From: a virus
IMG/VR virus record: IMGVR_UViG_3300045988_128165
Length of the DNA: 64,000 nucleotides
Reading direction: 5' to 3' (one strand)
The translations under genes and the position numbers were made by a program. The notes beneath the pieces were generated by a model, which did no database searches, was not told the origin of the DNA, and saw nothing but the letters and a program-made list of their open reading frames with translations. Below, piece by piece: positions 1 to 64,000 of the stretch. Every line of letters starts with the position of its first letter. Positions within the stretch are counted from its first letter, which is position 1.

Positions 1-91
1 TAAATTGGTATAAAGATATATATCCAAAGGCAGATTTGGAGTGCATTTTCAAACAACTCAACATCATAGAACAAGTGGAGGAGTAAGAAAA

Positions 92-286
92 ATGAGCTTA
101 AAGTGTGTAGATTGTGGTTATCTTGGTGACTGCAAAAGCTTTGGAGAGACCTTTTACAAGAAAAATAAATGTAAAGACACAGAAGTAATAAAGCATTATT
201 ATTGCAACTGTGGCGACTCAAAGTATTATATGCAAGATGTAACTCATATTGAAGTTACTGATTGTGACGCATTTGAAGAGATTTAA
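92..286 (+). CDS. small Cys-rich protein, unknown function
   Basis: ORF track 41..286 trimmed to the ATG behind GGAGGAG; several CxxC pairs. Confidence 0.5.
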   Translation: MSLKCVDCGYLGDCKSFGETFYKKNKCKDTEVIKHYYCNCGDSKYYMQDVTHIEVTDCDAFEEI

Positions 287-340
287 AAAGAAATACATCA
301 TAAAATTATAGCCTTATAAGGCAGAAAGGGAGTTTACATC

Positions 341-799
341 ATGAAAAGAAACGTTATTGTCAACCGCGCAAAATATGACATCGCCCCTGAAAACAAAGAC
401 ATCCACAAAGGAAAAGCGGTCATGTGTATTACGACTGGAGAAGTGTTCAAGTCGGCGCGAGAGGCGGCCAATTATTATGGCATTGGTTATGCATCCCTTA
501 CCAATCAGATTGCTGGAAGACAGAAAACTTGTGGTGGAGCTCCACACAATCACACAGGAAATGGAAAGCAGTTCTGTTACATTTCTGAAATGGGCTATAA
601 TGCAGCCGCTATTTCCGCAAGTATCATTGAAATGAAACGGCACGGCGTGTCCAGAGAAGATTACGATGCTGCCATGATGAGAAATGACGAGCTTGAAACG
701 GAAAAAGCTATGCTTCAGTTCAAAAACAGAGAGCTTCAGGAAGAGCTTAATAGCTATAAAGAAAGATTTGACAGATGCTACAGCGCACTGGTCGGATAA
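341..799 (+). CDS. putative DNA-binding protein (NUMOD1/HTH-like N-terminus, coiled-coil C-terminus)
   Basis: ORF track; segment KAVMCITTGEVFKSAREAANYYGI resembles homing-endonuclease-associated HTH modules. Confidence 0.45.
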   Translation: MKRNVIVNRAKYDIAPENKDIHKGKAVMCITTGEVFKSAREAANYYGIGYASLTNQIAGRQKTCGGAPHNHTGNGKQFCYISEMGYNAAAISASIIEMKRHGVSREDYDAAMMRNDELETEKAMLQFKNRELQEELNSYKERFDRCYSALVG

Positions 800-814
800 A
801 GGAGGCAATAGAAA

Positions 815-1136
815 ATGAAATTTAAAATTGGTGATAGAGTAGTATGTTCATAATTCAAGAGGCTATGAAATTTGTGTCTGTGAAGATTGCAGAGACGAAT
901 ATTATGAGTATTGCGCTGAATGTGGAGAATTTTATCCAAGAGAGTGCATGACTTATATTGAGTCTCAAGATGATTATGTATGTGGTGATTGCCGTGATGA
1001 ATATTATAACTTCTGTGAAGAGTGTGGAGAATACTTCAGAGACAACAATTTGAGAGAACACAAAGGTAAAATCTATTGTGAAGATTGTCTGAGAGAAATT
1101 CTTGAGAATGAAACAGAAGTTGACGAAGCGATTTAA
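815..1136 (+). CDS. duplicated zinc-ribbon protein (C-DCRDEYY-x-C-ECGE repeat), apparently interrupted by a +1 frameshift near 842
   Basis: ATG 815 behind AGGAGG runs 12 codons to TAA 851; frame +1 is open from 843 to 1136 and carries the repeat. Confidence 0.4.
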
Positions 1137-1153
1137 TGGAGGTAAAATAAATT

Positions 1154-2086
1154 ATGAATAAAGAATTTGAAAAAATTTGCAAGATGTCTCAAGCAAGTCT
1201 AAAGAATCATGTGAGACAGAGGTTGCAAAAGACTCATGGAACAATCCTTAATAGAGATGGATATGTATATGCACAAGGGAAATTCCCTGTGCTGTTGGTT
1301 GCACATCTTGACACTGTGCATGAAAAGCTTCCTAATATGTTCATGTATAGCAAAAAGAACAATAGAGTTTCAAGCCCTAACGGAATCGGAGGCGACGATA
1401 GATGTGGCGTTTACATGATTTTCAAGATTCTTGAAAAGTTTAACTGCTCTGTTCTGTTCTGCGAGGACGAAGAGGTTGGTTGCGTAGGCTCAAGTAAGTT
1501 TGCAGACTCTGAGCTGGCAAGAAATCTTGAGTTCAATTACATCATTGAATTTGATCGTGCTAACGCAAATGATGCAGTGTTTTATTCCTGTGCAAACGAT
1601 GAGTTTGAGGACTTTATTACCAAGGAATTTTATAAAACAGCGTATGGATCTTATTCTGATATCTGTGAAATTGCTCCCGCTCTTGGTTGTGCGGCAGTGA
1701 ATCTTTCTTGTGGCTATTACGCAGCACATACAAAAAATGAATACGTCATTCTTTCTGAAATGGAAAGAAGCATCAAGGAAGCGTGCAAGATTCTTGAGCG
1801 CACAACGGAGGCCGACAAGTTTGAGTATGTAGAAGCGCCGAGTCGTTATGGAAGTTTGTACAATTTCAACAATTATGCAGACAGTTATTCCTATGAAGAT
1901 GTTGGATATGATTATGGTTATTATCTCATCGAGTATGTCAATGCAGACGGGGCAACAGAGTGGTATGACACAGACGCATTCACAAAGGAAGAAGCTGTTG
2001 GCAGATTCCTGATGTCGCATCCCGACATTTCATACGGAGATGTTGTTGACGTATGTGTTGACAAAGAAGTGTATAGATATTGTTAA
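1154..2086 (+). CDS. M28/M42-like Zn metallopeptidase-fold protein
   Basis: HLDTV, GGDDRCG, EDEEVG and AAH segments match metal-ligand spacing of this fold. Confidence 0.4.
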   Translation: MNKEFEKICKMSQASLKNHVRQRLQKTHGTILNRDGYVYAQGKFPVLLVAHLDTVHEKLPNMFMYSKKNNRVSSPNGIGGDDRCGVYMIFKILEKFNCSVLFCEDEEVGCVGSSKFADSELARNLEFNYIIEFDRANANDAVFYSCANDEFEDFITKEFYKTAYGSYSDICEIAPALGCAAVNLSCGYYAAHTKNEYVILSEMERSIKEACKILERTTEADKFEYVEAPSRYGSLYNFNNYADSYSYEDVGYDYGYYLIEYVNADGATEWYDTDAFTKEEAVGRFLMSHPDISYGDVVDVCVDKEVYRYC

Positions 2087-2176
2087 AATGCAAAGCAAGA
2101 GTTGAAGAAATAATATAATAATGATAAAATAAATAACGGACAATATATAAGAATTGAAAAATAGGAGGTAAACAAA

Positions 2177-2320
2177 ATGATTGTTCTCTTGCTTATCGTT
2201 ATTGCTTGCGTGCTACTATTCGGAAAGGAAGAAACTAAAAGCGGAATTATTAGCCTGATTGCAGTCCTATTTGTACTTGGGCTTATCGGAATGCTTGCTA
2301 ACGCTTGCGGAATGCTTTAA
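2177..2320 (+). CDS. 47-aa small membrane protein
   Basis: ATG behind AGGAGG; two hydrophobic stretches; below ORF-track cutoff. Confidence 0.45.
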   Translation: MIVLLLIVIACVLLFGKEETKSGIISLIAVLFVLGLIGMLANACGML

Positions 2321-2445
2321 CTAAAAAACGCATATTTATAAGGCAAAAATAAAGCTAACTTTTCGGCAGTATAGTTTGCCCTGTAAAGGAATTGACTATC
2401 AAAAATTGCATAAATAACGGGGCAAATTGATACTAAAACGAGAAG

Positions 2446-2459
2446 CAGTACAAAATTAT
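2446..2459 (+). repeat. ACAATACAAAATTAT-family motif copy (CAGTACAAAATTAT)
   Basis: directly upstream of the RBS of 2476. Confidence 0.7.
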
Positions 2460-2475
2460 AGAGGAGGAAATAATT

Positions 2476-2901
2476 ATGAACGTATCAAGAGAAATTAAAA
2501 AGGAAGAAGCTATAAAACGCATGAAAGCACTTGGGCTTTTTGCTCCATGCATCAAGGCATTTAAGGACAGAGATGAGGTGCAGCTTTCAGAACCGACAGG
2601 AGGTTTGTACGAGTTCAGCGCAGACAAAGAGCTTACCGTAAAGGTAAAAGAGTTTGAGAAAGATTACAGTGCACTCGTGTATCATGTAATTCATAGTCCA
2701 ATTAAAATTGACGGCGAGTTCATGGATATGTATAATTTCTTGTATGTGTCCAATTATAGTGGCGAATGGGAAATGGATAATAGCGACATCAAGGACGGAT
2801 ATTCACTTGTTTATACATGGAATAAGACAATTGATTACTTTAGCGAATTTGGTAGCATTGCAGTTAAGCCAATGTTTGGCGGACTTGTACGAATCGGTTA
2901 A
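2476..2901 (+). CDS. hypothetical protein
   Basis: ORF track; GAGGAGG RBS. Confidence 0.6.
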   Translation: MNVSREIKKEEAIKRMKALGLFAPCIKAFKDRDEVQLSEPTGGLYEFSADKELTVKVKEFEKDYSALVYHVIHSPIKIDGEFMDMYNFLYVSNYSGEWEMDNSDIKDGYSLVYTWNKTIDYFSEFGSIAVKPMFGGLVRIG

Positions 2902-2980
2902 TAAGATTTGTTAATAACGACATATTGAATTTCAAGGCAGAGGTGATATAATAAGAATAAAGAAAAGGGAGTTGATATAA

Positions 2981-3259
2981 ATGGATAAAGACTTACAAGA
3001 TGCAGTAGAGGCGCTAATGCGTGGAATGACTTCAATGGAAGAAAGCATAAACAAAAAATTCGAAGATATAAACAAAAGACTTGACATAATGGAAACCAAG
3101 TTTTCTAAAAGATTTGACGACATGAATGACAGGTTTGACAAACTTGAAGCAAAAGTTGAAGACTTAGAGGAAGCTGTCCTTGACATGGGAATTGTTAAGG
3201 CAACTGTAGATAAGCATGATCATGACATTAAGAGATTAAAACGAAATGCAACAATGTAA
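2981..3259 (+). CDS. coiled-coil protein
   Basis: ORF track; heptad-like charged sequence. Confidence 0.55.
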   Translation: MDKDLQDAVEALMRGMTSMEESINKKFEDINKRLDIMETKFSKRFDDMNDRFDKLEAKVEDLEEAVLDMGIVKATVDKHDHDIKRLKRNATM

Positions 3260-3289
3260 GATAATGGGGCGCTTGTCCCTTGTCTTATG

Positions 3290-3303
3290 CAATACAAAAT
3301 TAT
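3290..3303 (+). repeat. motif copy (dyad GCAATA-N6-TATTGC)
   Basis: GCAATACAAAATTATTGC, 20 nt upstream of ATG 3325. Confidence 0.75.
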
Positions 3304-3324
3304 TGCAAGGAAGGAGGAATATAA

Positions 3325-3434
3325 TGCAATGCATGTATGGGGCAGAAAGTGATAACGTGTGTGCTTATTGCCGTAAGCATAGAAAATGTATGACGGTAAA
3401 GCAGGTAAAAACTAAAGAGTGCTTGCGAAAGTAG
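3325..3434 (+). CDS. small Cys-rich protein; in-frame TAG followed by a 31-codon open extension to 3530
   Basis: ATG behind AAGGAGG; ORF track 3246..3434 trimmed. Confidence 0.5.
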
Positions 3435-3545
3435 TGCTGGTATCTCGTGAAGTACGAAAACCATTCATGGTGGCGACAGCGTGAAATTATGAAAGCGAAA
3501 AGAAAAGCAAGAAAAAATATGTATTGTTAAAAGGAGATTGATATT

Positions 3546-4523
3546 ATGGCACATTGTATTGAAATGAACGATTCTATGTTTTCAGTAAGAGAAAAACCTT
3601 GGCATTATTTGGAAACTCAGGATAGATGTAAAATCCTTGCTGACGCACCTAACAGTGCAGAAGCACTTAAACTTGCAGGACTTGATTGGACTGTTGAACA
3701 GACTCCTGTATATATGGACGACGGAACCGAAATCAAGAACTACAAAGCAAATGTTAGAAGTGACGACAAGACGGTGCTCGGCATTGTAACAAACAGATAT
3801 AAAATTGTACAGAACGTAGATGCATTTTCTTTCACTGATGCAATTGTGGGTGAAACAGAAGACGGAGTGGTTCGTTACGAAACCGCAGGTTCTCTGAACG
3901 GAGGCAAAAGAGTTTGGCTGCTCGCAAAGATGCCTACCAAGAAAGTGCTTGATGATGATGTGGAACCTTATATGGTTTTCTCGAATTCTCATGACGGAAC
4001 CGGTGCAATCAAGATTTGTATGACTCCGATTCGAGTTGTTTGTAATAATACCTTGTCACTTGCCCTTAATACAGCACAGCGTTCTTGGAGTACAAAGCAC
4101 ATCGGAAACCTTGACGAAAAGCTTGCAGAAGCAAGACATTGCCTCGGTATGGCTAATATGTATATGGATGCTCTTAACGAGGAAGCCGACAGACTTGCAA
4201 ATATCAAACTTGATTATGAGCAGATTAATGAAATCCTTGACCAGATGTTCCCTGTAACAGAGAATGATTCCGACCGCAAGAAAGCAAATATTCAGAAAGT
4301 CAAAGATAATTATTCTATCTGCTATTTTATGCCTGATATTGCAAAGTTCAAGGGAACTGCATGGGCTGCTGTGAACGCCATGAGTGATATGATTGGACAC
4401 AGTGCGCCGAACAGAAATACTGCAAACTACGAAGAGAACCGTTGGGGCAAGATTATGGACGGACACGCATGGATGGACGAGTTTGTTAAACTTATTAACG
4501 CAAAGGTAGGGGCTGTGGCTTAA
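3546..4523 (+). CDS. DUF932-like phage/plasmid protein
   Basis: ORF track; overall resemblance to the phage/plasmid DUF932 family, from memory. Confidence 0.5.
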   Translation: MAHCIEMNDSMFSVREKPWHYLETQDRCKILADAPNSAEALKLAGLDWTVEQTPVYMDDGTEIKNYKANVRSDDKTVLGIVTNRYKIVQNVDAFSFTDAIVGETEDGVVRYETAGSLNGGKRVWLLAKMPTKKVLDDDVEPYMVFSNSHDGTGAIKICMTPIRVVCNNTLSLALNTAQRSWSTKHIGNLDEKLAEARHCLGMANMYMDALNEEADRLANIKLDYEQINEILDQMFPVTENDSDRKKANIQKVKDNYSICYFMPDIAKFKGTAWAAVNAMSDMIGHSAPNRNTANYEENRWGKIMDGHAWMDEFVKLINAKVGAVA

Positions 4524-4556
4524 TGCCACAGCCTACCACAAAAGGAGGTAATTAAT

Positions 4557-5174
4557 ATGGGTTGGACTTCTTATCATGTAGACCCAATGTACAAAAATGG
4601 AAAGCCATTTATAGACCGCAAGGCAGAATGTGACAAGCTGTTTAGAACTGACGCAGTATCTTTGAAAGGGAATAAAGTTGTAGGCAAATTTGAACTGCTC
4701 AAGTCTGCTATGGTTGGAAGTGTTCATTATGCAGCAGTAAAGAAGACTATGTTTGCAACAGAAACAGAGCCAGAGCGTAGCAAAGTTTTTGCAGCAATTA
4801 CCCTTACACGAGTAGATAACAAAGGCTATTATAACTTTGCATACAAAGACATGGACGAAAGCATGGGGCCATGCGAAAGTAAATGCCCGAAATCAATTCT
4901 TGATCTGCTAACTTCAACTGAATATGAGTATGCAAAAGAATGGAGAGAGCGTTGCTATGAGAATTTGAACGCAAAGAAAAATCCATACTCACTTGCAAAG
5001 CTCCCAGTTGGAAGCGTAATTAAGTGTGTTTTCAATGGAAGAGAAATTCAGCTTGTCAAGCATCCAGCGGAGTATCAGTTCAAGCGTCCATTCTGGATGT
5101 TTGTAGGAGAACAAAAATATCTTTCTCCTAAACATATTCCTAACAATTATGAAATTATTAAGAGAGGTGCATAA
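4557..5174 (+). CDS. hypothetical protein
   Basis: ORF track; AAGGAGG RBS. Confidence 0.6.
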   Translation: MGWTSYHVDPMYKNGKPFIDRKAECDKLFRTDAVSLKGNKVVGKFELLKSAMVGSVHYAAVKKTMFATETEPERSKVFAAITLTRVDNKGYYNFAYKDMDESMGPCESKCPKSILDLLTSTEYEYAKEWRERCYENLNAKKNPYSLAKLPVGSVIKCVFNGREIQLVKHPAEYQFKRPFWMFVGEQKYLSPKHIPNNYEIIKRGA

Positions 5175-5176
5175 CA

Positions 5177-5722
5177 ATGGCAAATATATGTAGTTTTAGT
5201 ATGTGTGTAAAAGGAAAACATGGAAATATTGAGAGTTTCTATAATGCATTGATTCAGGAAGGCAATGTCTATATGGGCAGAGGAGCCGACGCAGAGATCA
5301 ATTATGACGACGAGGAAGGCAAAGCATTTATTGACGGATGGTGCAAATGGAGTGTCGAGTCTGCACTTATTCGTAACGCGATCTCAATGAGAACGGAGCC
5401 AGATAAATGGTGGTTTGGAGAGGGCTTCGATATGACCAAGATTGAATTTGTTACTCTTTGGGAAGCTTGTGAGAAATGGAACTTGGATATGGAAGTTTAT
5501 TCCGAAGAGTGTGGATGCTGTTTTCAAGAGCATTATGTGTATGTTAATGGAGATGTTGTTTGTGATGAATGCGTTGAGCATTATGAATATTGCATAGGTG
5601 AATTCACCACTAAAAAGGATGCCGAAGATGAATTCGGAATTAAAATCACAGATGAAGAATGGAATAGTGGAGAAGATTTCATTAGTCGTGGCGGTTTTGA
5701 GAACTGGGATTTTGAAATTTAA
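5177..5722 (+). CDS. hypothetical acidic Cys-rich protein
   Basis: ORF track; tight packing. Confidence 0.6.
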   Translation: MANICSFSMCVKGKHGNIESFYNALIQEGNVYMGRGADAEINYDDEEGKAFIDGWCKWSVESALIRNAISMRTEPDKWWFGEGFDMTKIEFVTLWEACEKWNLDMEVYSEECGCCFQEHYVYVNGDVVCDECVEHYEYCIGEFTTKKDAEDEFGIKITDEEWNSGEDFISRGGFENWDFEI

Positions 5723-5749
5723 GACAAAACAAAATTAAAGGAGTAAAAT

Positions 5750-6091
5750 ATGTTGATTAATCGCAACAATAGTGAAACCAGTCATGTCAAATTTATTTCC
5801 TATACAGGCAGGTATCCTAATCTGTGTAGTGGAATTTTGACACTTGAAATTGACGGCGAGATTGCTACGTTTGGCTATGGGTTTAAGTCCAAAGACAAAC
5901 CGAAATATGATAAATTTTGGAGCAGCGGAGGATGCGTGTCTTTTGACGAACATTGGAACGCTAATGTAGATGAAGGGTCGTGGGTAATTGATGTAAACGA
6001 ACTCCCCGAAAAGTACCGTAAATATGCAATGGAAATTAATGAGGTATTCAATGACAATGTTCCGTGGGGATGTTGTGGTGGGTGCCTTTGA
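5750..6091 (+). CDS. hypothetical protein
   Basis: ORF track; AAGGAG RBS. Confidence 0.6.
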   Translation: MLINRNNSETSHVKFISYTGRYPNLCSGILTLEIDGEIATFGYGFKSKDKPKYDKFWSSGGCVSFDEHWNANVDEGSWVIDVNELPEKYRKYAMEINEVFNDNVPWGCCGGCL

Positions 6092-6105
6092 AAGGAGGTT
6101 TGAAA

Positions 6106-6303
6106 ATGAAACTGAATGACACAGAAATTGAAAGACTATGGGACGAACTCGAAGATGTGCCTATTGATGAGGACGAATGCCTCGACGTTGATTGGCATAG
6201 TTGGAGCAAGGGAACTCACAGAGAAGAAATTTGGCATTGGTTTGATGAGCATCACAGTAAGGGTGTTGGTTGGCTAATGAATGAAAGAGAAACAAAATAT
6301 TAA
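6106..6303 (+). CDS. hypothetical acidic protein
   Basis: ORF track 6064..6303 trimmed to the ATG behind AGGAGG. Confidence 0.55.
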   Translation: MKLNDTEIERLWDELEDVPIDEDECLDVDWHSWSKGTHREEIWHWFDEHHSKGVGWLMNERETKY

Positions 6304-6316
6304 GGAGGATTTAAAA

Positions 6317-6418
6317 ATGTTTACAGTATATGATCCTAAAGGGATTCCTTACGCAAGAGTAGGCAATGAGATGGAGGCCGATTACATTGCTTATTGTATT
6401 GGTGGTTACTATAAATAA
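6317..6418 (+). CDS. 33-aa ORF
   Basis: ATG behind AAGGAGG; fills the gap between neighbours. Confidence 0.4.
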   Translation: MFTVYDPKGIPYARVGNEMEADYIAYCIGGYYK

Positions 6419-6433
6419 AGGGAGGGTTTATAT

Positions 6434-6790
6434 ATGAAACAAAGCGAGTGTATGTCTATTATAAATAGGCTATTCAATGAACACATTAAATCAAATGAAC
6501 AAATTTTCAAGAGCTATTGTTATAGCGACAACAGAGCGTGTGATTTGATTGTCAATTTCAAAAAAGATGTTGAGAAGTCTGGATTTAAGTTCTCGAATTG
6601 CTATCATGCAAATGGAATTGGGAACAATAATGATTATACAATCTATCTCGAATCACATGATGATGATGGTTTTGTAATCAAAAAAGAAATTGCAAACTTC
6701 TATTATTGTTACGGAATTTACGGAGGATGTTCAGTATATGTAAAAGACTTGGTAACAGGAAATAGAATTGCAATCAATTATGCAAGATAA
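6434..6790 (+). CDS. hypothetical protein
   Basis: ORF track; GGGAGGG RBS. Confidence 0.6.
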   Translation: MKQSECMSIINRLFNEHIKSNEQIFKSYCYSDNRACDLIVNFKKDVEKSGFKFSNCYHANGIGNNNDYTIYLESHDDDGFVIKKEIANFYYCYGIYGGCSVYVKDLVTGNRIAINYAR

Positions 6791-6805
6791 AAGGAGGATT
6801 TTACT

Positions 6806-7486
6806 ATGGGACTTGACGGTTATCTTAACAGAATGCCTCGTTATAAGAACACTACTGCGAGCGAGGTAAGCGCAATTGAAGGTTATCTTGGTTGGCTGGA
6901 AGCAAAAGCAAACAATGATAAAAATGCAAATTGTACAATGGAAGAATGGTGTGGAGTTAACGAAAGCGAACTTCCAAGTAAGGATGTGATTGAATTTTAC
7001 AAGCCGTTTTATATCAAGCGTTATTCTGTTTGGGATACTGAACACAAATACGGACATAACAGGATCATGGAGCAGGTTGGTTATTGGCGCAAGGCAAACG
7101 CGATCCACGCATGGCTAGTGAATCATGTGCAGGACGGCGAGGACGATTGTACTTACCATCACGAATGCACAAAGGAAATTCTCGAAGAGCTGCTTGATAC
7201 TTGTAAGACGGTGCTTGAGTCGTGTGTCATGACATATGCAAAAATTCAGAATGGAGAGCGACTTATTGACGGGAAATGGGAGCCGATTTATGAGGACGGC
7301 AAGATTGTAATTGATTCATCTGTTGCTGAAGAACTGCTTCCGTCTTGTAGCGGCTTCTTCTTTGGAGGAACTGGCTATGATCAGTGGTATGTCCAAGATA
7401 TCGTAGATACCATCAAAATTGTTGAAAGAGTTCTTGAAACAACGGATTTTGAAACGCAAATGGTGTATTACGTGAGTAGCTGGTAA
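6806..7486 (+). CDS. hypothetical protein
   Basis: ORF track; AAGGAGG RBS. Confidence 0.6.
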   Translation: MGLDGYLNRMPRYKNTTASEVSAIEGYLGWLEAKANNDKNANCTMEEWCGVNESELPSKDVIEFYKPFYIKRYSVWDTEHKYGHNRIMEQVGYWRKANAIHAWLVNHVQDGEDDCTYHHECTKEILEELLDTCKTVLESCVMTYAKIQNGERLIDGKWEPIYEDGKIVIDSSVAEELLPSCSGFFFGGTGYDQWYVQDIVDTIKIVERVLETTDFETQMVYYVSSW

Positions 7487-7501
7487 ACAATACAAAATTA
7501 T
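7487..7501 (+). repeat. motif copy ACAATACAAAATTAT
   Basis: starts at the base after stop codon 7484-7486 and precedes a hairpin. Confidence 0.8.
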
Positions 7502-7505
7502 TATT

Positions 7506-7530
7506 AAGGGGCTTGCATAAAGCCCCTTTA
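7506..7530 (+). terminator. hairpin AAGGGGCTT-loop-AAGCCCCTT
   Basis: 9-bp perfect stem, weak T tract. Confidence 0.5.
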
Positions 7531-7551
7531 AATTAGAAAGGAGAAAATAAA

Positions 7552-7950
7552 ATGAAAACAATTGAAAAGATGACTACCATTTATCAAGCACTTGACGGAA
7601 AGGAATTTGTAAATAAAATTGATTGTGCGAATTATGAGGCAGAAAAGTATAAAGACATTAATATTTGCCACTTTGACTTTAATGTACCATATGGAGATGA
7701 TGGTCTTTTCTTCTGGACTGCTTATAAGGTAAATTCCGAAAACGAATTTAATATGCTTATAACATATCTTTCCTATCATTATGATGATTTGTACGGAATT
7801 GAGAGATATGCAGGAGCTTGTTGGTACGCCGTACAATTTCAGGATGGCGGAGCATGGGCGGATGTAAAAATTCTTAGTCAAGTCGTAAAGGATTTTACAA
7901 ATATGCTTGCAGAACTTGCAGAAAAAACAATGGATTTTGAGGAGGTATAA
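7552..7950 (+). CDS. hypothetical protein
   Basis: ORF track; AGGAG RBS. Confidence 0.6.
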   Translation: MKTIEKMTTIYQALDGKEFVNKIDCANYEAEKYKDINICHFDFNVPYGDDGLFFWTAYKVNSENEFNMLITYLSYHYDDLYGIERYAGACWYAVQFQDGGAWADVKILSQVVKDFTNMLAELAEKTMDFEEV

Positions 7951-7953
7951 AAT

Positions 7954-8175
7954 ATGGGAAACGAATTTCAATATCAAATGCTTGACCGCATGAGGTCAGA
8001 TTGTGAATATTATCTTGGATGTGGAAATAGATGCACAAAGGATTTATGGGGCAAAAGTGTGGATAAGCATATTGAAGCTATGAGACAAATTTGGAATGAA
8101 CTTAAAGAGAAACCTGAGTGGTTGAGCTTGGAACAAATCAATGAGTATGAGAGAAAAATGAAGGAGAAAAATTAA
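7954..8175 (+). CDS. hypothetical protein
   Basis: ORF track; GAGGAGG RBS. Confidence 0.55.
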   Translation: MGNEFQYQMLDRMRSDCEYYLGCGNRCTKDLWGKSVDKHIEAMRQIWNELKEKPEWLSLEQINEYERKMKEKN

Positions 8176-8643
8176 ATGATAACAAGATATTGGGTAAATT
8201 GTTTTGAAAGAGAACTATGTATTGAATGGGACGATGCATACAAGCATCTTGAAAAGGAAATTCTTGATATGCTTGATGGTTACTATTTCGAATGGCATAG
8301 CGTAGAAGAAATTGAAGACCCTGAGTACAGAGCATATGTGGAAGACTCATGTTGCGAAGAATTTATGATGACTCGCCTAAGTGAAACCTACAACATGTGG
8401 GATTCGTGGTGGGTTGAAGGAGATGAAGACGAGAACGGGAATGAAATGCCGACGTACAAAACTCATAATCATGGCTATATTGCGTATAGCAGAGCACTTG
8501 AACTATTGAATAATACAATTAACTATTGTTTCGACAACGGAAATGTAGAACTTGCCGTTGTGCGTAGAGATTTGGATGCCATTGGGTTTACCAATGAAGA
8601 GCTTAAATGGCTTGGATATCATTGGCTTGTGGAGGATATGTAA
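8176..8643 (+). CDS. hypothetical acidic protein
   Basis: ORF track; abuts the upstream stop. Confidence 0.55.
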   Translation: MITRYWVNCFERELCIEWDDAYKHLEKEILDMLDGYYFEWHSVEEIEDPEYRAYVEDSCCEEFMMTRLSETYNMWDSWWVEGDEDENGNEMPTYKTHNHGYIAYSRALELLNNTINYCFDNGNVELAVVRRDLDAIGFTNEELKWLGYHWLVEDM

Positions 8644-8644
8644 A

Positions 8645-8899
8645 ATGAAAGACTATGCTGTTGTATTTACCTATTCGTTCGATACTGACGTTGCCGTGTA
8701 TCTGTTTGATACATTGTTGGAAGCAAGGGAATTTCTGTTCAAGTCGTACAAAGAGGAACTGCGTATTGATACAGAAGAAAATGGATGGAGCTCGGAAGGT
8801 TATATTCAGGAAGACGGAATGTATGCGAAGATTACCAATCATTTTCAGTATGAAGATGATGATGTAACGGAATTTCACATTGCAAATGTTTATTACTAA
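8645..8899 (+). CDS. hypothetical protein
   Basis: ORF track 8552..8899 trimmed to ATG 8645. Confidence 0.5.
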   Translation: MKDYAVVFTYSFDTDVAVYLFDTLLEAREFLFKSYKEELRIDTEENGWSSEGYIQEDGMYAKITNHFQYEDDDVTEFHIANVYY

Positions 8900-8913
8900 T
8901 GGAGGTATATAAA

Positions 8914-9138
8914 ATGAAGACTTGGAAAATCCCTGTATGCTGGACAATGATGGGGACTGTTGAAGTAGAGGCTAGTACATTGGATGAGGCAATTGAAATC
9001 GCAATAGATGACGATGGGGTTATTCCTATTCCAGATGATGGTACATTCATGGATGGTTCTTGGGAAGTAGATTGCTTTGATAAGGATTATCTGCGTGAAT
9101 GGTATAACAGAAATCAGGCAGACGAGGAGGCAAAGTAA
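8914..9138 (+). CDS. hypothetical acidic protein
   Basis: ORF track 8899..9138 trimmed to the ATG behind GGAGG. Confidence 0.55.
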   Translation: MKTWKIPVCWTMMGTVEVEASTLDEAIEIAIDDDGVIPIPDDGTFMDGSWEVDCFDKDYLREWYNRNQADEEAK

Positions 9139-9338
9139 TGGTACATTTCATGGGATATGACAAGGATAATGATGTTTATGATGAATTGAACAAAGGTGAT
9201 AAGCAACAAATAGAATCACTTGCGAAAAGAGTTGCAGAAAAACATAAAGTTACAGAACTCAGAAGCAGTTGTGGAGATCCATATGATTGGTTTGAGTTGT
9301 GGGATGATGAAGATGAAGATTATATTAAATATCTATAA
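9138..9338 (+). CDS. hypothetical acidic protein
   Basis: ORF track; start overlaps the upstream stop. Confidence 0.55.
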   Translation: MVHFMGYDKDNDVYDELNKGDKQQIESLAKRVAEKHKVTELRSSCGDPYDWFELWDDEDEDYIKYL

Positions 9339-9339
9339 T

Positions 9340-9360
9340 GGAGCCGCAGGGCTCCTTTTT
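9340..9360 (+). terminator. intrinsic terminator
   Basis: GGAGCC-GCAG-GGCTCC followed by TTTTT. Confidence 0.7.
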
Positions 9361-9362
9361 AC

Positions 9363-9391
9363 TTGACAAGAATACAAAATTATTGCATAAT
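9363..9391 (+). promoter_or_regulatory. sigma-A-type promoter with motif in the spacer
   Basis: TTGACA, 17 nt containing AATACAAAATTAT, then CATAAT. Confidence 0.65.
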
Positions 9392-9408
9392 AGAAAGGAA
9401 GAAATATT

Positions 9409-10095
9409 ATGACAAAAGAAAAGAAATTCTTGACTAAAGAAGAGTATGTTGATTATCTTGCCAACAAGTCAGATGAAGTGCATCTGAGTACATCAAACAG
9501 AAAGACCGGTGGATGCTGCAATGACTTGGCTTTCCCGACTTGTACGTGCCGTGATGATGCACCTTGCAAGCATGGCGGATGCTATTGTATGAAAGGAACG
9601 CAGCAAATGAGTTCTGTTTTGGCTGCATATACAAGAAATCTCAGACTGTACAATACAGACCCGCAGGATTTTTGGGAACAGGTTGTGTTTAAGGTGAAGC
9701 ATAATCCGCTTCCACTATTTAGATTCTTTGATGCTGGGGATGTACCCGATTATGATTTCTTCTGTGGAATGGTCGAACTTGCAAGGCAATTTCCTGATAT
9801 TAAGTTCATGTCGTTCACGAAAAAATATAACATTGTGAACAAGTGGCTTACTGAGAACGGAGATCTGCCAAACAATCTCAATATTATTTTCTCTGCATGG
9901 CATATTGGATGGAAGGTAGAGAATCCGTTTGGTCTTCCTATTGCATATGTGGATTTTAAAGACAAAACTCTGAATCCTGAATTCCCAAAAGAAATTACTA
10001 GTTGCCCGAATCAAAAGGATAAAACAATCACTTGCAGTAGCTGCCGCAAATGCTGGGACAAGAGAATCAAAGCAGTTAAATTTATTCAGCACTAA
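9409..10095 (+). CDS. Cys-cluster protein, function unknown
   Basis: ORF track; N- and C-terminal Cys clusters. Confidence 0.55.
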   Translation: MTKEKKFLTKEEYVDYLANKSDEVHLSTSNRKTGGCCNDLAFPTCTCRDDAPCKHGGCYCMKGTQQMSSVLAAYTRNLRLYNTDPQDFWEQVVFKVKHNPLPLFRFFDAGDVPDYDFFCGMVELARQFPDIKFMSFTKKYNIVNKWLTENGDLPNNLNIIFSAWHIGWKVENPFGLPIAYVDFKDKTLNPEFPKEITSCPNQKDKTITCSSCRKCWDKRIKAVKFIQH

Positions 10096-10109
10096 CAATA
10101 CAAAATTAT
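10095..10109 (+). repeat. motif copy ACAATACAAAATTAT
   Basis: overlaps the stop codon of 9409..10095. Confidence 0.8.
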
Positions 10110-10118
10110 TTTAAGGGT

Positions 10119-10301
10119 GTGGTATTAGTGATTATTTGTAGAAAATGTCATAAAGCAAATGACACATACAAGGAAGCAGAATTTGATTATTGGCAATGGT
10201 TTGACGCAACAGAGAATTTTGACGATCCACATGGCCGCTTCTGTGATGTATGTGGGAAAGAGTTTGAAGATGGTGAGACAGTAATCCTGGTTAACGAATA
10301 A
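10119..10301 (+). CDS. small zinc-ribbon protein
   Basis: ORF track, GTG start; CxxC ... CxxC. Confidence 0.45.
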   Translation: MVLVIICRKCHKANDTYKEAEFDYWQWFDATENFDDPHGRFCDVCGKEFEDGETVILVNE

Positions 10302-10323
10302 CAGAAAGGAAATGACATAATTT

Positions 10324-10938
10324 ATGGCAACTAAGGATTGGACAGGAAATAGTAAAGCAATTTATTCTTGCCATGGCGCAAGCAATCATAGCGAGACTGA
10401 GCGAGAGGCAAACGACTATTATGCTACGCCACCTAGTGCAGTAGAAATGCTTCTTAAGCTTGAAGATTTTAGTAAAACTATTATGGAGCCCGCTTGTGGG
10501 CAAGGGCATATTGCAGAAGTTCTTAAAGATCATGGACACAGAGTTCTTGCTACGGATTTGATTGATAGAGGATATGGAGTTGGTGGAGTAGATTTCTTTG
10601 AGATGGACAACCCTATGGATGTGGACATTGTTTCCAACCCTCCATATTCCATGGCAAAAGAATTTGTAGAACATGCAATGGATATTGTAACTGACGGACA
10701 TAAGGTAGCTATGTTTCTCAAGCTAACATTCCTCGAAGGTCAAGGACGAAGAGAACTGTTTAAGAAATATCCGCCTAAGACAGTTTATGTTTCTACTTCT
10801 CGTATTGGCTGTGCCAAAAACGGAGAATTTAAAAAGGACAAAAACGGAAACCTCAAAGCTGATTCAGCAGTAGCATATTGTTGGTACATTTGGGAAAAAG
10901 GGTTTGAGGGGAATCCTACAATCAAATGGTTTAATTAA
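10324..10938 (+). CDS. DNA N6-adenine methyltransferase (orphan)
   Basis: EPACGQG (motif I) and NPPY (motif IV); no adjacent restriction gene. Confidence 0.75.
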   Translation: MATKDWTGNSKAIYSCHGASNHSETEREANDYYATPPSAVEMLLKLEDFSKTIMEPACGQGHIAEVLKDHGHRVLATDLIDRGYGVGGVDFFEMDNPMDVDIVSNPPYSMAKEFVEHAMDIVTDGHKVAMFLKLTFLEGQGRRELFKKYPPKTVYVSTSRIGCAKNGEFKKDKNGNLKADSAVAYCWYIWEKGFEGNPTIKWFN

Positions 10939-10950
10939 GGAGGAATATAA

Positions 10951-11178
10951 ATGAATAAATATCAATATTATGTAAATAATAATCCAGTTTCAAGAAAGGA
11001 AATGATGTCAGAGCTTAAGAACAAGTGCTATAAAATTCTACACACTGAATACATTGGTGACATTGGTATCAACACAACAGAAACAGATGAAAAGAAGTTT
11101 AATAGTCTCATGAGGAAGATTGAGAAAGGACATATTGTGCTAATTGGCAATAAGACTTTTCGTAGGAAGAAAATTTAA
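10951..11178 (+). CDS. hypothetical protein
   Basis: ORF track; AGGAGG RBS. Confidence 0.55.
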   Translation: MNKYQYYVNNNPVSRKEMMSELKNKCYKILHTEYIGDIGINTTETDEKKFNSLMRKIEKGHIVLIGNKTFRRKKI

Positions 11179-11195
11179 GAAGGAAGAAGAAAAAA

Positions 11196-11450
11196 ATGAT
11201 TTATGTAAGTGCTGATTTTCAATGTCCTGTTACTGGAGTGCCGGTTATCCTTATATGGAATGAAGATACTTGTGTTGTAACAGCAAAGATTTGTGATTTT
11301 GTATGGACAACATGGAAAGAAGATAATCCGCTAGACAGCAATGAAGATTTAGAAAAGGAAACAAATAAATGGTGTCATCGATTTTATGGATACGCAACCT
11401 CTTTTGAGGAAGCAAATGATATCGCAGAAAAGTATGATTGCTGGTTTTAG
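11196..11450 (+). CDS. hypothetical protein
   Basis: ORF track. Confidence 0.55.
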   Translation: MIYVSADFQCPVTGVPVILIWNEDTCVVTAKICDFVWTTWKEDNPLDSNEDLEKETNKWCHRFYGYATSFEEANDIAEKYDCWF

Positions 11451-11463
11451 TAGAGGTGGAGGG

Positions 11464-11625
11464 ATGGAATATTATATTAAACAAATTGACAAAGCAAAGG
11501 ACATTGATGAACTAATAGAAATTGTCGAAGAACATGCAGCATTTGACGATGGAATCACTAACAAAGAATATTGCGAGATTGTTGAGTACGCCAATATGAA
11601 AATTAGAGCTTGGAGGTATGTATAG
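11464..11625 (+). CDS. hypothetical protein
   Basis: ORF track 11386..11625 trimmed to the ATG behind GGTGGAGGG. Confidence 0.5.
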   Translation: MEYYIKQIDKAKDIDELIEIVEEHAAFDDGITNKEYCEIVEYANMKIRAWRYV

Positions 11626-11698
11626 CTATATGTCAAAAGAATATAATCTTGTTGAAAAGGCAAATGAGCCGCTCCATGTATAGTAAAGGAGGCTAATC

Positions 11699-12067
11699 AT
11701 GAAAAATTGGTGGAGAATTCCGGCAACACAAGATGCAGAGTATGATGAATACGATTACTGTTATACGGAACTTCCGAAAGACGAAGCGAGATGGGAATGG
11801 TATTACAGAAAGTGTGATAGCTGCGGGAAATATCATCGGTTAAATTTCTACTCTAATCAGTGGTTTTATACTATGGATGGTGGAGATTCGCTTGATTATA
11901 CAAGCTGCTGGAAATGTGAGTTTGGTGATATGATTTGTGGCATTAAGAATAAAATTAAAAAAGAAATTGAGGCACATAAACTTGCATTTTCTCTGCTGAA
12001 TAGAAAGCATTCTATTAAGAGAAATATTGAACATTATAAACTTGGGCTTAAGATTGCTAGGAGTTGA
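11699..12067 (+). CDS. hypothetical Cys-rich protein
   Basis: ORF track; AAGGAGG RBS. Confidence 0.55.
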   Translation: MKNWWRIPATQDAEYDEYDYCYTELPKDEARWEWYYRKCDSCGKYHRLNFYSNQWFYTMDGGDSLDYTSCWKCEFGDMICGIKNKIKKEIEAHKLAFSLLNRKHSIKRNIEHYKLGLKIARS

Positions 12068-12096
12068 GGCTCGTAAATAACGGGCCTCTTTTTTTA
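12066..12096 (+). terminator. intrinsic terminator
   Basis: 8-bp stem GAGGCTCG/CGGGCCTC followed by a T8 run. Confidence 0.75.
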
Positions 12097-12112
12097 TTGA
12101 AAGGAGATTAAT

Positions 12113-12340
12113 ATGGAAATACACTATGTAGGTAAAAAAGCTTTTCGACAACGACTTGCAGAATTTACTTATAACGACAAAGAAGAAGATAGATTCTTCG
12201 CGATTGCAAATGCAATGGAAGTGAAAGGATGGAATATTGATGTAGGAGTGCAAAATTGGGCTGCAATTGAAGTTGTTGATCGTAATGAATATGAAGAAGT
12301 AAAGTCAGATTGGATAGATTTAAAAAAAGCAATTAAATAA
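12113..12340 (+). CDS. hypothetical protein
   Basis: ORF track; AAGGAG RBS. Confidence 0.55.
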   Translation: MEIHYVGKKAFRQRLAEFTYNDKEEDRFFAIANAMEVKGWNIDVGVQNWAAIEVVDRNEYEEVKSDWIDLKKAIK

Positions 12341-12387
12341 ATTGACAGAATATTATTTATACACAAAATATATTTTGATGAACAGTC

Positions 12388-12416
12388 TTGACAAAACAAA
12401 ATTATAGCAGTATAAT
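12388..12416 (+). promoter_or_regulatory. sigma-A-type promoter with motif variant in the spacer
   Basis: TTGACA, 17 nt (AAACAAAATTATAGCAG), then TATAAT. Confidence 0.7.
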
Positions 12417-12445
12417 AGCAGTAAAGAAATGATTATAGTATTTGA

Positions 12446-12691
12446 ATGGAGGTATTTCTTATGAACAACCAACGCAGAAAAAAAATAGAAATTCTATCCA
12501 CGGAAATTGAAAAACTTAGTAATCGTATCCAAGATATTTGTGACGAGGAACAAGAATGTTTGGATAATATGCCAGAAAATTTACAAGGAACTGATAGGTA
12601 TAGCAAGGCAGAAGAATGCTGTGAACAGCTTGAAGAATGTATTGATTTGCTTAGTGAAGTGATTGATATCATGGAGGAGGTCGTAACGTAA
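12446..12691 (+). CDS. hypothetical acidic coiled-coil protein
   Basis: ORF track; GGAGG RBS. Confidence 0.55.
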   Translation: MEVFLMNNQRRKKIEILSTEIEKLSNRIQDICDEEQECLDNMPENLQGTDRYSKAEECCEQLEECIDLLSEVIDIMEEVVT

Positions 12692-13174
12692 ATGAATAAT
12701 GGCGTCATGTGTGATTATTTTGAATATAATGGCGTAAGATATTATACGAGCTCAAAATTTAAATGCAATAATTTTGTCAAGACAAACGTTCAACTTTTTC
12801 CAGAAATTGAAGTTACATTTGTCAAGTATAACAAAAAGTCTAATATTTGTCGCATTCGTAGTAATGTTGCTATGTGTGAATTTGAGTTTCCGCTTAGTAC
12901 TTTTACAGACAATATTATTTGCGTTACTTGTCCTAAGACAAAAGAAGTCGTAGATAAAACAAATGAAAAATATGAAAATGACAAACAATATTATCACTGG
13001 GTAGAAGACGGAGAAGATTGCTATAAGGCAAAACCAGATGTTATTGGACTTGGGTGGGTGTGGTACATTTCTCTTATGGCAGTAGCGACGATCTTTAATG
13101 GAGCTATTGGACTCTGGGCTCTTATTACAGTTGGTTTTGTAAAATGGAGAAAAAAGAAAATTAAGGAGGGATAA
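12692..13174 (+). CDS. membrane-anchored protein (C-terminal TM)
   Basis: ORF track; hydrophobic LGWVWYISLMAVATIFNGAIGLWALITVGFV. Confidence 0.55.
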   Translation: MNNGVMCDYFEYNGVRYYTSSKFKCNNFVKTNVQLFPEIEVTFVKYNKKSNICRIRSNVAMCEFEFPLSTFTDNIICVTCPKTKEVVDKTNEKYENDKQYYHWVEDGEDCYKAKPDVIGLGWVWYISLMAVATIFNGAIGLWALITVGFVKWRKKKIKEG

Positions 13175-13176
13175 AA

Positions 13177-14151
13177 ATGACAGGCAGAACTGAAAAAGAA
13201 ATTGCGTCAACTAAAAGAATGCAAGGAAAATTGAAAGAACTTCCTAAAATCTTTTCTGAATTTTATTATTATATGTGTTCAACAAAATCTTATACAACAG
13301 TTGAAAGATATATTGCATATGTAAGGGAATTTGCAGAATTCTTGAATGATGGGGACATTCCAAATAACTTTTACAAGAGAGTTACTCCGCTAGATATTAA
13401 CAAATATTTTGCGGCAATGAAGAATAAAGAAAGCGCACATGGGCATTATAATACAAGTGACAGCATTCGTGCGACAAAATGGTCTGCGCTGAATACTTTC
13501 TTTGGATTTCTTAAGAGTAATAACTATATTGCAAATAATCCAATGGAGAGAACGGAGCGTCCAAAAGTTCAAGATAGACCAGACGTTGCTTATTTGACAG
13601 AAGAAGAAATTCAGGCAATGCTGGACAATGTTAACAAACTTGCAAGCACAAAAATGAAAAACAGAGATCTGGCGATTATTATGCTTGGACTTACAACTGG
13701 ACTTCGTGTCTCAGCCATTACGCAAATTGATATTAGCGATATTGATTTTAAAAATAATACCATTAAGGTAATTGAAAAAAGAGGAAAAACATGCAACATT
13801 CTTATTGGCGACAAGGTAAAAGAACAGATCGAATTGTGGCTTCAAGATAGAAAAAAATATTTTAGCATGACAGATTCCGATGCGCTGTTTATTTCTAGTT
13901 TTAAGAAAAGAATTACTAGAGATGGAATTAGAGTGATCCTAGAGAAGTATAGTAAAGATGTTACAAATAAGCATGTTACTCCACATGTGCTAAGGCATTC
14001 TTGTGCAACAAATCTGTATGAGAAAACAGGAGATATTTATCTTTGTGCGACAGTGCTAAATCATAAAAATATTGCTACTACTATGAGATATGCAAGTATG
14101 TCTAAAGACAAAAAACAGAAAGCAGCGAACATTTTGAATGATATGATTTAA
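13177..14151 (+). CDS. tyrosine recombinase, XerC/D-like
   Basis: TGLRVSA (Arg I), HVLRHSCAT (HxxR), NHKNIATTMRY (His/Tyr). Confidence 0.8.
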   Translation: MTGRTEKEIASTKRMQGKLKELPKIFSEFYYYMCSTKSYTTVERYIAYVREFAEFLNDGDIPNNFYKRVTPLDINKYFAAMKNKESAHGHYNTSDSIRATKWSALNTFFGFLKSNNYIANNPMERTERPKVQDRPDVAYLTEEEIQAMLDNVNKLASTKMKNRDLAIIMLGLTTGLRVSAITQIDISDIDFKNNTIKVIEKRGKTCNILIGDKVKEQIELWLQDRKKYFSMTDSDALFISSFKKRITRDGIRVILEKYSKDVTNKHVTPHVLRHSCATNLYEKTGDIYLCATVLNHKNIATTMRYASMSKDKKQKAANILNDMI

Positions 14152-14157
14152 TAAGAT

Positions 14158-14186
14158 TTGACAATTATAATTTTGTACTGTACAAT
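14158..14186 (+). promoter_or_regulatory. sigma-A-type promoter with inverted motif in the spacer
   Basis: TTGACA, 17 nt containing ATAATTTTGTAC, then TACAAT. Confidence 0.65.
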
Positions 14187-14223
14187 ATAAAAGAAATGAA
14201 AAACTCACAAGGAGTGTGATTAT

Positions 14224-15144
14224 GTGTTCTATAATGAGGAGGTTAAAATACAATTCATAAACGATTATAAGAGAAGTAGAGTCGTTAATGAAACTTCATT
14301 AACTGGAATGTTTAACAAGATATATAAATATGAAATACAAAATAAAAAAGATTGCAATAATTTTGCAATTGAAGAAATACTGGCCATGTATCGTTGCTTC
14401 AAAGCGAAATCTGTGCACGTGCTTGAGAATTACAATGTGTATTTAAAAAGCTATGCAGCGTTTTGTATGCATTATGGTTTTGGCATGGAAAACAATTACT
14501 CAAATATTAGTAAGGCCATGCTGCAAGAATGTCTTGATGAAAATATAATTAAACAAAAGTTCTTGACAAGGGAACAGTTTGACGAGGTAGAAGACGAATT
14601 ATACAACTATACAGACAAGGCGTTGCTGGAGTTACTATGGGAAGGCATTAGTGGAAAAAGCATGGAAGATATTGTTGCGTTAAAGAGAAGTATGATAAGT
14701 GAAGACAAACAATATATTTGTTTTGAAGACGGACGAAAAGTAAAGTTATCTGCAAAATTGTATAATTATTTAGACAAGGCATTTGCAGAAAAAGAATATA
14801 TGTGCTATGGGGTAACTGTTAGAGTTAAACAACTAATTGGAGACGATTGTTTATACAAGGAAATGGATAATGCGTATACAGTAGACTCTGATGATAAGTT
14901 TTTCCGTTGGGTATATAGAAGAATTCAGACATATAGGAAGCACGTAGGATTGCCATTGCTTACTATGAAGACAATTGCGGCGTCAGGGCTTTTATATAAA
15001 ATTAAACAAGCAATGGAAAAGAATAATCTTGGGCTAAGAGAATTTTTATATACAGAGGAAGGCAAAGCATTGGCACAGCAATATGGATACAAGTTAAATT
15101 CATATGTTGATGTTATTGCCAACAAGTTTGCAAGTCTGGTGTAG
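14224..15144 (+). CDS. 306-aa protein adjacent to the recombinase; candidate regulator, function unproven
   Basis: ORF track, GTG start 9 nt after AAGGAG; no catalytic recombinase motifs seen. Confidence 0.5.
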   Translation: MFYNEEVKIQFINDYKRSRVVNETSLTGMFNKIYKYEIQNKKDCNNFAIEEILAMYRCFKAKSVHVLENYNVYLKSYAAFCMHYGFGMENNYSNISKAMLQECLDENIIKQKFLTREQFDEVEDELYNYTDKALLELLWEGISGKSMEDIVALKRSMISEDKQYICFEDGRKVKLSAKLYNYLDKAFAEKEYMCYGVTVRVKQLIGDDCLYKEMDNAYTVDSDDKFFRWVYRRIQTYRKHVGLPLLTMKTIAASGLLYKIKQAMEKNNLGLREFLYTEEGKALAQQYGYKLNSYVDVIANKFASLV

Positions 15145-15176
15145 GCCGTATTATTGCGGTCTATAATTTTCTTTTG
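15143..15176 (+). terminator. intrinsic terminator
   Basis: AGGCCG/CGGTCT stem followed by a T-rich tract. Confidence 0.55.
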
Positions 15177-15180
15177 TTCA

Positions 15181-15195
15181 ACAATACAAAATTAT
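15181..15195 (+). repeat. motif copy ACAATACAAAATTAT
   Basis: between a terminator and the next promoter. Confidence 0.8.
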
Positions 15196-15208
15196 AATTA
15201 AAAAGTAG

Positions 15209-15237
15209 TTGCCGAACATACGTTTTTATTGTATAAT
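15209..15237 (+). promoter_or_regulatory. sigma-A-type promoter
   Basis: TTGCCG, 17 nt, TATAAT. Confidence 0.6.
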
Positions 15238-15299
15238 TTTTGTATAAGAGAGAAGCAAAGGTAAATTATTTTACATTACAAAAGGGGAGACATAATTTT

Positions 15300-15551
15300 A
15301 TGGAAAAGAAAATTGTAAATGACTTACATAATCTAAATGGTAAGAATGGGGAAATAACAATACATCATGATTGGTATGGAAATCAAAAAATTAGGGGAAT
15401 TTTCCATATTATTGATGATGGAGAAAGGATTGGTGTTAAATTGAAAGATAATGAAATCTTTTTATGGAACAATGAAATTACAAACATTGAGGTAAGTGGA
15501 AATTACGCAATGATCAAAGGGGAGTCCATGCAAATTAAAATCGAAATATAA
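15300..15551 (+). CDS. hypothetical protein
   Basis: ORF track 15240..15551 trimmed to the ATG behind GGGGAG. Confidence 0.5.
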   Translation: MEKKIVNDLHNLNGKNGEITIHHDWYGNQKIRGIFHIIDDGERIGVKLKDNEIFLWNNEITNIEVSGNYAMIKGESMQIKIEI

Positions 15552-15576
15552 AATTTTTCGCTCTCTGATAAAAAGC

Positions 15577-15605
15577 TTGACAAGACACAATTATTATGGT
15601 ATAAT
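15577..15605 (+). promoter_or_regulatory. sigma-A-type promoter with motif-like spacer
   Basis: TTGACA, 17 nt (AGACACAATTATTATGG), then TATAAT. Confidence 0.7.
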
Positions 15606-15623
15606 GCAATCGTAATGAGATGT

Positions 15624-15636
15624 AATACAAAATTAT
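15624..15636 (+). repeat. motif copy AATACAAAATTAT in the leader
   Basis: about 19 nt downstream of the -10 box. Confidence 0.75.
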
Positions 15637-15674
15637 AGTCTTTTCAATTGTTAAGAAAGGGGGATGAATAATGA

Positions 15675-15884
15675 ATGAAATCAGAGAGCGTCAATGTTCA
15701 ATGCCAGAAATGTGGAACAATTTTTCAGGTTGATGAACGAAATAATTATATTGAGTATTTATATATACAAGCGAAATGTCCATGCTGTGAGCACGAAAAT
15801 GATATGTTGAATATAGGGAAAGACATTTTAGATAAATACACATATTATAATGTGGTCATGGATGAAAGATATTATAGGTATTAA
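15675..15884 (+). CDS. small zinc-ribbon protein
   Basis: ORF track; CxxC ... CPCC. Confidence 0.55.
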   Translation: MKSESVNVQCQKCGTIFQVDERNNYIEYLYIQAKCPCCEHENDMLNIGKDILDKYTYYNVVMDERYYRY

Positions 15885-15899
15885 TTTTTATTTTATTAA

Positions 15900-15914
15900 A
15901 CAATACAAAATTAT
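15900..15914 (+). repeat. motif copy ACAATACAAAATTAT
   Basis: 22 nt upstream of ATG 15937. Confidence 0.8.
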
Positions 15915-15936
15915 AGGAAAAGGAGACTAATAAGAC

Positions 15937-17010
15937 ATGGCAAACAAACTTTTTGAACTTCCACAAACCAAGGGAACCTTTCAGGTTAGAGGAATTGTAA
16001 GCGGAGTAGAGAAGGATAACTTCTATACAGAAAAGAAGACCAAGACAGGCAAGGATTTCCGTATGGTTAACTTTGGCGTAGAATATGAAGACAAGAAGAC
16101 AATTTATCCTTCGCTTAATGGTATGCCGCGCGATAAGGTATATTTTAGTAAGAAGGATGAAGATGGCAAGACTGACGTTAAGGCCGTTGCTTGGAAGGAT
16201 AGAATTAAGAATGCACCAGAGGGATATCGTATGATTGGTGTACTGACTGGGCTTAAGAAAGTTCCGGGCGATAATGGAAAGCTCAAGAATGACAATCATT
16301 ATAGAACAGAATATGATGCATGTGAATATATTAATGAGAATCTTAATGATGGTGATTCCGTTTTTGTCAAAGGGAATCTAGAATTTGGCAGTTATACTAA
16401 TAAAGATGGAGAAGTCTCTCGTACCACAAAGTTTGTTCCAACACAGGTTTCTCTATGTCAGAAAGATATTGACTTTGATGCGGAGGACTATGCTCCCGCT
16501 CATGATTTTACGCAGACGATTGTTTTTGTTGGTATTGATCAGGAAAGAGAAAACGACAAACCAACCGGTCGATTCGTAGTTGATGCAAAGATTGTAAATT
16601 ATAACTCTATTGAGTCTGCTGAATTTATTATTGAAGATGCAAAGCTCGCAAAGCAGATGCGCAGTGGGCTAAAGCCTTATAATTCCATTCAGGTTCATGG
16701 GCATATCAATGTTGTTAATAATGTTGAAGACGTGAATGATGAGGAAGATGATGATTGCTGGGGCGAATCTAATGATATGGACAATAAGAGAGTTTTTGCA
16801 CAGACTCATCGAGAGCTTATTATTACAGGTGCAAAGCCATCAACTATTGACAAAGACACATATACTGAAAAGGCAATTGATGAGGCAATTAAGAAGGTAA
16901 ATGCATCAAAGAAAGCAGAACAGGATTTCACTGGTAAGACAGAGCCAGCATCCAATGTGGATGATGATTGGGGAGACGATGCATCGGACGATGAAGATGA
17001 GCCATGGTAA
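15937..17010 (+). CDS. ssDNA-binding-like protein with acidic C-terminal tail
   Basis: ORF track; tail DDDWGDDASDDEDEPW; sits in the replication cluster. Confidence 0.5.
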   Translation: MANKLFELPQTKGTFQVRGIVSGVEKDNFYTEKKTKTGKDFRMVNFGVEYEDKKTIYPSLNGMPRDKVYFSKKDEDGKTDVKAVAWKDRIKNAPEGYRMIGVLTGLKKVPGDNGKLKNDNHYRTEYDACEYINENLNDGDSVFVKGNLEFGSYTNKDGEVSRTTKFVPTQVSLCQKDIDFDAEDYAPAHDFTQTIVFVGIDQERENDKPTGRFVVDAKIVNYNSIESAEFIIEDAKLAKQMRSGLKPYNSIQVHGHINVVNNVEDVNDEEDDDCWGESNDMDNKRVFAQTHRELIITGAKPSTIDKDTYTEKAIDEAIKKVNASKKAEQDFTGKTEPASNVDDDWGDDASDDEDEPW

Positions 17011-17020
17011 GAATTCATAA

Positions 17021-17050
17021 GTCTAGGGAAGAATTAAATCTTCCCTAGAC
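17021..17050 (+). terminator. 12-bp perfect hairpin, no T tract
   Basis: GTCTAGGGAAGA-loop-TCTTCCCTAGAC; 3' arm runs into the next motif copy. Confidence 0.45.
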
Positions 17051-17063
17051 AATACTAAATTAT
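17049..17063 (+). repeat. motif variant ACAATACTAAATTAT
   Basis: upstream of the GIY-YIG gene. Confidence 0.7.
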
Positions 17064-17083
17064 AGACAGCGAAGTGATGACAG

Positions 17084-18094
17084 ATGGAAGAATTAAAAGA
17101 AATGAATTCTTCCGTTGATGGGCTACAAGATACAATATATACGGAAGTAAAAGATCCATATGGATTCATTTATATCACAACGAATTTGATTGATGGCAAA
17201 AGATATTTAGGCCAAAGAAAATTCTATGGAAATTGGCAAGAATATCTTGGTAGTGGTGCAGCATTTAAACAAGCAATTGACAAATATGGAAAAGAAAATT
17301 TTGTAAGAAATGTAATTGATATTGCTTATTCTGCAGAAGAATTAAATGAAAAGGAATATAATTATAGTGTTTTCTTTAATGCGGTTGAATCTAACAATTG
17401 GTATAATCTTGTTTATGGTGGAGGAACAACGCAAGGATGGACTCCAAGTAAAGAAACAAGAAAAAAGATATCAAAAGCTGCAAAAGAAAGACTTTCAGAT
17501 CCAAATAATCATCCAATGTATAGAAGAGTAGGATTAGTAGGCGAGAATAATCCCCAGTTTAAAGTTTCTCCAAAAGAACGCATGGATGAAGAAACATATA
17601 AACAATGGTATGAAAAACATAAATTATATTGGGCAAATCCAACAACTAAAGGCAAACATATATGGATAGGAAAACAACATCCCAGTTTAGGTAAAAAATT
17701 GTCAGATGAACAAAAATTGAATCTATCAGAAAAAGCAAAAGAAAGATTTATAAATTCAAGCAATCATCCAATGTACGGAAAACATCACACAGAAGAAGCA
17801 AAGCAAAAGATGAGTGATTCTCGTAAAGGGAGTAATTGGTGGAAGTGTAGAAGAATATATTGTATAGAATTAAATCAAATTTTTTGGGGAGCAAAAGAAG
17901 TACAAAATTTATATGGATTTGATCCAAGCTCTATTACAAAGTGCTGTAGAGGCAAACAAAATTATACACATAAACATCCACAAACAGGCGAGGTATTGCA
18001 TTGGTTGTATGCGGAAGATGCAATCAAAAAAGGATATATCACACAAGAAGAGTTAGATGGATATATAAATAGTTTAAAAGGTAAAGGAGACTGA
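17084..18094 (+). CDS. GIY-YIG homing endonuclease with NUMOD3-like repeats
   Basis: GFIYITTN...YLGQ core; repeated HPMY/NPxF-K motifs. Confidence 0.8.
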   Translation: MEELKEMNSSVDGLQDTIYTEVKDPYGFIYITTNLIDGKRYLGQRKFYGNWQEYLGSGAAFKQAIDKYGKENFVRNVIDIAYSAEELNEKEYNYSVFFNAVESNNWYNLVYGGGTTQGWTPSKETRKKISKAAKERLSDPNNHPMYRRVGLVGENNPQFKVSPKERMDEETYKQWYEKHKLYWANPTTKGKHIWIGKQHPSLGKKLSDEQKLNLSEKAKERFINSSNHPMYGKHHTEEAKQKMSDSRKGSNWWKCRRIYCIELNQIFWGAKEVQNLYGFDPSSITKCCRGKQNYTHKHPQTGEVLHWLYAEDAIKKGYITQEELDGYINSLKGKGD

Positions 18095-18101
18095 TATTAT
18101 T

Positions 18102-19178
18102 ATGGCTTTATGGAAGAAAAATGAGGTAACAGTAGATATTACTAACTATCGCCACTATTGGAGAGCGCCAAAGAAATGGGGCAAAACTACATTGTTTGCA
18201 AATTTAATTAAAGAATTATATGGCGACATGAGTCATGGTCTATTGATTAGCTGTGGAAATGAGAGAGGTTATCTTGCTCTCGACAATCTAATGGTTGCTG
18301 ATTGCCCAGATTGGTCTACATTAATGGAAGTCGTTGACGAACTAGTAGAAAATAAGGACGAAAATTCGTTTTCTATTATTGCATTTGATACTGTTGACGA
18401 ATGGATTTCTATGGCTCAAAAGGAAATTGTGCGTCTTGACTATAAGAAGTCTGGCACCAAGCATGAATTTAATGCGTGTTTTGGAGGTTATGGAGCTGGG
18501 CGTAGAAAAGTGGATGAGCTAATTAATTCTGTTATTACCAGACTAGAATCCAGTGGGTACTGCTTAGTATTTATTGGCCACACTAAGATTAAGGACATTA
18601 AAGAGAAAAATGGCGATGAATATCAGATGCTTACATCTAATCTTTCAACAGATTATGATTCAATTTTTGCTAACAAGGCAGATATTTGTATGATGGGTGT
18701 TATTGAAAGAGAAATTACTGATGGACATGTAGATGGTGTTAGCAGATGGATGTACTTTCGTGGAAATGGATATATTGATGCAGGTGGTAGATTTGAAGAT
18801 ATTGCTGACAGAGTAGAAGTTTCTGCAAAGAATTATATTGATACTGTCAAGGATGCAATTAAGAATTCTATTAAGTCTCATGACGCAACAGACGAATATA
18901 TTGAGAGCAAATCAAAGCAAGAGAAAAAAGAAAAGGAAGACTATTATAATTCACATAAAGAGGATCTAATGGAAACAGACGAGTTGGATGTGGAAATTAG
19001 AAAAGACGAAGAATGCAAGAACCTTAAGGCAGAAATTAAGGGAGTTCTGTCATCTCTTTCTCCTGAAGACAAGAAAGCCAAACGTGCTGCCCTAAAGGAA
19101 GCAGGTCTTCCAGACCAGTTCGCCAAGGTTACAGACATTGCTATTCTAAACCAGATTCTTGAAGTAGTTTCACAGTAA
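18102..19178 (+). CDS. RecA-fold ATPase, Sak4/AAA_24-like
   Basis: Walker A PKKWGKTT; sits in the replication cluster. Confidence 0.55.
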   Translation: MALWKKNEVTVDITNYRHYWRAPKKWGKTTLFANLIKELYGDMSHGLLISCGNERGYLALDNLMVADCPDWSTLMEVVDELVENKDENSFSIIAFDTVDEWISMAQKEIVRLDYKKSGTKHEFNACFGGYGAGRRKVDELINSVITRLESSGYCLVFIGHTKIKDIKEKNGDEYQMLTSNLSTDYDSIFANKADICMMGVIEREITDGHVDGVSRWMYFRGNGYIDAGGRFEDIADRVEVSAKNYIDTVKDAIKNSIKSHDATDEYIESKSKQEKKEKEDYYNSHKEDLMETDELDVEIRKDEECKNLKAEIKGVLSSLSPEDKKAKRAALKEAGLPDQFAKVTDIAILNQILEVVSQ

Positions 19179-19191
19179 GGAGACATAACAA

Positions 19192-19857
19192 ATGAACGCC
19201 ACTTTAATTAGAAAATGCGCGTTCTGTGGGGAAGATATTGTTTTGACAAAGAATGATATGCATATGGTTTCTTACAAAAAGAAAAGCTATCATACTGAAT
19301 GTTTTAAAACAATGTGTAATGGGCGAGTACTAAAAAACAACAGGTACTCGTCCATTTATTCAGATGCCTTACAGAATTTAGATCAACTAGAATCAGAAGC
19401 AAAAAAGAAATTAATGCATCGTTTTGTGCAAGACGAATTTAATGAGTATTTGATTGTACATTATGATGTTGGGGCATTAAGTCGTCGTTTTTGGTCAATT
19501 ATTGCAGATATTCAATCTGGAAAATATAATGGAAGACGGTGCAAGCCAATTGAATTAGAAACATTGTTTGATATGTGGAAGGACTATCAGAAAGAACTAG
19601 ACAAAACGAATGCATGGAACAAGCATCATGGCAAGGTGATTGACGGAGAGGTAAGAGTTAACTATGATCTTGCTATTTTAATGAGCAATTATGTAAAATA
19701 TTCAAAAGCCAAGGAAAAAGCAAAGAAAGAAGCAGAAGAGAAAGAGAAACAAAATCGCGTTAAAAAGAGTGTAAACATTGATTATAGTAAAATTAAAGCA
19801 GTTGAACAGAATGATGGATTAGGGGATATTAGCGATCTTTTGGAAGACTTAATTTGA
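19192..19857 (+). CDS. zinc-finger / basic coiled-coil protein (possible helicase-loading role, by position only)
   Basis: ORF track; CAFCG...HTEC. Confidence 0.4.
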   Translation: MNATLIRKCAFCGEDIVLTKNDMHMVSYKKKSYHTECFKTMCNGRVLKNNRYSSIYSDALQNLDQLESEAKKKLMHRFVQDEFNEYLIVHYDVGALSRRFWSIIADIQSGKYNGRRCKPIELETLFDMWKDYQKELDKTNAWNKHHGKVIDGEVRVNYDLAILMSNYVKYSKAKEKAKKEAEEKEKQNRVKKSVNIDYSKIKAVEQNDGLGDISDLLEDLI

Positions 19858-19871
19858 TAGGAAGTGAAAAT

Positions 19872-21401
19872 ATGGAACTTGAATTAACTAATAGCCAGTC
19901 CGAAATGCTGGTAGTTGGATCATTTTATAAAGAGCCAACATTATATCTAACATATGGAACCTCAATTGTCCCAAAATATGATTTTTCGGACAAGGCATGT
20001 GAGTTTTTTTATCAGTTATTTTCTGATTATTATGTTTCATATTCTGAAGATTTTACCGAATTGAAAATTAATACGTTCTGTAGCATGTCTAAAGAGCGTT
20101 TTAAACAATATAGACAGTATGGTGGATATAAGACAATTAAAGAATTAATGGCAATGAGCGACCCTCATGATATTAAGAATTATCTTTCAATATTTAAAAA
20201 GTTTTCATTGCTAAGGGCTTTTAATGAGACTGGATATGATGTATCAAAAATTTTGGCAATTAAGAATTTCAATGCATTAACGCCAGATGATATTTGTAGA
20301 ATTGTTCGTGGCCGAATTGATAAGGTAGCTAATAAAGTACAAGCAATTGATGAACCTGTTGTTCTTACAGAAAACGCAGTTTCATGTATTGATCAATTCC
20401 TATGCATGCCATCTATGGGCGTTGCTGGGCCATGGCCATATCTTCAGAAGTATTATAGAGGATTGCTTCCCGGAAACGTTTTGATGACAGGAGCTTTGAG
20501 CAATAGCGGTAAGGGTAGAAATCTCGTTTATCTTATCGCATATCTAGTCCTTGTTCAAAAGCAAAAAATTCTATTGCTTGCAAACGAAATGTCGGCAGAG
20601 AGCATTAAATTGAATTTCTTAGTTACATGCATTAATTCTCCAGAGATTCAAGAGCTACATGGAATTAAAGATATTTATAAACCAGAAAGAGAAATTGCAC
20701 TCGGATCATATAAAGATGATAACGGAAAGTACATCTATAGACAAATGGATGATAATGGTGTGTATACAGAAGATGAAGAGTCTTATAAAAAGAGAATTTA
20801 TGAAACCTCTTCTGAATATCGTAAGGTGCAACGAATTATGCAATGGGTTGAATCTGAAAGTAGTGGCAAATTCTTGTTTAAGAACATCGGCTCTTGCTAT
20901 GAAGATGAAGTACTTGAAATGGAAATTAAAAAAGCCAATACAATTTACAAATGTGATGGTGTAGCATACGATACACTCAAATGTTCTGGACTTGAGGATT
21001 TTGCCAAGTTAGCCGCAACTGCTACAAAAATTACAGAGTGGATCCATGAAACAAAGATGTATTGTATTTGCACCTTCCAGCTTACAGATTCGGCGCATGA
21101 TATCCCTATTGAAAACCTAAATTCTCAGGAGATTGCAAGTTCAAAGAGAATGATGCATGTTACTGACCAAATGCAAATGTGGAAGCATTTATCAGCAGAT
21201 GATAAGCAAAACTATATATATGTCTGTGAAGATGATACTTGGGGAGAACCAATAGAACATGATTTAAGATATGATAAAAATTATGTTGGATTAAGAATTG
21301 TAAAGAACAGAGTTGGTTCTAAGAATGATTTGATCTGCTTTGAAGTAGATATGGACGGAAATGTTTGGAAAGAAATTGGTGTGCTTAAGAAGAAAATGTA
21401 A
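19872..21401 (+). CDS. DnaB-like replicative helicase
   Basis: N-terminal QSEMLVVGSF, P-loop GALSNSGKGRN; ORF track 19854 trimmed to ATG. Confidence 0.6.
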   Translation: MELELTNSQSEMLVVGSFYKEPTLYLTYGTSIVPKYDFSDKACEFFYQLFSDYYVSYSEDFTELKINTFCSMSKERFKQYRQYGGYKTIKELMAMSDPHDIKNYLSIFKKFSLLRAFNETGYDVSKILAIKNFNALTPDDICRIVRGRIDKVANKVQAIDEPVVLTENAVSCIDQFLCMPSMGVAGPWPYLQKYYRGLLPGNVLMTGALSNSGKGRNLVYLIAYLVLVQKQKILLLANEMSAESIKLNFLVTCINSPEIQELHGIKDIYKPEREIALGSYKDDNGKYIYRQMDDNGVYTEDEESYKKRIYETSSEYRKVQRIMQWVESESSGKFLFKNIGSCYEDEVLEMEIKKANTIYKCDGVAYDTLKCSGLEDFAKLAATATKITEWIHETKMYCICTFQLTDSAHDIPIENLNSQEIASSKRMMHVTDQMQMWKHLSADDKQNYIYVCEDDTWGEPIEHDLRYDKNYVGLRIVKNRVGSKNDLICFEVDMDGNVWKEIGVLKKKM

Positions 21402-21492
21402 AGCCAACAAAGGTGAGATTCTTGGACGTAGTCTTAAGATTGATAGTATTAATTAAATAATATTTAGCAATGCATTGATTTAATTATACATA

Positions 21493-21526
21493 AACTCCCA
21501 CCTATATAGTGGGAGTTATTTTTTTA
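21493..21526 (+). terminator. intrinsic terminator
   Basis: 9-bp stem AACTCCCAC/GTGGGAGTT followed by a T7 run. Confidence 0.8.
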
Positions 21527-21573
21527 TATAAAAGTCGCCAAATTATTAACTGTAGTTTGTACAACTTGCTATA

Positions 21574-21601
21574 TTGACAAACCGTAGAAATGCGATATAC
21601 T
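21574..21601 (+). promoter_or_regulatory. sigma-A-type promoter
   Basis: TTGACA, 16 nt, TATACT. Confidence 0.65.
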
Positions 21602-21608
21602 GGCTATA

Positions 21609-21620
21609 GTACAAAATTAT
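21609..21620 (+). repeat. motif copy GTACAAAATTAT in the leader
   Basis: 8 nt downstream of the -10 box. Confidence 0.75.
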
Positions 21621-21661
21621 AGTACATTAAGGCAACAAATTTATAAAGGAGCAATCAACAA

Positions 21662-22006
21662 ATGTCAAATGAATATAAGGATTGGCTCAACGATCAAAAA
21701 GGGCAAAATAAAGTAATTTTTAATCAGCTTCGAAGTGGAAAACATCCATTTGTTAGTTTGGAAGAACTAGAATTTTTTATCCATTGTATTAACGATTTTG
21801 GTATTAATGGGTTGATTATTCAGCAAAGTCATGTTAATAATGGATTTTATCTTGGTGTTGATGACGCAACTATTAATAAGTGGATGGAAAAAGATTCGAT
21901 GAATATTAGAGATTGCCACAAATGTGTCTATGAAGTCGGATGCAATGGCGATCCAGTAAGATGCACATCTTATAAGAGAGATGCGCCAGATGGAGGATGT
22001 TATTAA
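21662..22006 (+). CDS. hypothetical protein
   Basis: ORF track; AAGGAG RBS. Confidence 0.6.
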   Translation: MSNEYKDWLNDQKGQNKVIFNQLRSGKHPFVSLEELEFFIHCINDFGINGLIIQQSHVNNGFYLGVDDATINKWMEKDSMNIRDCHKCVYEVGCNGDPVRCTSYKRDAPDGGCY

Positions 22007-22007
22007 A

Positions 22008-22175
22008 ATGAGTTTTGATAATCGGGTTGTGATTGTAAGTAATTATGCAACTGAAGCACTTAATAATGAACTGGACTATTGGGGTGATCGTGGATTCAGG
22101 TTAGTTTCTACTGAAATGGCAGAGAATATATATGGCGTTACAGTTATGTATCTATTTTTTACAAAAGAGGCATAA
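22008..22175 (+). CDS. 55-aa protein, paralog of 28636..28839
   Basis: shared SNYAT...LVST-MA-N-YGV-VMYLFFT. Confidence 0.55.
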   Translation: MSFDNRVVIVSNYATEALNNELDYWGDRGFRLVSTEMAENIYGVTVMYLFFTKEA

Positions 22176-22180
22176 GATAA

Positions 22181-22381
22181 ATGGACAAATGCGGGACATG
22201 CAAGCATTATATTGGTTGTGGAGATTGGAATTTATGCTGTGATATTCCACATCCGACCCATAAAGAAAAAGAAATGGGGATGACTTTTATATTTGGGCAT
22301 TTGTGTTATGAGGACACAAGTGCTTGTGACATGTACGAGCCGAAAGGAGCAAACTATGTTAATGAAAATTGCACATCATAA
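22181..22381 (+). CDS. small Cys-rich protein
   Basis: ORF track. Confidence 0.55.
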   Translation: MDKCGTCKHYIGCGDWNLCCDIPHPTHKEKEMGMTFIFGHLCYEDTSACDMYEPKGANYVNENCTS

Positions 22382-22625
22382 TGATGGAAAGGAAAAGTTT
22401 CAATCACATACTTGTTATTTATTTAATGATGTTGATAGATATCATAATTTTGACTTAACAAATATTTATGGATATGGCGAAACAAAAGAAGAAGCTATAG
22501 AAAACTTAAAGAAAAAACTCGCATATTATTTTGACGAGCTTCATGCGCTAGAAGAGATGCTTTATGAAACAGGTGTGCTCGACAACGATATTGTTGAAGT
22601 TGATTGTTTAGGAAGAAAGATTTGA
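22356..22625 (+). CDS. hypothetical protein
   Basis: ORF track 22293 trimmed to the ATG behind AAGGAG. Confidence 0.5.
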   Translation: MLMKIAHHNDGKEKFQSHTCYLFNDVDRYHNFDLTNIYGYGETKEEAIENLKKKLAYYFDELHALEEMLYETGVLDNDIVEVDCLGRKI

Positions 22626-22639
22626 GGAGGATTAAACAA

Positions 22640-22915
22640 ATGAGGCCAATTGATGCTGATATGGTCAATGAAGTAATTATATTTGATAAAGATAATGAAA
22701 ATATCAACGTTGCTGCTGTCAGAGAATACTGCCTCAAGCAGAAAGCGTTTCTTGATAAGTTTCCTACAATAGAGGCCATCCCTGTCTCTGAACTTGAAGC
22801 ACTACGTGATTTCCTTTATGAAAACGATTTAATTTTTAAGAAGGGATTAAGTAAATTAAACGAACTAATAGAAAAATATGAGATAAAGGGGTATAATGAA
22901 AATGATGATATGTGA
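22640..22915 (+). CDS. hypothetical protein (MRPIDAD N-terminus)
   Basis: ORF track 22604 trimmed to the ATG behind GAGGAGG. Confidence 0.55.
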   Translation: MRPIDADMVNEVIIFDKDNENINVAAVREYCLKQKAFLDKFPTIEAIPVSELEALRDFLYENDLIFKKGLSKLNELIEKYEIKGYNENDDM

Positions 22916-23177
22916 AGAAGGTAGACATTGCGCTCTTTGTGATGATAGTTGTCCTTCATATATTGAAGTAGTTCCAGTAAAAGAACTTAAAAAAACCAAA
23001 GAAGCAATAAGCGATCTTATTTATAAGGCATTCGATAATATTTATTGTGATAATTGTAGATATGATGATATGGATAATTTTTATTATCATTGCGACGATT
23101 GCCATAGAAAATATGTTAATTGGGCTGTGTCGCGTTATGATTGTGATTTGCTTGCCGAAAGGATTTTGAGTGAATAA
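22896..23177 (+). CDS. Cys-rich protein
   Basis: ORF track. Confidence 0.55.
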   Translation: MKMMICEEGRHCALCDDSCPSYIEVVPVKELKKTKEAISDLIYKAFDNIYCDNCRYDDMDNFYYHCDDCHRKYVNWAVSRYDCDLLAERILSE

Positions 23178-23178
23178 A

Positions 23179-23568
23179 ATGAAATATTGGATTGATGAAC
23201 AAACAGGATGTAAAATGTGTGAGCCAAATTGCGTAGATGAATGGTTACAATTTATATGGGACATCGGTTGCGATTATGATGGGTATAGTGATGCGAATAA
23301 CCTAAAACAGCTTATTGATGAGTTGGTCAATGCATCTATTCAAGCGAGAGAGTGCTTGCATAAAGGAGAATTGTTTGCGAAAGAAATGATGACTGAACAT
23401 ATTAATAAAGAAAAATGCGCCAAATGTACATATCATGATGCTTTTTGGGATGGTTCAGAATGTAACTTGCTAAATAATATGGAGCCTTGTAAGTTTGAAC
23501 CAAAGGATCATTCAGATGGATCATTACTATTTGCAGGTTTGGAGGAGATTATAGATGCGGCTGATTGA
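23179..23568 (+). CDS. Cys-rich protein
   Basis: ORF track 23170 (GTG) or ATG 23179. Confidence 0.5.
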   Translation: MKYWIDEQTGCKMCEPNCVDEWLQFIWDIGCDYDGYSDANNLKQLIDELVNASIQARECLHKGELFAKEMMTEHINKEKCAKCTYHDAFWDGSECNLLNNMEPCKFEPKDHSDGSLLFAGLEEIIDAAD

Positions 23569-23812
23569 TGCTGACGAGACTCTAAGTAGTTTATCGAATG
23601 ATCTGCCATACAAAGGCAGTGTCAGGCGAGTGTTGATGCAAGCGCCAACTGTAGATGGAGTGCATGCACATTGGATTCATCACCCGGACAATCTATTTCC
23701 GACAGAAAGTACAATGGAATGTTCACATTGTCATGAAGAGGAAACTGTTTTTATCTCGAATGATAATTATTGTCCAAATTGTGGAGCCAAGATGGATGAA
23801 TTTGATACTTGA
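23555..23812 (+). CDS. zinc-ribbon protein (MRLIDAD N-terminus)
   Basis: ORF track; CSHC...CPNC. Confidence 0.55.
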   Translation: MRLIDADETLSSLSNDLPYKGSVRRVLMQAPTVDGVHAHWIHHPDNLFPTESTMECSHCHEEETVFISNDNYCPNCGAKMDEFDT

Positions 23813-23837
23813 CAAACAGCAATTCTTGTGATATAAT
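23809..23837 (+). promoter_or_regulatory. consensus sigma-A promoter P1
   Basis: TTGACA, 17 nt, TATAAT. Confidence 0.75.
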
Positions 23838-23889
23838 CCAAGCATAGTTGAAAGAAGTCAATATGTGATTCAAAAAACGAAAAAAGCTA

Positions 23890-23918
23890 TTGACAAACAG
23901 AAAAACATATGGTATAAT
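23890..23918 (+). promoter_or_regulatory. consensus sigma-A promoter P2
   Basis: TTGACA, 17 nt, TATAAT; leader similar to P1. Confidence 0.75.
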
Positions 23919-23936
23919 TCAAGCATAAGTCAAAAG

Positions 23937-23951
23937 ACAATACAAAATTAT
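23937..23951 (+). repeat. motif copy ACAATACAAAATTAT in the P2 leader
   Basis: 19 nt downstream of the -10 box. Confidence 0.8.
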
Positions 23952-23977
23952 TTAAAAAAGAAAGGACAAAAGAAAAA

Positions 23978-24322
23978 ATGGCTATTCAGTATTATAGCAA
24001 CCCAAACACGAAGGAAACGTTCGCCGTTCTAAGAGGAACTGAGCTTGATGCAATTAATAAGATTGATAAGTTTCTCAATGAGTTTGACTGTTATATGATT
24101 CGTGAGAAGTACATGATGCCTAAGCAGTTTAAGGTTAAGGTCAAGCTTGCGAAAGGTGATGTGTACGACGAGGAGAAGGGCAAGATGCTTGCAAAGGAAA
24201 AGCTTATGAAGAAGTATTATAGTGCTTTTGATAAGCGAATTGATATGTTTAGAGCAGATCTGATTGCACTAAACAGTCGTGTATTTGAAACTCCAGTAGA
24301 AATTCTTGAAAATACCCCTTGA
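23978..24322 (+). CDS. hypothetical protein, probably highly expressed
   Basis: ORF track; AAG/GAG-biased codons; two consensus promoters upstream. Confidence 0.6.
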   Translation: MAIQYYSNPNTKETFAVLRGTELDAINKIDKFLNEFDCYMIREKYMMPKQFKVKVKLAKGDVYDEEKGKMLAKEKLMKKYYSAFDKRIDMFRADLIALNSRVFETPVEILENTP

Positions 24323-24347
24323 CAATATGAAATTATTGTGGTATAAT
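24319..24347 (+). promoter_or_regulatory. consensus sigma-A promoter P3 with motif variant in the spacer
   Basis: TTGACA, ATATGAAATTATTGTGG, TATAAT. Confidence 0.75.
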
Positions 24348-24426
24348 CCAGAATGTAGTCAAGAGAGAGCCAACTTGATTGATTGAGCCGATTGAATACA
24401 TAAAAAGAAAAAACCACAAGATGCAC

Positions 24427-24455
24427 TTGACATATGACAAGTAATGTGGTAATAT
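24427..24455 (+). promoter_or_regulatory. sigma-A promoter P4
   Basis: TTGACA, 17 nt, TAATAT. Confidence 0.7.
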
Positions 24456-24468
24456 GTAAGCACGCTAG

Positions 24469-24483
24469 ACAGTACAAAATTAT
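24469..24483 (+). repeat. motif copy ACAGTACAAAATTAT in the P4 leader
   Basis: 14 nt downstream of the -10 box. Confidence 0.8.
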
Positions 24484-24522
24484 AGTTAATAATTAAAAAT
24501 CACTAAAAGGAGATTATGAATT

Positions 24523-25179
24523 ATGGCAACGAAGGAACAGATGACAGTCCACAAGGCGCTTGCAGAGCTTAAGGTTATTGATTCACGTATCAATAATGCG
24601 ATTTGTTCTGGTACGTTTGTGATTGCGAATAAGCATTCCAATGAGAAGATTCATGGAGTGACTATTAATGAGTTCAAGAACAGCATGAAGTCAGATTTCC
24701 AGAAGGTGTCTGATCTGATTGCAAGACGTAATGCAATCAAGAAGGCAGTTGTTGCATCTAATGCAGTAACGAAGGTTAAGGTTGGTGACACTGAATACAC
24801 AGTTGCTACCGCAATTGAGATGAAGAACCATGGAATGGAGTTCAAGAACACATTCAAGAAGCGTCTTGAATCTCAGTATGCTGTAGCAAAGAATGAGCTT
24901 GATAAGAACAGTGGTGATCCTCTTGAGAAGAGAGCAGAGAATTATGTTCTTAGTGTCATTCAGGCACAGCCGAAGGATTCTAAGATGGCTGTTGATTCGG
25001 AAGCGATGAAGAATCTTCGCGTTCAGTACATCAAGGATAACACTTATGACATCATTGATCCTATTGGCGTCAAGGATGCAATTGAGCAGCTTGACAACGA
25101 GATTTCTAGTTTTATTACAGAAGTTGATGCGGCACTTTCGGTTAGTAACGCACTAACTGTGCTTGATATCGAGTATTAA
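24523..25179 (+). CDS. 218-aa protein, probably abundant, function unknown
   Basis: ORF track; AAGGAG RBS; strong AAG/GAG/CTT codon bias compared with neighbours. Confidence 0.6.
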   Translation: MATKEQMTVHKALAELKVIDSRINNAICSGTFVIANKHSNEKIHGVTINEFKNSMKSDFQKVSDLIARRNAIKKAVVASNAVTKVKVGDTEYTVATAIEMKNHGMEFKNTFKKRLESQYAVAKNELDKNSGDPLEKRAENYVLSVIQAQPKDSKMAVDSEAMKNLRVQYIKDNTYDIIDPIGVKDAIEQLDNEISSFITEVDAALSVSNALTVLDIEY

Positions 25180-25660
25180 GCAGCTAACTTGCTGCCATTC
25201 GAAAACCTAGAACGGACTTGCTTCGATGGTTTTGACCGATACATTGATGTGAAATAATAAAAAAATTGGTCTTCAACAATATTTTTACTAATTCTAATAG
25301 TACAGTAAAAAAGATCTAATATATGGATTGACTTAAAATTAAGATGTACATATATTTTTCAACTGTAAAGATTAAAGTTTAAATATCAATGTTCAGAGAT
25401 CAATGCTCAAAGATTATTTTTTCGTCAAAGTTTAAGTCTTAAAGTTGTAAAGAGGGCTTTTAGATAATTATTAATTAAAATTGTGTGCCCACAAAGTTTT
25501 ACAAAATCCTTGAGCAATGGTTTGGTTTCAAGTTCAATGGCCATAGGTTATCCACAAGGCTGAATGGTAGCAATACTTGTACGAAAATAGGCTAATGTGA
25601 AATAGACAGACTTTTGAGTACTAGCAGAGCTGGGTATCTCTGAAAACTGCCTGTAAATAT

Positions 25661-25749
25661 GGCGGAGTATCCGAATGGCACAGGAAATTGACTTAAAATC
25701 AATCGGCAATTAAGTTTGCTTGCGAGTTCAAATCTCGTCTCCGCTACCA
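25661..25749 (+). tRNA. tRNA-Leu(UAA), type II
   Basis: acceptor GGCGGAG/CTCCGCT, loop CTTAAAA, long variable arm, T-loop TTCAAAT, encoded CCA. Confidence 0.8.
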
Positions 25750-25830
25750 ACTCGCTAACGTTTCTTTTGTATTTCTTTCATTCAGAGTACAACGAAGACA
25801 AGAAATATAGATAAAATGGTTTTATAATAT

Positions 25831-25906
25831 GTCCAAGTAACTCAGCGCATAGAGTATGCGGCTACGAACCACAAAGTCGGGAGTTGGGATCTCCCCTTGG
25901 ATGCCA
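25831..25906 (+). tRNA. tRNA-Arg(ACG) with non-canonical T-loop
   Basis: acceptor GTCCAAG/CTTGGAT, loop CTACGAA, T-loop TTGGGAT, CCA. Confidence 0.65.
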
Positions 25907-25940
25907 ACACATTAATGAATAACACTATTTATCAATTGAG

Positions 25941-26711
25941 ATGATGCCAAATATGTATAGAAGAGAAAAGATTAAAGGGTATGAGCGCTATGAAGTTGAT
26001 ACTAATGGCGTTGTATATAGTCAAAAAGGAAATCCTTTAAAATTTCACGTCAACCATAATGGATATTGTATGGTATGTCTGTGCACGAATGGAGAAATAA
26101 AAGGATTTGGAATACATCAGCTTGTAGCAAGACAATTTATTGAGAATGATGATCCTTTGAATAAAACGCAAGTTAATCATAAAGATGGCAATAAACAGAA
26201 CAATCATGTTGAAAATTTAGAATGGGCAACAGCAAAAGAGAATATGCGCCATTCTGTTGATATCCTCGGCAATTATTTAGAAGACAAAAATGCCAATGCT
26301 CGTACTATTTACGGAGTTGATATAAAAACCCATGAGGTTAAATATAGATTCACAAGTTTGATTGGCGCAGCTAGGTTTTTTGCTGATGATAAAAATAAAG
26401 AAAGACATATACAAGCAACGTTATGGAGAGTCTTAAATCATTATGAAGCGTCACGTTCATATAGAAGTTGTTTATGGTTTTATGAAGACGAATGCCCTTA
26501 TGAAATAAATGATGTAGTTAATTTGTCAGATAACTATATCCCAGATCGTGGGTTCAGAAAACTTTCAGACGATGATGTTAAATGGATTCGCACACATTAT
26601 ATTCCATACGATAATGAGTTTGGAACACGAGGAGTTGCTAGAAGATTTCACATAGATAATAGCACAGTATCAGATATTGTAAATTATAAAACATATACAG
26701 ATATATGCTAA
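25941..26711 (+). CDS. HNH homing endonuclease (NUMOD4 + HNH_3 type)
   Basis: YERYEVDTNGVVYS; NHKDGNKQNNHVENLEW. Confidence 0.85.
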   Translation: MMPNMYRREKIKGYERYEVDTNGVVYSQKGNPLKFHVNHNGYCMVCLCTNGEIKGFGIHQLVARQFIENDDPLNKTQVNHKDGNKQNNHVENLEWATAKENMRHSVDILGNYLEDKNANARTIYGVDIKTHEVKYRFTSLIGAARFFADDKNKERHIQATLWRVLNHYEASRSYRSCLWFYEDECPYEINDVVNLSDNYIPDRGFRKLSDDDVKWIRTHYIPYDNEFGTRGVARRFHIDNSTVSDIVNYKTYTDIC

Positions 26712-26751
26712 CACCATTGACCTTGGCAAGTCATTAAACTACCATCTATAT

Positions 26752-26836
26752 GGGGGTATGGCGTAACTAGCAACCGCGCAAGTCTCAAAAACTTGTGGAG
26801 AAATCCGTCCGGGCGCACATCCCGGTACCCCTACCA
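26752..26836 (+). tRNA. tRNA-Leu(CAA), type II, non-canonical T-loop
   Basis: acceptor GGGGGTA/TACCCCT, loop CTCAAAA, T-arm CCGGG-CGCACAT-CCCGG, CCA. Confidence 0.7.
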
Positions 26837-26839
26837 CAT

Positions 26840-26932
26840 CCTCCTTTAGTGTAATGGTAGCACGGCGCACGCAAGGCGCTAGAGCGGTTCAACTCCGTAA
26901 TGTGTTAGAGCGGTTCAATTCCGCAAGGAGGT
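26840..26932 (+). tRNA. tRNA-Cys(GCA)-like with a 26-nt tandem duplication of the T-arm
   Basis: acceptor CCTCCTT/AAGGAGG; TAGAGCGGTTCAACTCCG then TAGAGCGGTTCAATTCCG. Confidence 0.5.
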
Positions 26933-27116
26933 CGTCTGGCACGGACGAAGTGCGCTGTGGTCATACAGTAAAATGACAAAGCTCATGGCCGATATGGATG
27001 GCGACAAATATGAGCGAGGCAGAACAATTAAATCTTGGGTCTGCAAGTAAGCCTGTCGGCAACAGAGGAGAGCCTTATGCTTGCTAGGTGTTCTAGATGC
27101 CTTTCTCCTCATAAAT

Positions 27117-27215
27117 GGGAACTTGGTCAAGTAGCTAAGACACTGGCGGGGACAGAATAGTGCAAACATTAAGAGCACACTGCCGGAGACACGAGTTCGA
27201 ATCTCGTAGTTCCCA
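27117..27215 (+). tRNA. 99-nt tRNA-like gene with no normal anticodon arm
   Basis: acceptor GGGAACT/AGTTCCC, type II D-arm, canonical T-arm ACGAG-TTCGAAT-CTCGT; centre is a 7-bp stem around 30 nt. Confidence 0.45.
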
Positions 27216-27224
27216 ACTTAATAT

Positions 27225-27309
27225 GGGTCAGTAGCGAATCGGCAAACGCAGCAGACTGTAAATCTGCCTCCTTCGGGAATAGGTGGATCGACACCACCCT
27301 GACCCACCA
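27225..27309 (+). tRNA. tRNA-Tyr(GUA), type II
   Basis: acceptor GGGTCAG/CTGACCC, loop CTGTAAA, T-loop ATCGACA, CCA. Confidence 0.8.
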
Positions 27310-27558
27310 AATGGTAGTAAGTAGTGCAAATTTTATATCAGATAACCAGTAAGGATAAAAGCCGTTGCAGGATTTGCTCCCTGTATCGAGAAAGATTAAA
27401 TTTGAACTCGCTGAAAGTAGCTGGTGAATGGGTATAAAATGGAGTCATGCACGGCTCCGCTTGCTATCATTACCAAGGGATAAGTTGCTTAAACTGTTCG
27501 AACGAACCCTACAAATCGGCAGAAACGGTGACAGCTCGGAAAGACGGCAAATTAATAT

Positions 27559-27710
27559 GCTCCGCTAGCTCAATTGGTCAGAGCACCCGACTTCGCTGCA
27601 TGGTGTAATAGCAACACTGCTTAACCGCGGATTAAGAGATGTAAGGGCAGGACTTACTGCAGCGGCCAATAATCGGGAGGTTCCAAGTTCGATGCTTGGG
27701 CGGAGCACCA
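27559..27710 (+). tRNA. tRNA-Ile(UAU) interrupted in the anticodon loop by a 75-nt tRNA-like insert
   Basis: halves 27559-27593 and 27669-27710 give a canonical 77-nt cloverleaf with loop CTT|ATAA and CCA. Confidence 0.75.
27594..27668 (+). tRNA. nested tRNA-like unit (nominal anticodon GCG) with encoded CCA
   Basis: acceptor CGCTGCA/TGCAGCG, D GTGT/ACAC, anticodon arm CTTAA-CCGCGGA-TTAAG, T-arm GTAAG-GGCAGGA-CTTAC. Confidence 0.65.
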
Positions 27711-27715
27711 AATAT

Positions 27716-27786
27716 TATCGTATAGCTTAATGGGAAAGCGCCCTCACTATCAGAGGGAGATACTTGTTCGATTCAAGTTGCGTTAG
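27716..27786 (+). tRNA. tRNA-like gene with atypical anticodon loop ACTATCA
   Basis: weak acceptor TATCGTA/TGCGTTA, D GCTT/AAGC, stem CCCTC/GAGGG, canonical T-arm; C at positions 33 and 37. Confidence 0.45.
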
Positions 27787-27864
27787 AAAAATGTGGTTGC
27801 TATGCACGTCGCGCGTCGCCACCAAACAAAGCATAGTTGGCGCTGTGGAAAGACACAGAGATCT

Positions 27865-27949
27865 GCAGGAGTCCCATAGTGGTCGATTGGAGCGGTTTTG
27901 TAAGCCGCCAGCTTTGCTCACGTCGGTTCGAATCCGACCTCCTGCTCCA
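27865..27949 (+). tRNA. type II tRNA body with loop TTTGTAA (nominal UGU)
   Basis: acceptor GCAGGAG/CTCCTGC, 3-bp D-stem, 13-nt variable arm, T-arm GTCGG-TTCGAAT-CCGAC, CCA. Confidence 0.6.
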
Positions 27950-27957
27950 CATTATAT

Positions 27958-28073
27958 GCAAGTAAGGAAGAATTGGTCTTCTCTCATTTAACAAAGCTGA
28001 GATACAAAAAGATCGCTACTTTGGAAACGTTCGCTTTGGGGAAATGTGTGTTCGAATCACACTACTTGCTCCA
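27958..28073 (+). tRNA. 116-nt tRNA-like gene with about 40 extra central nt
   Basis: acceptor GCAAGTA/TACTTGC, D GAAG/CTTC, T-arm GTGTG-TTCGAAT-CACAC, CCA; centre does not fold as a standard arm. Confidence 0.45.
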
Positions 28074-28197
28074 GCGAGGTAACGTCACTTCCATCACGTA
28101 GCACAGCGGATAGCAAATAGTAAAAGAGATATGTGCACCTAGGCTCTTGTTTGAACTATTTGGTTATGATAAAGAAGGATTGGAATCCTCGCTTTAT

Positions 28198-28287
28198 GAG
28201 AGCGTAACTCAGTTGGTAGAGTTTTATAGCGTGAAGGGATATGCTATTGAATGCCCTTAGTCGCCAGTTCGAATCTGGCCGCTCTCA
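28198..28287 (+). tRNA. 90-nt tRNA-like gene with expanded anticodon region
   Basis: acceptor GAGAGCG/CGCTCTC, D ACTC-AGTTGGTA-GAGT, T-arm GCCAG-TTCGAAT-CTGGC; interleaved stems ATAGC/GCTAT and AAGGG/CCCTT. Confidence 0.45.
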
Positions 28288-28314
28288 TTAAAATATATAT
28301 TAGGAGAAATAGTT

Positions 28315-28554
28315 ATGGCAATTAAAATAATTAATAAAGGAAAAGATCTTGATAATCCTATATTTACACAGCGATGCCCTAATTGCGATTGCGTTTTTAC
28401 CTATCAGAATGAAGATGCTTATAGAAAGCCTACTGGTAGATATTATAGAGACTTTGACATTTGTTTTATGGACGATTACAAACAAGAAATTACAGTATCT
28501 ATTGAATGTCCTTGGTGCCACAAAAAAATTCATGTAAAAGACGAATATATATAA
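28315..28554 (+). CDS. zinc-ribbon protein
   Basis: ORF track; CPNCDC...CPWCH; AGGAG RBS. Confidence 0.55.
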   Translation: MAIKIINKGKDLDNPIFTQRCPNCDCVFTYQNEDAYRKPTGRYYRDFDICFMDDYKQEITVSIECPWCHKKIHVKDEYI

Positions 28555-28577
28555 CTCGAATCCTTCTTGTCGCGCCA
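28555..28577 (+). pseudogene. isolated 3' third of a tRNA (T-loop to CCA)
   Basis: CTCGAAT-CCTTC-TTGTCGC-G-CCA begins at the base after the stop codon; no 5' partner nearby. Confidence 0.55.
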
Positions 28578-28635
28578 GATTAAAAATTGTTAAGAGTGTG
28601 GTTCTCTTTGTGCAATGATATAATGGAGGAATAAG

Positions 28636-28839
28636 ATGAAAATTGAAAACAAGGTTTTTCTATGTTCTAATTATGCAACCCCAGTGCTAGAAGAGGCACT
28701 TGATGCATTTTCTAACGAAGGTTATAAATTGGTTTCTACCCAGATGGCAAAGAATCTCTATGGGGTCGAAGTAATGTATTTGTTTTTTACGAGGAAAGTA
28801 AAAAATAAAAAGCGAAAATCAGACTCGCAAGGAACGTGA
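28636..28839 (+). CDS. 67-aa protein, paralog of 22008..22175
   Basis: ORF track; GGAGG RBS. Confidence 0.55.
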   Translation: MKIENKVFLCSNYATPVLEEALDAFSNEGYKLVSTQMAKNLYGVEVMYLFFTRKVKNKKRKSDSQGT

Positions 28840-28846
28840 TATTAAT

Positions 28847-29014
28847 ATGCGACCATTTATGGAAAATATCTGTATGCATCCTCATTGCATGAATCCAATG
28901 TGTGAAGAATGTAGTTTCTTTACTCCCAGAGTTTTCGGTATTAGAGTGCCTAAGAGCTTGGGGTTGGCACTTTTTAAACTGGAAGGATTACTTAACACGA
29001 TGATTCGTTTTTAA
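28847..29014 (+). CDS. 55-aa Cys-rich ORF
   Basis: open frame filling a gap; weak RBS. Confidence 0.35.
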   Translation: MRPFMENICMHPHCMNPMCEECSFFTPRVFGIRVPKSLGLALFKLEGLLNTMIRF

Positions 29015-29021
29015 CTAGTAT

Positions 29022-29096
29022 GGGTCTGTAATTCAATAGTAGAATATACGCCTTTTAAGCGTACTACGGACGGAGCGTAACCGCCCAGACCCACCA
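29022..29096 (+). tRNA. tRNA-Lys(UUU) with non-canonical T-loop
   Basis: acceptor GGGTCTG/CAGACCC, loop CTTTTAA, T-loop AGCGTAA, CCA. Confidence 0.75.
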
Positions 29097-29192
29097 TTTA
29101 TTCTCTGTAATTTAGTCCACTTGACTCCGGTATAATCTTCTGCTCTGTTACCTGTTTGTGCAGGTTAGATGAATAAAGACAGAGTTATTTAT

Positions 29193-29268
29193 GGCTGGCG
29201 GGAGGTTGGCATCTCAACTTGGCTCATAATCAAGCTCAATTCAGTTCGATTCTGAAGCTCAGCAACCA
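29193..29268 (+). tRNA. tRNA-Met/Ile2(CAU)-like with imperfect acceptor stem
   Basis: arm CTTGG-CTCATAA-TCAAG, T-arm TTCAG-TTCGATT-CTGAA; only 5 of 7 acceptor pairs. Confidence 0.45.
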
Positions 29269-29271
29269 AAT

Positions 29272-29345
29272 AGCGGATTAGTGTAATAGTAGCACGACAG
29301 ACTTTGAATCTGTAGGTAGGGGAGCATAGCCTCTATCCGCTGCCA
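29272..29345 (+). tRNA. tRNA-Gln(UUG) with non-canonical T-loop
   Basis: acceptor AGCGGAT/ATCCGCT, loop CTTTGAA, T-loop AGCATAG, CCA. Confidence 0.75.
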
Positions 29346-29376
29346 TGTAAATATTAATTTTTAGGAGGAATATATT

Positions 29377-29484
29377 ATGAACACAAGGACTGCACTACAT
29401 TATGAGAATCGTATTGCGAAGCTAAAGGCCAAGAGTGAAGTTGTAAATGCAAACCTGATCAACAAAGCACAGAGGGAGCTTAAT
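29377..29484 (+). CDS. 35-aa ORF
   Basis: ATG behind AGGAGG, between two tRNAs. Confidence 0.35.
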
Positions 29485-29509
29485 AAGCTGACACAGAAGT
29501 AAGAATATG

Positions 29510-29584
29510 CGGTAGTAGCTCAATGGTAGAGCATCAGATTTCCAATCTGATTGTTGCGAGATCGTGCCTCGTCTACCGCTCCAT
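29510..29584 (+). tRNA. tRNA-Gly(UCC) with non-canonical T-loop
   Basis: acceptor GCGGTAG/CTACCGC, loop TTTCCAA, T-loop ATCGTGC, CCA. Confidence 0.75.
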
Positions 29585-29616
29585 TGGCGTTGACCATTAT
29601 TGGCAGCGACCACAGG

Positions 29617-29649
29617 GGGGTCTAGAGCTTTCTAGGCTCCCATTTTTTT
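29617..29649 (+). terminator. intrinsic terminator ending the tRNA array
   Basis: 9-bp stem (2 GU pairs) followed by ATTTTTTT. Confidence 0.7.
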
Positions 29650-29705
29650 GTGCAATTTGTACAATTGACAAAATGAAAATATATGATATGATAACGATAG
29701 ATTGA

Positions 29706-29720
29706 ACAATACAAAATTAT
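29706..29720 (+). repeat. motif copy ACAATACAAAATTAT
   Basis: 15 nt upstream of ATG 29735; TTGACA at 29665 upstream. Confidence 0.8.
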
Positions 29721-29734
29721 TGCGAGGTAAAAAA

Positions 29735-30385
29735 ATGAATAATATTAAAAAATTACTTATCATTGTTGGCCTTATTATTTTAATTTTATTTTCAATTTCG
29801 ATTAATGATGGTAAGAATATGAACGGCAAACAACCTTTGAAAGAAATCCCCATAGAGTGTACGGAGACACCGGCACTAGAAGAAATGCCAGCTATGGATC
29901 CAGAGGATGAACTTATTACATATGAAGAAGTTGCAGAAGTGGTTGCTGAAGATCAACCAGATATGTTTGCCGCACCACAGCCACAATATTCTGAAAGTGA
30001 TTTGATGCTTTTAGCAAAAGTAATATATGCAGAGGCAGGAAGTGATTTTTTGTCAGATGAGTGGAAGATGTGTGTTGGCGAGGTTGTGTTAAATCGTGTT
30101 GCATCTCCTGAGTTTCCTAATACGATTACTGATGTTGTTTATCAGCCCGGACAATATCATGGGGCACGAAGTGGATATATTGCAAGTCTAATTCCGAGTG
30201 AGCGATGCATTGATGCTGCAAAAAGGCTATTGAATGGAGAACGAATTATGGAGCCTTCGGTTGTTTTTCAAGCGAATTTTAAACAGGGCAGTGGAGTTTA
30301 TAAGGCGCTATATGATAGCCGTCTTGGGTGGACATATTTCTGTTATTCCACAAACATGAGTCTTTACGGAGGTGCATTTAATTGA
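29735..30385 (+). CDS. SleB-type cell-wall hydrolase with N-terminal TM
   Basis: LLAKVIYAEAG...VVLNRV...PGQY; ORF track 29702 trimmed past the motif. Confidence 0.65.
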   Translation: MNNIKKLLIIVGLIILILFSISINDGKNMNGKQPLKEIPIECTETPALEEMPAMDPEDELITYEEVAEVVAEDQPDMFAAPQPQYSESDLMLLAKVIYAEAGSDFLSDEWKMCVGEVVLNRVASPEFPNTITDVVYQPGQYHGARSGYIASLIPSERCIDAAKRLLNGERIMEPSVVFQANFKQGSGVYKALYDSRLGWTYFCYSTNMSLYGGAFN

Positions 30386-30567
30386 AATATATGAAAATAA
30401 GTACTTTTGCAGAAAAGCTAAATGCACGAAATGGTGATCAAATTAGTAAAAATCTAGTTGATTTCTGGTTTGATATATATGGATATGATATTAACCATGA
30501 GCCAACAAATGAAGATAAAAATGCCAAAAACAAAAATAATAATGAAGGAGAAAATGAAAATGGCTAA
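30382..30567 (+). CDS. hypothetical protein
   Basis: ORF track, TTG start after GGAGGTG. Confidence 0.45.
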   Translation: MKYMKISTFAEKLNARNGDQISKNLVDFWFDIYGYDINHEPTNEDKNAKNKNNNEGENENG

Positions 30568-30949
30568 CATTGTAACGGATCTTATTGAACAGGCAGAAGA
30601 CATTAAGCGTAGAAAGTGGTGCTCTGATAAGGATTGTACAAAGGGCAAAAAGTCTTGGTGCAAACTGTGTCACACACTGAGGGCAGCGGCAGAGCAGCTT
30701 ACTGTAGCAGACAAAACATATGCCTACGTTTATAACGAGTTCAATAAGAGAATAGACGAAGAACGTAAAATTGCAGATGCACTTAGAGAAGATATTGCAG
30801 ACCTTGCACACGACCTACAGCTTGGACATGTTTGTGAAACCTGTAGTCGAAAGGGCAAGTGTCTCAAGGGGTCTACTGGATGGATGGCAAATAAGCAGTG
30901 CGTTGATTGGGAATATAAGAAGTTTGTTACTGATGTGGTGGACAATTGA
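30560..30949 (+). CDS. Cys-rich protein
   Basis: ORF track 30458 trimmed to the ATG behind AAGGAG. Confidence 0.5.
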   Translation: MANIVTDLIEQAEDIKRRKWCSDKDCTKGKKSWCKLCHTLRAAAEQLTVADKTYAYVYNEFNKRIDEERKIADALREDIADLAHDLQLGHVCETCSRKGKCLKGSTGWMANKQCVDWEYKKFVTDVVDN

Positions 30950-30950
30950 G

Positions 30951-31115
30951 ATGGATGAGCTAAAACCCTGTCCTTTTTGTGGGAATGCGCCCAATATGCG
31001 AATTACTGGATATGGAGCAGTATATGTGAGATGTCCTAACTGCGGAGTTGAAACACCTTATTATCAGAATGTTGAACTCGCAACACTTAAATGGAATATG
31101 AGAATTGAGTGTTGA
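30951..31115 (+). CDS. Lar-like restriction-alleviation protein
   Basis: MDELKPCPFCG...RCPNCG zinc ribbon; ORF track 30771 trimmed. Confidence 0.55.
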   Translation: MDELKPCPFCGNAPNMRITGYGAVYVRCPNCGVETPYYQNVELATLKWNMRIEC

Positions 31116-31140
31116 CAATACGAAATTATAGTGTTACAAT
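31112..31140 (+). promoter_or_regulatory. sigma-A-type promoter with motif in the spacer
   Basis: TTGACA, ATACGAAATTATAGTGT, TACAAT. Confidence 0.7.
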
Positions 31141-31175
31141 TGCTTATGATAAAACAAGTAAGGAGTTGTAACACT

Positions 31176-31337
31176 ATGAAAATGAAAAAATACATAATTA
31201 TATACAAGGATAGAGGAAAACACAAATGGGCTGAATCAGACAGCTTAGAGATACTACAAAGCATTTTTAGTAAATGTAGTTGGATTAAAGAATACAAAAT
31301 TATTGACACATCAAATTTTAAGGAGGCAATGGATTAA
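31176..31337 (+). CDS. 53-aa protein
   Basis: ATG behind TAAGGAG; contains motif copy 31291-31303. Confidence 0.5.
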   Translation: MKMKKYIIIYKDRGKHKWAESDSLEILQSIFSKCSWIKEYKIIDTSNFKEAMD

Positions 31338-31339
31338 AA

Positions 31340-31558
31340 ATGGATTACAATAATCTAGATAGACAGTCCTATGAAAAGGGCTATAACGATGGTAAGCAAG
31401 ATGCAGCATATGAGATTATCACTAAGATGAGATATCTTAATTATAATATTATTGGCTCACTTGGATATGAAAATGTAGAAGATTATCCTGATTATTTGAT
31501 GGTGTTTCTTGACGGCATTGCAAAAGAATATGATGTAGAAGAAGACGAGGTGCATTAA
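31340..31558 (+). CDS. hypothetical acidic protein
   Basis: ORF track. Confidence 0.55.
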   Translation: MDYNNLDRQSYEKGYNDGKQDAAYEIITKMRYLNYNIIGSLGYENVEDYPDYLMVFLDGIAKEYDVEEDEVH

Positions 31559-31560
31559 TT

Positions 31561-32664
31561 ATGATTTACCTAGATAACGCTGCTACATCTCCAATTTGTG
31601 AAGCCGCAAAGAATATTATCCTTGACAATCTTGACGAATATTACAATCCAAACAGTTCATATGAGGATGCTCGTGGAGTAAAGATTAAGGTCGAGGAAGC
31701 ACGTGAAAAGATTGCGGCACTAATTGGAGCACAACCTGACGAGATTTACTTTACTTCTGGTGGATCTGAAGCAAATTCATGGGTTTCAAATCATGATTTT
31801 ACACTAGCATCTAACATTGAGCATCATTCTATTGATCCAGACTATAAATTCAAGGTCGATTATAGAGGAATGGTTGATATAGAGAAATTTGAAAAAAGAG
31901 TAAATGAATTGCAGAATAATTATTTCGGTATTAGTCCGGGTATTGCTTCATGTATGATGGTAAATAATGAACTTGGAGTTATTGAGCCAATTGAAGAACT
32001 AGCAAAGATTGCTCATGATAATCATATGTTGTTCCATACAGATGCAGTTCAGGCATTCCCTCATATGAAAATTAATGTAGAAGAGCTTGGCGTAGATATG
32101 TTGTCATGCTCTGCTCATAAGTTTGGTGGGATTAAAGGATGCGGATTCCTTTATATCAAAGATGGAATTCATATTCATCCTTTAATTAATGGTGGAAGCC
32201 AAGAAAGAGGAATCAGAGGTGGCACAACTAATGTCCTTGGTGTCTTGGCTATGGCTGCTGCGCTAGAAGATACGACAACCCATATGAATGGAAATAATGC
32301 AAAAATTGCACGTTTATCCAATAAGATTAAAGATAATTTATTGAATGTAAAAGGTGTCACAATTAATGGGGCAACAGATAAAAAGCAGCATTTAGACAGT
32401 ATTTTGAACTTTAGAATTGATGGTGTACATGGTTCAGATGTTGTTGCGATGGCTGACGAATTTGGGATTGCTATTAGTGCTGGTTCAGCTTGCAATGAAG
32501 GTGATGCCATTCCATCTCATGTGCTAAAAGCAATTGGTTTGTCTGACGAAGAGGCACTAAGTAGCATTCGTGTATCTCTTGGAAGATATAATACAGAAGA
32601 AGAAATTGATTATGCTTGTGTGATTCTTCCAAAGGTCATTGAAAGATTGAGATCACTTAATTGA
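31561..32664 (+). CDS. cysteine desulfurase (NifS/IscS-like, class V PLP enzyme)
   Basis: SAHKFGG (PLP lysine) and SAGSACN (active-site Cys loop). Confidence 0.8.
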   Translation: MIYLDNAATSPICEAAKNIILDNLDEYYNPNSSYEDARGVKIKVEEAREKIAALIGAQPDEIYFTSGGSEANSWVSNHDFTLASNIEHHSIDPDYKFKVDYRGMVDIEKFEKRVNELQNNYFGISPGIASCMMVNNELGVIEPIEELAKIAHDNHMLFHTDAVQAFPHMKINVEELGVDMLSCSAHKFGGIKGCGFLYIKDGIHIHPLINGGSQERGIRGGTTNVLGVLAMAAALEDTTTHMNGNNAKIARLSNKIKDNLLNVKGVTINGATDKKQHLDSILNFRIDGVHGSDVVAMADEFGIAISAGSACNEGDAIPSHVLKAIGLSDEEALSSIRVSLGRYNTEEEIDYACVILPKVIERLRSLN

Positions 32665-32666
32665 TA

Positions 32667-32678
32667 GTACAAAATTAT
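32667..32678 (+). repeat. motif copy GTACAAAATTAT
   Basis: 16 nt upstream of ATG 32695. Confidence 0.75.
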
Positions 32679-32694
32679 AGAAAGGATTTAATAA

Positions 32695-33858
32695 ATGATT
32701 ATCAATAATAAAAGAGCGCTTGCATACATCCAGCATGTAACCAACATTCGTCCTATTGATGGTGCAGATAATATTGAACAGTGTAATGTACTTGGATGGA
32801 ATCTCATTTGTAAGAAGGGTGAATTCCATGAAGGCGATCCTTGTGTTTATATTGAGATTGACTCAAAAGTCCCTGAGAGAGAGGAATTTGAATTCCTTCG
32901 TGCAAAAGGCTTTAAGGTCAAGACAATGAAGCTTGGTAAGTTTAATTGTATCAGTCAGGGCCTTGCCATGCCACAGTCTGCATTTAAAGAGTTGGTAGGG
33001 CTTTCAGAGGGGACTGATGTAACCGATATTCTTGGAATTAAGTATTCCGTACAAGAGGATAATGCTCGTAAGAGCAATGGCGATCCTAATGCAAAATATA
33101 AATCTATGGCCGCTCGTCACCAGAAAATCTTTAAAAAGAAGTGGGCACGTTGGATGATGCGTCGTTCTTGGGGGCGTAAGGTTATGTTTTTCTTCTTCGG
33201 CAAGAAGAAAGATAACCCTCGTGGTTTTCCTTCATTTGTTTCAAAGACAGACGAAGAGCGTGTAGAAAATCAGCCTTGGCGTATTAGTGATGGCAAGACT
33301 TATATCGCTACAGAAAAGCTAGATGGCACTTCTTGTACTTATGCACTTGAACGAACAGGTCGTAATAAGTTTGAGTTTTATGTTTGTTCTCGTAATGTAA
33401 GACAGCAGGACGAGAAACAAGAGTGTTATCATGACCATAACATCTATTGGGATTTGGCGTTTAAGTACAATATCGAACAGCATTTGAAGGATATCCTAAA
33501 TCAATTTCCTAAGCTTAAATGGGTATGCATTCAAGGCGAGGGCGTAGGTTCTGTTCAGGGCAATCCTCTGAAGCTCAAGGAAGATGATTTATATGTTTTT
33601 AATTTTAAAGATTCTGAAAGGGGAAGATATAATTCTATCATTGGTAGAGCGATTATTGAAAAGATGGGCATGAAATGGGTTCCCATTCTTGGAAAAGTTC
33701 AAATGCCAGACACTATGGAGGAACTTAAGGCGCTTGCAACTGGCAAGTCCAAGGTGAATCCAGATGTAATGCGTGAAGGTATTGTGTACCGTTCTTTGGA
33801 TGGTAGTGATAGTTTCAAAAATGTCAGCCGCGAGTATTTGCTAAAACATAATAATTAA
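32695..33858 (+). CDS. ATP-dependent RNA ligase (N-terminal OB-like domain + KxDG nucleotidyltransferase; DraRnl/Rnl5-like)
   Basis: ATEKLDGTS motif I; N-terminus IRPIDGADNIE...GW..ICKKGEF..GD. Confidence 0.6.
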   Translation: MIINNKRALAYIQHVTNIRPIDGADNIEQCNVLGWNLICKKGEFHEGDPCVYIEIDSKVPEREEFEFLRAKGFKVKTMKLGKFNCISQGLAMPQSAFKELVGLSEGTDVTDILGIKYSVQEDNARKSNGDPNAKYKSMAARHQKIFKKKWARWMMRRSWGRKVMFFFFGKKKDNPRGFPSFVSKTDEERVENQPWRISDGKTYIATEKLDGTSCTYALERTGRNKFEFYVCSRNVRQQDEKQECYHDHNIYWDLAFKYNIEQHLKDILNQFPKLKWVCIQGEGVGSVQGNPLKLKEDDLYVFNFKDSERGRYNSIIGRAIIEKMGMKWVPILGKVQMPDTMEELKALATGKSKVNPDVMREGIVYRSLDGSDSFKNVSREYLLKHNN

Positions 33859-33877
33859 AGGAGAATGAGATGAAAGA

Positions 33878-34717
33878 ATGAACTATCATTCAGATAAATA
33901 CATAATGGACGGTGTTCGAGAGCATTATAACGAAGCTCTCGAATACTTTCCAGAGGATAGAATTGTGGGCATCTTCTATCAAGGTAGTGGCAATTATGGA
34001 CTTGATTATGAGGGTTCTGACGTTGATACAAAGTTGATTGTAACTCCAACTCTTGATGATATAATTTTCACTCACAAACCTGTAAGCACCACTCATATTA
34101 GAAATAACGATGAGCATACTGATTGGAAAGACATCAGACTTATGCTTCAAACATTCAGAAAATGTAATTTGAATTTTACAGAAATTCTTTTTACTAAATA
34201 CAAAATTGTTAATTCTCTATATATGAAACAGTGGGATAGAGTCGTTGATAACAACGAACTTATTGCGAGATATAATGAAGTTGCAGCAGTAAGGACAATG
34301 AAGGGCATTGCTATGGAAAAATATCATGCAATGGAACATAAATATCCTTCTAAAATTGAGATTATTGATAAATATGGATTTGATGGGAAGCAAGTTCATC
34401 ACTTATTTAGGGTAGAAGAATATTTACAAAGATATATTAATGGCGAATCTTATGCAGACTGTTTAATTTCAAAGCAAGCAGAATATCTTAAAAATGTTAA
34501 GACTTGTGGTTATCTTTCTCTCGAAGAAGCAAGAGTTTTAGCAAAAGAGTCTTTAAACAGAATATGTATAATGGCTGACAAGTTCCGCGCAGAGCATATA
34601 GAAGAATCTAATCCAAATGTTGATAATCTTTTAGACGATGTTCAACGAGAAATTATGCTAATCGCTATTAAGAGAGAAATTAACGATTATAGGATACAAA
34701 ACAATGTAAATTTATAA
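33878..34717 (+). CDS. Pol-beta-superfamily nucleotidyltransferase
   Basis: GSGNYGLDYEGSDVD signature (GS...DxD). Confidence 0.6.
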   Translation: MNYHSDKYIMDGVREHYNEALEYFPEDRIVGIFYQGSGNYGLDYEGSDVDTKLIVTPTLDDIIFTHKPVSTTHIRNNDEHTDWKDIRLMLQTFRKCNLNFTEILFTKYKIVNSLYMKQWDRVVDNNELIARYNEVAAVRTMKGIAMEKYHAMEHKYPSKIEIIDKYGFDGKQVHHLFRVEEYLQRYINGESYADCLISKQAEYLKNVKTCGYLSLEEARVLAKESLNRICIMADKFRAEHIEESNPNVDNLLDDVQREIMLIAIKREINDYRIQNNVNL

Positions 34718-34777
34718 TAAGGAGGGCTAATAAATAATGTAAAAGATACAATAAAATTCAATTATTTACAAAAAAAT

Positions 34778-35440
34778 ATGGGTTATATTTATAAAATTAC
34801 TAATAATATCAATAACAAATGTTATATTGGGAAAACAGAAAGAACTATTCAAGTCAGATGGTCAGAACATATCCGTTCAAGTAAATGTAAGCCAGATTTA
34901 CCATTATATCGAGCGTTCTTAAAATATGGCATAGATAATTTTTCAATTGAAGAAATAGAAGAATGTGATAATGCTATTTTAGATGAACGAGAAATTTATT
35001 GGATTGATTATTTTAATGCCTACAGAGAAGGATATAATTGCACGGCTGGTGGAGAAGGTGGAATAAAAACATATGAAGAAAATATTGATATTATTATTGA
35101 ACGCTATCAACAAGGAGAAAGGTTAGATCGTTTATGTAAAGAATATCATTATGATTACGCATGTATTAGACCTAAACTTGAAGCAAAAGGTCTCATTATT
35201 AATACAACGGCTGGGCCAGAAAAATTAAGCAAGAAAATATATGCAGTAGACCCAATTACATTACAAGTTGTTGCAGAATATGAATCTATTTCTGCCGCTG
35301 GTAGAGCTTTATGTAAAGATAGTAAAAATCCTAGAGCAATAGCAAACCATATTGTTAAACAAAAAGATACTGAACATGTATCTCATGGATTTTTATGGCG
35401 TACCACTGAAACTATACGAGATTATGAAGATTGCAATTAA
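34778..35440 (+). CDS. GIY-YIG homing endonuclease
   Basis: GYIYKITN...CYIGKT...R..EH...N. Confidence 0.85.
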   Translation: MGYIYKITNNINNKCYIGKTERTIQVRWSEHIRSSKCKPDLPLYRAFLKYGIDNFSIEEIEECDNAILDEREIYWIDYFNAYREGYNCTAGGEGGIKTYEENIDIIIERYQQGERLDRLCKEYHYDYACIRPKLEAKGLIINTTAGPEKLSKKIYAVDPITLQVVAEYESISAAGRALCKDSKNPRAIANHIVKQKDTEHVSHGFLWRTTETIRDYEDCN

Positions 35441-35459
35441 GAAAGAGATTAGTGATTAA

Positions 35460-35864
35460 ATGATCAACCTTCGTCAAGATTTAATTCAAAAAGAACTTTA
35501 TGGGACGTGCCAAGATGAGCTTACATATCGGAAATTAAAGCCTAGCAACAGCTTTATTAATAAACTTTTCAATCATTACTATGTTGTTGAGCACACGGAA
35601 CACTTTTATGATTCTGTGTCGCACGGGATTGAGTTTAATAACTGGATAGAAGTTTATTCTAATGGTGTTTTTGGCATGTCGCAGAAAGATGTTGATAAAA
35701 TTAGTAGGGAACATCTTAAGAATATCAAAAGATGTGGCGTTAGTTATAATGGTAGACTTTATATTGCAGAAAAAGAAGATTCAATTTTCATTTACTACTA
35801 TGGAAGAGATTTTGCGCTAGTAGATTATTTGTGGATTTTTAAGAGGAAAGAAAGAGATCGGTGA
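35460..35864 (+). CDS. hypothetical protein
   Basis: ORF track. Confidence 0.55.
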   Translation: MINLRQDLIQKELYGTCQDELTYRKLKPSNSFINKLFNHYYVVEHTEHFYDSVSHGIEFNNWIEVYSNGVFGMSQKDVDKISREHLKNIKRCGVSYNGRLYIAEKEDSIFIYYYGRDFALVDYLWIFKRKERDR

Positions 35865-35868
35865 TGAA

Positions 35869-36786
35869 ATGACTAAATTCTTTATGATGATTGGTTTGGC
35901 TGGCAGCGGCAAGAGTGAACAGGCCAAGAAACTTGCAGCAAAATATGATGCAGAAATTTTTTCTAGTGACTCACTTCGAGAGGAAATGTTCGGAGATGTG
36001 AACCATCAGACGGATAATGATGTTTTGTTTAAAGAGCTCCACAAGCGTATTAGAGGATGCCTGACTTATGGAAAGAGCGCCATTTATGATGCTTGTAATA
36101 TTAGCTATAAGCGTCGCATGGAGTTTCTTAAGTCTCTCAATAAAATCCCTTGTGAGAAGATTGCAGTTCTTATGGCAACGCCTTATGAAGTTTGTCTTGA
36201 ACGCAATTCACAGCGTGAGCGGGAAGTGCCAGAGCATGTAATTAAACGTATGTATATGAACTTTAACGTACCTTTTTGGTACGAAGGTTGGGATGATATT
36301 GATGTTGTTTATTCTGAAGATGCGATGGACTATAAAGGATGGGATAGAGATTGGATCGAATCAGTGAAAGATTTTAACCAAGACAATTCTCATCATGCCT
36401 TATCTCTTGGAGACCATTGTTGGAATGCTGTAAAATATATTGATAGTAACACACCATCTTTGCATTCAACGTCCACTGAACTTAGACATGCAGCAATGCT
36501 ACATGACGAGGGAAAAATCTTTACGAAAAGCTTTTATGATGCAAGAGGGAATCCTTCAGAAGATGCGCATTATTATTCCCATGAGCGTTGTGGGGCATAC
36601 AATAGCTTATTCTACGAAATGCCCTGCGAACATCTTTATGTAGCACAGCTTATTCAGTGGCATATGCGACCTTATCTCGCATGGGAGCAATCTGACAAAG
36701 CTATGCAGAAAGATAGGAAACTTCTTGGTGAACCTTTATTTAACGATATTTGTCTATTGCATGCTGCCGATGTGTCAGCGCATTGA
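35869..36786 (+). CDS. P-loop polynucleotide-kinase-like domain fused to an HD phosphohydrolase domain
   Basis: GLAGSGKS Walker A; C-terminal H...LHDEGK...H. Confidence 0.6.
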   Translation: MTKFFMMIGLAGSGKSEQAKKLAAKYDAEIFSSDSLREEMFGDVNHQTDNDVLFKELHKRIRGCLTYGKSAIYDACNISYKRRMEFLKSLNKIPCEKIAVLMATPYEVCLERNSQREREVPEHVIKRMYMNFNVPFWYEGWDDIDVVYSEDAMDYKGWDRDWIESVKDFNQDNSHHALSLGDHCWNAVKYIDSNTPSLHSTSTELRHAAMLHDEGKIFTKSFYDARGNPSEDAHYYSHERCGAYNSLFYEMPCEHLYVAQLIQWHMRPYLAWEQSDKAMQKDRKLLGEPLFNDICLLHAADVSAH

Positions 36787-36806
36787 TAAAATATTAAATT
36801 AACCTC

Positions 36807-36835
36807 TTGACAATACAAAATTATTGACATATAAT
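36807..36835 (+). promoter_or_regulatory. consensus sigma-A promoter with motif in the spacer
   Basis: TTGACA, ATACAAAATTATTGACA, TATAAT. Confidence 0.8.
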
Positions 36836-36863
36836 GTCCACATAGGAAGGAGAGTGAATATTT

Positions 36864-37892
36864 GTGGATGTACAATCTTTAAAAGAATATATATTAGACA
36901 ATGAAAAATTGCCAGAGATTCTTCAGGAGATTGGATGCCACAGTATTCATGACCATGGTGGATATATTACATGCGGAAATAAAACTGGAGATAATAAATC
37001 AGCAATTGTTATTTATTTAAATGAAAATTTAACTGTTGTAAATTACACTCGTACAATGACGAGCAGTAAAAGAACAACAGATATCTTTGATTTGATTTGT
37101 TATAACGAAGACTATTCTTTTCCTGAAGCTCTTAAGTTCTGTTGCAATTTATTTGGGCTAGATTATTATCAAGAGCCAGAAGAAGTTCCAGAATCCCTTC
37201 AAATCCTTAAAATGTTACAGCAAATGGCGACAGAAGAAGACGACTTTGATGACACTCCGTTAAAGCCTATTTCAGAAAAAATTCTATCTTATTATCTCCC
37301 TTACGGCAATAAGCAGTTTGAACAAGATGGAATTAGTCTAAGAACTCAAAGATTATTTGAAGTATCTTTTGACCCAATGACAAACTCAATTGCGATTCCA
37401 ATTAGAGATGAAATTGGGACATTGGTTGGGATTAAAGCAAGAAGAATGGAATATGACCCGGATAGTGGAATGTCTAAATATTTTTTTCTCGAACCATGTG
37501 CAAAGTCAAGAATCTTGTATGGTCTATTTCAAAATATAAAATTAATTCAACATACAGGGACAGTATGGGTCGGTGAAAGTGAAAAATTTGTGCAGCAATT
37601 GTACGACATGGGGTATTATGGTGTAAGTACTGGTGGCACAAAGATCTCAAAAATTCAGGTTGAGATGCTAACAAGATTAAATGTCAAGATTGTTTTTTGT
37701 TACGATGAAGATGTTGATGAAGAACAATTAAAAAACATTTCAAATATGTTCTTAAATGGGATCCCAGTATATGCAATTATTGATAAAGATCATATTCTTG
37801 ACAATAAAGAATCTCCTAGTGACAATCCCGAAAAATTTAAATATCTAATTAAAAATAATATATATAGTTTGCGTGAGGATAATGACGAATAA
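36864..37892 (+). CDS. Toprim-domain DNA primase
   Basis: VGESEKF...CYDEDVD Toprim acidic motifs. Confidence 0.6.
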   Translation: MDVQSLKEYILDNEKLPEILQEIGCHSIHDHGGYITCGNKTGDNKSAIVIYLNENLTVVNYTRTMTSSKRTTDIFDLICYNEDYSFPEALKFCCNLFGLDYYQEPEEVPESLQILKMLQQMATEEDDFDDTPLKPISEKILSYYLPYGNKQFEQDGISLRTQRLFEVSFDPMTNSIAIPIRDEIGTLVGIKARRMEYDPDSGMSKYFFLEPCAKSRILYGLFQNIKLIQHTGTVWVGESEKFVQQLYDMGYYGVSTGGTKISKIQVEMLTRLNVKIVFCYDEDVDEEQLKNISNMFLNGIPVYAIIDKDHILDNKESPSDNPEKFKYLIKNNIYSLREDNDE

Positions 37893-38316
37893 ACAGAGAA
37901 AATTTTTTAAACATGCAAAAGCCGCTTCTGAAATGAGCAGTTTTCCAAGAGTACATATTGGTGCAATTGTCACATGTGGCAATAAAGTTGTAGGTGTAGG
38001 CTTTAATAGCAGAAAGAGTTCACCGATTCAAAAGAAATATAATAAATATAGAAATTTTGATTGTTCTGCAACAAATACAGAGCCTCTTCATTTGACACAT
38101 GCGGAAGTTGCTGCACTTGGGCAGTTGAAATATATGGATATTGATGTTAGCAAATGTGAAGTATGGACATATAGAGAGAATCTAAATCATGAGCTTTCCC
38201 CATCTCGTCCATGCGCTGCATGCATGAATTATCTCAAAGACCTTGGTATTAAAAAAATACATTATACAACTGATGGCGGATACGCCGACGAAGAAATTGT
38301 GATTAAGGAGAGTTAA
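37882..38316 (+). CDS. dCMP/CMP deaminase
   Basis: HAEVAAL and PCAACMNYL zinc motifs. Confidence 0.75.
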   Translation: MTNKQRKFFKHAKAASEMSSFPRVHIGAIVTCGNKVVGVGFNSRKSSPIQKKYNKYRNFDCSATNTEPLHLTHAEVAALGQLKYMDIDVSKCEVWTYRENLNHELSPSRPCAACMNYLKDLGIKKIHYTTDGGYADEEIVIKES

Positions 38317-38318
38317 AA

Positions 38319-38498
38319 GTGTATAAAAGAAATTGTGTTGAAGTTAGTGAGGATCTCTGTAAAAAATGTTTTATTAAGATCGCTAAGCCGAGCAAGAAAG
38401 AGATTAAGCATATTGTACTAACAGACTATAATGCGACATGTGACAATTGCGGGCGAAAGGGGCCAATTGTTGATTATATTAATGATGAAGATTATTGA
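38319..38498 (+). CDS. 59-aa zinc-ribbon ORF
   Basis: GTG behind AAGGAG; CKKC...CDNC. Confidence 0.4.
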   Translation: MYKRNCVEVSEDLCKKCFIKIAKPSKKEIKHIVLTDYNATCDNCGRKGPIVDYINDEDY

Positions 38499-38567
38499 TC
38501 ATTTTCGTATTTAAAATGAGGATAAAAATAGTAGACGAATACTCTTATAAAAATAAGATGGAGGGTA

Positions 38568-39350
38568 ATGATGACAGACAAAATTAAGATTGCAGTATTT
38601 AAAAAGCTACTAGACGAATTTGAAACAGATGAAATGCGTTTATATTGTGAAGATATGATTAAGCAAATTCCTGATTACATCTTTGAAATGCCTAGTAGTA
38701 CGACAGGGAAATATCATAATAAAACGCAATGTCTCCCTCATGGGCAAATTTATCACATTATTATGTTTGGAGCAATTCTTAATTATAGACTTAGTTTAAA
38801 GTGCAATCAAGAAAAATTTAAGTTTCCAGAACAAAGAGACGCTATGAGATGCGTTCCAATTTTCCATGATGCGTTAAAGTGCGGTTGGGATGGTGGCGCT
38901 TATACAGTTCATGAGCATCCTATTCTCGCGGCAGAATGGGTCAAAACGGCAAAAGTAGAACATGATATTAGTAAGAAAATTAAAGAAGCTATTGCAGATA
39001 TGTGTGCTGCACACAGTGGGCAATGGACAACATCAAATAAGAGTAAAACAGTTCTTCCAGAGCCAAGCAATGCCATGGAGGTTGTAATTCATGAATGTGA
39101 TTATCTAAGTAGTCGTGTGGATATTGATATGGCTATTCCTAAATATTTGAATGATATTTTTGTTGATGAACCAGTAAAGTTTGATCCAGATTATGTCCTA
39201 TCTTTTGGAAAGTATTCTGGAAGAAAACTTGTAGACGTATATAAAAAGCATCCAGATTATGTGGATTGGATGGAAGAAAATATTTATCGAAAAGATGTGC
39301 TAAATCAAATTAAAGTAATGAAGGAGAACCTAAAGAAAAATGAAGATTGA
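38568..39350 (+). CDS. HD-superfamily hydrolase with FGKYSGRKL C-terminal module
   Basis: YH...IFHDALK...H pattern. Confidence 0.45.
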   Translation: MMTDKIKIAVFKKLLDEFETDEMRLYCEDMIKQIPDYIFEMPSSTTGKYHNKTQCLPHGQIYHIIMFGAILNYRLSLKCNQEKFKFPEQRDAMRCVPIFHDALKCGWDGGAYTVHEHPILAAEWVKTAKVEHDISKKIKEAIADMCAAHSGQWTTSNKSKTVLPEPSNAMEVVIHECDYLSSRVDIDMAIPKYLNDIFVDEPVKFDPDYVLSFGKYSGRKLVDVYKKHPDYVDWMEENIYRKDVLNQIKVMKENLKKNED

Positions 39351-39750
39351 GATCCTTGCTGGTGGTAATATTGAAAAAGCATTTAAAGAACTTAATGTAG
39401 AATTTGCTATAAAATATTCTGGTGATCAATATAAAGTATGTGAAATTGATAAGAAAGACATGAAACGCATGGAAGATTATGAAGGAGAATGGCCTGACGA
39501 TTGGGGCTGGTGGAGCTTTACTAAAGGATCCAACATGGGAACTCCTTATAATTTTATTAAGATTAATGGTCGTGATATTATTTGTTGGGAGGGCGATGAT
39601 CATTGCAACGATGAATATAATACTCTTCTAGACTATATGAGTAAAGCAATTGGTGCGTCACAGCCAAGAAATGTATGTGCTCTGGCAGTTGATCTTGCTC
39701 GTGCAAATGGCATGTCTATGTCAGAACTGTTTAAAATCTATCAAAGATAA
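39340..39750 (+). CDS. hypothetical protein
   Basis: ORF track. Confidence 0.55.
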   Translation: MKIEILAGGNIEKAFKELNVEFAIKYSGDQYKVCEIDKKDMKRMEDYEGEWPDDWGWWSFTKGSNMGTPYNFIKINGRDIICWEGDDHCNDEYNTLLDYMSKAIGASQPRNVCALAVDLARANGMSMSELFKIYQR

Positions 39751-39790
39751 TACATTTCATATAAAAACACAATAGTATATCAAAAAAATA

Positions 39791-39818
39791 TGGCTCCTAG
39801 GCAACTGGGAGCCATTTT
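39791..39818 (+). terminator. intrinsic terminator
   Basis: TGGCTCC/GGAGCCA stem followed by TTTT. Confidence 0.7.
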
Positions 39819-39823
39819 GTTAC

Positions 39824-39852
39824 TTGACAATACCAAATTATTGTGATATAGT
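39824..39852 (+). promoter_or_regulatory. sigma-A-type promoter with motif variant in the spacer
   Basis: TTGACA, ATACCAAATTATTGTGA, TATAGT. Confidence 0.7.
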
Positions 39853-39873
39853 GGTATCACAAAGAAAGGGTGC

Positions 39874-41589
39874 ATGCATTTGAAATATAAATTAATAGGC
39901 AATAATGATACTACAAATATTTTAAAAACAGTATTAAATAATAGAGGAATTGAAAATTATAATAAATACCTAGCATTGTGTGACAATTGCTCCGACGATT
40001 GGAATAATTTAGATAATGTAGATGATGCAGTGACATATTTCAATTACCACCTCTCTAATCATCATTCTATTGCAATCTTACAGGATACAGATCCAGATGG
40101 AGTATGTAGTTCGACAATTATGTATCAATATATTAAACTAATGGATGCAGACTATCCAGTATCAATTGTTGTGCATAAGCAGAACAAGTCACACGGCCTA
40201 GCATTTTGGGACTTTGATATTCCAGACAACACAAAATTATTGATTATTCCCGATGCAGGAAGTAATGATGTGGATGAATGTAAAAAGTTAATCAACGATG
40301 GTATTGGAGTAATTGTTCTTGATCACCATCAGGTGTCAACAGACAAATTAAATCCTGCTGTTGTAGTAAATAACCAAACATCTAATGGGTATCCAAATAA
40401 GGAAGCATGTGGCGCTCATGTTACATATAATTTTCTGCAAGCATTAGATGATTATTATTGGAATGATTTTTGTGAAGAGTATTTTACTGATCTAGTAGCA
40501 TTAGCAGACATTTCAGATGTAATGTCAATGAAATCATTTAATACTCGTGCGATGGTTAATTATGGGATAGATAATATCAACAATAAAATGTTTAAAGAGA
40601 TTCTTAATGCTCAGGAATTTTCTACAAAATGTATCGTGTCTCCATTTACAATTGCATTCTACGTTACTCCTTTGATTAATGCATTTTTAAGAAGTGCAAC
40701 TTATGAAGAGCGTCAAATTCTTGCAAGAGCTTTTTATGAGGACGAATCTGAATTTTTTGAATATACAAAACGTGGTGATGATTTTCCGACAGCAGAAAAT
40801 ATCTATCAGCATTGTGTTAGACTTATGAAATCCTATAAGGGCAAACAAGACCGCGCTAGAGACAAAGCATATAAAACATTTATAAGTCAAAATAGTGATT
40901 CAGATGATAAAATAGCAATTATTGATGCGACTGGAGTGCTAGATTCTGCATATACGGGGCTTGTGGCGATCAAGCTCTCAGAAGCGCTTAATAAGCCTGT
41001 ACTTCTTGTGAGAAAAGTGGATGATGGATTCGCTGGTAGTGGTAGATCATTTGATTATTGCCCAATTGAAGACTTTAGAGCGATGACAGAATCATGCCCT
41101 GAAACAGTATTTGCACAAGGACATCCTAGTGCCTATGGCGTTGAATTAAAGGATATTAATAAGGCACGAGAATGGTTTAATGAAAATCTTAAAGACGTAT
41201 CTTTTGAAAAAATATATGTAGTAGATTTCATTGTTGATGCAGAAGATGTATCAATTTCGTGGTGTCAAGAACTTGATAAATATAAATCAACTTTTGCACA
41301 TGGAGTAGACGAACCATTGTGGTTGATTAAAGATTTATATATATCTAATGATAATGCTAAAATTGTCGGCAAGAACGATGATACAATTCAAATTTATGAC
41401 GAGGACACGAATATCAAATATGTTATGTTCAAATGCGATGAATCAAATGAAGTGTCTGATTGGATGAATAATAATTTTGCAGGAGAAGAGACATATATTA
41501 ATGTAATTGGTACATTGGGTATTAACGTATATAATGGACAAGTTTCTCCACAAGTATTAATTAAAGAATGTGAGATTAGAAAGGATTAA
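39874..41589 (+). CDS. DHH-family phosphoesterase, RecJ-like
   Basis: DTDPDG and VLDHHQ motifs; internal motif copy at 40226-40240. Confidence 0.65.
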   Translation: MHLKYKLIGNNDTTNILKTVLNNRGIENYNKYLALCDNCSDDWNNLDNVDDAVTYFNYHLSNHHSIAILQDTDPDGVCSSTIMYQYIKLMDADYPVSIVVHKQNKSHGLAFWDFDIPDNTKLLIIPDAGSNDVDECKKLINDGIGVIVLDHHQVSTDKLNPAVVVNNQTSNGYPNKEACGAHVTYNFLQALDDYYWNDFCEEYFTDLVALADISDVMSMKSFNTRAMVNYGIDNINNKMFKEILNAQEFSTKCIVSPFTIAFYVTPLINAFLRSATYEERQILARAFYEDESEFFEYTKRGDDFPTAENIYQHCVRLMKSYKGKQDRARDKAYKTFISQNSDSDDKIAIIDATGVLDSAYTGLVAIKLSEALNKPVLLVRKVDDGFAGSGRSFDYCPIEDFRAMTESCPETVFAQGHPSAYGVELKDINKAREWFNENLKDVSFEKIYVVDFIVDAEDVSISWCQELDKYKSTFAHGVDEPLWLIKDLYISNDNAKIVGKNDDTIQIYDEDTNIKYVMFKCDESNEVSDWMNNNFAGEETYINVIGTLGINVYNGQVSPQVLIKECEIRKD

Positions 41590-41594
41590 TCGCA

Positions 41595-41813
41595 ATGGGA
41601 TGGAATAGTACAAAAGATAAACTCCCTCCAGACATGGTAGATGTTCTTGGCTATACAGATGCAGATAAATTCAAAGTCGTATCCATTAAGAATGGAGTTT
41701 GGAACACATATATGAATGTACTTTATTGGATGTGGCTTCCTGATAAACCAGATATTAAGTCAGAAGAGCCACCAAAAAGACGTGGTAGAAAGAAGGCGAC
41801 AGATAAAATATGA
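41595..41813 (+). CDS. hypothetical protein (DUF551-like)
   Basis: ORF track; W...LPDKP tail. Confidence 0.45.
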   Translation: MGWNSTKDKLPPDMVDVLGYTDADKFKVVSIKNGVWNTYMNVLYWMWLPDKPDIKSEEPPKRRGRKKATDKI

Positions 41814-42097
41814 CAAAAGTTGATCAATATAAATGTGATTATTGTGGAGAAGTTTTCAATGATTATGACAAGTGCCTTGCACATGAATATGAGCATCAGA
41901 ATGACGATGTGTCTAGAGCAAAATATTTAATCAAATATAATCTAAGAAAAAATATTTGTGACTATTGTGAGCATAGTTACTTTGTATATGGGTGCGAGAT
42001 TGATTGCCAGTTTAAGAAAAACTGCAATTACAAAAACAATTATGAATTATTTGCGCCAGTGAAACCATTCCATGACAAAAGTATTCAAGGTTATTAA
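41810..42097 (+). CDS. Cys/His-rich protein
   Basis: ORF track. Confidence 0.55.
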   Translation: MTKVDQYKCDYCGEVFNDYDKCLAHEYEHQNDDVSRAKYLIKYNLRKNICDYCEHSYFVYGCEIDCQFKKNCNYKNNYELFAPVKPFHDKSIQGY

Positions 42098-42111
42098 GAA
42101 AGGATAATGCA

Positions 42112-42846
42112 ATGAGTTATTGGGATTATGAAGAACCTATGTGGGAACCGTCTGAAGCAGATGAATTATTTGATGAAATAAAATCAAAGCTTATTGATGC
42201 AGCTAAAGACTCTTTGAAGAGTGACATGGAATCGCTTAAAAGACGCAATGAGTATCTTGAGAAGCGCAATAAAGAGCTTGAAGACAAATCACTAGAAGTA
42301 TCAAGAAAAGAAAGTGATCTGGAATATAAATCACGAAATCTTCGTAGAGAAGTAGAAAAAGAATTTTATAAGACTGCTATTGACGATATCTTTAAGGATG
42401 CGCTTGAAAAATCTCAGCTTTGGATTGCATATAATAAACCACATGAAAAGCCTAAGTGCGACAAATGCGACGAAAATAGGAAGTGGGTTTTGACTTGGCC
42501 TGATGAGACAACCACGAGCAAGAGTTGCACATGTTCACAGCCAGATTATTGGTATGAACCGGAAGAGACATGGATTGAGTCATTGAGATATAGAGTTAAT
42601 GACGCAAATTATCCATCGGAAAGATATTATCGTCTCGATAAAAGTTATCAATGCACTGGTGACAGCAGATGGAATGATTATTCTTATAAAGATTTTGGGA
42701 TCCAGTTTGTATATGATAAGTTCTGTGATGATGTTATTGAAAAGCGAGATCAACTCACATATGGTAAAAATATTGGGTTTACATCAAAAGAAGAATGTCA
42801 AAAGTATTGTGATTGGTTGAATAAAAGGAGAACAAGTAATGAATAG
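42112..42846 (+). CDS. coiled-coil / Cys-rich protein
   Basis: ORF track. Confidence 0.55.
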   Translation: MSYWDYEEPMWEPSEADELFDEIKSKLIDAAKDSLKSDMESLKRRNEYLEKRNKELEDKSLEVSRKESDLEYKSRNLRREVEKEFYKTAIDDIFKDALEKSQLWIAYNKPHEKPKCDKCDENRKWVLTWPDETTTSKSCTCSQPDYWYEPEETWIESLRYRVNDANYPSERYYRLDKSYQCTGDSRWNDYSYKDFGIQFVYDKFCDDVIEKRDQLTYGKNIGFTSKEECQKYCDWLNKRRTSNE

Positions 42847-43177
42847 TAATGTAATTATTGATAGCCATATTACCCCAACTGACGTAAAGATTTATGTTGA
42901 AAATGGCACTCCTTATCTTGATTATACAGGGATATGCTATGCGAGTAACGGCGACAAAATTAAAGTTCATTTTCCAAAAATTGATCTTACACTTACTAAT
43001 ATAACACAAGAAAAAGATGAAGAGTGGAAGTATCAGTGGGGCTCAAGAAAAATACTTACAAAATTTAATGTTTGCGCGTCAAATGACAAATGGGCTACAT
43101 TTGAAGTTGTTGAACGAGAAGTGTCAAAGAAACAGCTCGAAAAGGAGCTTGGTTATAAGTTGAATATTAAGGAGTAA
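42839..43177 (+). CDS. hypothetical protein
   Basis: ORF track. Confidence 0.55.
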   Translation: MNSNVIIDSHITPTDVKIYVENGTPYLDYTGICYASNGDKIKVHFPKIDLTLTNITQEKDEEWKYQWGSRKILTKFNVCASNDKWATFEVVEREVSKKQLEKELGYKLNIKE

Positions 43178-43180
43178 TTT

Positions 43181-43465
43181 ATGGCAATTTATCCTCTTAC
43201 AATACGTCCGAGATGCGACACAGAAAATGAATGGATTAAATATAATCCTATATTAAAATACAGAGAGTTTGTAGTTTCTGTTGATAAAAATGGGGCAAGA
43301 TATAAAATTGGAGATGGAATATCTAAGTATGATAAACTGCAATTTGTATCACTGGAAATGGCCATAACAAATGGAATTATATACTGCACTGGTGGCCAAT
43401 ATAGCCATGTAAAGATTGAACTAATAGATCCAAGAAAAATTGAGGAGGCAAACAATGATCTCTAA
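43181..43465 (+). CDS. hypothetical protein
   Basis: ORF track. Confidence 0.5.
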   Translation: MAIYPLTIRPRCDTENEWIKYNPILKYREFVVSVDKNGARYKIGDGISKYDKLQFVSLEMAITNGIIYCTGGQYSHVKIELIDPRKIEEANNDL

Positions 43466-43790
43466 GGAAGCTTTTATTAATACTATGAAGCATCTTGAAA
43501 ATCTGGATACGAAAATGGCAAGAGTTGATAGTGCTCTAAAAGATCTTTGCGAAGACTTTTGTGGATTTTATATTACAGATATTTTTGATATTGTTATTAA
43601 TTTGCTCGAAGAAGTGTTCCATGACCAAGAAGAATGGATTGGTTACTTTGTATTTGAAGAGGATTGGTTGCATGGATTTAAAATTGGAGATGTCATTGTT
43701 AACGATGTACCGGTTATTATTGATGATTGGGGAGACGTTTATGATTTCTTGATTGTTAATATGGAGAAAGAAAATGAAAAAACAACTTAA
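43455..43790 (+). CDS. hypothetical acidic protein
   Basis: ORF track 43440 trimmed to the ATG behind GAGGAGG. Confidence 0.5.
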   Translation: MISKEAFINTMKHLENLDTKMARVDSALKDLCEDFCGFYITDIFDIVINLLEEVFHDQEEWIGYFVFEEDWLHGFKIGDVIVNDVPVIIDDWGDVYDFLIVNMEKENEKTT

Positions 43791-44073
43791 AACAATTATT
43801 TGCCTTGTTGCTTTGACGATCTCTTTTCTATGTCTAGCAGGATGTGCCTCAACCGGGTCTAAGGATTATATAAAGGATACTAATGGTCGCTTGAGACCAA
43901 CAGCTATGCAAGACCTATATTATGATACGAATACCAAAATCGTGTATATACTTTTTAATGAATGCACTGGATATTCTAGACGCGGCTATATGTCTCCTTA
44001 TTATGCGCCGAATGGAATGCCTTATACTTATGATGCGTCAACTAATACTTTGAAAGAAATTGAAAGGAATTAA
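43774..44073 (+). CDS. lipoprotein
   Basis: signal peptide with lipobox LAGC; ORF track 43753 trimmed. Confidence 0.6.
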   Translation: MKKQLKTIICLVALTISFLCLAGCASTGSKDYIKDTNGRLRPTAMQDLYYDTNTKIVYILFNECTGYSRRGYMSPYYAPNGMPYTYDASTNTLKEIERN

Positions 44074-44076
44074 CTT

Positions 44077-44916
44077 ATGGACAAGACTACACTTGGTGAT
44101 AGAATGAAAAACAACTACGAGAATATTAGCAGATATTATCTAACTCGTAGAATGCCAATAATTACCCGCATTGACGGGAAGAGCTTCCACACTTTTACAA
44201 AGGGTTTTAAAAAGCCCTTTGATGACATCCTTATAAAGACTATGCAGGAAACTATGAAGTATCTCTGTGAGAACATTCAGGGCTGTGTCCTTGGCTATAC
44301 TCAGAGTGATGAGATTTCTCTAGTCCTTGTTGACTATGCAGAGCTTACTACAGATGCTTGGTTTGGAAACAATCTACAGAAGATGTGTAGCGTTTCTGCA
44401 AGCATGGCTACTCTCGCGTTTAATAAAGCTTTTACTCGTAATATTTCAAAACAATCTAAACGACTTTATACAGAACACCTTGAGGAAAAAGATGCTTCTT
44501 ATATTGAAACTCTTGAAATTGCAATGAACAAAGGTGCAATGTTTGATTCTCGAGTCTTTACAATTCCAAAGGAAGAGGTTTGCAATTATATGCTATGGCG
44601 GCAACAAGACGCTACTCGCAATTCCATCCTGTCTGTAGGTCAGGCCAACTTTAGTCATAAGGATCTTCATGGCAAGTCTTGCAACAACATTCAGGACATG
44701 CTTATGACCCAGAAGGGCATTAATTGGAACGATTATGCTACAACTTTAAAGCGTGGTAGTTGCTGCATTAAGGTTGATGATGGTCTTGCCCAGTACGATG
44801 AAGCAGGAAATATTTGTGGTTATACACAGAGAAGCCAGTGGATAATTGATAATGAAATTCCTATCTTCTCACAGGATAGAAATTATATTGAACGACTTAT
44901 TAATGTAGGAGGTTAA
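44077..44916 (+). CDS. Thg1-like protein (tRNA-His guanylyltransferase family, 3'-5' polymerase)
   Basis: LGDRMKNNYE...RIDGKSFHTFTKGF.KPFD...YTQSDEISLVL. Confidence 0.7.
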   Translation: MDKTTLGDRMKNNYENISRYYLTRRMPIITRIDGKSFHTFTKGFKKPFDDILIKTMQETMKYLCENIQGCVLGYTQSDEISLVLVDYAELTTDAWFGNNLQKMCSVSASMATLAFNKAFTRNISKQSKRLYTEHLEEKDASYIETLEIAMNKGAMFDSRVFTIPKEEVCNYMLWRQQDATRNSILSVGQANFSHKDLHGKSCNNIQDMLMTQKGINWNDYATTLKRGSCCIKVDDGLAQYDEAGNICGYTQRSQWIIDNEIPIFSQDRNYIERLINVGG

Positions 44917-44920
44917 AAAA

Positions 44921-45061
44921 ATGATTAACGATCTAATTAATAGACTACAGAAGTGTCCTGAATATTCGTGCTCTAGATGCACTTATTATGGAACTCCTGC
45001 TTGTGCAATCAAGGAAGCAATTGTTGAACTACGCCATTATGAGCAGGTTATTTCTAAGTAA
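44921..45061 (+). CDS. 46-aa Cys-rich ORF
   Basis: ATG behind AGGAGG. Confidence 0.4.
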   Translation: MINDLINRLQKCPEYSCSRCTYYGTPACAIKEAIVELRHYEQVISK

Positions 45062-45074
45062 CGAGGTATAAATT

Positions 45075-45281
45075 ATGAAAATTTTAGTAGATGAGATGCC
45101 ATCGCACCAAATGGATTGCCCCCATGCAGAACTGAGTGGGAATATAGAATATAAATGGTGGCATTGTAATTATGGAGGTTGTGGATGTCAAAACACAAAT
45201 AGCTGTCCATTCTTTATTAGCTTTGAAGACTATAAAAATCGAACATATGAACGTAATCGTTTTACACCAATCATGGACTAG
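45075..45281 (+). CDS. Cys-rich protein
   Basis: ORF track. Confidence 0.5.
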   Translation: MKILVDEMPSHQMDCPHAELSGNIEYKWWHCNYGGCGCQNTNSCPFFISFEDYKNRTYERNRFTPIMD

Positions 45282-45365
45282 GAGTATGAAAGCATATTAT
45301 TGCTTCTGTATTGACCATTGTTGTATTCTGCCGTAGAAATAAAACAAAATTTTAGGAGGAATATT

Positions 45366-45596
45366 ATGATCCAATGTTGTGAATATGCTTGTCCATATAG
45401 AAATTCGTCTTCTGGATATTGTAGTCTAACTGCTTGTTATGAGCAGCCAATTGTGCGAAAGTATGAAAACATGTTAATTTTTCCTCATACTATAGGCAAT
45501 ATTACATATTACAATAAAGAAGAATTAATTAAATGGGTTGAAGACCAGCAGAAATTTAATAAAGATACCAATTATGGAGTAGGAAATTGGTGTTAA
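45366..45596 (+). CDS. Cys-rich protein
   Basis: ORF track 45318 trimmed to the ATG behind AGGAGG. Confidence 0.5.
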   Translation: MIQCCEYACPYRNSSSGYCSLTACYEQPIVRKYENMLIFPHTIGNITYYNKEELIKWVEDQQKFNKDTNYGVGNWC

Positions 45597-45630
45597 GTAA
45601 CAAATAAAAATATATTTTTAAGGTGAATGT

Positions 45631-45954
45631 ATGGGATTGTTAAAAAAAGAATTTAGAAAGAATGTGGTGACTCTTCAAAAGTTTAAACCTGTTTTTACTA
45701 CTGTAGACGGTCATAAGCATACTGGTTGTGAATATAATTATGGAATTGTAGAAAAATTGCGGTGTAGTGTTCCAGAATATATGATGATTGATATTAAAAG
45801 GGATGGTTACTTAGAAGATAATTATGGGGTAATGTACCCGCTGGCAAATATTGTGTCGATTGATTGGCAACTGGTAGACGAAAAAAAAGTAGAGGATAAA
45901 TTTGGAGCATATCAAATTTTTGTAACAACAAAAGATGTAGAATCAATATGCTAA
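45631..45954 (+). CDS. hypothetical protein
   Basis: ORF track. Confidence 0.55.
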   Translation: MGLLKKEFRKNVVTLQKFKPVFTTVDGHKHTGCEYNYGIVEKLRCSVPEYMMIDIKRDGYLEDNYGVMYPLANIVSIDWQLVDEKKVEDKFGAYQIFVTTKDVESIC

Positions 45955-45972
45955 ATATATGTGGGTGAGTAT

Positions 45973-46194
45973 ATGAAAAATATAACTTTTGAAGAAATGT
46001 TAAATATGGAAGTGCAAGACTTGTTACATGGTTATCCGTCAGGCGGTTATACATATTATTATAAAGATGGTGATGGCGGATATCATGAAATTGTTGAATT
46101 GGATCTGTTGCGTGGTAGATTTGTGACAGATGACGGTGATTTCTCAGAGTTTGAATGGGAACTTAAAGAGAGTCATATTTACATAGATGAATGA
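45973..46194 (+). CDS. hypothetical protein
   Basis: ORF track 45961 trimmed to ATG. Confidence 0.5.
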   Translation: MKNITFEEMLNMEVQDLLHGYPSGGYTYYYKDGDGGYHEIVELDLLRGRFVTDDGDFSEFEWELKESHIYIDE

Positions 46195-46229
46195 TAAAAA
46201 TTACATTTTAATATAAGGAGTGAAGGTAT

Positions 46230-46532
46230 ATGAATAAGAGTGCATGGTGGGCATGGGCAATCGGAAATAGTGTATGTGTAATTTGCTGGACTACTCTTGC
46301 GATTGTTTTCAACAAGTGGTGGATATGTCTTTTCTCCATGCTATTTCTTTGTTTCCTTCAAACTGAAACTGTAAAAAAACATTATAGAATTTGCGATAAA
46401 TGCGGCAAGCATAGTGAATATGCAGATAGCTACAATGAAGCATTAGACAAGGCGAAGAAAGCAGGATGGATTCATTATGCAGATGGCAATAAAGATTATT
46501 GCCCAGAGTGTAAGGATAAATTAGACGAATAA
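46230..46532 (+). CDS. membrane protein with C-terminal zinc ribbon
   Basis: two hydrophobic segments; CDKCG...CPEC. Confidence 0.55.
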   Translation: MNKSAWWAWAIGNSVCVICWTTLAIVFNKWWICLFSMLFLCFLQTETVKKHYRICDKCGKHSEYADSYNEALDKAKKAGWIHYADGNKDYCPECKDKLDE

Positions 46533-46542
46533 GGAGTAACTT

Positions 46543-46731
46543 ATGGATCTTAAAAATTATTTTGTGCAAGCAGTTGAAGAGTACAATATGACCAAGCCTT
46601 TAGAAATTCTTAATTGGTATCGTAATCTTTATTATAAAGAAGAAGCGCATACCGAGCACAGAATCATGGCAGAGGCCATCAATAATTTGTTTATGGAATA
46701 TAAGGACGTATTTTGCGACGACAAGGAGTAA
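46543..46731 (+). CDS. hypothetical protein
   Basis: ORF track. Confidence 0.5.
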   Translation: MDLKNYFVQAVEEYNMTKPLEILNWYRNLYYKEEAHTEHRIMAEAINNLFMEYKDVFCDDKE

Positions 46732-46735
46732 AGTT

Positions 46736-46903
46736 ATGACAGACAATAAAGAATTTGCAACATGTAGCTGTTGTGAAAAAACTGTTAAAAAAGGTGATAT
46801 GTATTTTGAGGCATGATTTTTTGACAGATATGAAATTGTAGATAGCGAATATGTATATAAAGGATACGCGGTTTGTGAAGATTGCCATAATAACGGCAAG
46901 TAA
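46736..46903 (+). CDS. 55-codon zinc-ribbon ORF with in-frame TGA at 46814-46816
   Basis: ATG behind AAGGAG; CSCC before the stop and CEDC after it. Confidence 0.4.
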
Positions 46904-46931
46904 AAAATAGAATTTATGGAGAAAAAATTGT

Positions 46932-47276
46932 ATGGATTATGAATTTCATGTAGGAGATTATGTTGAAACAAAGGATGGCACCATTGGTTATATCAGCTCT
47001 GTACGTGCCACTGGTGATGTATTGTGGATGTGTACTAGCGATGGCCATGGTTATCATGCAGGTCAAGAATATGGAATTATGCATAATGTTGATTTTCATT
47101 ATTTCTATAACCGTATTGGCCAGTATACTTTTACATACCAATATAAAAAGCTTAAAAAGTTGACAAGTTATAGTTGGAATATGGGCGTATCTGGCGACGA
47201 TCTTATTTCAAAAATCAACGAGCTTGTAGATGCTGTAAATGAATTGAGGGAGAAAAATGGCAAGCAAGAAAAATAA
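46932..47276 (+). CDS. hypothetical protein
   Basis: ORF track. Confidence 0.55.
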   Translation: MDYEFHVGDYVETKDGTIGYISSVRATGDVLWMCTSDGHGYHAGQEYGIMHNVDFHYFYNRIGQYTFTYQYKKLKKLTSYSWNMGVSGDDLISKINELVDAVNELREKNGKQEK

Positions 47277-47397
47277 GTTTAATAGATATGCACTTATATA
47301 CTGTCTAATACGCTCCAAGCATCCAAATTGGAGCCATGGACAGATTAAATATTGTACTATATATGCTTGGAGAAGGACACAACATGACAAGAAGTGA
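47257..47397 (+). CDS. 46-aa basic ORF
   Basis: ATG behind GAGGGAG. Confidence 0.35.
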   Translation: MASKKNKFNRYALIYCLIRSKHPNWSHGQIKYCTIYAWRRTQHDKK

Positions 47398-47479
47398 ATA
47401 TGATCAGCTTCATAAACTGTCGCACAAATTGCATACAGAGGCTCCTTGTCATAATAGATCTTGTAAATACTGTAAATAA
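47384..47479 (+). CDS. 31-aa ORF
   Basis: ATG behind GGAGAAGG. Confidence 0.3.
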   Translation: MTRSEYDQLHKLSHKLHTEAPCHNRSCKYCK

Positions 47480-47494
47480 ATGGAGGAATAAATA

Positions 47495-47686
47495 ATGGGT
47501 ATTTATTATTTCGCAAGACCTAATCAGATGGTTGGGCATAGGTTTACTGATGATGTCGCCGTTGTATATGCAATAAGCAAGGGATCTGCAATCAAGAAGT
47601 TCTCTGTATTATATAAAGATGTGCAGGATAATGAAGTTAAGAAGATTAGTTTCTGGAATAGAGCCATAGTTTTAACAGACTACTAA
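47495..47686 (+). CDS. hypothetical protein
   Basis: ORF track; GGAGG RBS. Confidence 0.55.
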   Translation: MGIYYFARPNQMVGHRFTDDVAVVYAISKGSAIKKFSVLYKDVQDNEVKKISFWNRAIVLTDY

Positions 47687-47718
47687 AATAAACAAAAAAA
47701 TAAGCTAGGAGATAAAAT

Positions 47719-47955
47719 ATGGAATCAGTATGCAGAAATTGTGATTTAGAATTAAAGCGCTCAGAATGTACTGACAAAGAACATACTGAATGTGAATGTC
47801 GCAAATGGATGATTAAAGAAATTAATCAAACTACTTTATTAGGTTTGATGTATCTTTTAGATGAAGTTCTTGAAACAGTTTCTAAGAACAAAAATGATTT
47901 ACGAAACAATAAAGCTAGAATGATCGAATTTCTGAGTAGAGGGATGATTGAGTGA
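47719..47955 (+). CDS. hypothetical protein
   Basis: ORF track; AGGAG RBS. Confidence 0.55.
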   Translation: MESVCRNCDLELKRSECTDKEHTECECRKWMIKEINQTTLLGLMYLLDEVLETVSKNKNDLRNNKARMIEFLSRGMIE

Positions 47956-49883
47956 ATAAAATTGAAACTATTAAAAATTTAACGGCAAAACTTTTGCAGT
48001 ATTGCGATGAATATTATAATTTAGACCGTCCGACTATCTCTGACACAGAATATGATAAGAAGTTTGACGAACTTAAATCACTTGAGGATCAAACAGGATT
48101 TTGGCTTGCCAATTCTCCTACTCGTAAGGTGCAGGGGCAAGTGCTTGATTGTTTTACGAAAGTTAAGCATAGTAAACCAATGCTTTCTGCAGCAAAGACT
48201 AAAGATGCTAATGAAATTAAAAGATTTATTGGCAATCAGCCATTTTATTGTAGCTACAAGTTAGATGGGCTTACACTTGTGGTTCGCTACGAAAATGGAG
48301 AATTTGTTCAGGCTGTGACTCGTGGCAATGGTGAAATTGGTGAAGATGTAACCGCTCAGGCAAGGATGATTACCAATCTTCCAATGCATATTGATTACAA
48401 CGATAAACTTGAACTTCGCGGTGAATGTGTGATTTCTTGGAAGAATTTTCACAAGATTAATGAGTCTCTTGATGAGCCTTATAGTCATCCTCGCAACTTA
48501 GCCGCGGGGAGTCTCCGTCAGCTTGATACAAATATTACAAAGCAGCGTAATCTTTCTTATGTGGTTTTTGAGTGTGTATCAAATCTATATGATAACAATG
48601 CACTATTTGATTCTAAATTGGACGAACTCGGATATCTAGATTGCCTTGGATTTGAAACTGTTGGTCGATGTACTGGGAATATTGATGACTGTATCGAAGG
48701 TATGCAACCAGAGTGGTATCAATATCCTTGTGATGGCTTAATCTTTGAAATGTGTATGAAATCATATTCCAAGACACTACCAGTTACCGCACATCATGAG
48801 GGATGTCGTATGGCTCTTAAGTGGGCTGATGAAATGTATGAGACAATTCTTCGAGATGTAGAGTGGAATCCAACAAGAAGCGGATTAATCGCACCTGTCG
48901 CAATCTTTGATGAAATAGATTTAGATGGGGCATTAACTACAAGAGCAACACTCCATAATCTTTCTATCATTGAGCAGCTTGAGCTTGGAATTGGTGATGT
49001 TATTACGGTATACCGAAGCAATATGGTGGTTCCTAAAGTTTATGACAATCTAACTCGTAGCAATACACTAACAATTCCAACTACGTGTCCTTGTTGCGGA
49101 GATCCTACTGAAATTAAATATACGGATAATAGTAAAGTTCTCATGTGTACTAATCTAAATTGTGCAGCAAAGAAGTTGGCACAGTTTACGCATTTTGTAA
49201 GTCGTAAATGTATGAACATCGACGGATTGTCGGAAAAGACGCTTGAGCTTCTAATTTCACATGGTTTTTTGCATAACTATAAAGACATTTATCACTTGAA
49301 AAAATATAGAGATAGACTTATACTCCTAGATGGCTTAGGTGTAAAATCTGTGGATAAATTGCTAGATTCTATTGAAAAATCAAGAGATGTAACGCTCGAC
49401 AGATTTATCACTGCTCTTGGCATTCCTAATGTGGGCTCGTCTGCAGCAAAAGCGATTAGTAAGCAATTTGACGGAGATCATTATAAATTCGTGATGGCAT
49501 TGTCTAATGGTTATGATTTTACACAGATTTCAGACTTTGGAGAGATTACAAATAAGTCTTTACATGATTGGTGGGATAGCAAAGACGAAATGGTAGAGTT
49601 GCTTCCTATGGAGATGAATTTTATTGTCGAAGAAGAAACAACAGTATCTGATAATCCTTTTGTCGGCAAAACGCTTGTTGTAACTGGGAAGCTTAATCAC
49701 TTCACAAGAGATTTTATTAATGAGAAAATTGCTTCACTTGGCGCAAAAGCGGCGGGATCTGTTTCCAAGAAAACTGATTTCTTGATTACGAATGAAGCAT
49801 CAGGAAGCTCTAAGTACAAGAAGGCTGTTGAGCTTGGGGTTCCTGTTATTAGTGAAGAAGAATTTTTAAATATGATAGGCTAA
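47952..49883 (+). CDS. ligA: NAD-dependent DNA ligase
   Basis: YKLDGL adenylation lysine, TRGNGEIGEDVT, Cys4 zinc finger, C-terminal BRCT-like region. Confidence 0.9.
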   Translation: MNKIETIKNLTAKLLQYCDEYYNLDRPTISDTEYDKKFDELKSLEDQTGFWLANSPTRKVQGQVLDCFTKVKHSKPMLSAAKTKDANEIKRFIGNQPFYCSYKLDGLTLVVRYENGEFVQAVTRGNGEIGEDVTAQARMITNLPMHIDYNDKLELRGECVISWKNFHKINESLDEPYSHPRNLAAGSLRQLDTNITKQRNLSYVVFECVSNLYDNNALFDSKLDELGYLDCLGFETVGRCTGNIDDCIEGMQPEWYQYPCDGLIFEMCMKSYSKTLPVTAHHEGCRMALKWADEMYETILRDVEWNPTRSGLIAPVAIFDEIDLDGALTTRATLHNLSIIEQLELGIGDVITVYRSNMVVPKVYDNLTRSNTLTIPTTCPCCGDPTEIKYTDNSKVLMCTNLNCAAKKLAQFTHFVSRKCMNIDGLSEKTLELLISHGFLHNYKDIYHLKKYRDRLILLDGLGVKSVDKLLDSIEKSRDVTLDRFITALGIPNVGSSAAKAISKQFDGDHYKFVMALSNGYDFTQISDFGEITNKSLHDWWDSKDEMVELLPMEMNFIVEEETTVSDNPFVGKTLVVTGKLNHFTRDFINEKIASLGAKAAGSVSKKTDFLITNEASGSSKYKKAVELGVPVISEEEFLNMIG

Positions 49884-49891
49884 TTGATTAT

Positions 49892-49920
49892 GGGGAGAGA
49901 ATTTTTTCTCCCCATTTTTT
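49892..49920 (+). terminator. intrinsic terminator
   Basis: GGGGAGAGA/TTTCTCCCC stem followed by a T6 run. Confidence 0.8.
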
Positions 49921-49931
49921 AATTCTCCCTC

Positions 49932-49960
49932 TTGACAATACGAAATTATCGTGCTATTAT
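49932..49960 (+). promoter_or_regulatory. sigma-A-type promoter with motif in the spacer
   Basis: TTGACA, ATACGAAATTATCGTGC, TATTAT. Confidence 0.7.
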
Positions 49961-50003
49961 AACAATGCAAACAGTACAAGATTATAGTTTTGGGGTGATG
50001 TGT

Positions 50004-50171
50004 ATGATTGAAGCGGATAACTGTTGTGTCGCATGTGGTGAAATTATTCCTGAAGGAAGACAGGTTTGCCCATTGTGCGAGAGGAAATATGAACTTAAAG
50101 ATAATACGACTGATAATATTCAGAAAAAACAAAACACATTTGTAAATTACATTAAAAAATATTTTATTTAA
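50004..50171 (+). CDS. 55-aa zinc-ribbon protein
   Basis: ORF track 49932 trimmed past the promoter to ATG 50004. Confidence 0.5.
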   Translation: MIEADNCCVACGEIIPEGRQVCPLCERKYELKDNTTDNIQKKQNTFVNYIKKYFI

Positions 50172-50187
50172 GAAAGGATTTTACATT

Positions 50188-50430
50188 ATGGAGAAGAACA
50201 ACATGAACAATCAGAACGCGACGCTAATGGTTACTAGTCTAGAGGATAATGGCGACTATATCCTCTCGTATATTCCGCTGTCTATTGACATGGATCTGCT
50301 TCAGCATATTCTAGCTGAGGGCAAGAGCACTAATAGCGAAGTCGTGCAGTACGTGCTAGATTGTGACGAAAAGACTTATTGGAAGGATATGTGGGAGAGT
50401 TTCAAGGAGGAGCCAGAGAATGACGCATAA
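50188..50430 (+). CDS. hypothetical acidic protein
   Basis: ORF track. Confidence 0.55.
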   Translation: MEKNNMNNQNATLMVTSLEDNGDYILSYIPLSIDMDLLQHILAEGKSTNSEVVQYVLDCDEKTYWKDMWESFKEEPENDA

Positions 50431-50665
50431 GCTTTATTTTTATAATAGTTATCACGAGGCACGAGAGCTTGCTACATTTGAGGATGGCCTAACTGACGAA
50501 GAAGTGCGTAAGGCTGCGTATAAAGAAATTACAAAGTTTTGCAATGAACGTTACTTCGCAATTTATTATACGAGAATGTGGAATGCCGCAGGAGATACTA
50601 TTATTGACGTAGGAAGCCATACCGAATTCTTTCACATTTCTCCTGCAGTGAGTATTGCCGAGTAA
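50420..50665 (+). CDS. hypothetical protein
   Basis: ORF track 50363 trimmed to the ATG behind AAGGAGG. Confidence 0.5.
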   Translation: MTHKLYFYNSYHEARELATFEDGLTDEEVRKAAYKEITKFCNERYFAIYYTRMWNAAGDTIIDVGSHTEFFHISPAVSIAE

Positions 50666-50668
50666 TAT

Positions 50669-50683
50669 ACAATACAAAATTAT
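50669..50683 (+). repeat. motif copy ACAATACAAAATTAT
   Basis: 16 nt upstream of ATG 50700. Confidence 0.8.
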
Positions 50684-50699
50684 ATAGGAGGTTGGTTGA

Positions 50700-50885
50700 A
50701 TGAGTAAAAAGTGTACGTGCGCTTATTGTAAGTGCAAGCTGAATAAAGAAGATGCGTTCGTAAAGCATGCTGGTAAACATAATACATATTATTGCTCGGA
50801 AGAGCACTATAAATATGCAGTAGATCGCAAGAAGAAAAGAGAGGAATTTAAGAAAAGACAGGCTATGAAAAGTGGTGAGGTTTAA
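50700..50885 (+). CDS. small Cys-rich basic protein
   Basis: ORF track. Confidence 0.55.
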   Translation: MSKKCTCAYCKCKLNKEDAFVKHAGKHNTYYCSEEHYKYAVDRKKKREEFKKRQAMKSGEV

Positions 50886-52028
50886 TTGGAGCTAACAGAT
50901 GGACAGAAGAAAGGACTAGAGGTAGCTTGCCAGCGGTATAAAGAACATAAGCCATATACTGTTATTGCAGGGTATGCTGGCTCTGGAAAAAGTTTCTTAG
51001 TACAATATATTATTAAAGAACTAAAGTTAAAAGATAATGAAGTCATCTTTGTTGCGTTTACAGGAAAAGCGTCGTTGGTTCTCAAAGAAAAGGGCAATAA
51101 AAATACAATGACGGCTCACAAGCTGTTATATCACTCAGAAGAGCAAGAAGATGGCACATATATTCATACTCCGAAGACCAAACTTGACCATAAATACAAG
51201 CTTATTGTCGTTGACGAGGCGAGTATGTTGCCGCAGGAAATGATTGATTTGTTGCTGTCTCATCATGTATACACCATTTTCCTTGGTGATCCAGCGCAGC
51301 TTCCACCAATCTCTGGAGAGCAAACTATTTTGAGCAATCCACACGTTTTTCTTGATGAAATTGTGCGACAGGCTATTGATAATCCGATTATTAAACTTTC
51401 TATGGATATTCGGCATGGAATGAAGCTGCATTATACTGCAGAGGATAAACGATGCCGTGTTCTTCCTAGAAGTAAAGTGTCAGATAAAATGCTGCTTGGT
51501 GCAGATCAGATTCTTTGTGGGAAAAATAAAACTCGGAATGAGCTTAACTACTACATGAGAAAACTAATTCTCGGAGACAACTATAGCGACGAGCCAGTAG
51601 AAGGAGATAAAGTAATTTGCCTTAAAAATAGCTGGAATAAAATTAATAACGTCGGTAACGAGCTTGTTAATGGTACTATCGGTACGTTGCAAAATATTCG
51701 CATTATGGAATCAAACTTTTATTGGAAAGTGATTTATGCTACATTCGCTTCTAATGATGGTGGAATCTACAAAGACCTTATGATTGACTATCAGTTGCTT
51801 ACTACTGGCAAGCCGACTGTGAATGCTGATAATTGGAAGCAATTCGCGGGGATTGAGAAGCCACTACAGTTTGCTTTCGGCTATGTGTGCACCGTACATA
51901 AATACCAAGGCTCAGAGGCTGACAGAGTTGTAGTTTTTGACGAGGCGTTTGGCAACGCGGACGAACAAAGAAAATGGCGATACACAGCTTGCACAAGAGC
52001 GGCGAAACAATTGGTATTAGTGGAATAA
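50886..52028 (+). CDS. RecD-like SF1 DNA helicase
   Basis: GYAGSGKS, VDEASML, TVHKYQGSE. Confidence 0.75.
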   Translation: MELTDGQKKGLEVACQRYKEHKPYTVIAGYAGSGKSFLVQYIIKELKLKDNEVIFVAFTGKASLVLKEKGNKNTMTAHKLLYHSEEQEDGTYIHTPKTKLDHKYKLIVVDEASMLPQEMIDLLLSHHVYTIFLGDPAQLPPISGEQTILSNPHVFLDEIVRQAIDNPIIKLSMDIRHGMKLHYTAEDKRCRVLPRSKVSDKMLLGADQILCGKNKTRNELNYYMRKLILGDNYSDEPVEGDKVICLKNSWNKINNVGNELVNGTIGTLQNIRIMESNFYWKVIYATFASNDGGIYKDLMIDYQLLTTGKPTVNADNWKQFAGIEKPLQFAFGYVCTVHKYQGSEADRVVVFDEAFGNADEQRKWRYTACTRAAKQLVLVE

Positions 52029-52042
52029 CAATACAAAATTAT
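52028..52042 (+). repeat. motif copy ACAATACAAAATTAT
   Basis: overlaps the last base of the helicase stop codon; 22 nt upstream of the dnaE ATG. Confidence 0.8.
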
Positions 52043-52064
52043 TTAAAGAAGGAGGCGTTTGTAT

Positions 52065-55000
52065 ATGAGTTACAGCAGTCTTCATAACCATAGCATGTAC
52101 AGTTTACTTGATGGCTATGCAACATGCGAAGAATATCTTAACCGTGCGAAAGAAATTGGTCTGAAAGCATTTTGCATAACTGAACATGGGAACGCATATT
52201 CATGGTGTTATTTTGATAAACTTAAAAAAGATTATCCAGAGATTAAAATGCTATATGGTGTAGAATTTTATGAATGTTTTGACCGTAATGAAAAGAATAA
52301 AGACAGTAAATACTTTCATTTAATTGCAATTTGCATGAATGAACGCGGACGTATAGCTTTAAATGAGCTAATAACTTTATCAGAGCTTCACGGAAAGTAT
52401 TATCGTCCTCGTGTGACTATTTATGATATGGAACCTTATGCTAATGATTTAATCGTTAGTTCTGCTTGTTTGGCTTCCAAACTCTCAAAAGAGCAAGATT
52501 ATAACAAGTGTGTAGGATATGTTAACGAGTATAAGTCTATTTTTCCTCATTTTTATCTAGAGATACAGGCGCATGGAAACAATCCAGATCAAGAAGCTTA
52601 CAACAAAAAGATTCTACAACTTGCTAAAGATACTGATACAAAGTGGATTATCACAACAGACTCTCACGCGGCAACTAAAGATGATTTGTATTATCAGGGA
52701 CGTTTAGTACAGATAGCACATGACACAGAAACAATGTCAGAAAGTTATAATGATTGTTATCTTATGTCAGAATCAGAGATTCATAATGTTCTTGACGAAC
52801 AAATTGGCATTGAAGCAGTTAACGTTGGTCTGGAAAATACAAATGAAATTGCCGACATGTGTGACATAGTCAATATGCCATTTCAGGCACCGAAGTTACC
52901 TACATTTCCACTCCCGGAAGGATTTTCAGACAATTACGAGTATCTAAAACATTCTATTAAAGAAGGATGGTATCGACATCATTTTGATGAATTTAGTGCT
53001 GAAAAAAAACAACAATATAAAGAGCGTCTTGAATATGAGCTCGGTATAATTCATCAAATGGGGTTTGACGGTTACTTTCTAATTGTGGCAGACTTTATCA
53101 AATGGTGCAAAGAGAATAATAACAAAGTTGGTGTTGGCAGAGGTAGCTGTGCTGGCAGTCTTACATGTTATACAATTGAGATTACAGATATTGATCCTAT
53201 GAAATACGGGCTAATCTTTGAAAGATTTTTGAACCCAGAACGTGTTTCTATGCCTGATACTGATACAGATGTATTTGACAGAACTTCTGTTATTAATTAT
53301 TTGGTAGAAAAATATGGAGAAGATAGAGTTTGTCAAATTATTAATTTCTCATTTATTACTCCTGTTGTATCATTGAAGGATACAGGAAAGATTTTAGGGT
53401 TTTCATATAAAGAAATGGATAAACTAAGCAAGGGGTTTGTTTATCCAACATTTGAAGAGTGTTTAGCAAACAATAAAGAAGCTGCAAATAATCCGAAATA
53501 TACTGAATTGTTTGACATTGCTTCGCATCTATCTGGAAGGGTGAAAACAACATCCATACATGCTGGAGGCGTTGGTATTGTAGATGGAAAAGTGTCTGAT
53601 TTTATGCCGATGAAACTTGGCCCAGATGGAGAGCATGTTATTCAAGTTGACAAAAGAATTGTAGAAGAAATTTCGATCATAAAATATGATATTTTGGGTG
53701 TGTCATCTCTTGGATTAGTACAACAGGCACAGCTTATGGCGGGAGTTTCAGATTGGGAAATTAATATTAATAATCCAGAATTCGAATTTGATACTGCTTC
53801 TTATGAGTTGCTTAGTAGTGCTATGACAAATGGAGTGTTTCAGGTAGAATCGCAGGGTATGAAAGATTTACTTGTTAGATTGCATCCTACTGAGCTTTCT
53901 CAAATTTCCGCTGTGCTCGCATTGTACAGACCAGACTCAATGGGAGCACTTGAAGAGTATATTGAATGTAGTAAGCACCCAGAAAAAGTCACATATATTC
54001 ATCCAGATATGGAGCCCATTTTAAAAGAGACCTTCGGTTGCATGATTTATCAGGAACAACTTTTGGATATTGTTAGAAAATTTGGCGGAAGAAGCTATGG
54101 AGGTGCTGACCTTTTTAGAAAGGCTATTGGCAAAAAGAATGTTGAACTTGTTAAACAAGAGTCTGCAAAATTATATCAAGAAATTATTGATAATGGATAT
54201 AGTAAAGAGTTGGCTAAACAAATTAGTGATGATTTGTCAACAAAAGGTGGTTATCTTTTTAACAAATCGCATTCTTATAGCTATGCTGTACTATGTTTAC
54301 AAACCGCATATTTAAAATGTCACTACAGCAAATATTTTTTTTGCGCATTGTTCAATATGAATAAAAACAAACCGGGAATGATTAATAAACACATTCTTGA
54401 TGCAAGACAATTTAATGTAGACATTTTGCCACCAGATATCAATAAATCAGAAATGAACTTCTCAGTTGTTGATGGTAAAATACTGTTTGGTTATTCTGCG
54501 ATCTCTGGTATAGGTGAAACCTTAGCAGCTAGTATTATTAACGAGCGTAACACTAATGGTAAATTCACAAACTTTAACGATTTTGTAGAACGAGTACAGC
54601 CAACCAAATCACAAATCATTTCTCTTGTTAAATCAGGAGCGATTCCTACTAAAAACAAAAAGAAATTTCTTATAAACTACTTCAAATCTCAATACGAGCA
54701 AAAGGAATACAAGCCTGTCTCTTCACTACCATCTAAAATGAAACTTCTTGTTGAGTGGAATATTGATACGTCAGAATATATGATTGGTAAAAAAATGAAC
54801 AAAGAACGAGTGCTTGCTGTCTACAACGATAAACGAAAAGTTCAGTTTGATGAAGAACAAAAAAATAAATATCAATCTTACATTGACGAGTGTACCGAAA
54901 AATACCTTAAGGATGAAGATTTTTGGGAGTTTGAAACTCTACAAATTTTCCTGACAGACGAGAATCCATTTACAGAAGCGTACAAATTAATAGACGATTT

Positions 55001-55301
55001 TGAAAACATAGACATTGGCGACAAATGTGTAACAGTTGGCGTTATTTCCAAGATCCAAAAGAAAAAAACTAAGAAGGGTCAGCAATTTGCTTTTGCTAAT
55101 TTATATTCAGGGAATGGCTTAATCGAACTGACAATTTGGCCTGACGCTTTACAAAAATTTCAAGATTTAATTGTAAAAGGACAGCAGGTAGCAGTGCTTG
55201 GGAAAAAGGAAGCAGACGATAAAGTTATCGTAGATCGAATGAAACCCTACACCGTTTGGCTCTCATCAATTAAACGACTACGTGCCAAAAAGACCTCTTG
55301 A
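52065..55301 (+). CDS. dnaE: DNA polymerase III alpha subunit
   Basis: PHP motif SLHNHSMYSLLDG, length about 1080 aa; start moved to the ATG behind AAGGAGG. Confidence 0.9.
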   Translation: MSYSSLHNHSMYSLLDGYATCEEYLNRAKEIGLKAFCITEHGNAYSWCYFDKLKKDYPEIKMLYGVEFYECFDRNEKNKDSKYFHLIAICMNERGRIALNELITLSELHGKYYRPRVTIYDMEPYANDLIVSSACLASKLSKEQDYNKCVGYVNEYKSIFPHFYLEIQAHGNNPDQEAYNKKILQLAKDTDTKWIITTDSHAATKDDLYYQGRLVQIAHDTETMSESYNDCYLMSESEIHNVLDEQIGIEAVNVGLENTNEIADMCDIVNMPFQAPKLPTFPLPEGFSDNYEYLKHSIKEGWYRHHFDEFSAEKKQQYKERLEYELGIIHQMGFDGYFLIVADFIKWCKENNNKVGVGRGSCAGSLTCYTIEITDIDPMKYGLIFERFLNPERVSMPDTDTDVFDRTSVINYLVEKYGEDRVCQIINFSFITPVVSLKDTGKILGFSYKEMDKLSKGFVYPTFEECLANNKEAANNPKYTELFDIASHLSGRVKTTSIHAGGVGIVDGKVSDFMPMKLGPDGEHVIQVDKRIVEEISIIKYDILGVSSLGLVQQAQLMAGVSDWEININNPEFEFDTASYELLSSAMTNGVFQVESQGMKDLLVRLHPTELSQISAVLALYRPDSMGALEEYIECSKHPEKVTYIHPDMEPILKETFGCMIYQEQLLDIVRKFGGRSYGGADLFRKAIGKKNVELVKQESAKLYQEIIDNGYSKELAKQISDDLSTKGGYLFNKSHSYSYAVLCLQTAYLKCHYSKYFFCALFNMNKNKPGMINKHILDARQFNVDILPPDINKSEMNFSVVDGKILFGYSAISGIGETLAASIINERNTNGKFTNFNDFVERVQPTKSQIISLVKSGAIPTKNKKKFLINYFKSQYEQKEYKPVSSLPSKMKLLVEWNIDTSEYMIGKKMNKERVLAVYNDKRKVQFDEEQKNKYQSYIDECTEKYLKDEDFWEFETLQIFLTDENPFTEAYKLIDDFENIDIGDKCVTVGVISKIQKKKTKKGQQFAFANLYSGNGLIELTIWPDALQKFQDLIVKGQQVAVLGKKEADDKVIVDRMKPYTVWLSSIKRLRAKKTS

Positions 55302-55325
55302 CAACACAAAATTATTGTGCTATAA
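55297..55325 (+). promoter_or_regulatory. consensus sigma-A promoter with motif in the spacer
   Basis: TTGACA, ACACAAAATTATTGTGC, TATAAT; overlaps the dnaE stop. Confidence 0.75.
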
Positions 55326-55359
55326 TCGCATTACAAACTAGAAAAAGGAGTGATTCAAC

Positions 55360-55725
55360 ATGGATGAAAATGAAAACTATGAACAGCCAGAGAGCGTTGA
55401 AAGCGTAGAAGAAGCAGACGAGCAAGCCACGCCAGCATCTGAACTAGCAAACGATGAGCTCAAGGAGGCAATTACTACACAGATGAAGAAGGTACAGATG
55501 GCGGCTTTGCTCAGTGGATCGAAAGCAATTTGTGGCGTTGTGCTTCAGTACATTGCGGAGTTCAAGCGCCAACCGGGCAAGAAGTCGGCAAATGATTACA
55601 AGCGACTAATTAAGAAGATTGAACATTTTTGCTCAATTAGTCTGAGCAAGGACATTAACGAGAATGGCGATATTGTTGATGTCAAGAAGGAAGAAGAGAA
55701 TACTTCCGAACCAGAGCAGGATTAA
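55360..55725 (+). CDS. hypothetical acidic protein
   Basis: ORF track. Confidence 0.55.
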   Translation: MDENENYEQPESVESVEEADEQATPASELANDELKEAITTQMKKVQMAALLSGSKAICGVVLQYIAEFKRQPGKKSANDYKRLIKKIEHFCSISLSKDINENGDIVDVKKEEENTSEPEQD

Positions 55726-55739
55726 CAATACAAAATTAT
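55725..55739 (+). repeat. motif copy ACAATACAAAATTAT
   Basis: 11 nt upstream of ATG 55751. Confidence 0.8.
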
Positions 55740-55750
55740 TGGAGGCAACT

Positions 55751-56341
55751 ATGCAGAAGTTTACTGTTGCTCTAGATTGTGATGAGGTGCTTAATAATCT
55801 CATTGAGAAAACGCTAGAGCTATATAACACGAGACATGGCACAGAACTAACGACAGAGATTTTCACGCAATATGACTTTTACAAATGCCTTCCATTTGAA
55901 ATTGCAGAAGAGCTAACTTCTATCTTCATGGAGAAAGAGCTGTGGGATTCACTATCCCCAGCTCCTGACTCTCAGTGGGGAGTTAAGAAGCTAATTGATA
56001 ATGGGTATGATGTCTACGTTGCAACAGCAACGCATTATTCAAATTTTGCGTGGAAAGTTGATTGGTTCGCCAAGAACTTCCCATTTATTGACCAGAAACA
56101 TATTATCTGTATTCAAAACAAGTCGCTATTGCATGTAGATGTACTTGTTGATGATTGTGCAGAGAATTTAATGGCTACAAATTATGCAGTTGATAGAGTG
56201 CTTCTTGATAAGCCATGGAATCGAAACGTACATGACGATGTGTATGGAATTTATAGAGCTAATAACTGGGAAGAAATTGTAGCGTATGTGAATGAACTAT
56301 ATAAAGATGCCAAAGGGCTTTATTTGATGGAGGGATGCTAA
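55751..56341 (+). CDS. 5'(3')-deoxyribonucleotidase (HAD family)
   Basis: VALDCDEVL DxDxV motif; ORF track 55664 trimmed to the ATG behind GGAGG. Confidence 0.6.
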   Translation: MQKFTVALDCDEVLNNLIEKTLELYNTRHGTELTTEIFTQYDFYKCLPFEIAEELTSIFMEKELWDSLSPAPDSQWGVKKLIDNGYDVYVATATHYSNFAWKVDWFAKNFPFIDQKHIICIQNKSLLHVDVLVDDCAENLMATNYAVDRVLLDKPWNRNVHDDVYGIYRANNWEEIVAYVNELYKDAKGLYLMEGC

Positions 56342-58579
56342 TTGATTGTAACGAAGCGTGACGGACGAAAGGTAGAATTTGATAAAACAAAGATCGAGAA
56401 CGCGATTTTAAAAGCACATAAAAGTATTTATCATGGAGATAATTTTGAAGATATTCAAGATTTCGCTGTAAAGGTTGCTTCCGACATCGAGTCAAGCAAT
56501 TCTGCTTCCGAACTTTCCGTTGAAGACATTCAGGATATGGTTGAACGAAAGCTGATGGCATCTCGGTTCAAAACAACTGCACGAGCATATGTGAACTATC
56601 GTTTTTTGCATGAAATGGCAAGAAATCAGTATCAAGAACTCATGCAAGCAGTTTCGGAAAAACTAACAGCGAATAATATCCAAAACCAAAATGCGAACGT
56701 TGATGAGGCTTCATTCGGTGGGCGTATCGGAGAGGCGAGTGATGTTGTTACAAGACGTTACGCGCTGGAATATCTCGTTTCTCCAATGGCAAAGGCCAAC
56801 CATGAAAATAATGAAATTTATATCCATGATCTTAATGCTTATGCAGTCGGGTCTCACAACTGTTTAAGTATTCCGTTTGATGATTTGCTTGCAAATGGAT
56901 TTAATACTAGGCAGACGGATGTACGTCCAGCACAAAGTATCAATACAGCGTTTCAGCTTGTAGCAGTTATTTTTCAGTTGCAGAGTCTACAGCAATTTGG
57001 TGGGGTAAGCGCGACACATCTTGATTGGACAATGGTGCCATATGTCAGAAAAAGTTTCAGAAAACATTATCTCGATGGGCTTAAATATGTTGGAGATATC
57101 AAAAATTATCCAGCAGAGCATATTCCTATTGACGCGGGGATAGAAGACGCAGAATATAAAATCTATCCTAATGTTTATAAATATGCTATGGACATGACAA
57201 CAAAAGAATGTTATCAGGCAGTTGAGGGGATGTATCATAATTTAAATACACTCCAAAGCAGGTCAGGGAATCAATTGCCATTTACGTCAATCAATTATGG
57301 CACTTGCACACTTCCAGAAGGTCGCATGGTAACAAAGGCGCTACTTGATGTTTCAATTAAAGGAATTGGAAGACTTCATCGCACTAGCATTTTCCCATGT
57401 GGAATTTTTCAATGCATGAAAGGTGTAAATAGAAAGCCCGAAGATCCAAACTATGACTTGTTTAAATTAGCACTTAAATCCACAAGCCTTCGACTTTATC
57501 CGAACTATGCAAATGTAGATTGGAGCAATAATGCCGGATATGACATCAACGATCCTAGAACATTCTTTAGCACAATGGGATGTAGAACAGCGAATGGGTA
57601 TGATATCAACGGTTTAGGCCAGCTTAAGGACGGCAGAGGAAACATCTGCCCTACAACAATTATTATGCCAACATTGGCGATGGAAGCAAAAGAATATGTA
57701 ATGAATAATTCGGAGCCATTTAGCGAAAATCTTGAAGGAGACACAGTAGACAAATTCTTAGAAATTCTTGACCAAAAAATCCATGAAGCAAAAGATATGC
57801 TTCTTGAACGTTTTGATTGGATTTGTTCTCAGTCGCCGGAAGCAGCAAAGTTTATGTATGAAAACAATGTTATGGCTGGGTATGTTCCAGAAGAAGGCAT
57901 TCGCTCCGCTCTAAAACATGGGACAATCGTGATCGGTCAACTTGGCCTTGCAGAAACTCTTCAAATTCTTATCGGGTGTGATCATACAGATCCTTGTGGG
58001 ATGGAGCTCGCAAAACGCATTGAACAGTTGTTTAAAGACAGATGTGCAGAATTCAAACAAGAATACAAGCTAAATTTTGGAGTTTACTATACTCCTGCGG
58101 AAAATCTTTGTTACACTGCTATGCGTAAGTTTAAACAGAAGTATGGCGAAATTCCAAACGTATCCGACAAAGACTTCTTTACTAATTCAATCCATGTCCC
58201 TGTTTGGAAGGAACTTAATCCTTTTGAAAAGATTGATATTGAGTCTCAATTGACTGGATATTCAAATGCTGGATGTATTACATATATTGAGTTGGAAAGC
58301 AGTTGCAAAAACAATCTTAAGGCACTTGAGGCTATTGTTAACTATGCAATGGACAAAGACATCCCTTATTTTGCAATTAATGTTCCCAACGACCAATGTA
58401 TGAACTGCGGGCATTGCGATGAAATGACAGACACATGCCCAGAATGCGGAAGTGATGATATTAAGAGATTACGCCGTGTAACTGGATATCTTACTAATGA
58501 TTATAAAACAGCATTCAATAAAGGGAAGCAACAGGAAGTCGAAATGCGCGTTAAACACGATAAAATTGTTAGCAGGTGA
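56342..58579 (+). CDS. nrdD: anaerobic ribonucleoside-triphosphate reductase
   Basis: ATP-cone N-terminus, C-terminal Cys4 ribbon and glycyl-radical RRVTGYL; TTG start. Confidence 0.9.
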   Translation: MIVTKRDGRKVEFDKTKIENAILKAHKSIYHGDNFEDIQDFAVKVASDIESSNSASELSVEDIQDMVERKLMASRFKTTARAYVNYRFLHEMARNQYQELMQAVSEKLTANNIQNQNANVDEASFGGRIGEASDVVTRRYALEYLVSPMAKANHENNEIYIHDLNAYAVGSHNCLSIPFDDLLANGFNTRQTDVRPAQSINTAFQLVAVIFQLQSLQQFGGVSATHLDWTMVPYVRKSFRKHYLDGLKYVGDIKNYPAEHIPIDAGIEDAEYKIYPNVYKYAMDMTTKECYQAVEGMYHNLNTLQSRSGNQLPFTSINYGTCTLPEGRMVTKALLDVSIKGIGRLHRTSIFPCGIFQCMKGVNRKPEDPNYDLFKLALKSTSLRLYPNYANVDWSNNAGYDINDPRTFFSTMGCRTANGYDINGLGQLKDGRGNICPTTIIMPTLAMEAKEYVMNNSEPFSENLEGDTVDKFLEILDQKIHEAKDMLLERFDWICSQSPEAAKFMYENNVMAGYVPEEGIRSALKHGTIVIGQLGLAETLQILIGCDHTDPCGMELAKRIEQLFKDRCAEFKQEYKLNFGVYYTPAENLCYTAMRKFKQKYGEIPNVSDKDFFTNSIHVPVWKELNPFEKIDIESQLTGYSNAGCITYIELESSCKNNLKALEAIVNYAMDKDIPYFAINVPNDQCMNCGHCDEMTDTCPECGSDDIKRLRRVTGYLTNDYKTAFNKGKQQEVEMRVKHDKIVSR

Positions 58580-58586
58580 TTAACGT

Positions 58587-59126
58587 ATGAACTATTTAGG
58601 AATTAGTAAATGCTCGATTGCAGATGGCACCGGAGTACGTTGTATACTCTGGTGCTCTGGGTGTACAATGCATTGTTATAACTGCCAAAATCCACAGACA
58701 TGGGATTTTAATGCAGGAGCTGTATTTGACAGTGCAGCGAAAGAACGTCTATTTGAGGCGTTGAATCATCCATACATTCAAGGGCTAACTCTTAGTGGTG
58801 GGCATCCTCTAGAATATGAGAACCTTCAAACTGTATATGATATTATTAAAGAGTTTAAAGAAAAATTTCCAGACAAAGATGTCTGGCTCTATACTGGATA
58901 TACTTTAAAAATTAATGATTTTGATACAGCAGTTGATGTCGGTTGGGACAATGGCCTACTAAGAAATTACATCCTAGCAATGTGTGATGTCGTGGTGGAT
59001 GGAAACTATGTAGACTCTTTGAGAGACTTAACATTGCCATTCAGGGGAAGCTCAAATCAACGACTTATTGACGTTAACGAGACAATTAAACAAGGACAAA
59101 TTGTTCTATACAACACAAAATTATAA
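58587..59126 (+). CDS. nrdG: anaerobic RNR activating enzyme (radical SAM)
   Basis: CSGCTMHCYNCQN cluster; follows nrdD. Confidence 0.85.
   Translation: MNYLGISKCSIADGTGVRCILWCSGCTMHCYNCQNPQTWDFNAGAVFDSAAKERLFEALNHPYIQGLTLSGGHPLEYENLQTVYDIIKEFKEKFPDKDVWLYTGYTLKINDFDTAVDVGWDNGLLRNYILAMCDVVVDGNYVDSLRDLTLPFRGSSNQRLIDVNETIKQGQIVLYNTKL
59110..59124 (+). repeat. motif variant ACAACACAAAATTAT
   Basis: overlaps the last codons of nrdG, upstream of 59151. Confidence 0.7.
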
Positions 59127-59150
59127 ATTTCAACAAAGGAGTAATGAATT

Positions 59151-59459
59151 ATGGAAGACTACGGTACGAGAGAGAAGACAATTGAAGAACTAGAGGAAGA
59201 GCTAAAGGCGGCTTCCGAAAATTATAAGCGACTTAATGATCTTGTTAAGCAGAAGAAGGACGCAGAAGAGAAGAAGCGCAATCAGAAGATTGAGGCCGAA
59301 AAGAAGGAGCGCATGAAACACATTGATGAAAGCCTTAGTGCTGTTAATGACGAGATCAAGCAGTACCTAAACGATTATGGTGTTCTACGACTAAACAAGC
59401 GCTATTATTACCTAAATTATGTATTCAATGGCACCAGCCCGTTCTGGATTGATTTTTAA
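59151..59459 (+). CDS. coiled-coil protein
   Basis: ORF track. Confidence 0.55.
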   Translation: MEDYGTREKTIEELEEELKAASENYKRLNDLVKQKKDAEEKKRNQKIEAEKKERMKHIDESLSAVNDEIKQYLNDYGVLRLNKRYYYLNYVFNGTSPFWIDF

Positions 59460-59476
59460 TCTTGGAGGTTGTTAAC

Positions 59477-59962
59477 ATGAATATTAAGTTTGCTAAGACA
59501 CGACCAGATGCCAAGATTCCGACAAAGCGACAGGGAGATGGATGTTACGACCTTTACGTTTGCTTCGACGAAGAGTTTGTAACAATTCCACCTCATTCTG
59601 TTAAGCTAGTGCCGACAGGGCTATGTAGCACTTTTGATAGCAATTATCGCATTGGCTTTAGAGAGCGGGGTAGCAACACAAAGTCCGCCTTGCTCGTAAT
59701 GGCTGGGCAAATTGATTCCAATTTTACTGGGGAGTGGTTCGTGGCCTTGTACAATGGTAACGACATCCCAATTGAGATCACAAAGAATGTATCGGAAGTT
59801 ATGAAGGAAGAAGATTTTATTCGTGTTCCGTACTGCAAGGCCGTTGCACAGTTTGCTGTAGAGGAAGTTCCTCAAGTAACTATTGAAGAAGTTGATGCTG
59901 ATTATATTATGAATCTTAAAACCGAGCGCGGCGCGGGCATGCTTGGGAGTAGCAATAAGTGA
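59477..59962 (+). CDS. dut: dUTP diphosphatase
   Basis: AGQIDSNFTGEW motif; ATG behind GGAGG. Confidence 0.75.
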   Translation: MNIKFAKTRPDAKIPTKRQGDGCYDLYVCFDEEFVTIPPHSVKLVPTGLCSTFDSNYRIGFRERGSNTKSALLVMAGQIDSNFTGEWFVALYNGNDIPIEITKNVSEVMKEEDFIRVPYCKAVAQFAVEEVPQVTIEEVDADYIMNLKTERGAGMLGSSNK

Positions 59963-60006
59963 ACATTGGACAAATAATGACTGAAAAGATAATACGGAGG
60001 CGGAAT

Positions 60007-60597
60007 ATGAAGAAAAAACCACTTGGATACCTTGGGGGCGACATTATGAGTTTCGGCTCGAATCTCGCTAGACAGTATGAATATGATAAGTTCAAGGAGA
60101 TGAATCTTCCAGTAGATGTATACTCGCCGATTCAGAACAAGTCTATCAATGATAAATCTAATATGACAGAGGAAGAGAATAATTGTCTTGCAGAGAAGAT
60201 TACCGCTGCAGATATTGAGCGTCTTTGGAATAGCGACTTTGTTGTAATGTGCCCTGAGCAAAGTGCAATCGGTTCAATGTGTGAAACAGGATGCCTCTTC
60301 GGATGGAAGTACATGGCCGAAAAACTTATGGACATCATTGAGGCGTGTGAAGACAATCACGCTCCTGCGGAGGGGACACTGGCTTGTTTGAAGAGAGAAA
60401 TTAATCGCATGGCTAATAAACAGAACTACTTCCACTACTTTGATATCCGAACAAATCATTTAAATGAAAAAGATTGGCGTAGAAGTTTCTCCATCAATCA
60501 ACTACTATATGGAATGATTCTATATACTGCCAAGTATGGAGATATTGAAACATTTGACGAGATTATGAAGCATTTGGAGGAAGAGTATGGAGAGTAA
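60007..60597 (+). CDS. nucleoside 2-deoxyribosyltransferase-like protein
   Basis: GYLGGDI N-terminus and SDFVVMCPEQ..GSMCETG resemble the NDT fold. Confidence 0.5.
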   Translation: MKKKPLGYLGGDIMSFGSNLARQYEYDKFKEMNLPVDVYSPIQNKSINDKSNMTEEENNCLAEKITAADIERLWNSDFVVMCPEQSAIGSMCETGCLFGWKYMAEKLMDIIEACEDNHAPAEGTLACLKREINRMANKQNYFHYFDIRTNHLNEKDWRRSFSINQLLYGMILYTAKYGDIETFDEIMKHLEEEYGE

Positions 60598-61837
60598 TAT
60601 GATTTATGGAATTGGAGACAAGCCGCCGTCTGGCAAAATGCTTCTTTTTGGTGTACAGATGGTACTTTCTGTCTTTGTCGCAACCGTCTTGATTGCAAAT
60701 ATTTGTGGGGTAGCGACATCAGGAGCTCTTGTTGGTGCAGCGCTTTCAACATTGAGTTATATTCTAATCACTAAAAGGCAGTCGCCAATGTTTCTAAGTA
60801 ATAGCGGAGCATTCGTTGCACCAGTAATGTTTGCACTAGGCATTGCTGGATACTCTGGGGTAGCTGTTGGTGGCCTTACGGCTTGTATCGTTTATTGCAT
60901 CTTGGGACTAATTTTTACAAAGATTCCTTACCAGTCAATTTATAAGGTGTTCCCTGCATCTCTAATTGGATCGGTTACGTGTGTTATTGGAGTAAATTTA
61001 TTTAGTTTCATCCCCGGATATATTGGAGAAACTGGTCAGTGGGGAGTCGCCATTGCAATGATTACAATGCTTTCTATTGCGCTAATTTCTCATTATGCAA
61101 AAGGTATCGCTCGTATTCTGCCATTTTTGCTTGGAATTTTGATTGGTTATGCGGCTGCCGTTATTCTTACTATTACTGGGACATGTAATCTAGTAGACTT
61201 TTCTGTGTTTGAAAATCTTAAAATTATTCAAATGCCTGACTTCGCGTTCACGCACTGGGAGACAACTGAATGGGGCAACATTGTTCCAATTGTGATCATG
61301 TTTGTAGCATACACTATCTCAGCCAGCATGGAAGCATTGAGTGATCACGCAGCATTAGGTGGAATTATCGGAGTAGATCTTTACGCAAAGCCCGGACTTA
61401 ATAAGATATTTTTCGGTGAAGGTTTTGGCAATTTGATTAGCGTATGTTTTGGTGGCCTTGGCTCCTGTAGTTATGGAGAGTCGGTGGCAGAAATTGGATT
61501 TAGTCGGGTTGCATCGGTATCTGTTACAGCAACAGCCGCAATTATTCTTGGCCTTTTAGGATTTATCGCTCCAGTTCAGGCATTTATTGTATCAATTCCT
61601 AGTTGTGTCTTTGCCGGAGCTGCTATTATCCTTTACGGTTTCATTGCTTGTTCTGGCGTAAAAATGCTACAAAAAGTAGACCTAAATGTGCAGAAAAATC
61701 TCATTATTGTATCTGCGGTTCTATCAATTGGAATTAGCGGTATTGCGATTGGCGGTGCTACAATTTCTCTATCAACAACAGCACTCGCTCTTATTGTTGG
61801 GATCATTCTCAATCTAATTCTTCGTGTTAAGGAGTGA
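60587..61837 (+). CDS. NCS2-family nucleobase (uracil/xanthine-type) permease
   Basis: 416 aa, about 12 hydrophobic segments, N-terminal LLFGVQMVLSVF. Confidence 0.6.
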   Translation: MESNMIYGIGDKPPSGKMLLFGVQMVLSVFVATVLIANICGVATSGALVGAALSTLSYILITKRQSPMFLSNSGAFVAPVMFALGIAGYSGVAVGGLTACIVYCILGLIFTKIPYQSIYKVFPASLIGSVTCVIGVNLFSFIPGYIGETGQWGVAIAMITMLSIALISHYAKGIARILPFLLGILIGYAAAVILTITGTCNLVDFSVFENLKIIQMPDFAFTHWETTEWGNIVPIVIMFVAYTISASMEALSDHAALGGIIGVDLYAKPGLNKIFFGEGFGNLISVCFGGLGSCSYGESVAEIGFSRVASVSVTATAAIILGLLGFIAPVQAFIVSIPSCVFAGAAIILYGFIACSGVKMLQKVDLNVQKNLIIVSAVLSIGISGIAIGGATISLSTTALALIVGIILNLILRVKE

Positions 61838-61842
61838 TAACT

Positions 61843-62391
61843 ATGCACACGGTATTCCTAATTGTTGGGAAAAGTTCTTCTGGAAAGGACTCACTTGTAA
61901 ACAAGCTATGCAACGAGCACGGATATCGACAGTTAAAATCATATGCGACTCGTCCTCGCAGAAAAGACGAAGGAGACACTCATACTTTTATTACAAAGGA
62001 CGAAGTTGCTCAATATCAAGGTCAAATGATTGCTTATACGCAAATTGGAGACGCAATTTATTTTGCGACAAAAGACCAGCTTATGGAATCGGATCTGTAT
62101 TGCATTGACTATCGTGGTATTGAGTATATGCATTCACTTTCGCTTGATCTTTCTGATGTTCGCTTCGTAACAATTTACATTCATGTGCCAGATGATATTC
62201 GTGAAGAGCGAGCTATCAATGGCAGAAAAGACGATGCACTTACGTTTTACAAACGCTGTTTCAATGAGAACGAGCAGTTTTCGGAGATGATTATGCGAGA
62301 CGATTTTGACTATGCAATTTCAAATATTGATTTTAACAAAGCGTATAAAATTTTTGAAACAATTATTGAGGAGGAACTAAAAGATGATTAA
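61843..62391 (+). CDS. guanylate-kinase-like (d)NMP kinase
   Basis: VGKSSSGKDSL P-loop, SYATRPRR segment. Confidence 0.5.
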   Translation: MHTVFLIVGKSSSGKDSLVNKLCNEHGYRQLKSYATRPRRKDEGDTHTFITKDEVAQYQGQMIAYTQIGDAIYFATKDQLMESDLYCIDYRGIEYMHSLSLDLSDVRFVTIYIHVPDDIREERAINGRKDDALTFYKRCFNENEQFSEMIMRDDFDYAISNIDFNKAYKIFETIIEEELKDD

Positions 62392-62569
62392 GCGTGACAT
62401 TACAGAAACTATTTACGAATATGATAAGACCGGCAATCTTGTTCAGAAGACTGTCACAGAGACTCATGAAGTAGACGATGAGACAAGATATCCTCCAGTC
62501 AATTGGGCTTCTACTACATACGTAGGAGATACAACAGCGCACAATTGCACGTGTAGTAGCCATTCTTGA
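62384..62569 (+). CDS. hypothetical protein
   Basis: ORF track. Confidence 0.5.
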   Translation: MIKRDITETIYEYDKTGNLVQKTVTETHEVDDETRYPPVNWASTTYVGDTTAHNCTCSSHS

Positions 62570-62610
62570 CTCAAAAAATGCGTATAAATGCGCAAAACTG
62601 AATAGCAATA

Positions 62611-62652
62611 TGTCGGTAGTGTAATTTCTCACATTACCGGCATATTTATTTA
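62611..62652 (+). terminator. intrinsic terminator
   Basis: TGTCGGTAGTGTAA/TCACATTACCGGCA stem followed by a T-rich tract. Confidence 0.6.
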
Positions 62653-62707
62653 TCAAAATGCAATGATATAATATAAAATATAGCAAATATAATAGGAGAG
62701 TGATAAT

Positions 62708-62902
62708 ATGAAATACATAACAGTAAAACAATTATATGAAAAATTAAATGCAGAGCATCCGGGACTAATTGGAATTAATAGTGTCTATGAGCTTGTCAAA
62801 CGTAAAGACTTCCCGTCAATTAGAAATGGGCGTAAATTCCTTATCATTGAGGACAAAGTTGATGAATGGTTTGAAAAGAAAAGTTTGGCTTATAAAAGAT
62901 AG
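62708..62902 (+). CDS. excisionase-family HTH DNA-binding protein
   Basis: 64 aa with HTH-like VYELVKRKDFPSIRNGRKFLI; sits next to the int module. Confidence 0.6.
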   Translation: MKYITVKQLYEKLNAEHPGLIGINSVYELVKRKDFPSIRNGRKFLIIEDKVDEWFEKKSLAYKR

Positions 62903-62917
62903 ATAAACTATATTGAA

Positions 62918-63240
62918 TTGTGGTCAAAAGATGTGGTACAATAAAATTGTGGTAAATGATGTGGTCATTCAGCAAAAACATATCACTTAAATCTAGGAGA
63001 ATCAATGACTTGAGTTGTTTTTATTTATGGACACTTATGGTTCATATAGCCTGAGAAACAGCCATAAAAACATAATAGAACAGCTATTCACAAACACAAG
63101 TCTAAAGCATTGGAGCTAGAATATATGCTGGTTTAAGCTTGCTTTGGAAGAAAATTGTATTCACTCGATATCACCAATAATCTTGTACTATTATGATAAA
63201 TAATCAAAAAATTGTGGTATTATTGTGGTACGATTGTGAC
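62918..63240 (+). repeat. seven direct (A/T)TGTGGT(A/C) repeats in two clusters (candidate integrase arm sites)
   Basis: copies near 62919, 62932, 62948, 62960 and 63212, 63223, 63234. Confidence 0.65.
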
Positions 63241-63252
63241 TAAAAATTGCCA

Positions 63253-63281
63253 TTGACCATATTGTTTTCATCAAATATAAT
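63253..63281 (+). promoter_or_regulatory. sigma-A-type promoter of int
   Basis: TTGACC, 17 nt, TATAAT. Confidence 0.65.
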
Positions 63282-63294
63282 AATGATATGAACT

Positions 63295-63309
63295 ATAATT
63301 TTGTATTGT
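63295..63309 (-). repeat. inverted motif copy (ATAATTTTGTATTGT)
   Basis: in the int leader. Confidence 0.75.
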
Positions 63310-63331
63310 TAGAAAATGGAGGAATATATTT

Positions 63332-64000
63332 ATGGCAAAGAAAAGAAGTAATGGGGAAGGATCGTGGACGCAAAGAGACAATGGCACTTGGAAATTGTCT
63401 GTAGCTTATAAAGGAATAGGAAGAAAATATTTTTACGGGGACAAGCAAACTTGTTTAAAGAAAAAACGTGAATTTGAAGTATTACTTAATAAAAATATCG
63501 TTGGGGATAAGGATATATTATTTGAAGATTTTATTCATTCTTGGCTTTTCACAGTCAAACAGCCAACATTGAAACCTTCATCATTTGATAGAATGGAACG
63601 TGTATTAAAAGAAAAACATGTGACAAGATTATATAATTTAGAAATGAAACAAATAGATGGACATTTAATTCAAACTTTTATTATTAATAAAATGAAAGAC
63701 GATGGGCTCGCATATGAAACAATTAAGAAAACATGTTCTGCATTAGGAGAGATATTCAATTATGCATTACTACGAGAAAAGATTGACAGAAACCCGATGG
63801 GGGAAGTTAGACTACCAAAAAAGTCGCTATTTGTACAAAAAGAAAGAAGATATTTGTCTCAACAAGAAAGAGAAAAATTAATACAAACATGCTATTCTAG
63901 GCATAAAAATGGAGTGCGTATTTATAAGAATGGCGCTTTGTATGTATTTTTACTATATACTGGATGCAGAGTTGGAGAAGCTTTAGCTTTAAGGTGGAGC
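63332..64000 (+). CDS. tyrosine integrase (5' part; runs off the window)
   Basis: N-terminus KRSNGEGSW..RDNGTWK and box I TGCRVGEALALRW; ATG behind GGAGG. Confidence 0.8.
   Translation, partial: MAKKRSNGEGSWTQRDNGTWKLSVAYKGIGRKYFYGDKQTCLKKKREFEVLLNKNIVGDKDILFEDFIHSWLFTVKQPTLKPSSFDRMERVLKEKHVTRLYNLEMKQIDGHLIQTFIINKMKDDGLAYETIKKTCSALGEIFNYALLREKIDRNPMGEVRLPKKSLFVQKERRYLSQQEREKLIQTCYSRHKNGVRIYKNGALYVFLLYTGCRVGEALALRWS

Follow-up and report, generated by a model that had tools for sequence, protein, structure and literature searches.

A tRNA-shaped insert in the anticodon loop of a gut-phage tRNA-Ile(UAU) gene, with relatives in other tRNA genes: a candidate kind of tRNA intron

The stretch of phage DNA analysed here (the window, 64,000 nucleotides of the IMG/VR record IMGVR_UViG_3300045988_128165) contains a tRNA gene whose anticodon loop is interrupted between positions 34 and 35 by a 75-nt unit that itself has the outline of a tRNA (Table 1). 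This locus is proposed to be a functional tRNA-Ile(UAU) gene of the phage, with an intron shaped like a tRNA minihelix that would be cut out at its tRNA-like ends, the exons then being religated; a probability of about 0.5 is given to this reading. The unit was found in about 50 human-gut phage contigs, as 17 distinct variants in four outer-tRNA lineages.

Table 1. Position of the interrupted tRNA gene, its insert and associated features in the window.
Feature	Position	Strand	Description	Basis or remark
Outer tRNA, 5' exon	27559-27593	+	GCTCCGC TA GCTC AATTGGTCA GAGC A CCCGA CTT; acceptor 5' strand, D arm, anticodon-stem 5' strand CCCGA, loop C32 U33 U34	Sequence, ARAGORN on joined exons, covariation
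tRNA-shaped intervening sequence (TLS), 75 nt	27594-27668	+	Helix strands 27594-27600 (5') and 27658-27664 (3'); between them the D-like (27603-27617), anticodon-like (27620-27636) and T-like (27641-27657, GTAAG-GGCAGGA-CTTAC) arms; tail GCCA 27665-27668	Geometric scan, covariation, shared architecture
Outer tRNA, 3' exon	27669-27710	+	ATAA TCGGG AGGTT CCAAG TTCGATG CTTGG GCGGAGC A CCA; A35 U36 A37 A38, anticodon-stem 3' strand TCGGG, variable loop, T arm, acceptor 3' strand, A73, encoded CCA	Sequence, ARAGORN, covariation
Exon-exon junction k-mer			GAGCACCCGACTTATAATCGGGAGG; loop CUU/AUAA	Expected from splicing
Uninterrupted tRNA-Gln(UUG)	29272-29345	+	Empty site	L003 and L047, both close relatives, have a related 71-nt TLS in the orthologous gene
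Putative transcription unit of the tRNA array holding the interrupted gene	25328-29641	+	Promoter-like site 25328-25356; terminator-like hairpin and T-run 29616-29641
ATP-dependent RNA ligase, Rnl5 (DRB0094 / Naegleria NgrRnl) type	32695-33858	+	Pfam PHA02142 OB domain and RNA_ligase; PDB 5cot, E=5e-42; NCBIfam TIGR02306	Candidate sealing enzyme
Nucleotidyltransferase-like protein	33878-34717	+	PHROG phrog_388	Between ligase and kinase; context only
Polynucleotide kinase	35869-36786	+	N-terminal half Pnkp-kinase-like: Pfam AAA_33, PDB 4gp7 (CthPnkp kinase domain), TIGR04075; C-terminal half with HD-like motifs	Candidate end-healing enzyme, required only if the cuts leave 5'-OH

The first-pass annotation had claimed that the two outer segments join into a 77-nt cloverleaf with the loop CUUAUAA. 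The letters confirm this, and ARAGORN calls the joined sequence tRNA-Ile(tat), 77 nt; by ARAGORN and covariation its cloverleaf is canonical, the anticodon loop having 7 nt, U33 and a purine at position 37. The unspliced gene received no call from the same program unless introns were allowed. Across the 17 variants, each of the four outer helices showed 100% pairing together with compensatory changes, the covarying pairs including five of seven in the acceptor, four of five in the T stem and two of five in the anticodon stem. The loop letters CTT and ATAA were identical in 17/17 variants, and positions of the outer D and T loops varied. Because these compensatory changes preserve the nested cloverleaf in four insert-bearing outer-tRNA lineages, the outer tRNA was kept under selection after the insertion.

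In a DNA search of GenBank phages, the nearest annotated matches of the joined outer tRNA were tRNA-Lys genes, and the isoleucine identity is therefore a proposal drawn solely from IleRS identity elements and the anticodon. No second tRNA-Ile was called in the type B and type C arrays. AUA amounts to 10% of the Ile codons in the codon usage, which is not decisive.

The inner 75 nt had been described in the first-pass annotation as a tRNA-like fold of their own, a claim that comparison backs through pairing and covariation across the 17 variants. A geometric scan of the whole window led to 27594-27664, a unit whose acceptor-like stem has 7 bp, whose D-like stem has 4 bp and whose T-like arm combines 5 bp with a 7-nt loop, followed by the GCCA tail. 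Energy does not by itself support this fold, since the minimum free energy of the insert has a z-score of -0.37; that of the whole gene is -1.79. Single-sequence folding was uninformative, and the minimum free energy structure of the insert retains only the acceptor-like and T-like helices. ARAGORN and Rfam made no tRNA call on the insert, the latter even at E<=10 over 27585-27680. The missing calls and the ordinary fold energy count against the proposed intron.

Comparative evidence from pairing, covariation and shuffles led to the insert being judged non-chance. In the alignment of variants 96.8% of the paired cells were complementary, versus 33-48% after the partners were slid by one to three columns, and 20 pairs had compensatory changes; 0/500 shuffles reached the observed values. 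The inner acceptor-like helix paired in all variants and covaried in six of its seven pairs, the D-like and anticodon-like stems of the insert also showed compensatory changes, and RNAalifold independently predicted the nested structure. All variants of the Ile insert are 72-76 nt long and have A as the last base. The first base of the insert covaries with its partner, from C-G to T-A, and is therefore part of the insert helix, which places the 5' junction after U34.

The D-like loop AATAGCA and the T-like loop GGCAGGA of the insert are without the canonical G18 G19 and T54 Psi55 C56. The same odd loop pair (D-like AAnAGYA, T-like GGCAGNA) was also found in ordinary decoding tRNAs of the carrier phages and of many other phages. 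Stem and loop of the T-like arm are invariant in all copies of the insert in all lineages. The similarity of the insert to the tRNAs of the phage itself is modest, with z of 3.6-4.6 to tRNA-Gln types; descent of the insert from a specific tRNA is a suggestion that such sequence likeness raises. Among 185,579 GTDB genomes the T-like arm of the insert had no hits, and the GGCAGCA form of the arm matched only two ordinary tRNAs in MAGs, besides chance hits. When the locus and three interrupted genes were compared with the DNA of GenBank phages, near and distant, the matches were confined to outer tRNA halves, and no cultured phage was found to have an insert.

The architecture is not confined to the Ile gene, since eight tRNA/insert combinations were found in the same phages (Ile, three in Gln, two in Lys, Thr and Leu). 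In 8/8 combinations p nt separate the anticodon stem from the start of a 7-bp helix, exactly 4 nt come after the helix and q nt after these, with p+q=7, and removal of exactly this unit restores a textbook 7-nt anticodon loop, the restored loops being CUUAUAA, CUUUGAC, CUUUUAA, CUUGUAA and CUUAAAA. The tail sequence was left unconstrained in the family scan, and the eight families have ACCA, GCCA, TCCA or ACAA, that is, N-C-(C/A)-A. The encoded CCA of the first-pass annotation is thus right for the Ile insert, which ends in GCCA, and fails as a strict rule because of ACAA in two families. As in the Ile insert, each of the seven further combinations has an insert start that corresponds to tRNA +1 and an end that corresponds to tRNA A76 (N73-C-C/A-A76). 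The nucleotide at -1 is U in seven of the eight families.

Inserts across the families measure 48-76 nt, and their middle of 12 to 41 nt is poorly conserved between families. All of them keep the minihelix in which the 7-bp acceptor-like helix abuts, without a spacer, the 5-bp stem and 7-nt loop of the T arm, and all end in a discriminator and a CCA-like tail; this tRNA-end geometry is the only feature common to all families, which share no sequence otherwise. For two sister inserts the Rfam tRNA model (RF00005) scored above its gathering threshold (L020, 4082-4139, 38.5 bits; L025, 4426-4487, 39.4 bits), and the ends it called are the predicted +1 and N73. All insertion sites lie within C32-U33-U34 loops, in Lys, Gln, Thr, Leu and Ile tRNAs. 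Two different inserts occupy positions 34/35 and 35/36 of homologous tRNAs, and their removal restores the identical loop CUUUGAC. The restored anticodons agree with independent evidence of identity: for Gln from an ortholog, for Thr from an uninterrupted paralog, for Leu from a class II variable arm and a blast match to tRNA-Leu, and for Lys from a blast match to tRNA-Lys.

The Gln gene of the window and its ortholog in two close relatives form a natural pair of alleles without and with an insert. Their alignment has near-identical flanks and, inside the anticodon loop, a clean 71-nt indel that separates CTTT from GA, and the inserted unit is therefore exactly the 71-nt TLS. Presence that is polymorphic among close relatives, together with the many tRNA genes hit, indicates mobility, and might be expected if the insertion, of a tRNA-derived mobile element or a duplication, were selfish or accidental and had inactivated the gene, leaving a decaying pseudogene; the homing endonuclease genes (HNH and GIY-YIG) located inside the arrays and close to them would suit such an origin. 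Mobility is equally compatible with a spliced intron, however, and decay is at odds with compensatory changes that preserved the cloverleaf and the loop letters in four lineages which diverged after the insertion. Moreover, IMG/VR was searched for uninterrupted orthologs that share the anticodon stem, and none has the UAU anticodon. A decaying pseudogene is thus considered very improbable.

In the proposed splicing by tRNA-processing enzymes, the tRNA array would be transcribed as a single precursor. The array has a terminator-like hairpin with an 11-bp stem at its end, and the number of promoter-like sites is not above chance. RNase P would recognise the inner minihelix and cut at +1, giving a 5' exon that ends in a U34 3'-OH. 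An acceptor/T-arm minihelix is the minimal RNase P substrate, and the letters and geometry of the locus provide the features of such a substrate, namely the minihelix, a single-stranded 5' leader, U at -1 and a 3' RCCA. The leader before the inner helix is short, with 3-4 single-stranded nt to the outer anticodon stem, and could impede RNase P. An endonuclease would then cut immediately 3' of the N-C-C/A-A tail, so that the 3' exon would begin with a 5'-phosphate; Thermotoga-type RNase Z and RNase E offer precedents. The exons would stay together through the outer acceptor, D/T and anticodon stems, and a phage RNA ligase would seal the nick in the anticodon loop. Since cuts of the RNase P and RNase Z-like kind would give 3'-OH and 5'-P ends, a kinase would be dispensable. 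Both T. maritima RNase Z and RNase E are documented to make endonucleolytic cuts just downstream of an encoded CCA, and cleavage by many RNase Z enzymes is inhibited by CCA (PMC7479834). Bacteria do not in general cut precisely after A76, which counts against the model.

An RNA ligase, a kinase-HD protein and a nucleotidyltransferase had been noted in the same genome. The ligase is present, with matches of the Rnl5/DRB0094 type instead of the T4 Rnl1 type; the kinase was recovered by Pfam and PDB matches, its HD part consisting of motifs with no Pfam hit; and the nucleotidyltransferase has its PHROG assignment and no Pfam, PDB or NCBIfam match. An RNA ligase and a kinase are encoded nearby, within about 12 kb, in L087, L092 and L099 as well as in lineages A, B and C, the ligase family differing among them; that of lineage C is Rnl1-like. 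RNA-repair cassettes are common in tRNA-rich phages, so these neighbours are weak evidence. To our knowledge, characterised Rnl5-type ligases seal duplex nicks, not loop breaks, and this preference makes the ligase of the window a point against the model. Several conserved ORFs adjoining the arrays have no recognisable family, and Pfam scans of 40 ORFs found no phage RNase P, RNase Z, RtcB or splicing endonuclease.

The same intron with the same boundaries might instead be released by a dedicated endonuclease of phage or host, other than RNase P or RNase Z, leaving a 2',3'-cyclic phosphate and a 5'-OH, after which the kinase/HD-phosphoesterase would heal the ends and the ligase would seal them, by analogy with fungal and plant Trl1 healing and sealing or with T4 Pnkp/Rnl1 repair. 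A polynucleotide kinase beside the ligase in every lineage checked, the HD-domain proteins and the adjoining ORFs of no known family would all fit such a pathway, and a tail that tolerates CAA would pose it no difficulty, strict CCA recognition being unneeded. The kinase-ligase cassettes are also well known, however, for another task, the repair of anticodon-nuclease damage, and no EndA/Sen-type or other RNA endonuclease family was found among the ORFs of the window and of the other loci scanned with Pfam, which cover part of each genome. The sole family-wide features are also tRNA ends, which existing tRNA-processing enzymes already recognise. Release by a dedicated enzyme is accordingly regarded as unlikely.

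Religation might also be dispensed with, if the function resided in the chimera itself or in RNase P products, that is, tRNA halves and a free tRNA-like RNA; the outer tRNA could for example stabilise a small structured RNA in the manner of a scaffold, or the whole could divert host anticodon nucleases, or other tRNA-binding defence proteins, as a decoy or sponge. The T-like arm is more invariant than helix maintenance needs, the tRNAs that bear inserts include classical targets of anticodon nucleases, and other non-decoding tRNA-like genes occur in the same array. A scaffold or decoy, however, gives no reason for p+q=7 in eight families, for flanking loop letters that recreate the correct anticodon loop of the tRNA body around them, or for an uninterrupted ortholog that is the predicted ligation product, and the middle of the insert is poorly conserved between families. 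Such uses without religation are judged distinctly unlikely.

Self-splicing or self-cleavage, whether by a group I-like intron in miniature or by two small ribozymes, is hardly credible. Group I introns interrupt bacterial tRNA genes in the anticodon loop (Leu UAA, fMet, Ile, Arg and others), with 21 cases reported (bioRxiv 10.1101/2020.01.27.920355). The phage inserts resemble them in splitting a bacterial-type tRNA gene in the anticodon loop, in having U before the 5' junction, in being mobile between related genomes and in the tRNA-Leu(UAA) members, which are interrupted at U34/A35, the classical group I site; a twister-P1 ribozyme match was also obtained in one related array. The U at -1 is non-discriminating, since it is also expected of RNase P substrates. 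In contrast to group I introns of more than 200 nt, the inserts have 48-76 nt, far below the size of the group I core, no P3-P9 core and a terminal A instead of the terminal G (omega G), and their ends are set by tRNA-like ends and not by a P1/P10 guide. Rfam matched no intron family, the group I core (RF00028) included, over 25000-30500 (E<=1) or over 27585-27680 (E<=10), and no ribozyme family there either, whether hammerhead, twister, pistol, hatchet, HDV or hairpin, and no sequence beyond tRNA-end geometry is common to all families.

Archaeal and eukaryal tRNA introns are recognised through a bulge-helix-bulge and removed by EndA/Sen endonuclease and a ligase (review PMC4090602). Like them, the phage insert is a short, non-catalytic element in the anticodon loop with exons held by the tRNA body, and protein excision followed by an RNA ligase is proposed for it as well. 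It differs in its bacteriophage host, in the tRNA shape ending in NCCA and in its position at 34/35 or 35/36, not 37/38. A bulge-helix-bulge, in which two 3-nt bulges on opposite strands flank a 4-bp helix bearing the two cleavage sites, is absent: in the structure that covariation supports, the junctions share a single internal loop (3 nt / 8 nt) that leads from the outer anticodon stem to the 7-bp helix, at whose base they face each other. Split and circularly permuted tRNA genes, as in Nanoarchaeum and Cyanidioschyzon (PMC3978253), likewise have discontinuous tRNA information with junctions in the anticodon loop; those depend on bulge-helix-bulge-type splicing of separate or permuted transcripts, whereas the phage gene is single and colinear and has a nested tRNA-like unit.

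Embedded tRNA-like folds serve as processing signals in MALAT1 mascRNA, in the mitochondrial tRNA punctuation model and in plant mitochondrial t-elements (PMC1920247). There, as in the phage inserts, the ends are set by tRNA-end geometry, with RNase P and RNase Z acting in those systems and proposed here; their flanks are not religated and no functional RNA is interrupted, whereas the flanks of the phage unit are tRNA halves that would have to be rejoined. The proposed last step recalls T4 Pnkp/Rnl1, a phage kinase and ligase acting on a tRNA nicked in the anticodon loop. In T4 the nick is damage by a host nuclease to host tRNA-Lys, whereas a programmed break in the phage's own precursor is proposed here; and in place of Rnl1 the window has an Rnl5-type ligase, an Rnl1-like one occurring in lineage C. 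In the engineered tRNA scaffold an RNA of interest is placed in the anticodon arm for recombinant expression. The scaffold shares with the phage gene a structured RNA in the anticodon arm and a tRNA body that gives processing and stability, and differs in being artificial, with the anticodon loop replaced and no excision rule.

Full-text literature searches turned up no account of tRNA-shaped tRNA introns. The inserts may tentatively be regarded, at somewhat less than even odds, as an undescribed class of introns of gut phages, mobile and shaped like tRNA minihelices, that would use RNase P at the 5' side, a CCA-end endonuclease at the 3' side and a phage RNA ligase for joining. If this is true, RNase P would be a splicing enzyme, and the inserts would be a living example of tRNA-like modules entering and leaving other RNAs. 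If spliced as the geometry implies, they would add a further kind of intron to group I, group II, spliceosomal and bulge-helix-bulge introns, and would be the first tRNA intron of the bacterial world spliced by proteins or RNPs. Phage RNA ligases would possibly then have a housekeeping substrate besides the repair of nuclease damage. The phages offer a testable system for the origin of tRNA introns and split tRNAs, including the question of whether broken anticodon loops can take up mature tRNA-like RNAs that then become fixed in genomes. The boundary rule, a 7-bp helix, an abutting T arm and a 4-nt tail, is simple enough for a programmable excision module.

Standard tRNA finders applied to the variants of the Ile gene gave no call, or Arg(tcg), Arg(tct) or Lys(ttt); on the unspliced gene, ARAGORN with introns allowed mis-placed the intron at 37/38 and called tRNA-Arg(tcg). 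The registers Arg(UCG), Arg(UCU) and Lys(UUU) proposed by ARAGORN were rejected, as covariation ties the first insert base to its helix partner and only 34/35 fits the 7-bp and 4-nt rule of all families. Since standard finders miss or misname interrupted genes, metagenomic phage tRNA repertoires and codon-supply analyses are biased. Expanded tRNA-like genes at 26840, 27117, 27958 and 28197 of the window do not obey the boundary rule, and the array also contains several other non-canonical tRNA-like genes that are unable to decode. Genes for HNH and GIY-YIG homing endonucleases are found within and near the arrays.

Positions 27559-27710, read by the first-pass annotation as a tRNA-Ile gene split in its anticodon loop by a tRNA-shaped intervening sequence, match its letters exactly. 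The stretch was passed over by ARAGORN in default mode and by the Rfam tRNA model. When the exons were joined, ARAGORN returned the 77-nt tRNA-Ile(tat) that had been claimed; on the unspliced gene with introns allowed, it placed an intron at 37/38 and called tRNA-Arg(tcg). The further claim, that the insert is a cloverleaf of its own, is backed by geometry and by comparison with relatives. A geometric scan of both window strands (7-bp acceptor, 2 nt, 4-bp D stem, 5-bp T stem with 7-nt loop, the T stem required to abut the acceptor 3' strand) returned true tRNAs and the inner unit at 27594-27664, with GCCA directly after it, and its helices covary. Thermodynamics alone lends it no support (insert, z = -0.37; whole gene, z = -1.79), and no detector called the insert a tRNA (ARAGORN; Rfam even at E<=10). 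An assembly artefact was ruled out by the presence of the structure in dozens of independent assemblies.

A gapped pattern on the two exon ends retrieved 19 IMG/VR contigs of 87-168 kb, and a 17-mer from the T-like arm, identical in all versions, retrieved 26. Its 19-mer extension matched 27 human-gut metagenome contigs of ENA/JGI, of which one was a chance match in a coding region, and had zero matches among 185,579 GTDB genomes. The same architecture is thus shared by relatives, in 17 distinct versions belonging to four outer-tRNA lineages, whose acceptor stems start with GCTCCGC, CCCCTGC, CCCCAAC or CCTCCAG. In their alignment 96.8% of the cells of the nested structure are paired, against 33-48% with partners slid by 1-3 columns; compensatory changes occur in 20 pairs, the observed values were reached by none of 500 shuffles, and RNAalifold, run independently, gave the identical nested fold. 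All seven pairs of the inner helix are formed and six covary, as do 5/7 pairs of the outer acceptor, 4/5 of the T stem and 2/5 of the anticodon stem. MAFFT did not align the inner anticodon-like stem in register, and its covariation was judged by eye (CTTAA/TTAAG, CTAAA/TTTAG, CTGA/TCAG, CTG/CAG, CTT/AAG). The T-like arm GTAAG-GGCAGGA-CTTAC is invariant in all versions, as are the loop letters CTT and ATAA, while the outer D- and T-loop letters vary. Where insert base 1 is T instead of C, its partner is A instead of G; base 1 is therefore part of the insert helix, and the Arg(UCU)/Lys(UUU) register chosen by ARAGORN in relatives is ruled out. No uninterrupted copy with a UAU anticodon and the same anticodon stem was found in IMG/VR.

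With introns allowed, ARAGORN reports many "intron" tRNAs in related loci. The window and all related loci fetched by then (L001-L061) were scanned for an outer cloverleaf whose anticodon loop consists of a p-nt 5' part and a q-nt 3' part (p+q=7) separated by a 7-bp helix, the 4 nt after the helix being left unconstrained in sequence. Six tRNA/insert combinations qualified, and the tRNA-Thr and tRNA-Leu combinations were added after looser outer criteria and reading by eye, for a total of eight (see table). Though unconstrained in the scan, all eight tails read ACCA, GCCA, TCCA or ACAA, and every insert carries a hairpin of 5 bp and a 7-nt loop set directly against the helix 3' strand. From the helix 5' strand to this hairpin there are 12-41 nt, which may or may not include D-like and anticodon-like arms. 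In a relaxed scan all real tRNAs implied a tail of 4, and spurious candidates either lacked the helix or implied tails spread from -5 to +10; a trivial 8-bp register was also seen because U-1 can pair with N73. By a rough estimate from base-pair odds, a helix of 7 bp would form in an allowed register in less than 1% of random inserts, before hairpin and tail are considered. The architecture, and the rule that removal of helix, abutting hairpin and 4-nt tail leaves a 7-nt anticodon loop, can be regarded as solid.

Interrupted tRNA genes, enzyme genes and other features (window coordinates unless a related locus, L, is named; slashes mark insert junctions)
Feature	Position or locus	Junctions	Restored loop	Insert or remark
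Ile(UAU), present gene	27559-27593, 27669-27710; insert 27594-27668	CTT/../ATAA	CUUAUAA	72-76 nt
Gln(UUG)	L003/L047; L003 9151-9295	CTTT/../GAC	CUUUGAC	71 nt
Gln-type	L004/L015	CTTT/../GAC	CUUUGAC	49 nt
Gln-type	L007/L049	CTT/../TGAC	CUUUGAC	48 nt
Lys(UUU)	L009/L015/L025	CTT/../TTAA	CUUUUAA	56 nt
Lys(UUU)	L020/L021	CTTT/../TAA	CUUUUAA	61 nt
Thr(UGU)	L025 and others	CTTG/../TAA	CUUGUAA	65 nt
Leu(UAA)	L004, L077, L087 and others	CTT/../AAAA	CUUAAAA	47-57 nt
Non-canonical-elbow tRNAs	29022-29097, 29272-29345; L062-L096
tRNA-Lys(UUU)	29022-29097			missed by ARAGORN; Rfam 47.7 bits
tRNA-Gln(UUG)	29272-29345			uninterrupted
tRNA-like gene	26840-26933			T arm duplicated in tandem (AGAGCGGTTCAACTCCGT / AGAGCGGTTCAATTCCGC)
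tRNA-like gene	27117-27209			acceptor GGGAACT/AGTTCCC, canonical T arm
"tRNA-Ile(tat)/Asp(atc)"	27715-27787			73 nt; loop without U33, C at 37; mismatched acceptor
tRNA-like gene	27958-28073			112 nt + CCA; canonical T arm GTGTG-TTCGAAT-CACAC
"tRNA-Phe(gaa)"	28197-28288			92 nt; extra sequence around anticodon arm
tRNA-like genes	L004 12781-12900; L007 6834-7101			119-144 nt
tRNA-Leu(taa) (ARAGORN)	L007 near 4135; L042 near 1357			762-767-nt insertion in anticodon loop
NifS/IscS-type cysteine desulfurase	31561-32664			downstream of tRNA array
Rnl5 (DRB0094/NgrRnl-type) RNA ligase				downstream of tRNA array
Nucleotidyltransferase-like protein				downstream of tRNA array
GIY-YIG endonuclease (SegE-like)	34778-35440			between nucleotidyltransferase and kinase genes; absent in some relatives
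Pnkp-type kinase with HD-like motifs				downstream of tRNA array
Thg1-like protein	44077-44916			tRNA-His guanylyltransferase / 3'-5' polymerase family
HNH homing endonuclease	25941-26711			within tRNA array
GIY-YIG endonuclease (SegE-like)	17084-18094
Two adjacent tyrosine-recombinase-like genes	13177-15144
NAD-dependent DNA ligase	47952-49883
Xanthine/uracil permease family gene	60587-61837
ROOL RNA	L020 6380-7012; L025 8324-8918			297-304 bits; adjoins lineage C tRNA arrays
Twister-P1 ribozyme match	L020 4493-4559, in array			66.1 bits vs gathering score 67.2
RAGATH-33 match	L042 2615-2743			119 bits vs gathering score 120.4

The boundary rule was borne out by genes other than tRNA-Ile. The uninterrupted tRNA-Gln(UUG) of the window has an ortholog in L003/L047, flanked by the same Met and Gly tRNAs in phages whose RNA ligase is 96% identical, that holds a clean insertion consisting of exactly GCTTGAT...ATCAAGC plus ACCA between loop CTTT and GA; its D-like loop AATAGTA and T-like loop of type GGCAGAA are of the kind found in the Ile insert. 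The presence and absence of an insert between nearly identical phages indicate that inserts are gained or lost, and are therefore mobile, with the HNH and GIY-YIG endonucleases as possible agents of this mobility at the DNA level. Homologous Gln-type tRNAs carry two unrelated inserts at different positions that restore one loop. The Thr body is that of an uninterrupted Thr(tgt) paralog, which fits the restored anticodon; the variable arm of the interrupted Leu genes is of class II, and their 5' halves match annotated tRNA-Leu; the interrupted Lys gene matches annotated tRNA-Lys. Two inner units scored above the gathering score of the Rfam tRNA model (L020 4082-4139, 38.5 bits; L025 4426-4487, 39.4 bits), both matches starting at the predicted +1 and ending at the predicted N73.

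Applied to the present gene, the boundary rule gives UAU as the predicted anticodon of the joined tRNA. The E. coli IleRS identity set comprises A73, C4-G69, U12-A23, C29-G41, A37 and A38; the four lineages have every one of these elements without variation (alignment columns 4/146, 12/24 and 30/118). The joined body is nearest in overall similarity to annotated tRNA-Lys genes, however, so that isoleucine identity of the mature tRNA, as its anticodon and identity elements would have it, is presumptive. AUA makes up 10% of the Ile codons in the window, and the arrays of types B and C yielded no other Ile tRNA call. The "Ile(tat)" next to the gene, at 27715, shows an aberrant loop, ACTATCA; neither it nor the "tRNA-Phe(gaa)" is likely to be an ordinary decoder.

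The combination of T loop GGCAGNA with a 7-nt D loop AAnAGYA is also seen in ordinary decoding tRNAs without an insert (Gln, Lys, Ile, Trp) from many unrelated IMG/VR metagenomes and two MAGs; in the window, tRNA-Gln and tRNA-Lys share the D loop AATAGTA, and their T loops are non-canonical. The insert therefore uses a phage tRNA body plan, with which the processing enzymes of the cell must already cope; its sequence similarity to these tRNAs is modest only. The class of phage tRNAs with non-canonical elbows lacks G18G19 in its 7-nt D loop, AA(T/C)AG(T/C)A, and its T loops read GGCAGNA, AGCGTAA or AGCATAG; the arm GTAGG-GGCAGCA-CCTAC recurs exactly in tRNAs of many unrelated metagenomes.

The junctions lie 0 nt (5') and 4 nt (3') from the inner helix, and 3 or 4 nt from the outer anticodon stem. 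Being fixed to the inner unit and variable to the outer stem, they suggest a cutter that reads the inner minihelix. The smallest RNA classically known to be cut by RNase P is an acceptor/T-arm minihelix that has U at -1 and ends in RCCA, which points naturally to this enzyme for the 5' side. RNase P would cleave the 5' junction, and an endonuclease would cut directly after A76 at the 3' junction. Precedents for the 3' cut are the RNase Z of T. maritima, which cleaves just 3' of an encoded CCA, and RNase E, which can generate the CCA end directly (PMC7479834). Both cuts would leave 3'-OH and 5'-P ends, substrates for an ATP-dependent ligase with no need of a healing step, and the exons would stay paired through the outer stems before ligation. 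This chain of RNase P, 3' endonuclease and ligase, which we infer from the junction geometry, has weak points, among them the short single-stranded leader before the inner helix and the ligase itself, as Rnl5 ligases are reported to prefer duplex nicks. Readings without splicing, in which the insert serves as a scaffold, a decoy or a source of programmed halves, are improbable; they leave both the p+q=7 rule and the empty-site allele unexplained.

The window derives from an uncultured human-gut phage of about 150 kb and 36% G+C, whose DnaE-type polymerase has only ~33% identity to Bacillota phage counterparts, and its tRNA array is preceded by a promoter-like site and closed by a terminator-like hairpin that is strong. 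The ligase, kinase-HD and nucleotidyltransferase genes noted earlier all lie downstream of the array, with the qualification that the kinase has HD-like motifs and the last protein is nucleotidyltransferase-like. Together with the Thg1-like protein and the cysteine desulfurase they make up an unusually rich set of tools for tRNA repair and modification. Near the interrupted tRNAs, lineage B encodes a divergent RNA-ligase-like protein, an HD protein, a nucleotidyltransferase and a kinase. A T4 Rnl1-like ligase is found with a kinase in lineage C, and an Rnl1-like ligase with a kinase in L087, a Leu-insert contig from a separate metagenome, and with an HD protein in L092 and L099. Kinase/HD proteins would be the healing enzymes in the main rival to the RNase P scheme, in which the same intron is released by another endonuclease leaving cyclic-phosphate and 5'-OH ends; this route is rather unlikely, though it deserves some weight. 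Genes for RNase P, RNase Z, RtcB or a splicing endonuclease were absent among the ORFs scanned.

Bacterial tRNA introns have been described as group I alone (10.1101/2020.01.27.920355). The insert is too short for a group I intron and lacks both the core and the terminal G; a BHB intron was rejected, as here both junctions lie opposite each other at the base of a single helix, and Rfam ribozyme families gave no match to the insert. Full-text literature searching turned up nothing similar, in keeping with the earlier statement that no bacterial or phage precedent was known, and DNA searches with the locus and the interrupted genes found no cultured phage in GenBank with an insert.

Other unusual tRNA-like genes accompany the interrupted ones. 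The gene with the duplicated T arm is called by ARAGORN as SeC(tca) with a 17-nt intron in the window and as Cys(gca) in relatives L011 and L016. In the gene at 27117 the anticodon-stem strands are 33 nt apart, with the hairpin GTGC-AAACATTAAGA-GCAC between them; it does not obey the minihelix/NCCA rule. Relatives keep this gene, and the calls there are Ser(gga) or Val(gac) with an intron of 25-27 nt. At E<=0.5, Rfam gave no group I match to the Leu(taa) insertions of L007 and L042. The long inserts of the L004 and L007 tRNA-like genes, called Thr(ggt), Val(aac) and Stop(tta) by ARAGORN, break the 7-bp + 4-nt rule. The 112-nt gene, with an anticodon-like loop of 11 nt and an extra region of ~42 nt, is kept in relatives within the "Asn(gtt) intron 90" of ARAGORN.

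Follow-up and report, generated by a model that had tools for sequence, protein, structure and literature searches.

A probable phage operon for healing, rebuilding and sealing broken RNA, with an Rnl5-type ligase, an RlaP-family nucleotidyltransferase and a kinase-HD protein

The window analysed here, the whole 64,000-nt stretch of the IMG/VR virus record IMGVR_UViG_3300045988_128165, probably contains at positions 32695-36786 a phage operon that heals, rebuilds and seals broken RNA, the likeliest substrates being tRNAs that defence or toxin ribonucleases of the host have cut. The reading is well supported at the level of sequence, as homology, synteny and published family biochemistry agree. 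The source phage is uncultured, measures ~155 kb and belongs to gut-type anaerobes; the host type of its lineage is anaerobic Bacillota. In an ORF check of the window all five ORFs of the cassette were found on the + strand, i.e. a predicted Rnl5-type ATP-dependent RNA ligase (387 aa, 32695..33858), a putative RlaP-family (RNA ligase-associating Pol-beta) nucleotidyltransferase (279 aa, 33878..34717), a free-standing GIY-YIG homing endonuclease gene (220 aa, 34778..35440), a 134-aa ORF with function unassigned (35460..35864), and a predicted bifunctional end-healing enzyme, kinase-HD (305 aa, 35869..36786). The adjoining tRNA array, noticed already in the sequence-only reading, holds 10-11 genes at 25661-29583, 3 kb upstream of the cassette.

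The ligase ORF comprised an N-terminal OB fold (Pfam PHA02142, 1.6e-25, aa 9-93) and a nucleotidyltransferase domain (Pfam RNA_ligase, 7.8e-18, aa 202-375) with the KxDG motif I at K208-L-D-G (nt 33316-33327) and further catalytic residues E282, E361 and K375, in agreement with the KxDG ligase with an OB-like domain that had been read from the letters alone. It matched phrog_968 "RNA ligase" (5.4e-64), the Naegleria ligase NgrRnl (PDB 5cot, E 5e-42) and TIGR02306 (1.6e-31, under the equivalog cut-off), and is predicted to be an Rnl5-type RNA ligase, DraRnl/NgrRnl-like as suggested earlier. DraRnl and NgrRnl (PMC5397189, PMC7261155) have the same order of OB and nucleotidyltransferase domains, and their mapped catalytic and ATP-contact residues (in NgrRnl R4, D53, T145, R149, K170, D172, E227, F248, E312 and K326) are all identical in the window ligase. 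Apart from its score below the NCBIfam cut-off, the window ligase differs from these in a 61-aa basic linker inserted between the two domains (aa 117-177, 18 K/R), and in its surrounding healing operon, which is mostly missing for the cellular, physiologically "uncharted" Rnl5 enzymes.

The second gene carried the Pol-beta signature G36-S37 ... D48-x-D50 ... D85, invariant among homologues, and matched phrog_388 "nucleotidyltransferase" (8.8e-13), which upholds the Pol-beta nucleotidyltransferase proposed at 33878. Against PF10127 the protein is too diverged to clear the Pfam threshold by itself (0.0082; 16.3 versus 23 bits), and the threshold was passed by its homologues LC76P1_00029 (28.3 bits; BLASTP 2e-28 to the window protein) and a Phass-1 protein (24.9 bits; 1.4e-30). 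In nr its cluster is named "RNA repair pathway protein", and the AF2 model (pLDDT 86) displayed a nucleotidyltransferase and a helical domain, kanamycin nucleotidyltransferase being nearest. As judged from homologues and conserved motifs the protein belongs to RlaP, and it is predicted to rebuild trimmed RNA 3' ends. Two Pseudomonas members of the family add 1-2 NMP to 3'-OH ends of RNA, not DNA, and the published enzymes prefer mimics of broken tRNA (PMC12776372).

The kinase half of the last gene (AAA_33, 2.8e-23, aa 5-135) contained a P-loop (G9-S16), D34, R37, D74 and R116/R118, and the HD half H176, H183, H212-D213, K216, H238, H265 and D301, all of which were invariant. A match to the bacterial Pnkp family TIGR04075 (4.5e-16) was accompanied by a match of the kinase to the CthPnkp kinase domain in PDB (2.4e-14; 1.9e-18 by profile), and for the AF2 model (pLDDT 92.4) the top Foldseek matches were all polynucleotide kinases. 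The relatives found by profile and Foldseek were CthPnkp, PSTK, Trl1-type kinases and T4 Pnkp. For the HD half, the Pfam HD match of the window protein alone was weak (0.055; 14.2 versus threshold 22) and clear in its full-length homologues Tsamsa gp175 (1.5e-08) and LC76P1 (5.7e-08), so that the assignment rests on homologues and conserved motifs; the best match of its profile to a solved structure was in a class II tRNA nucleotidyltransferase, to the HD region (3wfp, 5e-08). The protein would accordingly combine, as first read, a polynucleotide 5'-kinase with an HD phosphohydrolase at the C-terminus, HD standing in the place of the T4 phosphatase. Its domain order is permuted with respect to phrog_6931.

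A transesterifying host RNase would leave 2',3'-cyclic-phosphate and 5'-OH ends. From homology and conserved active sites, the HD half would free the 3'-OH by taking off the cyclic or 3' phosphate, and the kinase half would phosphorylate the 5'-OH; RlaP would rebuild a trimmed 3' end, as its two Pseudomonas relatives do, and the ligase, with every NgrRnl catalytic residue present, would adenylylate on K208 and seal the 3'-OH/5'-phosphate break. The logic likened at the outset to T4 Pnkp and Rnl1 (5' kinase, 2',3'-phosphoesterase, 3'-end rebuilder, ligase) is borne out by homology and family biochemistry. In T4 the chemistry is the same (5'-OH kinase, removal of cyclic phosphate, ATP-dependent sealing), the kinase fold is common (Foldseek E ~4e-05), and the RlaP member is NrdC.11 (PMC12776372). 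The window differs from T4 in its HD phosphatase domain, in an Rnl5 ligase with N-terminal OB instead of Rnl1, and in having the repair genes in one operon. T4 Rnl1 seals PrrC-cut tRNA-Lys (PMC6097658, PMC12776372), whereas the characterised Rnl5 ligases seal duplex nicks having an RNA 3'-OH strand (PMC5397189, PMC7261155), with a requirement of at least two 3' ribonucleotides (PMC5397189), and sealing of anticodon-loop breaks by them is not reported in this cited literature. The classic PrrC-type lesion may therefore not be a substrate, and the ligase would be better suited to a break within a tRNA stem.

Neighbours within 6 kb were counted around kinase-HD homologues (44-98% identity) at 80 IMG/VR loci. 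An RNA ligase was found in 71 of the 80 and an RlaP homologue in 60, both nearly always upstream on the same strand, which indicates linkage beyond chance; in loci of bacterial genomes (Bacillota contigs) the corresponding counts were 28/53 and 19/53. Where synteny is conserved inside one phage lineage, shared descent rather than shared function may account for part of it. Lysinibacillus phage LC76P1 has the same three genes contiguous and in unchanged order.

The GIY-YIG gene (PF01541, 5e-10; phrog_314 "homing endonuclease", 3e-30) was present in only 8 of the 80 loci. The 134-aa ORF, for which Pfam, PHROG and NCBIfam searches returned no matches, was present in 14, with or without the GIY-YIG gene. 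In L013, L014 and L035 both were absent and RlaP overlapped kinase-HD directly; since nothing lies between the two genes in these relatives, the GIY-YIG gene, rightly called "inserted" in the sequence-only reading, and the small ORF are independent insertions. The insertion at the RlaP/kinase-HD junction left both genes undamaged, the GIY-YIG gene is not part of the repair chemistry, and the ancestral unit would be a tight ligase-RlaP-kinase-HD operon. Directly 3' of the kinase-HD stop codon is a perfect sigma-70 consensus (TTGACA-17-TATAAT, 36807..36835, + strand), and judged by this consensus match the next transcription unit (primase) probably begins here, in which case the cassette would be bounded there. 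A second match (11/12) was at 31112-31140, upstream of the desulfurase block, and no convincing terminator was found inside 31140-36786.

The desulfurase in question, a putative NifS/IscS-type cysteine desulfurase (31561..32664, + strand; PF00266, 8e-64; TIGR03402 NifS, 2.3e-94, below cut-off), is directly upstream of the ligase with a 30-nt gap. The same position was occupied in 24 of the 80 viral loci, including the distant L087, L089 and L090, and likewise in L121-L123, and the enzyme is a recurrent neighbour and possibly an accessory to the cassette. A Thg1-like tRNA 3'-5' nucleotidyltransferase (279 aa, 44077..44916, + strand; PF04446, 3.6e-31; phrog_4717 "tRNA-His guanylyltransferase", 7.7e-93) is 7 kb downstream of the cassette in the window; in L011 it separates ligase from RlaP, and in L044-L048 it follows directly on kinase-HD. 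It is probably a companion of the cassette, repairing tRNA 5' ends. The ligase slot itself alternated between Rnl5-type, a divergent ~450-aa OB-ligase and Rnl1-like, even between near-identical phages, and in Tsamsa-group Bacillus phages the gene of a T4 Rnl1-type ligase overlaps the kinase-HD start. Such an exchangeable slot plausibly matches different break geometries from different host nucleases. For a tRNA or RNA context speak Thg1 in or beside the cassette, the tRNA nucleotidyltransferase match of the HD half, the relatives of the kinase named above, the action of published RlaP enzymes on RNA, the upstream tRNA array, and the Rnl1-type ligase filling the slot in Tsamsa-group and other relatives.

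The location in a replication module with helicases, primase (36864), RecJ (39874) and DNA polymerase points in another direction, as do the only in-vivo phenotypes of Deinococcus Rnl5 and HD-Pnk, which concern DNA repair and resistance to radiation (PMC5397189, PMC6300522). The cassette could be an accessory of replication or of DNA or RNA-DNA junction repair, in which kinase-HD heals 5'-OH/3'-phosphate DNA breaks and the ligase seals "ribo-patch" nicks with ribonucleotides at the 3' end, supplied by RlaP or another polymerase, as proposed for Deinococcus. The two-ribonucleotide requirement of Rnl5 would suit this, without DraRnl, Deinococcus is more sensitive to radiation and slower to reassemble its genome (PMC5397189), and the HD-Pnk proteins of Runella and Deinococcus heal both DNA and RNA ends, DR_B0098 being required for radiation resistance (PMC6097658, PMC6300522). 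We nevertheless regard this as unlikely. DNA 3' ends are not a substrate of the characterised RlaP enzymes (PMC12776372), and with a full-length NAD-dependent DNA ligase of its own the phage has DNA sealing provided for. Thg1, which acts on tRNA, is found within the cassette in relatives, a T4 Rnl1-type ligase fills the ligase slot in relatives, and for the HD half a tRNA nucleotidyltransferase is the closest match.

If RNA is the substrate, it could also be other than tRNA, e.g. rRNA or phage mRNA cut by host toxins such as MazF, colicin E3 or Cas13-type, or a phage transcript under maturation. In total E. coli RNA, species of both rRNA and tRNA size are labelled by RlaP (PMC12776372), the duplex-nick preference of Rnl5 would suit breaks in rRNA helices (PMC7261155), and nothing in the sequence specifies the substrate. 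The neighbours Thg1 and tRNA array and the Rnl1-type alternates favour tRNA, circumstantially, and make this option rather improbable.

Very improbable is a role in protein-dependent splicing of the ~77-nt insert in the tRNA gene at 27559-27710, for which the cassette would be the heal-and-seal part by analogy with fungal and plant Trl1. The interrupted gene itself is real and maintained (16 copies, exon parts invariant), IMG/VR yielded no uninterrupted allele, and the basal helix of the insert has two compensatory G-C to A-U changes. Group I introns are much longer than the insert, and it matched no Rfam ribozyme or intron family. The Trl1-type enzyme set is likewise kinase, cyclic-phosphoesterase and ligase (PMC6379707). 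However, sister phages that have no split gene (L004, L008, L009) carry the cassette unchanged, and it occurs also in distant phages and bacteria, so it is not maintained for that gene, and its ligase type does not track the gene. No canonical bulge-helix-bulge was present in the insert, and the scan of neighbouring genes gave no homologue of a splicing endonuclease. The cassette can thus no longer be called the "obvious candidate" to rejoin this tRNA.

The earlier emphasis on a distinct architecture holds for the HD domain and the DraRnl-like ligase but not as a novelty in kind, since Runella and Deinococcus have characterised HD-Pnk enzymes encoded beside ligases (PMC6097658, PMC6300522) and RlaP sets are known. 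The HD-Pnk of Runella slithyformis and Deinococcus radiodurans likewise joins an HD 2',3'-phosphoesterase and a P-loop 5'-OH kinase in one polypeptide, with its gene adjoining an ATP-dependent ligase gene (overlapping in relatives). The domain order is reversed, with the window kinase N-terminal and HD C-terminal; the cassette has RlaP and lacks Tpt1 and MTase-HIT; the Deinococcus enzymes have DNA-repair phenotypes; and the window partner is a predicted Rnl5-type ligase with intact active site, whereas ligation by the Runella partner could not be demonstrated (PMC6097658). The kinase domain of Clostridium thermocellum Pnkp (Pnkp/Hen1) is the closest solved relative of the window kinase (30% identity, target-normalised TM 0.74), yet a calcineurin-type phosphoesterase and a fused Rnl4 ligase domain like those of that system are absent here, and the scanned neighbours included no methyltransferase of the Hen1 kind.

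The name for RlaP-centred RNA repair operons goes back to Burroughs & Aravind 2016 (cited in PMC12776372 and PMC7824862), and a catalogue from jumbo phages contains sets of RlaP, ligase and kinase/phosphatase, the phosphatase being of HD type in some (PMC7824862). The window shares their components and operon logic (RlaP by an ATP-dependent RNA ligase, a 5' kinase and a 3' phosphoesterase), in a phage below the jumbo class; the characterised RlaPs belong to Pseudomonas RtcB-RtcA operons (PMC12776372), and that of the window is paired with an Rnl5-type ligase and the kinase-HD fusion. This type of system is thus already described in phages, and the find is well supported and fairly ordinary. 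Sets of ligase, RlaP, kinase and phosphatase in phages are read as counter-defence RNA repair (PMC7824862), and the same proposed role against tRNA-cutting nucleases would apply to the window cassette.

The five + strand ORFs that the sequence-only reading had assembled into an RNA end-healing and sealing set were recovered at exactly the coordinates it had assigned, and several lines of evidence (homology, predicted structures, gene order kept in relatives, and the literature) converge in support of the assignment itself. The set comprises an Rnl5-type RNA ligase (32695-33858, 387 aa), a Pol-beta nucleotidyltransferase that probably belongs to the RlaP (RNA ligase-associating) family (33878-34717, 279 aa) and a kinase-HD protein (35869-36786, 305 aa), with a GIY-YIG homing endonuclease gene (34778-35440) and a 134-aa ORF (35460-35864) between the latter two. 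We infer every catalytic step of the cassette from homology.

In the ligase, an N-terminal OB fold (Pfam PHA02142, aa 9-93, E-value 1.6e-25) is followed by a C-terminal nucleotidyltransferase domain (Pfam RNA_ligase, aa 202-375, 7.8e-18), which is the domain order of Rnl5 and the reverse of that in DNA ligases, and the protein falls in phrog_968 'RNA ligase' (5.4e-64). Its best solved relative in PDB was NgrRnl of Naegleria gruberi (5cot, E-value 5e-42, aligned in two segments), the structural exemplar of the Rnl5 family, of which Deinococcus DraRnl is the founder (PMC7261155, PMC5397189). The 5cot alignment was mapped onto the active-site residues of NgrRnl as defined by Unciuleac et al., and identical residues were found for R4 (R7 in the window ligase), D53 (D56), T145 (T185), R149 (R189), K170 (K208, the motif I lysine nucleophile), D172 (D210) and F248 (F302), as well as for E227 (E282), E312 (E361) and K326 (K375), each of which is essential in NgrRnl. 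The architecture, these residues and the E-value bear out the earlier description of the ligase as DraRnl-like. On its TIGR02306 (RNA_lig_DRB0094) score of 109.4 bits, which is under the NCBIfam equivalog cut-off of 151.15, the protein classifies as a family-level relative and not as an equivalog by NCBI's rule. A basic, aromatic-rich linker of 61 aa with 18 K/R (aa 117-177; 33043-33225) separates the OB and nucleotidyltransferase domains, whereas NgrRnl has no counterpart of comparable length at the same position; the linker may be an added RNA-binding element. The retained catalytic residues, the score below cut-off and the 61-aa insert thus indicate a diverged Rnl5 member with an intact active site. 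Sealing by Rnl5 enzymes is Mn-dependent and acts on 3′-OH(RNA)/5′-PO4 nicks in duplexes (PMC5397189, PMC7261155). The protein is not taken to be the DNA ligase of the phage, which has a complete NAD-dependent enzyme for that function at 47952-49883.

The kinase-HD protein consists of a kinase half (aa 1-~150; AAA_33, 2.8e-23) and an HD half (aa ~170-305; HD, 0.055). The best PDB sequence match of the kinase half was the Pnkp kinase domain of Clostridium thermocellum (2.4e-14, or 1.9e-18 with the family profile); next in rank came PSTK, which is a tRNA kinase, T4 Pnk and Pnkp1. An AlphaFold model based on 19 homologues displayed two domains (pLDDT 92.4, pTM 0.90), and its leading Foldseek matches were polynucleotide or tRNA 5′-kinases, i.e. 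CthPnkp, fungal Trl1-type enzymes, PSTK, mammalian PNKP and T4 Pnkp, with gluconate and adenylate kinases lower in the list. As kinase matches filled the fold list of the full model, the HD half was examined with an HD-only sequence profile, for which the best solved relative was the HD-containing region of bacterial class II tRNA nucleotidyltransferase (3wfp-3wfs, 5e-08), with Cas3 HD domains far behind. The Pfam HD match is weak in the window protein but clear in the full-length relatives gp175 of Tsamsa (1.5e-08) and LC76P1_00030 (5.7e-08). Across phage families there is no variation in the kinase residues of the P-loop (G9-S16), D34, R37, D74 and R116/R118, and the HD residues H176, H183, H212-D213, K216, H238, H265 and D301 are invariant in three phage lineages. 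In agreement with the sequence-only reading, which had placed an HD domain where T4 has its phosphatase, the C-terminal half differs from that of T4 Pnkp, and T4 Pnkp aligned with the kinase half alone (residues 2-134).

On the basis of its sequence, the protein resembles the HD-Pnk enzymes of Runella and Deinococcus in apparently combining an HD phosphoesterase and a P-loop 5′-OH kinase with conserved active sites in one polypeptide; however, the characterised Runella enzyme has the order HD then Pnk (PMC6097658), and here the order is reversed, with the kinase N-terminal. Accordingly, the alignment to phrog_6931 is crossed (kinase half to profile positions 185-340, HD half to 55-102), which identifies the protein as a domain-order permutation of the HD-then-Pnk phage family. 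A literature search for a 'Pnk-HD' or 'kinase-HD' protein returned nothing relevant; HD-Pnk with its domains in this permuted order is as yet uncharacterised.

The RlaP gene starts 19 nt past the stop codon of the ligase gene, in one operon with it, and 60/80 related IMG/VR loci likewise have RlaP next to a ligase. Its product was assigned to phrog_388 (8.8e-13) and matched Pfam RlaP (PF10127) with 16.3 bits (E-value 0.0082), below the gathering threshold of 23, while its homologues LC76P1_00029 (28.3 bits; BLASTP against the window protein 2e-28) and that of phage Phass-1 (24.9 bits; 1.4e-30) both exceeded it. Some cluster relatives have a precomputed PF10127 match, and members of the cluster already bear the nr name 'RNA repair pathway protein'. 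The signature G36-S37, D48-x-D50 and D85 was invariant in sets of 6 and of 15 homologues. The AF2 model (pLDDT 86.3) combines an N-terminal nucleotidyltransferase with a C-terminal helical domain, the layout described for PfRlaP; the nearest folds were generic Pol-beta nucleotidyltransferases (kanamycin nucleotidyltransferase, HalB; TM ~0.43) among targets that did not include the PfRlaP structure, and a PDB search with the single sequence gave noise only. In a December 2025 preprint, two Pseudomonas RlaP enzymes attach 1-2 NMP to RNA 3′-OH ends and prefer a broken-tRNA mimic; DNA is not a substrate, and a tRNA missing a nucleotide regains part of its aminoacylation through them (PMC12776372). 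The RlaP homologue of Phass-1 (L003, OQ749652; 8007-8831), a gut phage using genetic code 15, adjoins a large tRNA array; ca. 8 kb on either side is annotated throughout as 'hypothetical protein', and by annotation alone none of these genes is a ligase or kinase-HD.

At the nucleotide level, the cassette had no megablast match among 50,697 phage records, and protein-level searches were therefore used. Features were scored within 6-kb flanks of 80 IMG/VR loci (44-98% kinase-HD identity) and of 53 bacterial-genome loci, the latter almost all from Clostridia/Bacillota. An RNA ligase of any type was present in 71/80 IMG/VR and 28/53 bacterial-genome loci, and RlaP in 60/80 and 19/53, respectively. 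These counts reject chance adjacency of the cassette genes, and the cluster is a unit. The arrangement is unchanged in the many public assemblies where the ~155-kb phage of the window recurs. In Lysinibacillus phage LC76P1, an OB-ligase, RlaP and kinase-HD are contiguous in the same order, all annotated as 'hypothetical', and in Tsamsa-group Bacillus phages a gene for a T4 Rnl1-type ligase overlaps the start of the kinase-HD gene.

The type of ligase varies within this unit. The Rnl5 type of the window was found in 25/80 IMG/VR and 2/53 bacterial-genome loci, a ~450-aa OB-ligase, the commonest ligase of the family, in 35/80 and 12/53, and an Rnl1-like ligase in 11/80 and 14/53. The OB-ligase is orthologous to LC76P1_00028 (44% identity), but aligns with the window ligase only locally (155 aa at 24% identity). 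It likewise has the OB-then-nucleotidyltransferase layout, with matches to phrog_968 and TIGR02306, and motif I of these ~450-500-aa proteins reads K-M-H-G. It occupies the slot corresponding to window 32695-33858 in, e.g., the related loci L007 (6628-8007), L013 (3846-5195), L010 (3030-4547) and L011 (1000-2391). Loci with flanking genes 95-99% identical to those of the window have either ligase type (L007, L015 and L021 versus L016 and L022), and RlaP alleles are similarly mosaic among near-identical phages. Rnl1-like ligases take the same slot in other relatives, and PF09511 (Rnl1 family) was found in the equivalent slot of Tsamsa. In comparison with the T4 Pnkp/Rnl1 repair system, the window ligase is of the Rnl5 type and not of the Rnl1 family. 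Different phage RNA ligases have been considered to specialise in different break types (PMC7824862), and the modular replacement of ligase and RlaP is consistent with such specialisation. The swap of the ligase slot between near-identical phages resembles an arms-race signature.

The GIY-YIG gene (PF01541, 5e-10) had been regarded as inserted, and its distribution agrees: it was present in 8/80 IMG/VR and 0/53 bacterial-genome loci, with the site empty in L013, L014 and L035. In L011 the same RlaP/kinase-HD junction is occupied by a GIY-YIG gene unrelated to that of the window. The 134-aa ORF, for which no family match was obtained, was present in 14/80 IMG/VR loci, and over these 80 loci the two genes occur independently of one another. 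In L013 and L014 (~70% identity), where neither is present, ligase, RlaP and kinase-HD genes are tightly packed, with RlaP and kinase-HD overlapping. Two further free-standing homing endonuclease genes were noted: the tRNA array contains one of HNH_3/NUMOD4 type (25941-26711, + strand), and another of GIY-YIG type (phrog_314; 17084-18094, + strand) is situated between replication genes; the phage genome is rich in mobile endonucleases.

Consensus promoter-like sites, which are pattern matches only, flank the block at 31112-31140 and 36807-36835, and no convincing internal terminator was found between them. Directly upstream of the ligase lies a gene for a NifS/IscS-type cysteine desulfurase (31561-32664, + strand), as in 24/80 viral loci, and this adjacency is kept in distant relatives at 35-38% desulfurase identity (L087, L089, L090, L121-L123), with 35-37% in contigs of Dysosmobacter and Hominicoprocola. 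The desulfurase could have a part in thiolating tRNAs anew, or could provide Fe-S for the system of the anaerobic ribonucleotide reductase (NrdD). A Thg1-like tRNA 3′-5′ nucleotidyltransferase is encoded at 44077-44916 (+ strand); within the scored flanks Thg1 was found in 13/80 IMG/VR and 1/53 bacterial-genome loci, and it is located between ligase and RlaP in L011 (2747-3568) and directly after kinase-HD in L044-L048 (~6930-7748). This placement suggests that the tools for tRNA end repair extend beyond the cassette. More speculatively, the cassette genes could form a single island for tRNA maintenance together with those for Thg1 and the desulfurase, the latter putting thiolation back on rebuilt tRNAs.

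The window represents the replication and nucleotide-metabolism arm of the phage, with DnaB-like and Dda-like helicases, primase, RecJ, dCMP deaminase, a Pol III-alpha-type DNA polymerase and anaerobic NrdD. The DNA polymerase is ~31-34% identical to that of the nearest cultured phages, so the lineage is uncultured, and several related records derive from human faecal samples. The host is probably a member of the Clostridia. A 260-aa protein (38568-39350, + strand; phrog_5889, function unassigned) has HD-like His/Asp motifs and a C-terminal ExoX-like domain, and its relatives give faint to weak Pfam HD matches; the protein is a candidate for a second phosphohydrolase in the vicinity of the cassette. 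A tyrosine-integrase-like gene (13177-14151, + strand; phrog_1, 1e-46) was identified in this ~155-kb phage, and some kinase-HD relatives reside in large chromosomal contigs of Clostridia (e.g. L112 and L115), which points to the possible existence of prophages or temperate relatives.

An interrupted tRNA-like gene at 27559-27710 (+ strand) carries a ~77-nt insert in the anticodon loop. The gene has an acceptor stem, both a D and a T arm, the anticodon stem CCCGA/UCGGG and ACCA; ARAGORN and Rfam both missed it, and the ambiguous junction allows Ile-UAU, Arg-UCU or Arg-UCG. It was also found in L005, L006, L007 and L095-L107, which include 13 further interrupted copies from IMG/VR, where the search gave no allele lacking the insert. 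Over 16 copies, representing 9 distinct sequences, the exon parts do not vary, and the 8-bp basal helix of the insert shows two compensatory G-C to A-U changes, recovered by RNAalifold. A decayed pseudogene was rejected on these grounds, and the invariant exons and covarying helix instead indicate a maintained structured RNA. At ~77 nt the insert seems much smaller than a group I intron could be, and Rfam gave no match at E ≤ 1 to such introns or to known ribozymes. In the surrounding array, tRNA-Phe(gaa) at 28197-28288 is 92 nt long and its anticodon region appears enlarged; tRNA-Thr(tgt) at 27865-27949 is 85 nt long with a long variable arm. A tRNA at 29022-29093 was called by Rfam and missed by ARAGORN, a tRNA-Met at 29194-29264 was called by ARAGORN and missed by Rfam, and 27125-27207 gave a weak tRNA-like Rfam match. 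The content of the array varies between sister phages.

The sequence-only reading had proposed the cassette as the obvious candidate to rejoin this split tRNA. On such a view it would double as the sealing arm of protein-dependent tRNA splicing in a bacterial virus. Some endonuclease would then excise the structured insert, and the two halves would be healed by kinase-HD, with or without RlaP, and joined by the ligase, a role likened to that of fungal Trl1. The proposal was not supported: the split tRNA occurs in some sister phages and is absent from others with an identical cassette, its presence is uncorrelated with the cassette or the ligase type, and neither a splicing endonuclease among the scanned neighbours nor a canonical bulge-helix-bulge in the insert was seen. 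We regard such splicing as very improbable.

The chief rival to RNA repair is a DNA 'ribo-patch' function, as proposed in Deinococcus (PMC5397189, PMC6300522), the source of the founding Rnl5 ligase. Against it, characterised RlaP enzymes are specific for RNA, a DNA ligase is already encoded by the phage, relatives have Thg1 embedded in the cassette, and Rnl1-type ligases alternate in the ligase slot. The main weakness of RNA end healing and sealing as the function is that characterised Rnl5 needs a nicked duplex with an RNA 3′-OH strand (PMC5397189, PMC7261155), so that the classic anticodon-loop break may not be a substrate. A cut inside a tRNA stem would fit Rnl5 better, and tRNases cutting the anticodon arm have now been reported (e.g. 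OLD; PMC12445682).

Systems of ligase, RlaP and kinase/phosphatase, HD-Pnk enzymes and Rnl5 ligases are already described, and what varies here is the domain order of kinase-HD, the exchange of ligases in one slot, and the presence of desulfurase and Thg1 as neighbours. The cassette hence extends, and does not change, the current picture of phage RNA repair. It offers a genetic context for testing the physiological role of Rnl5, which has been described as 'uncharted', and the ligase slot is a natural experiment on which ligase handles which RNA break. If RNA end healing and sealing is the true function, an abundant family of large gut-type phages would carry a modular counter-measure to host defences that cut tRNA or other RNA.
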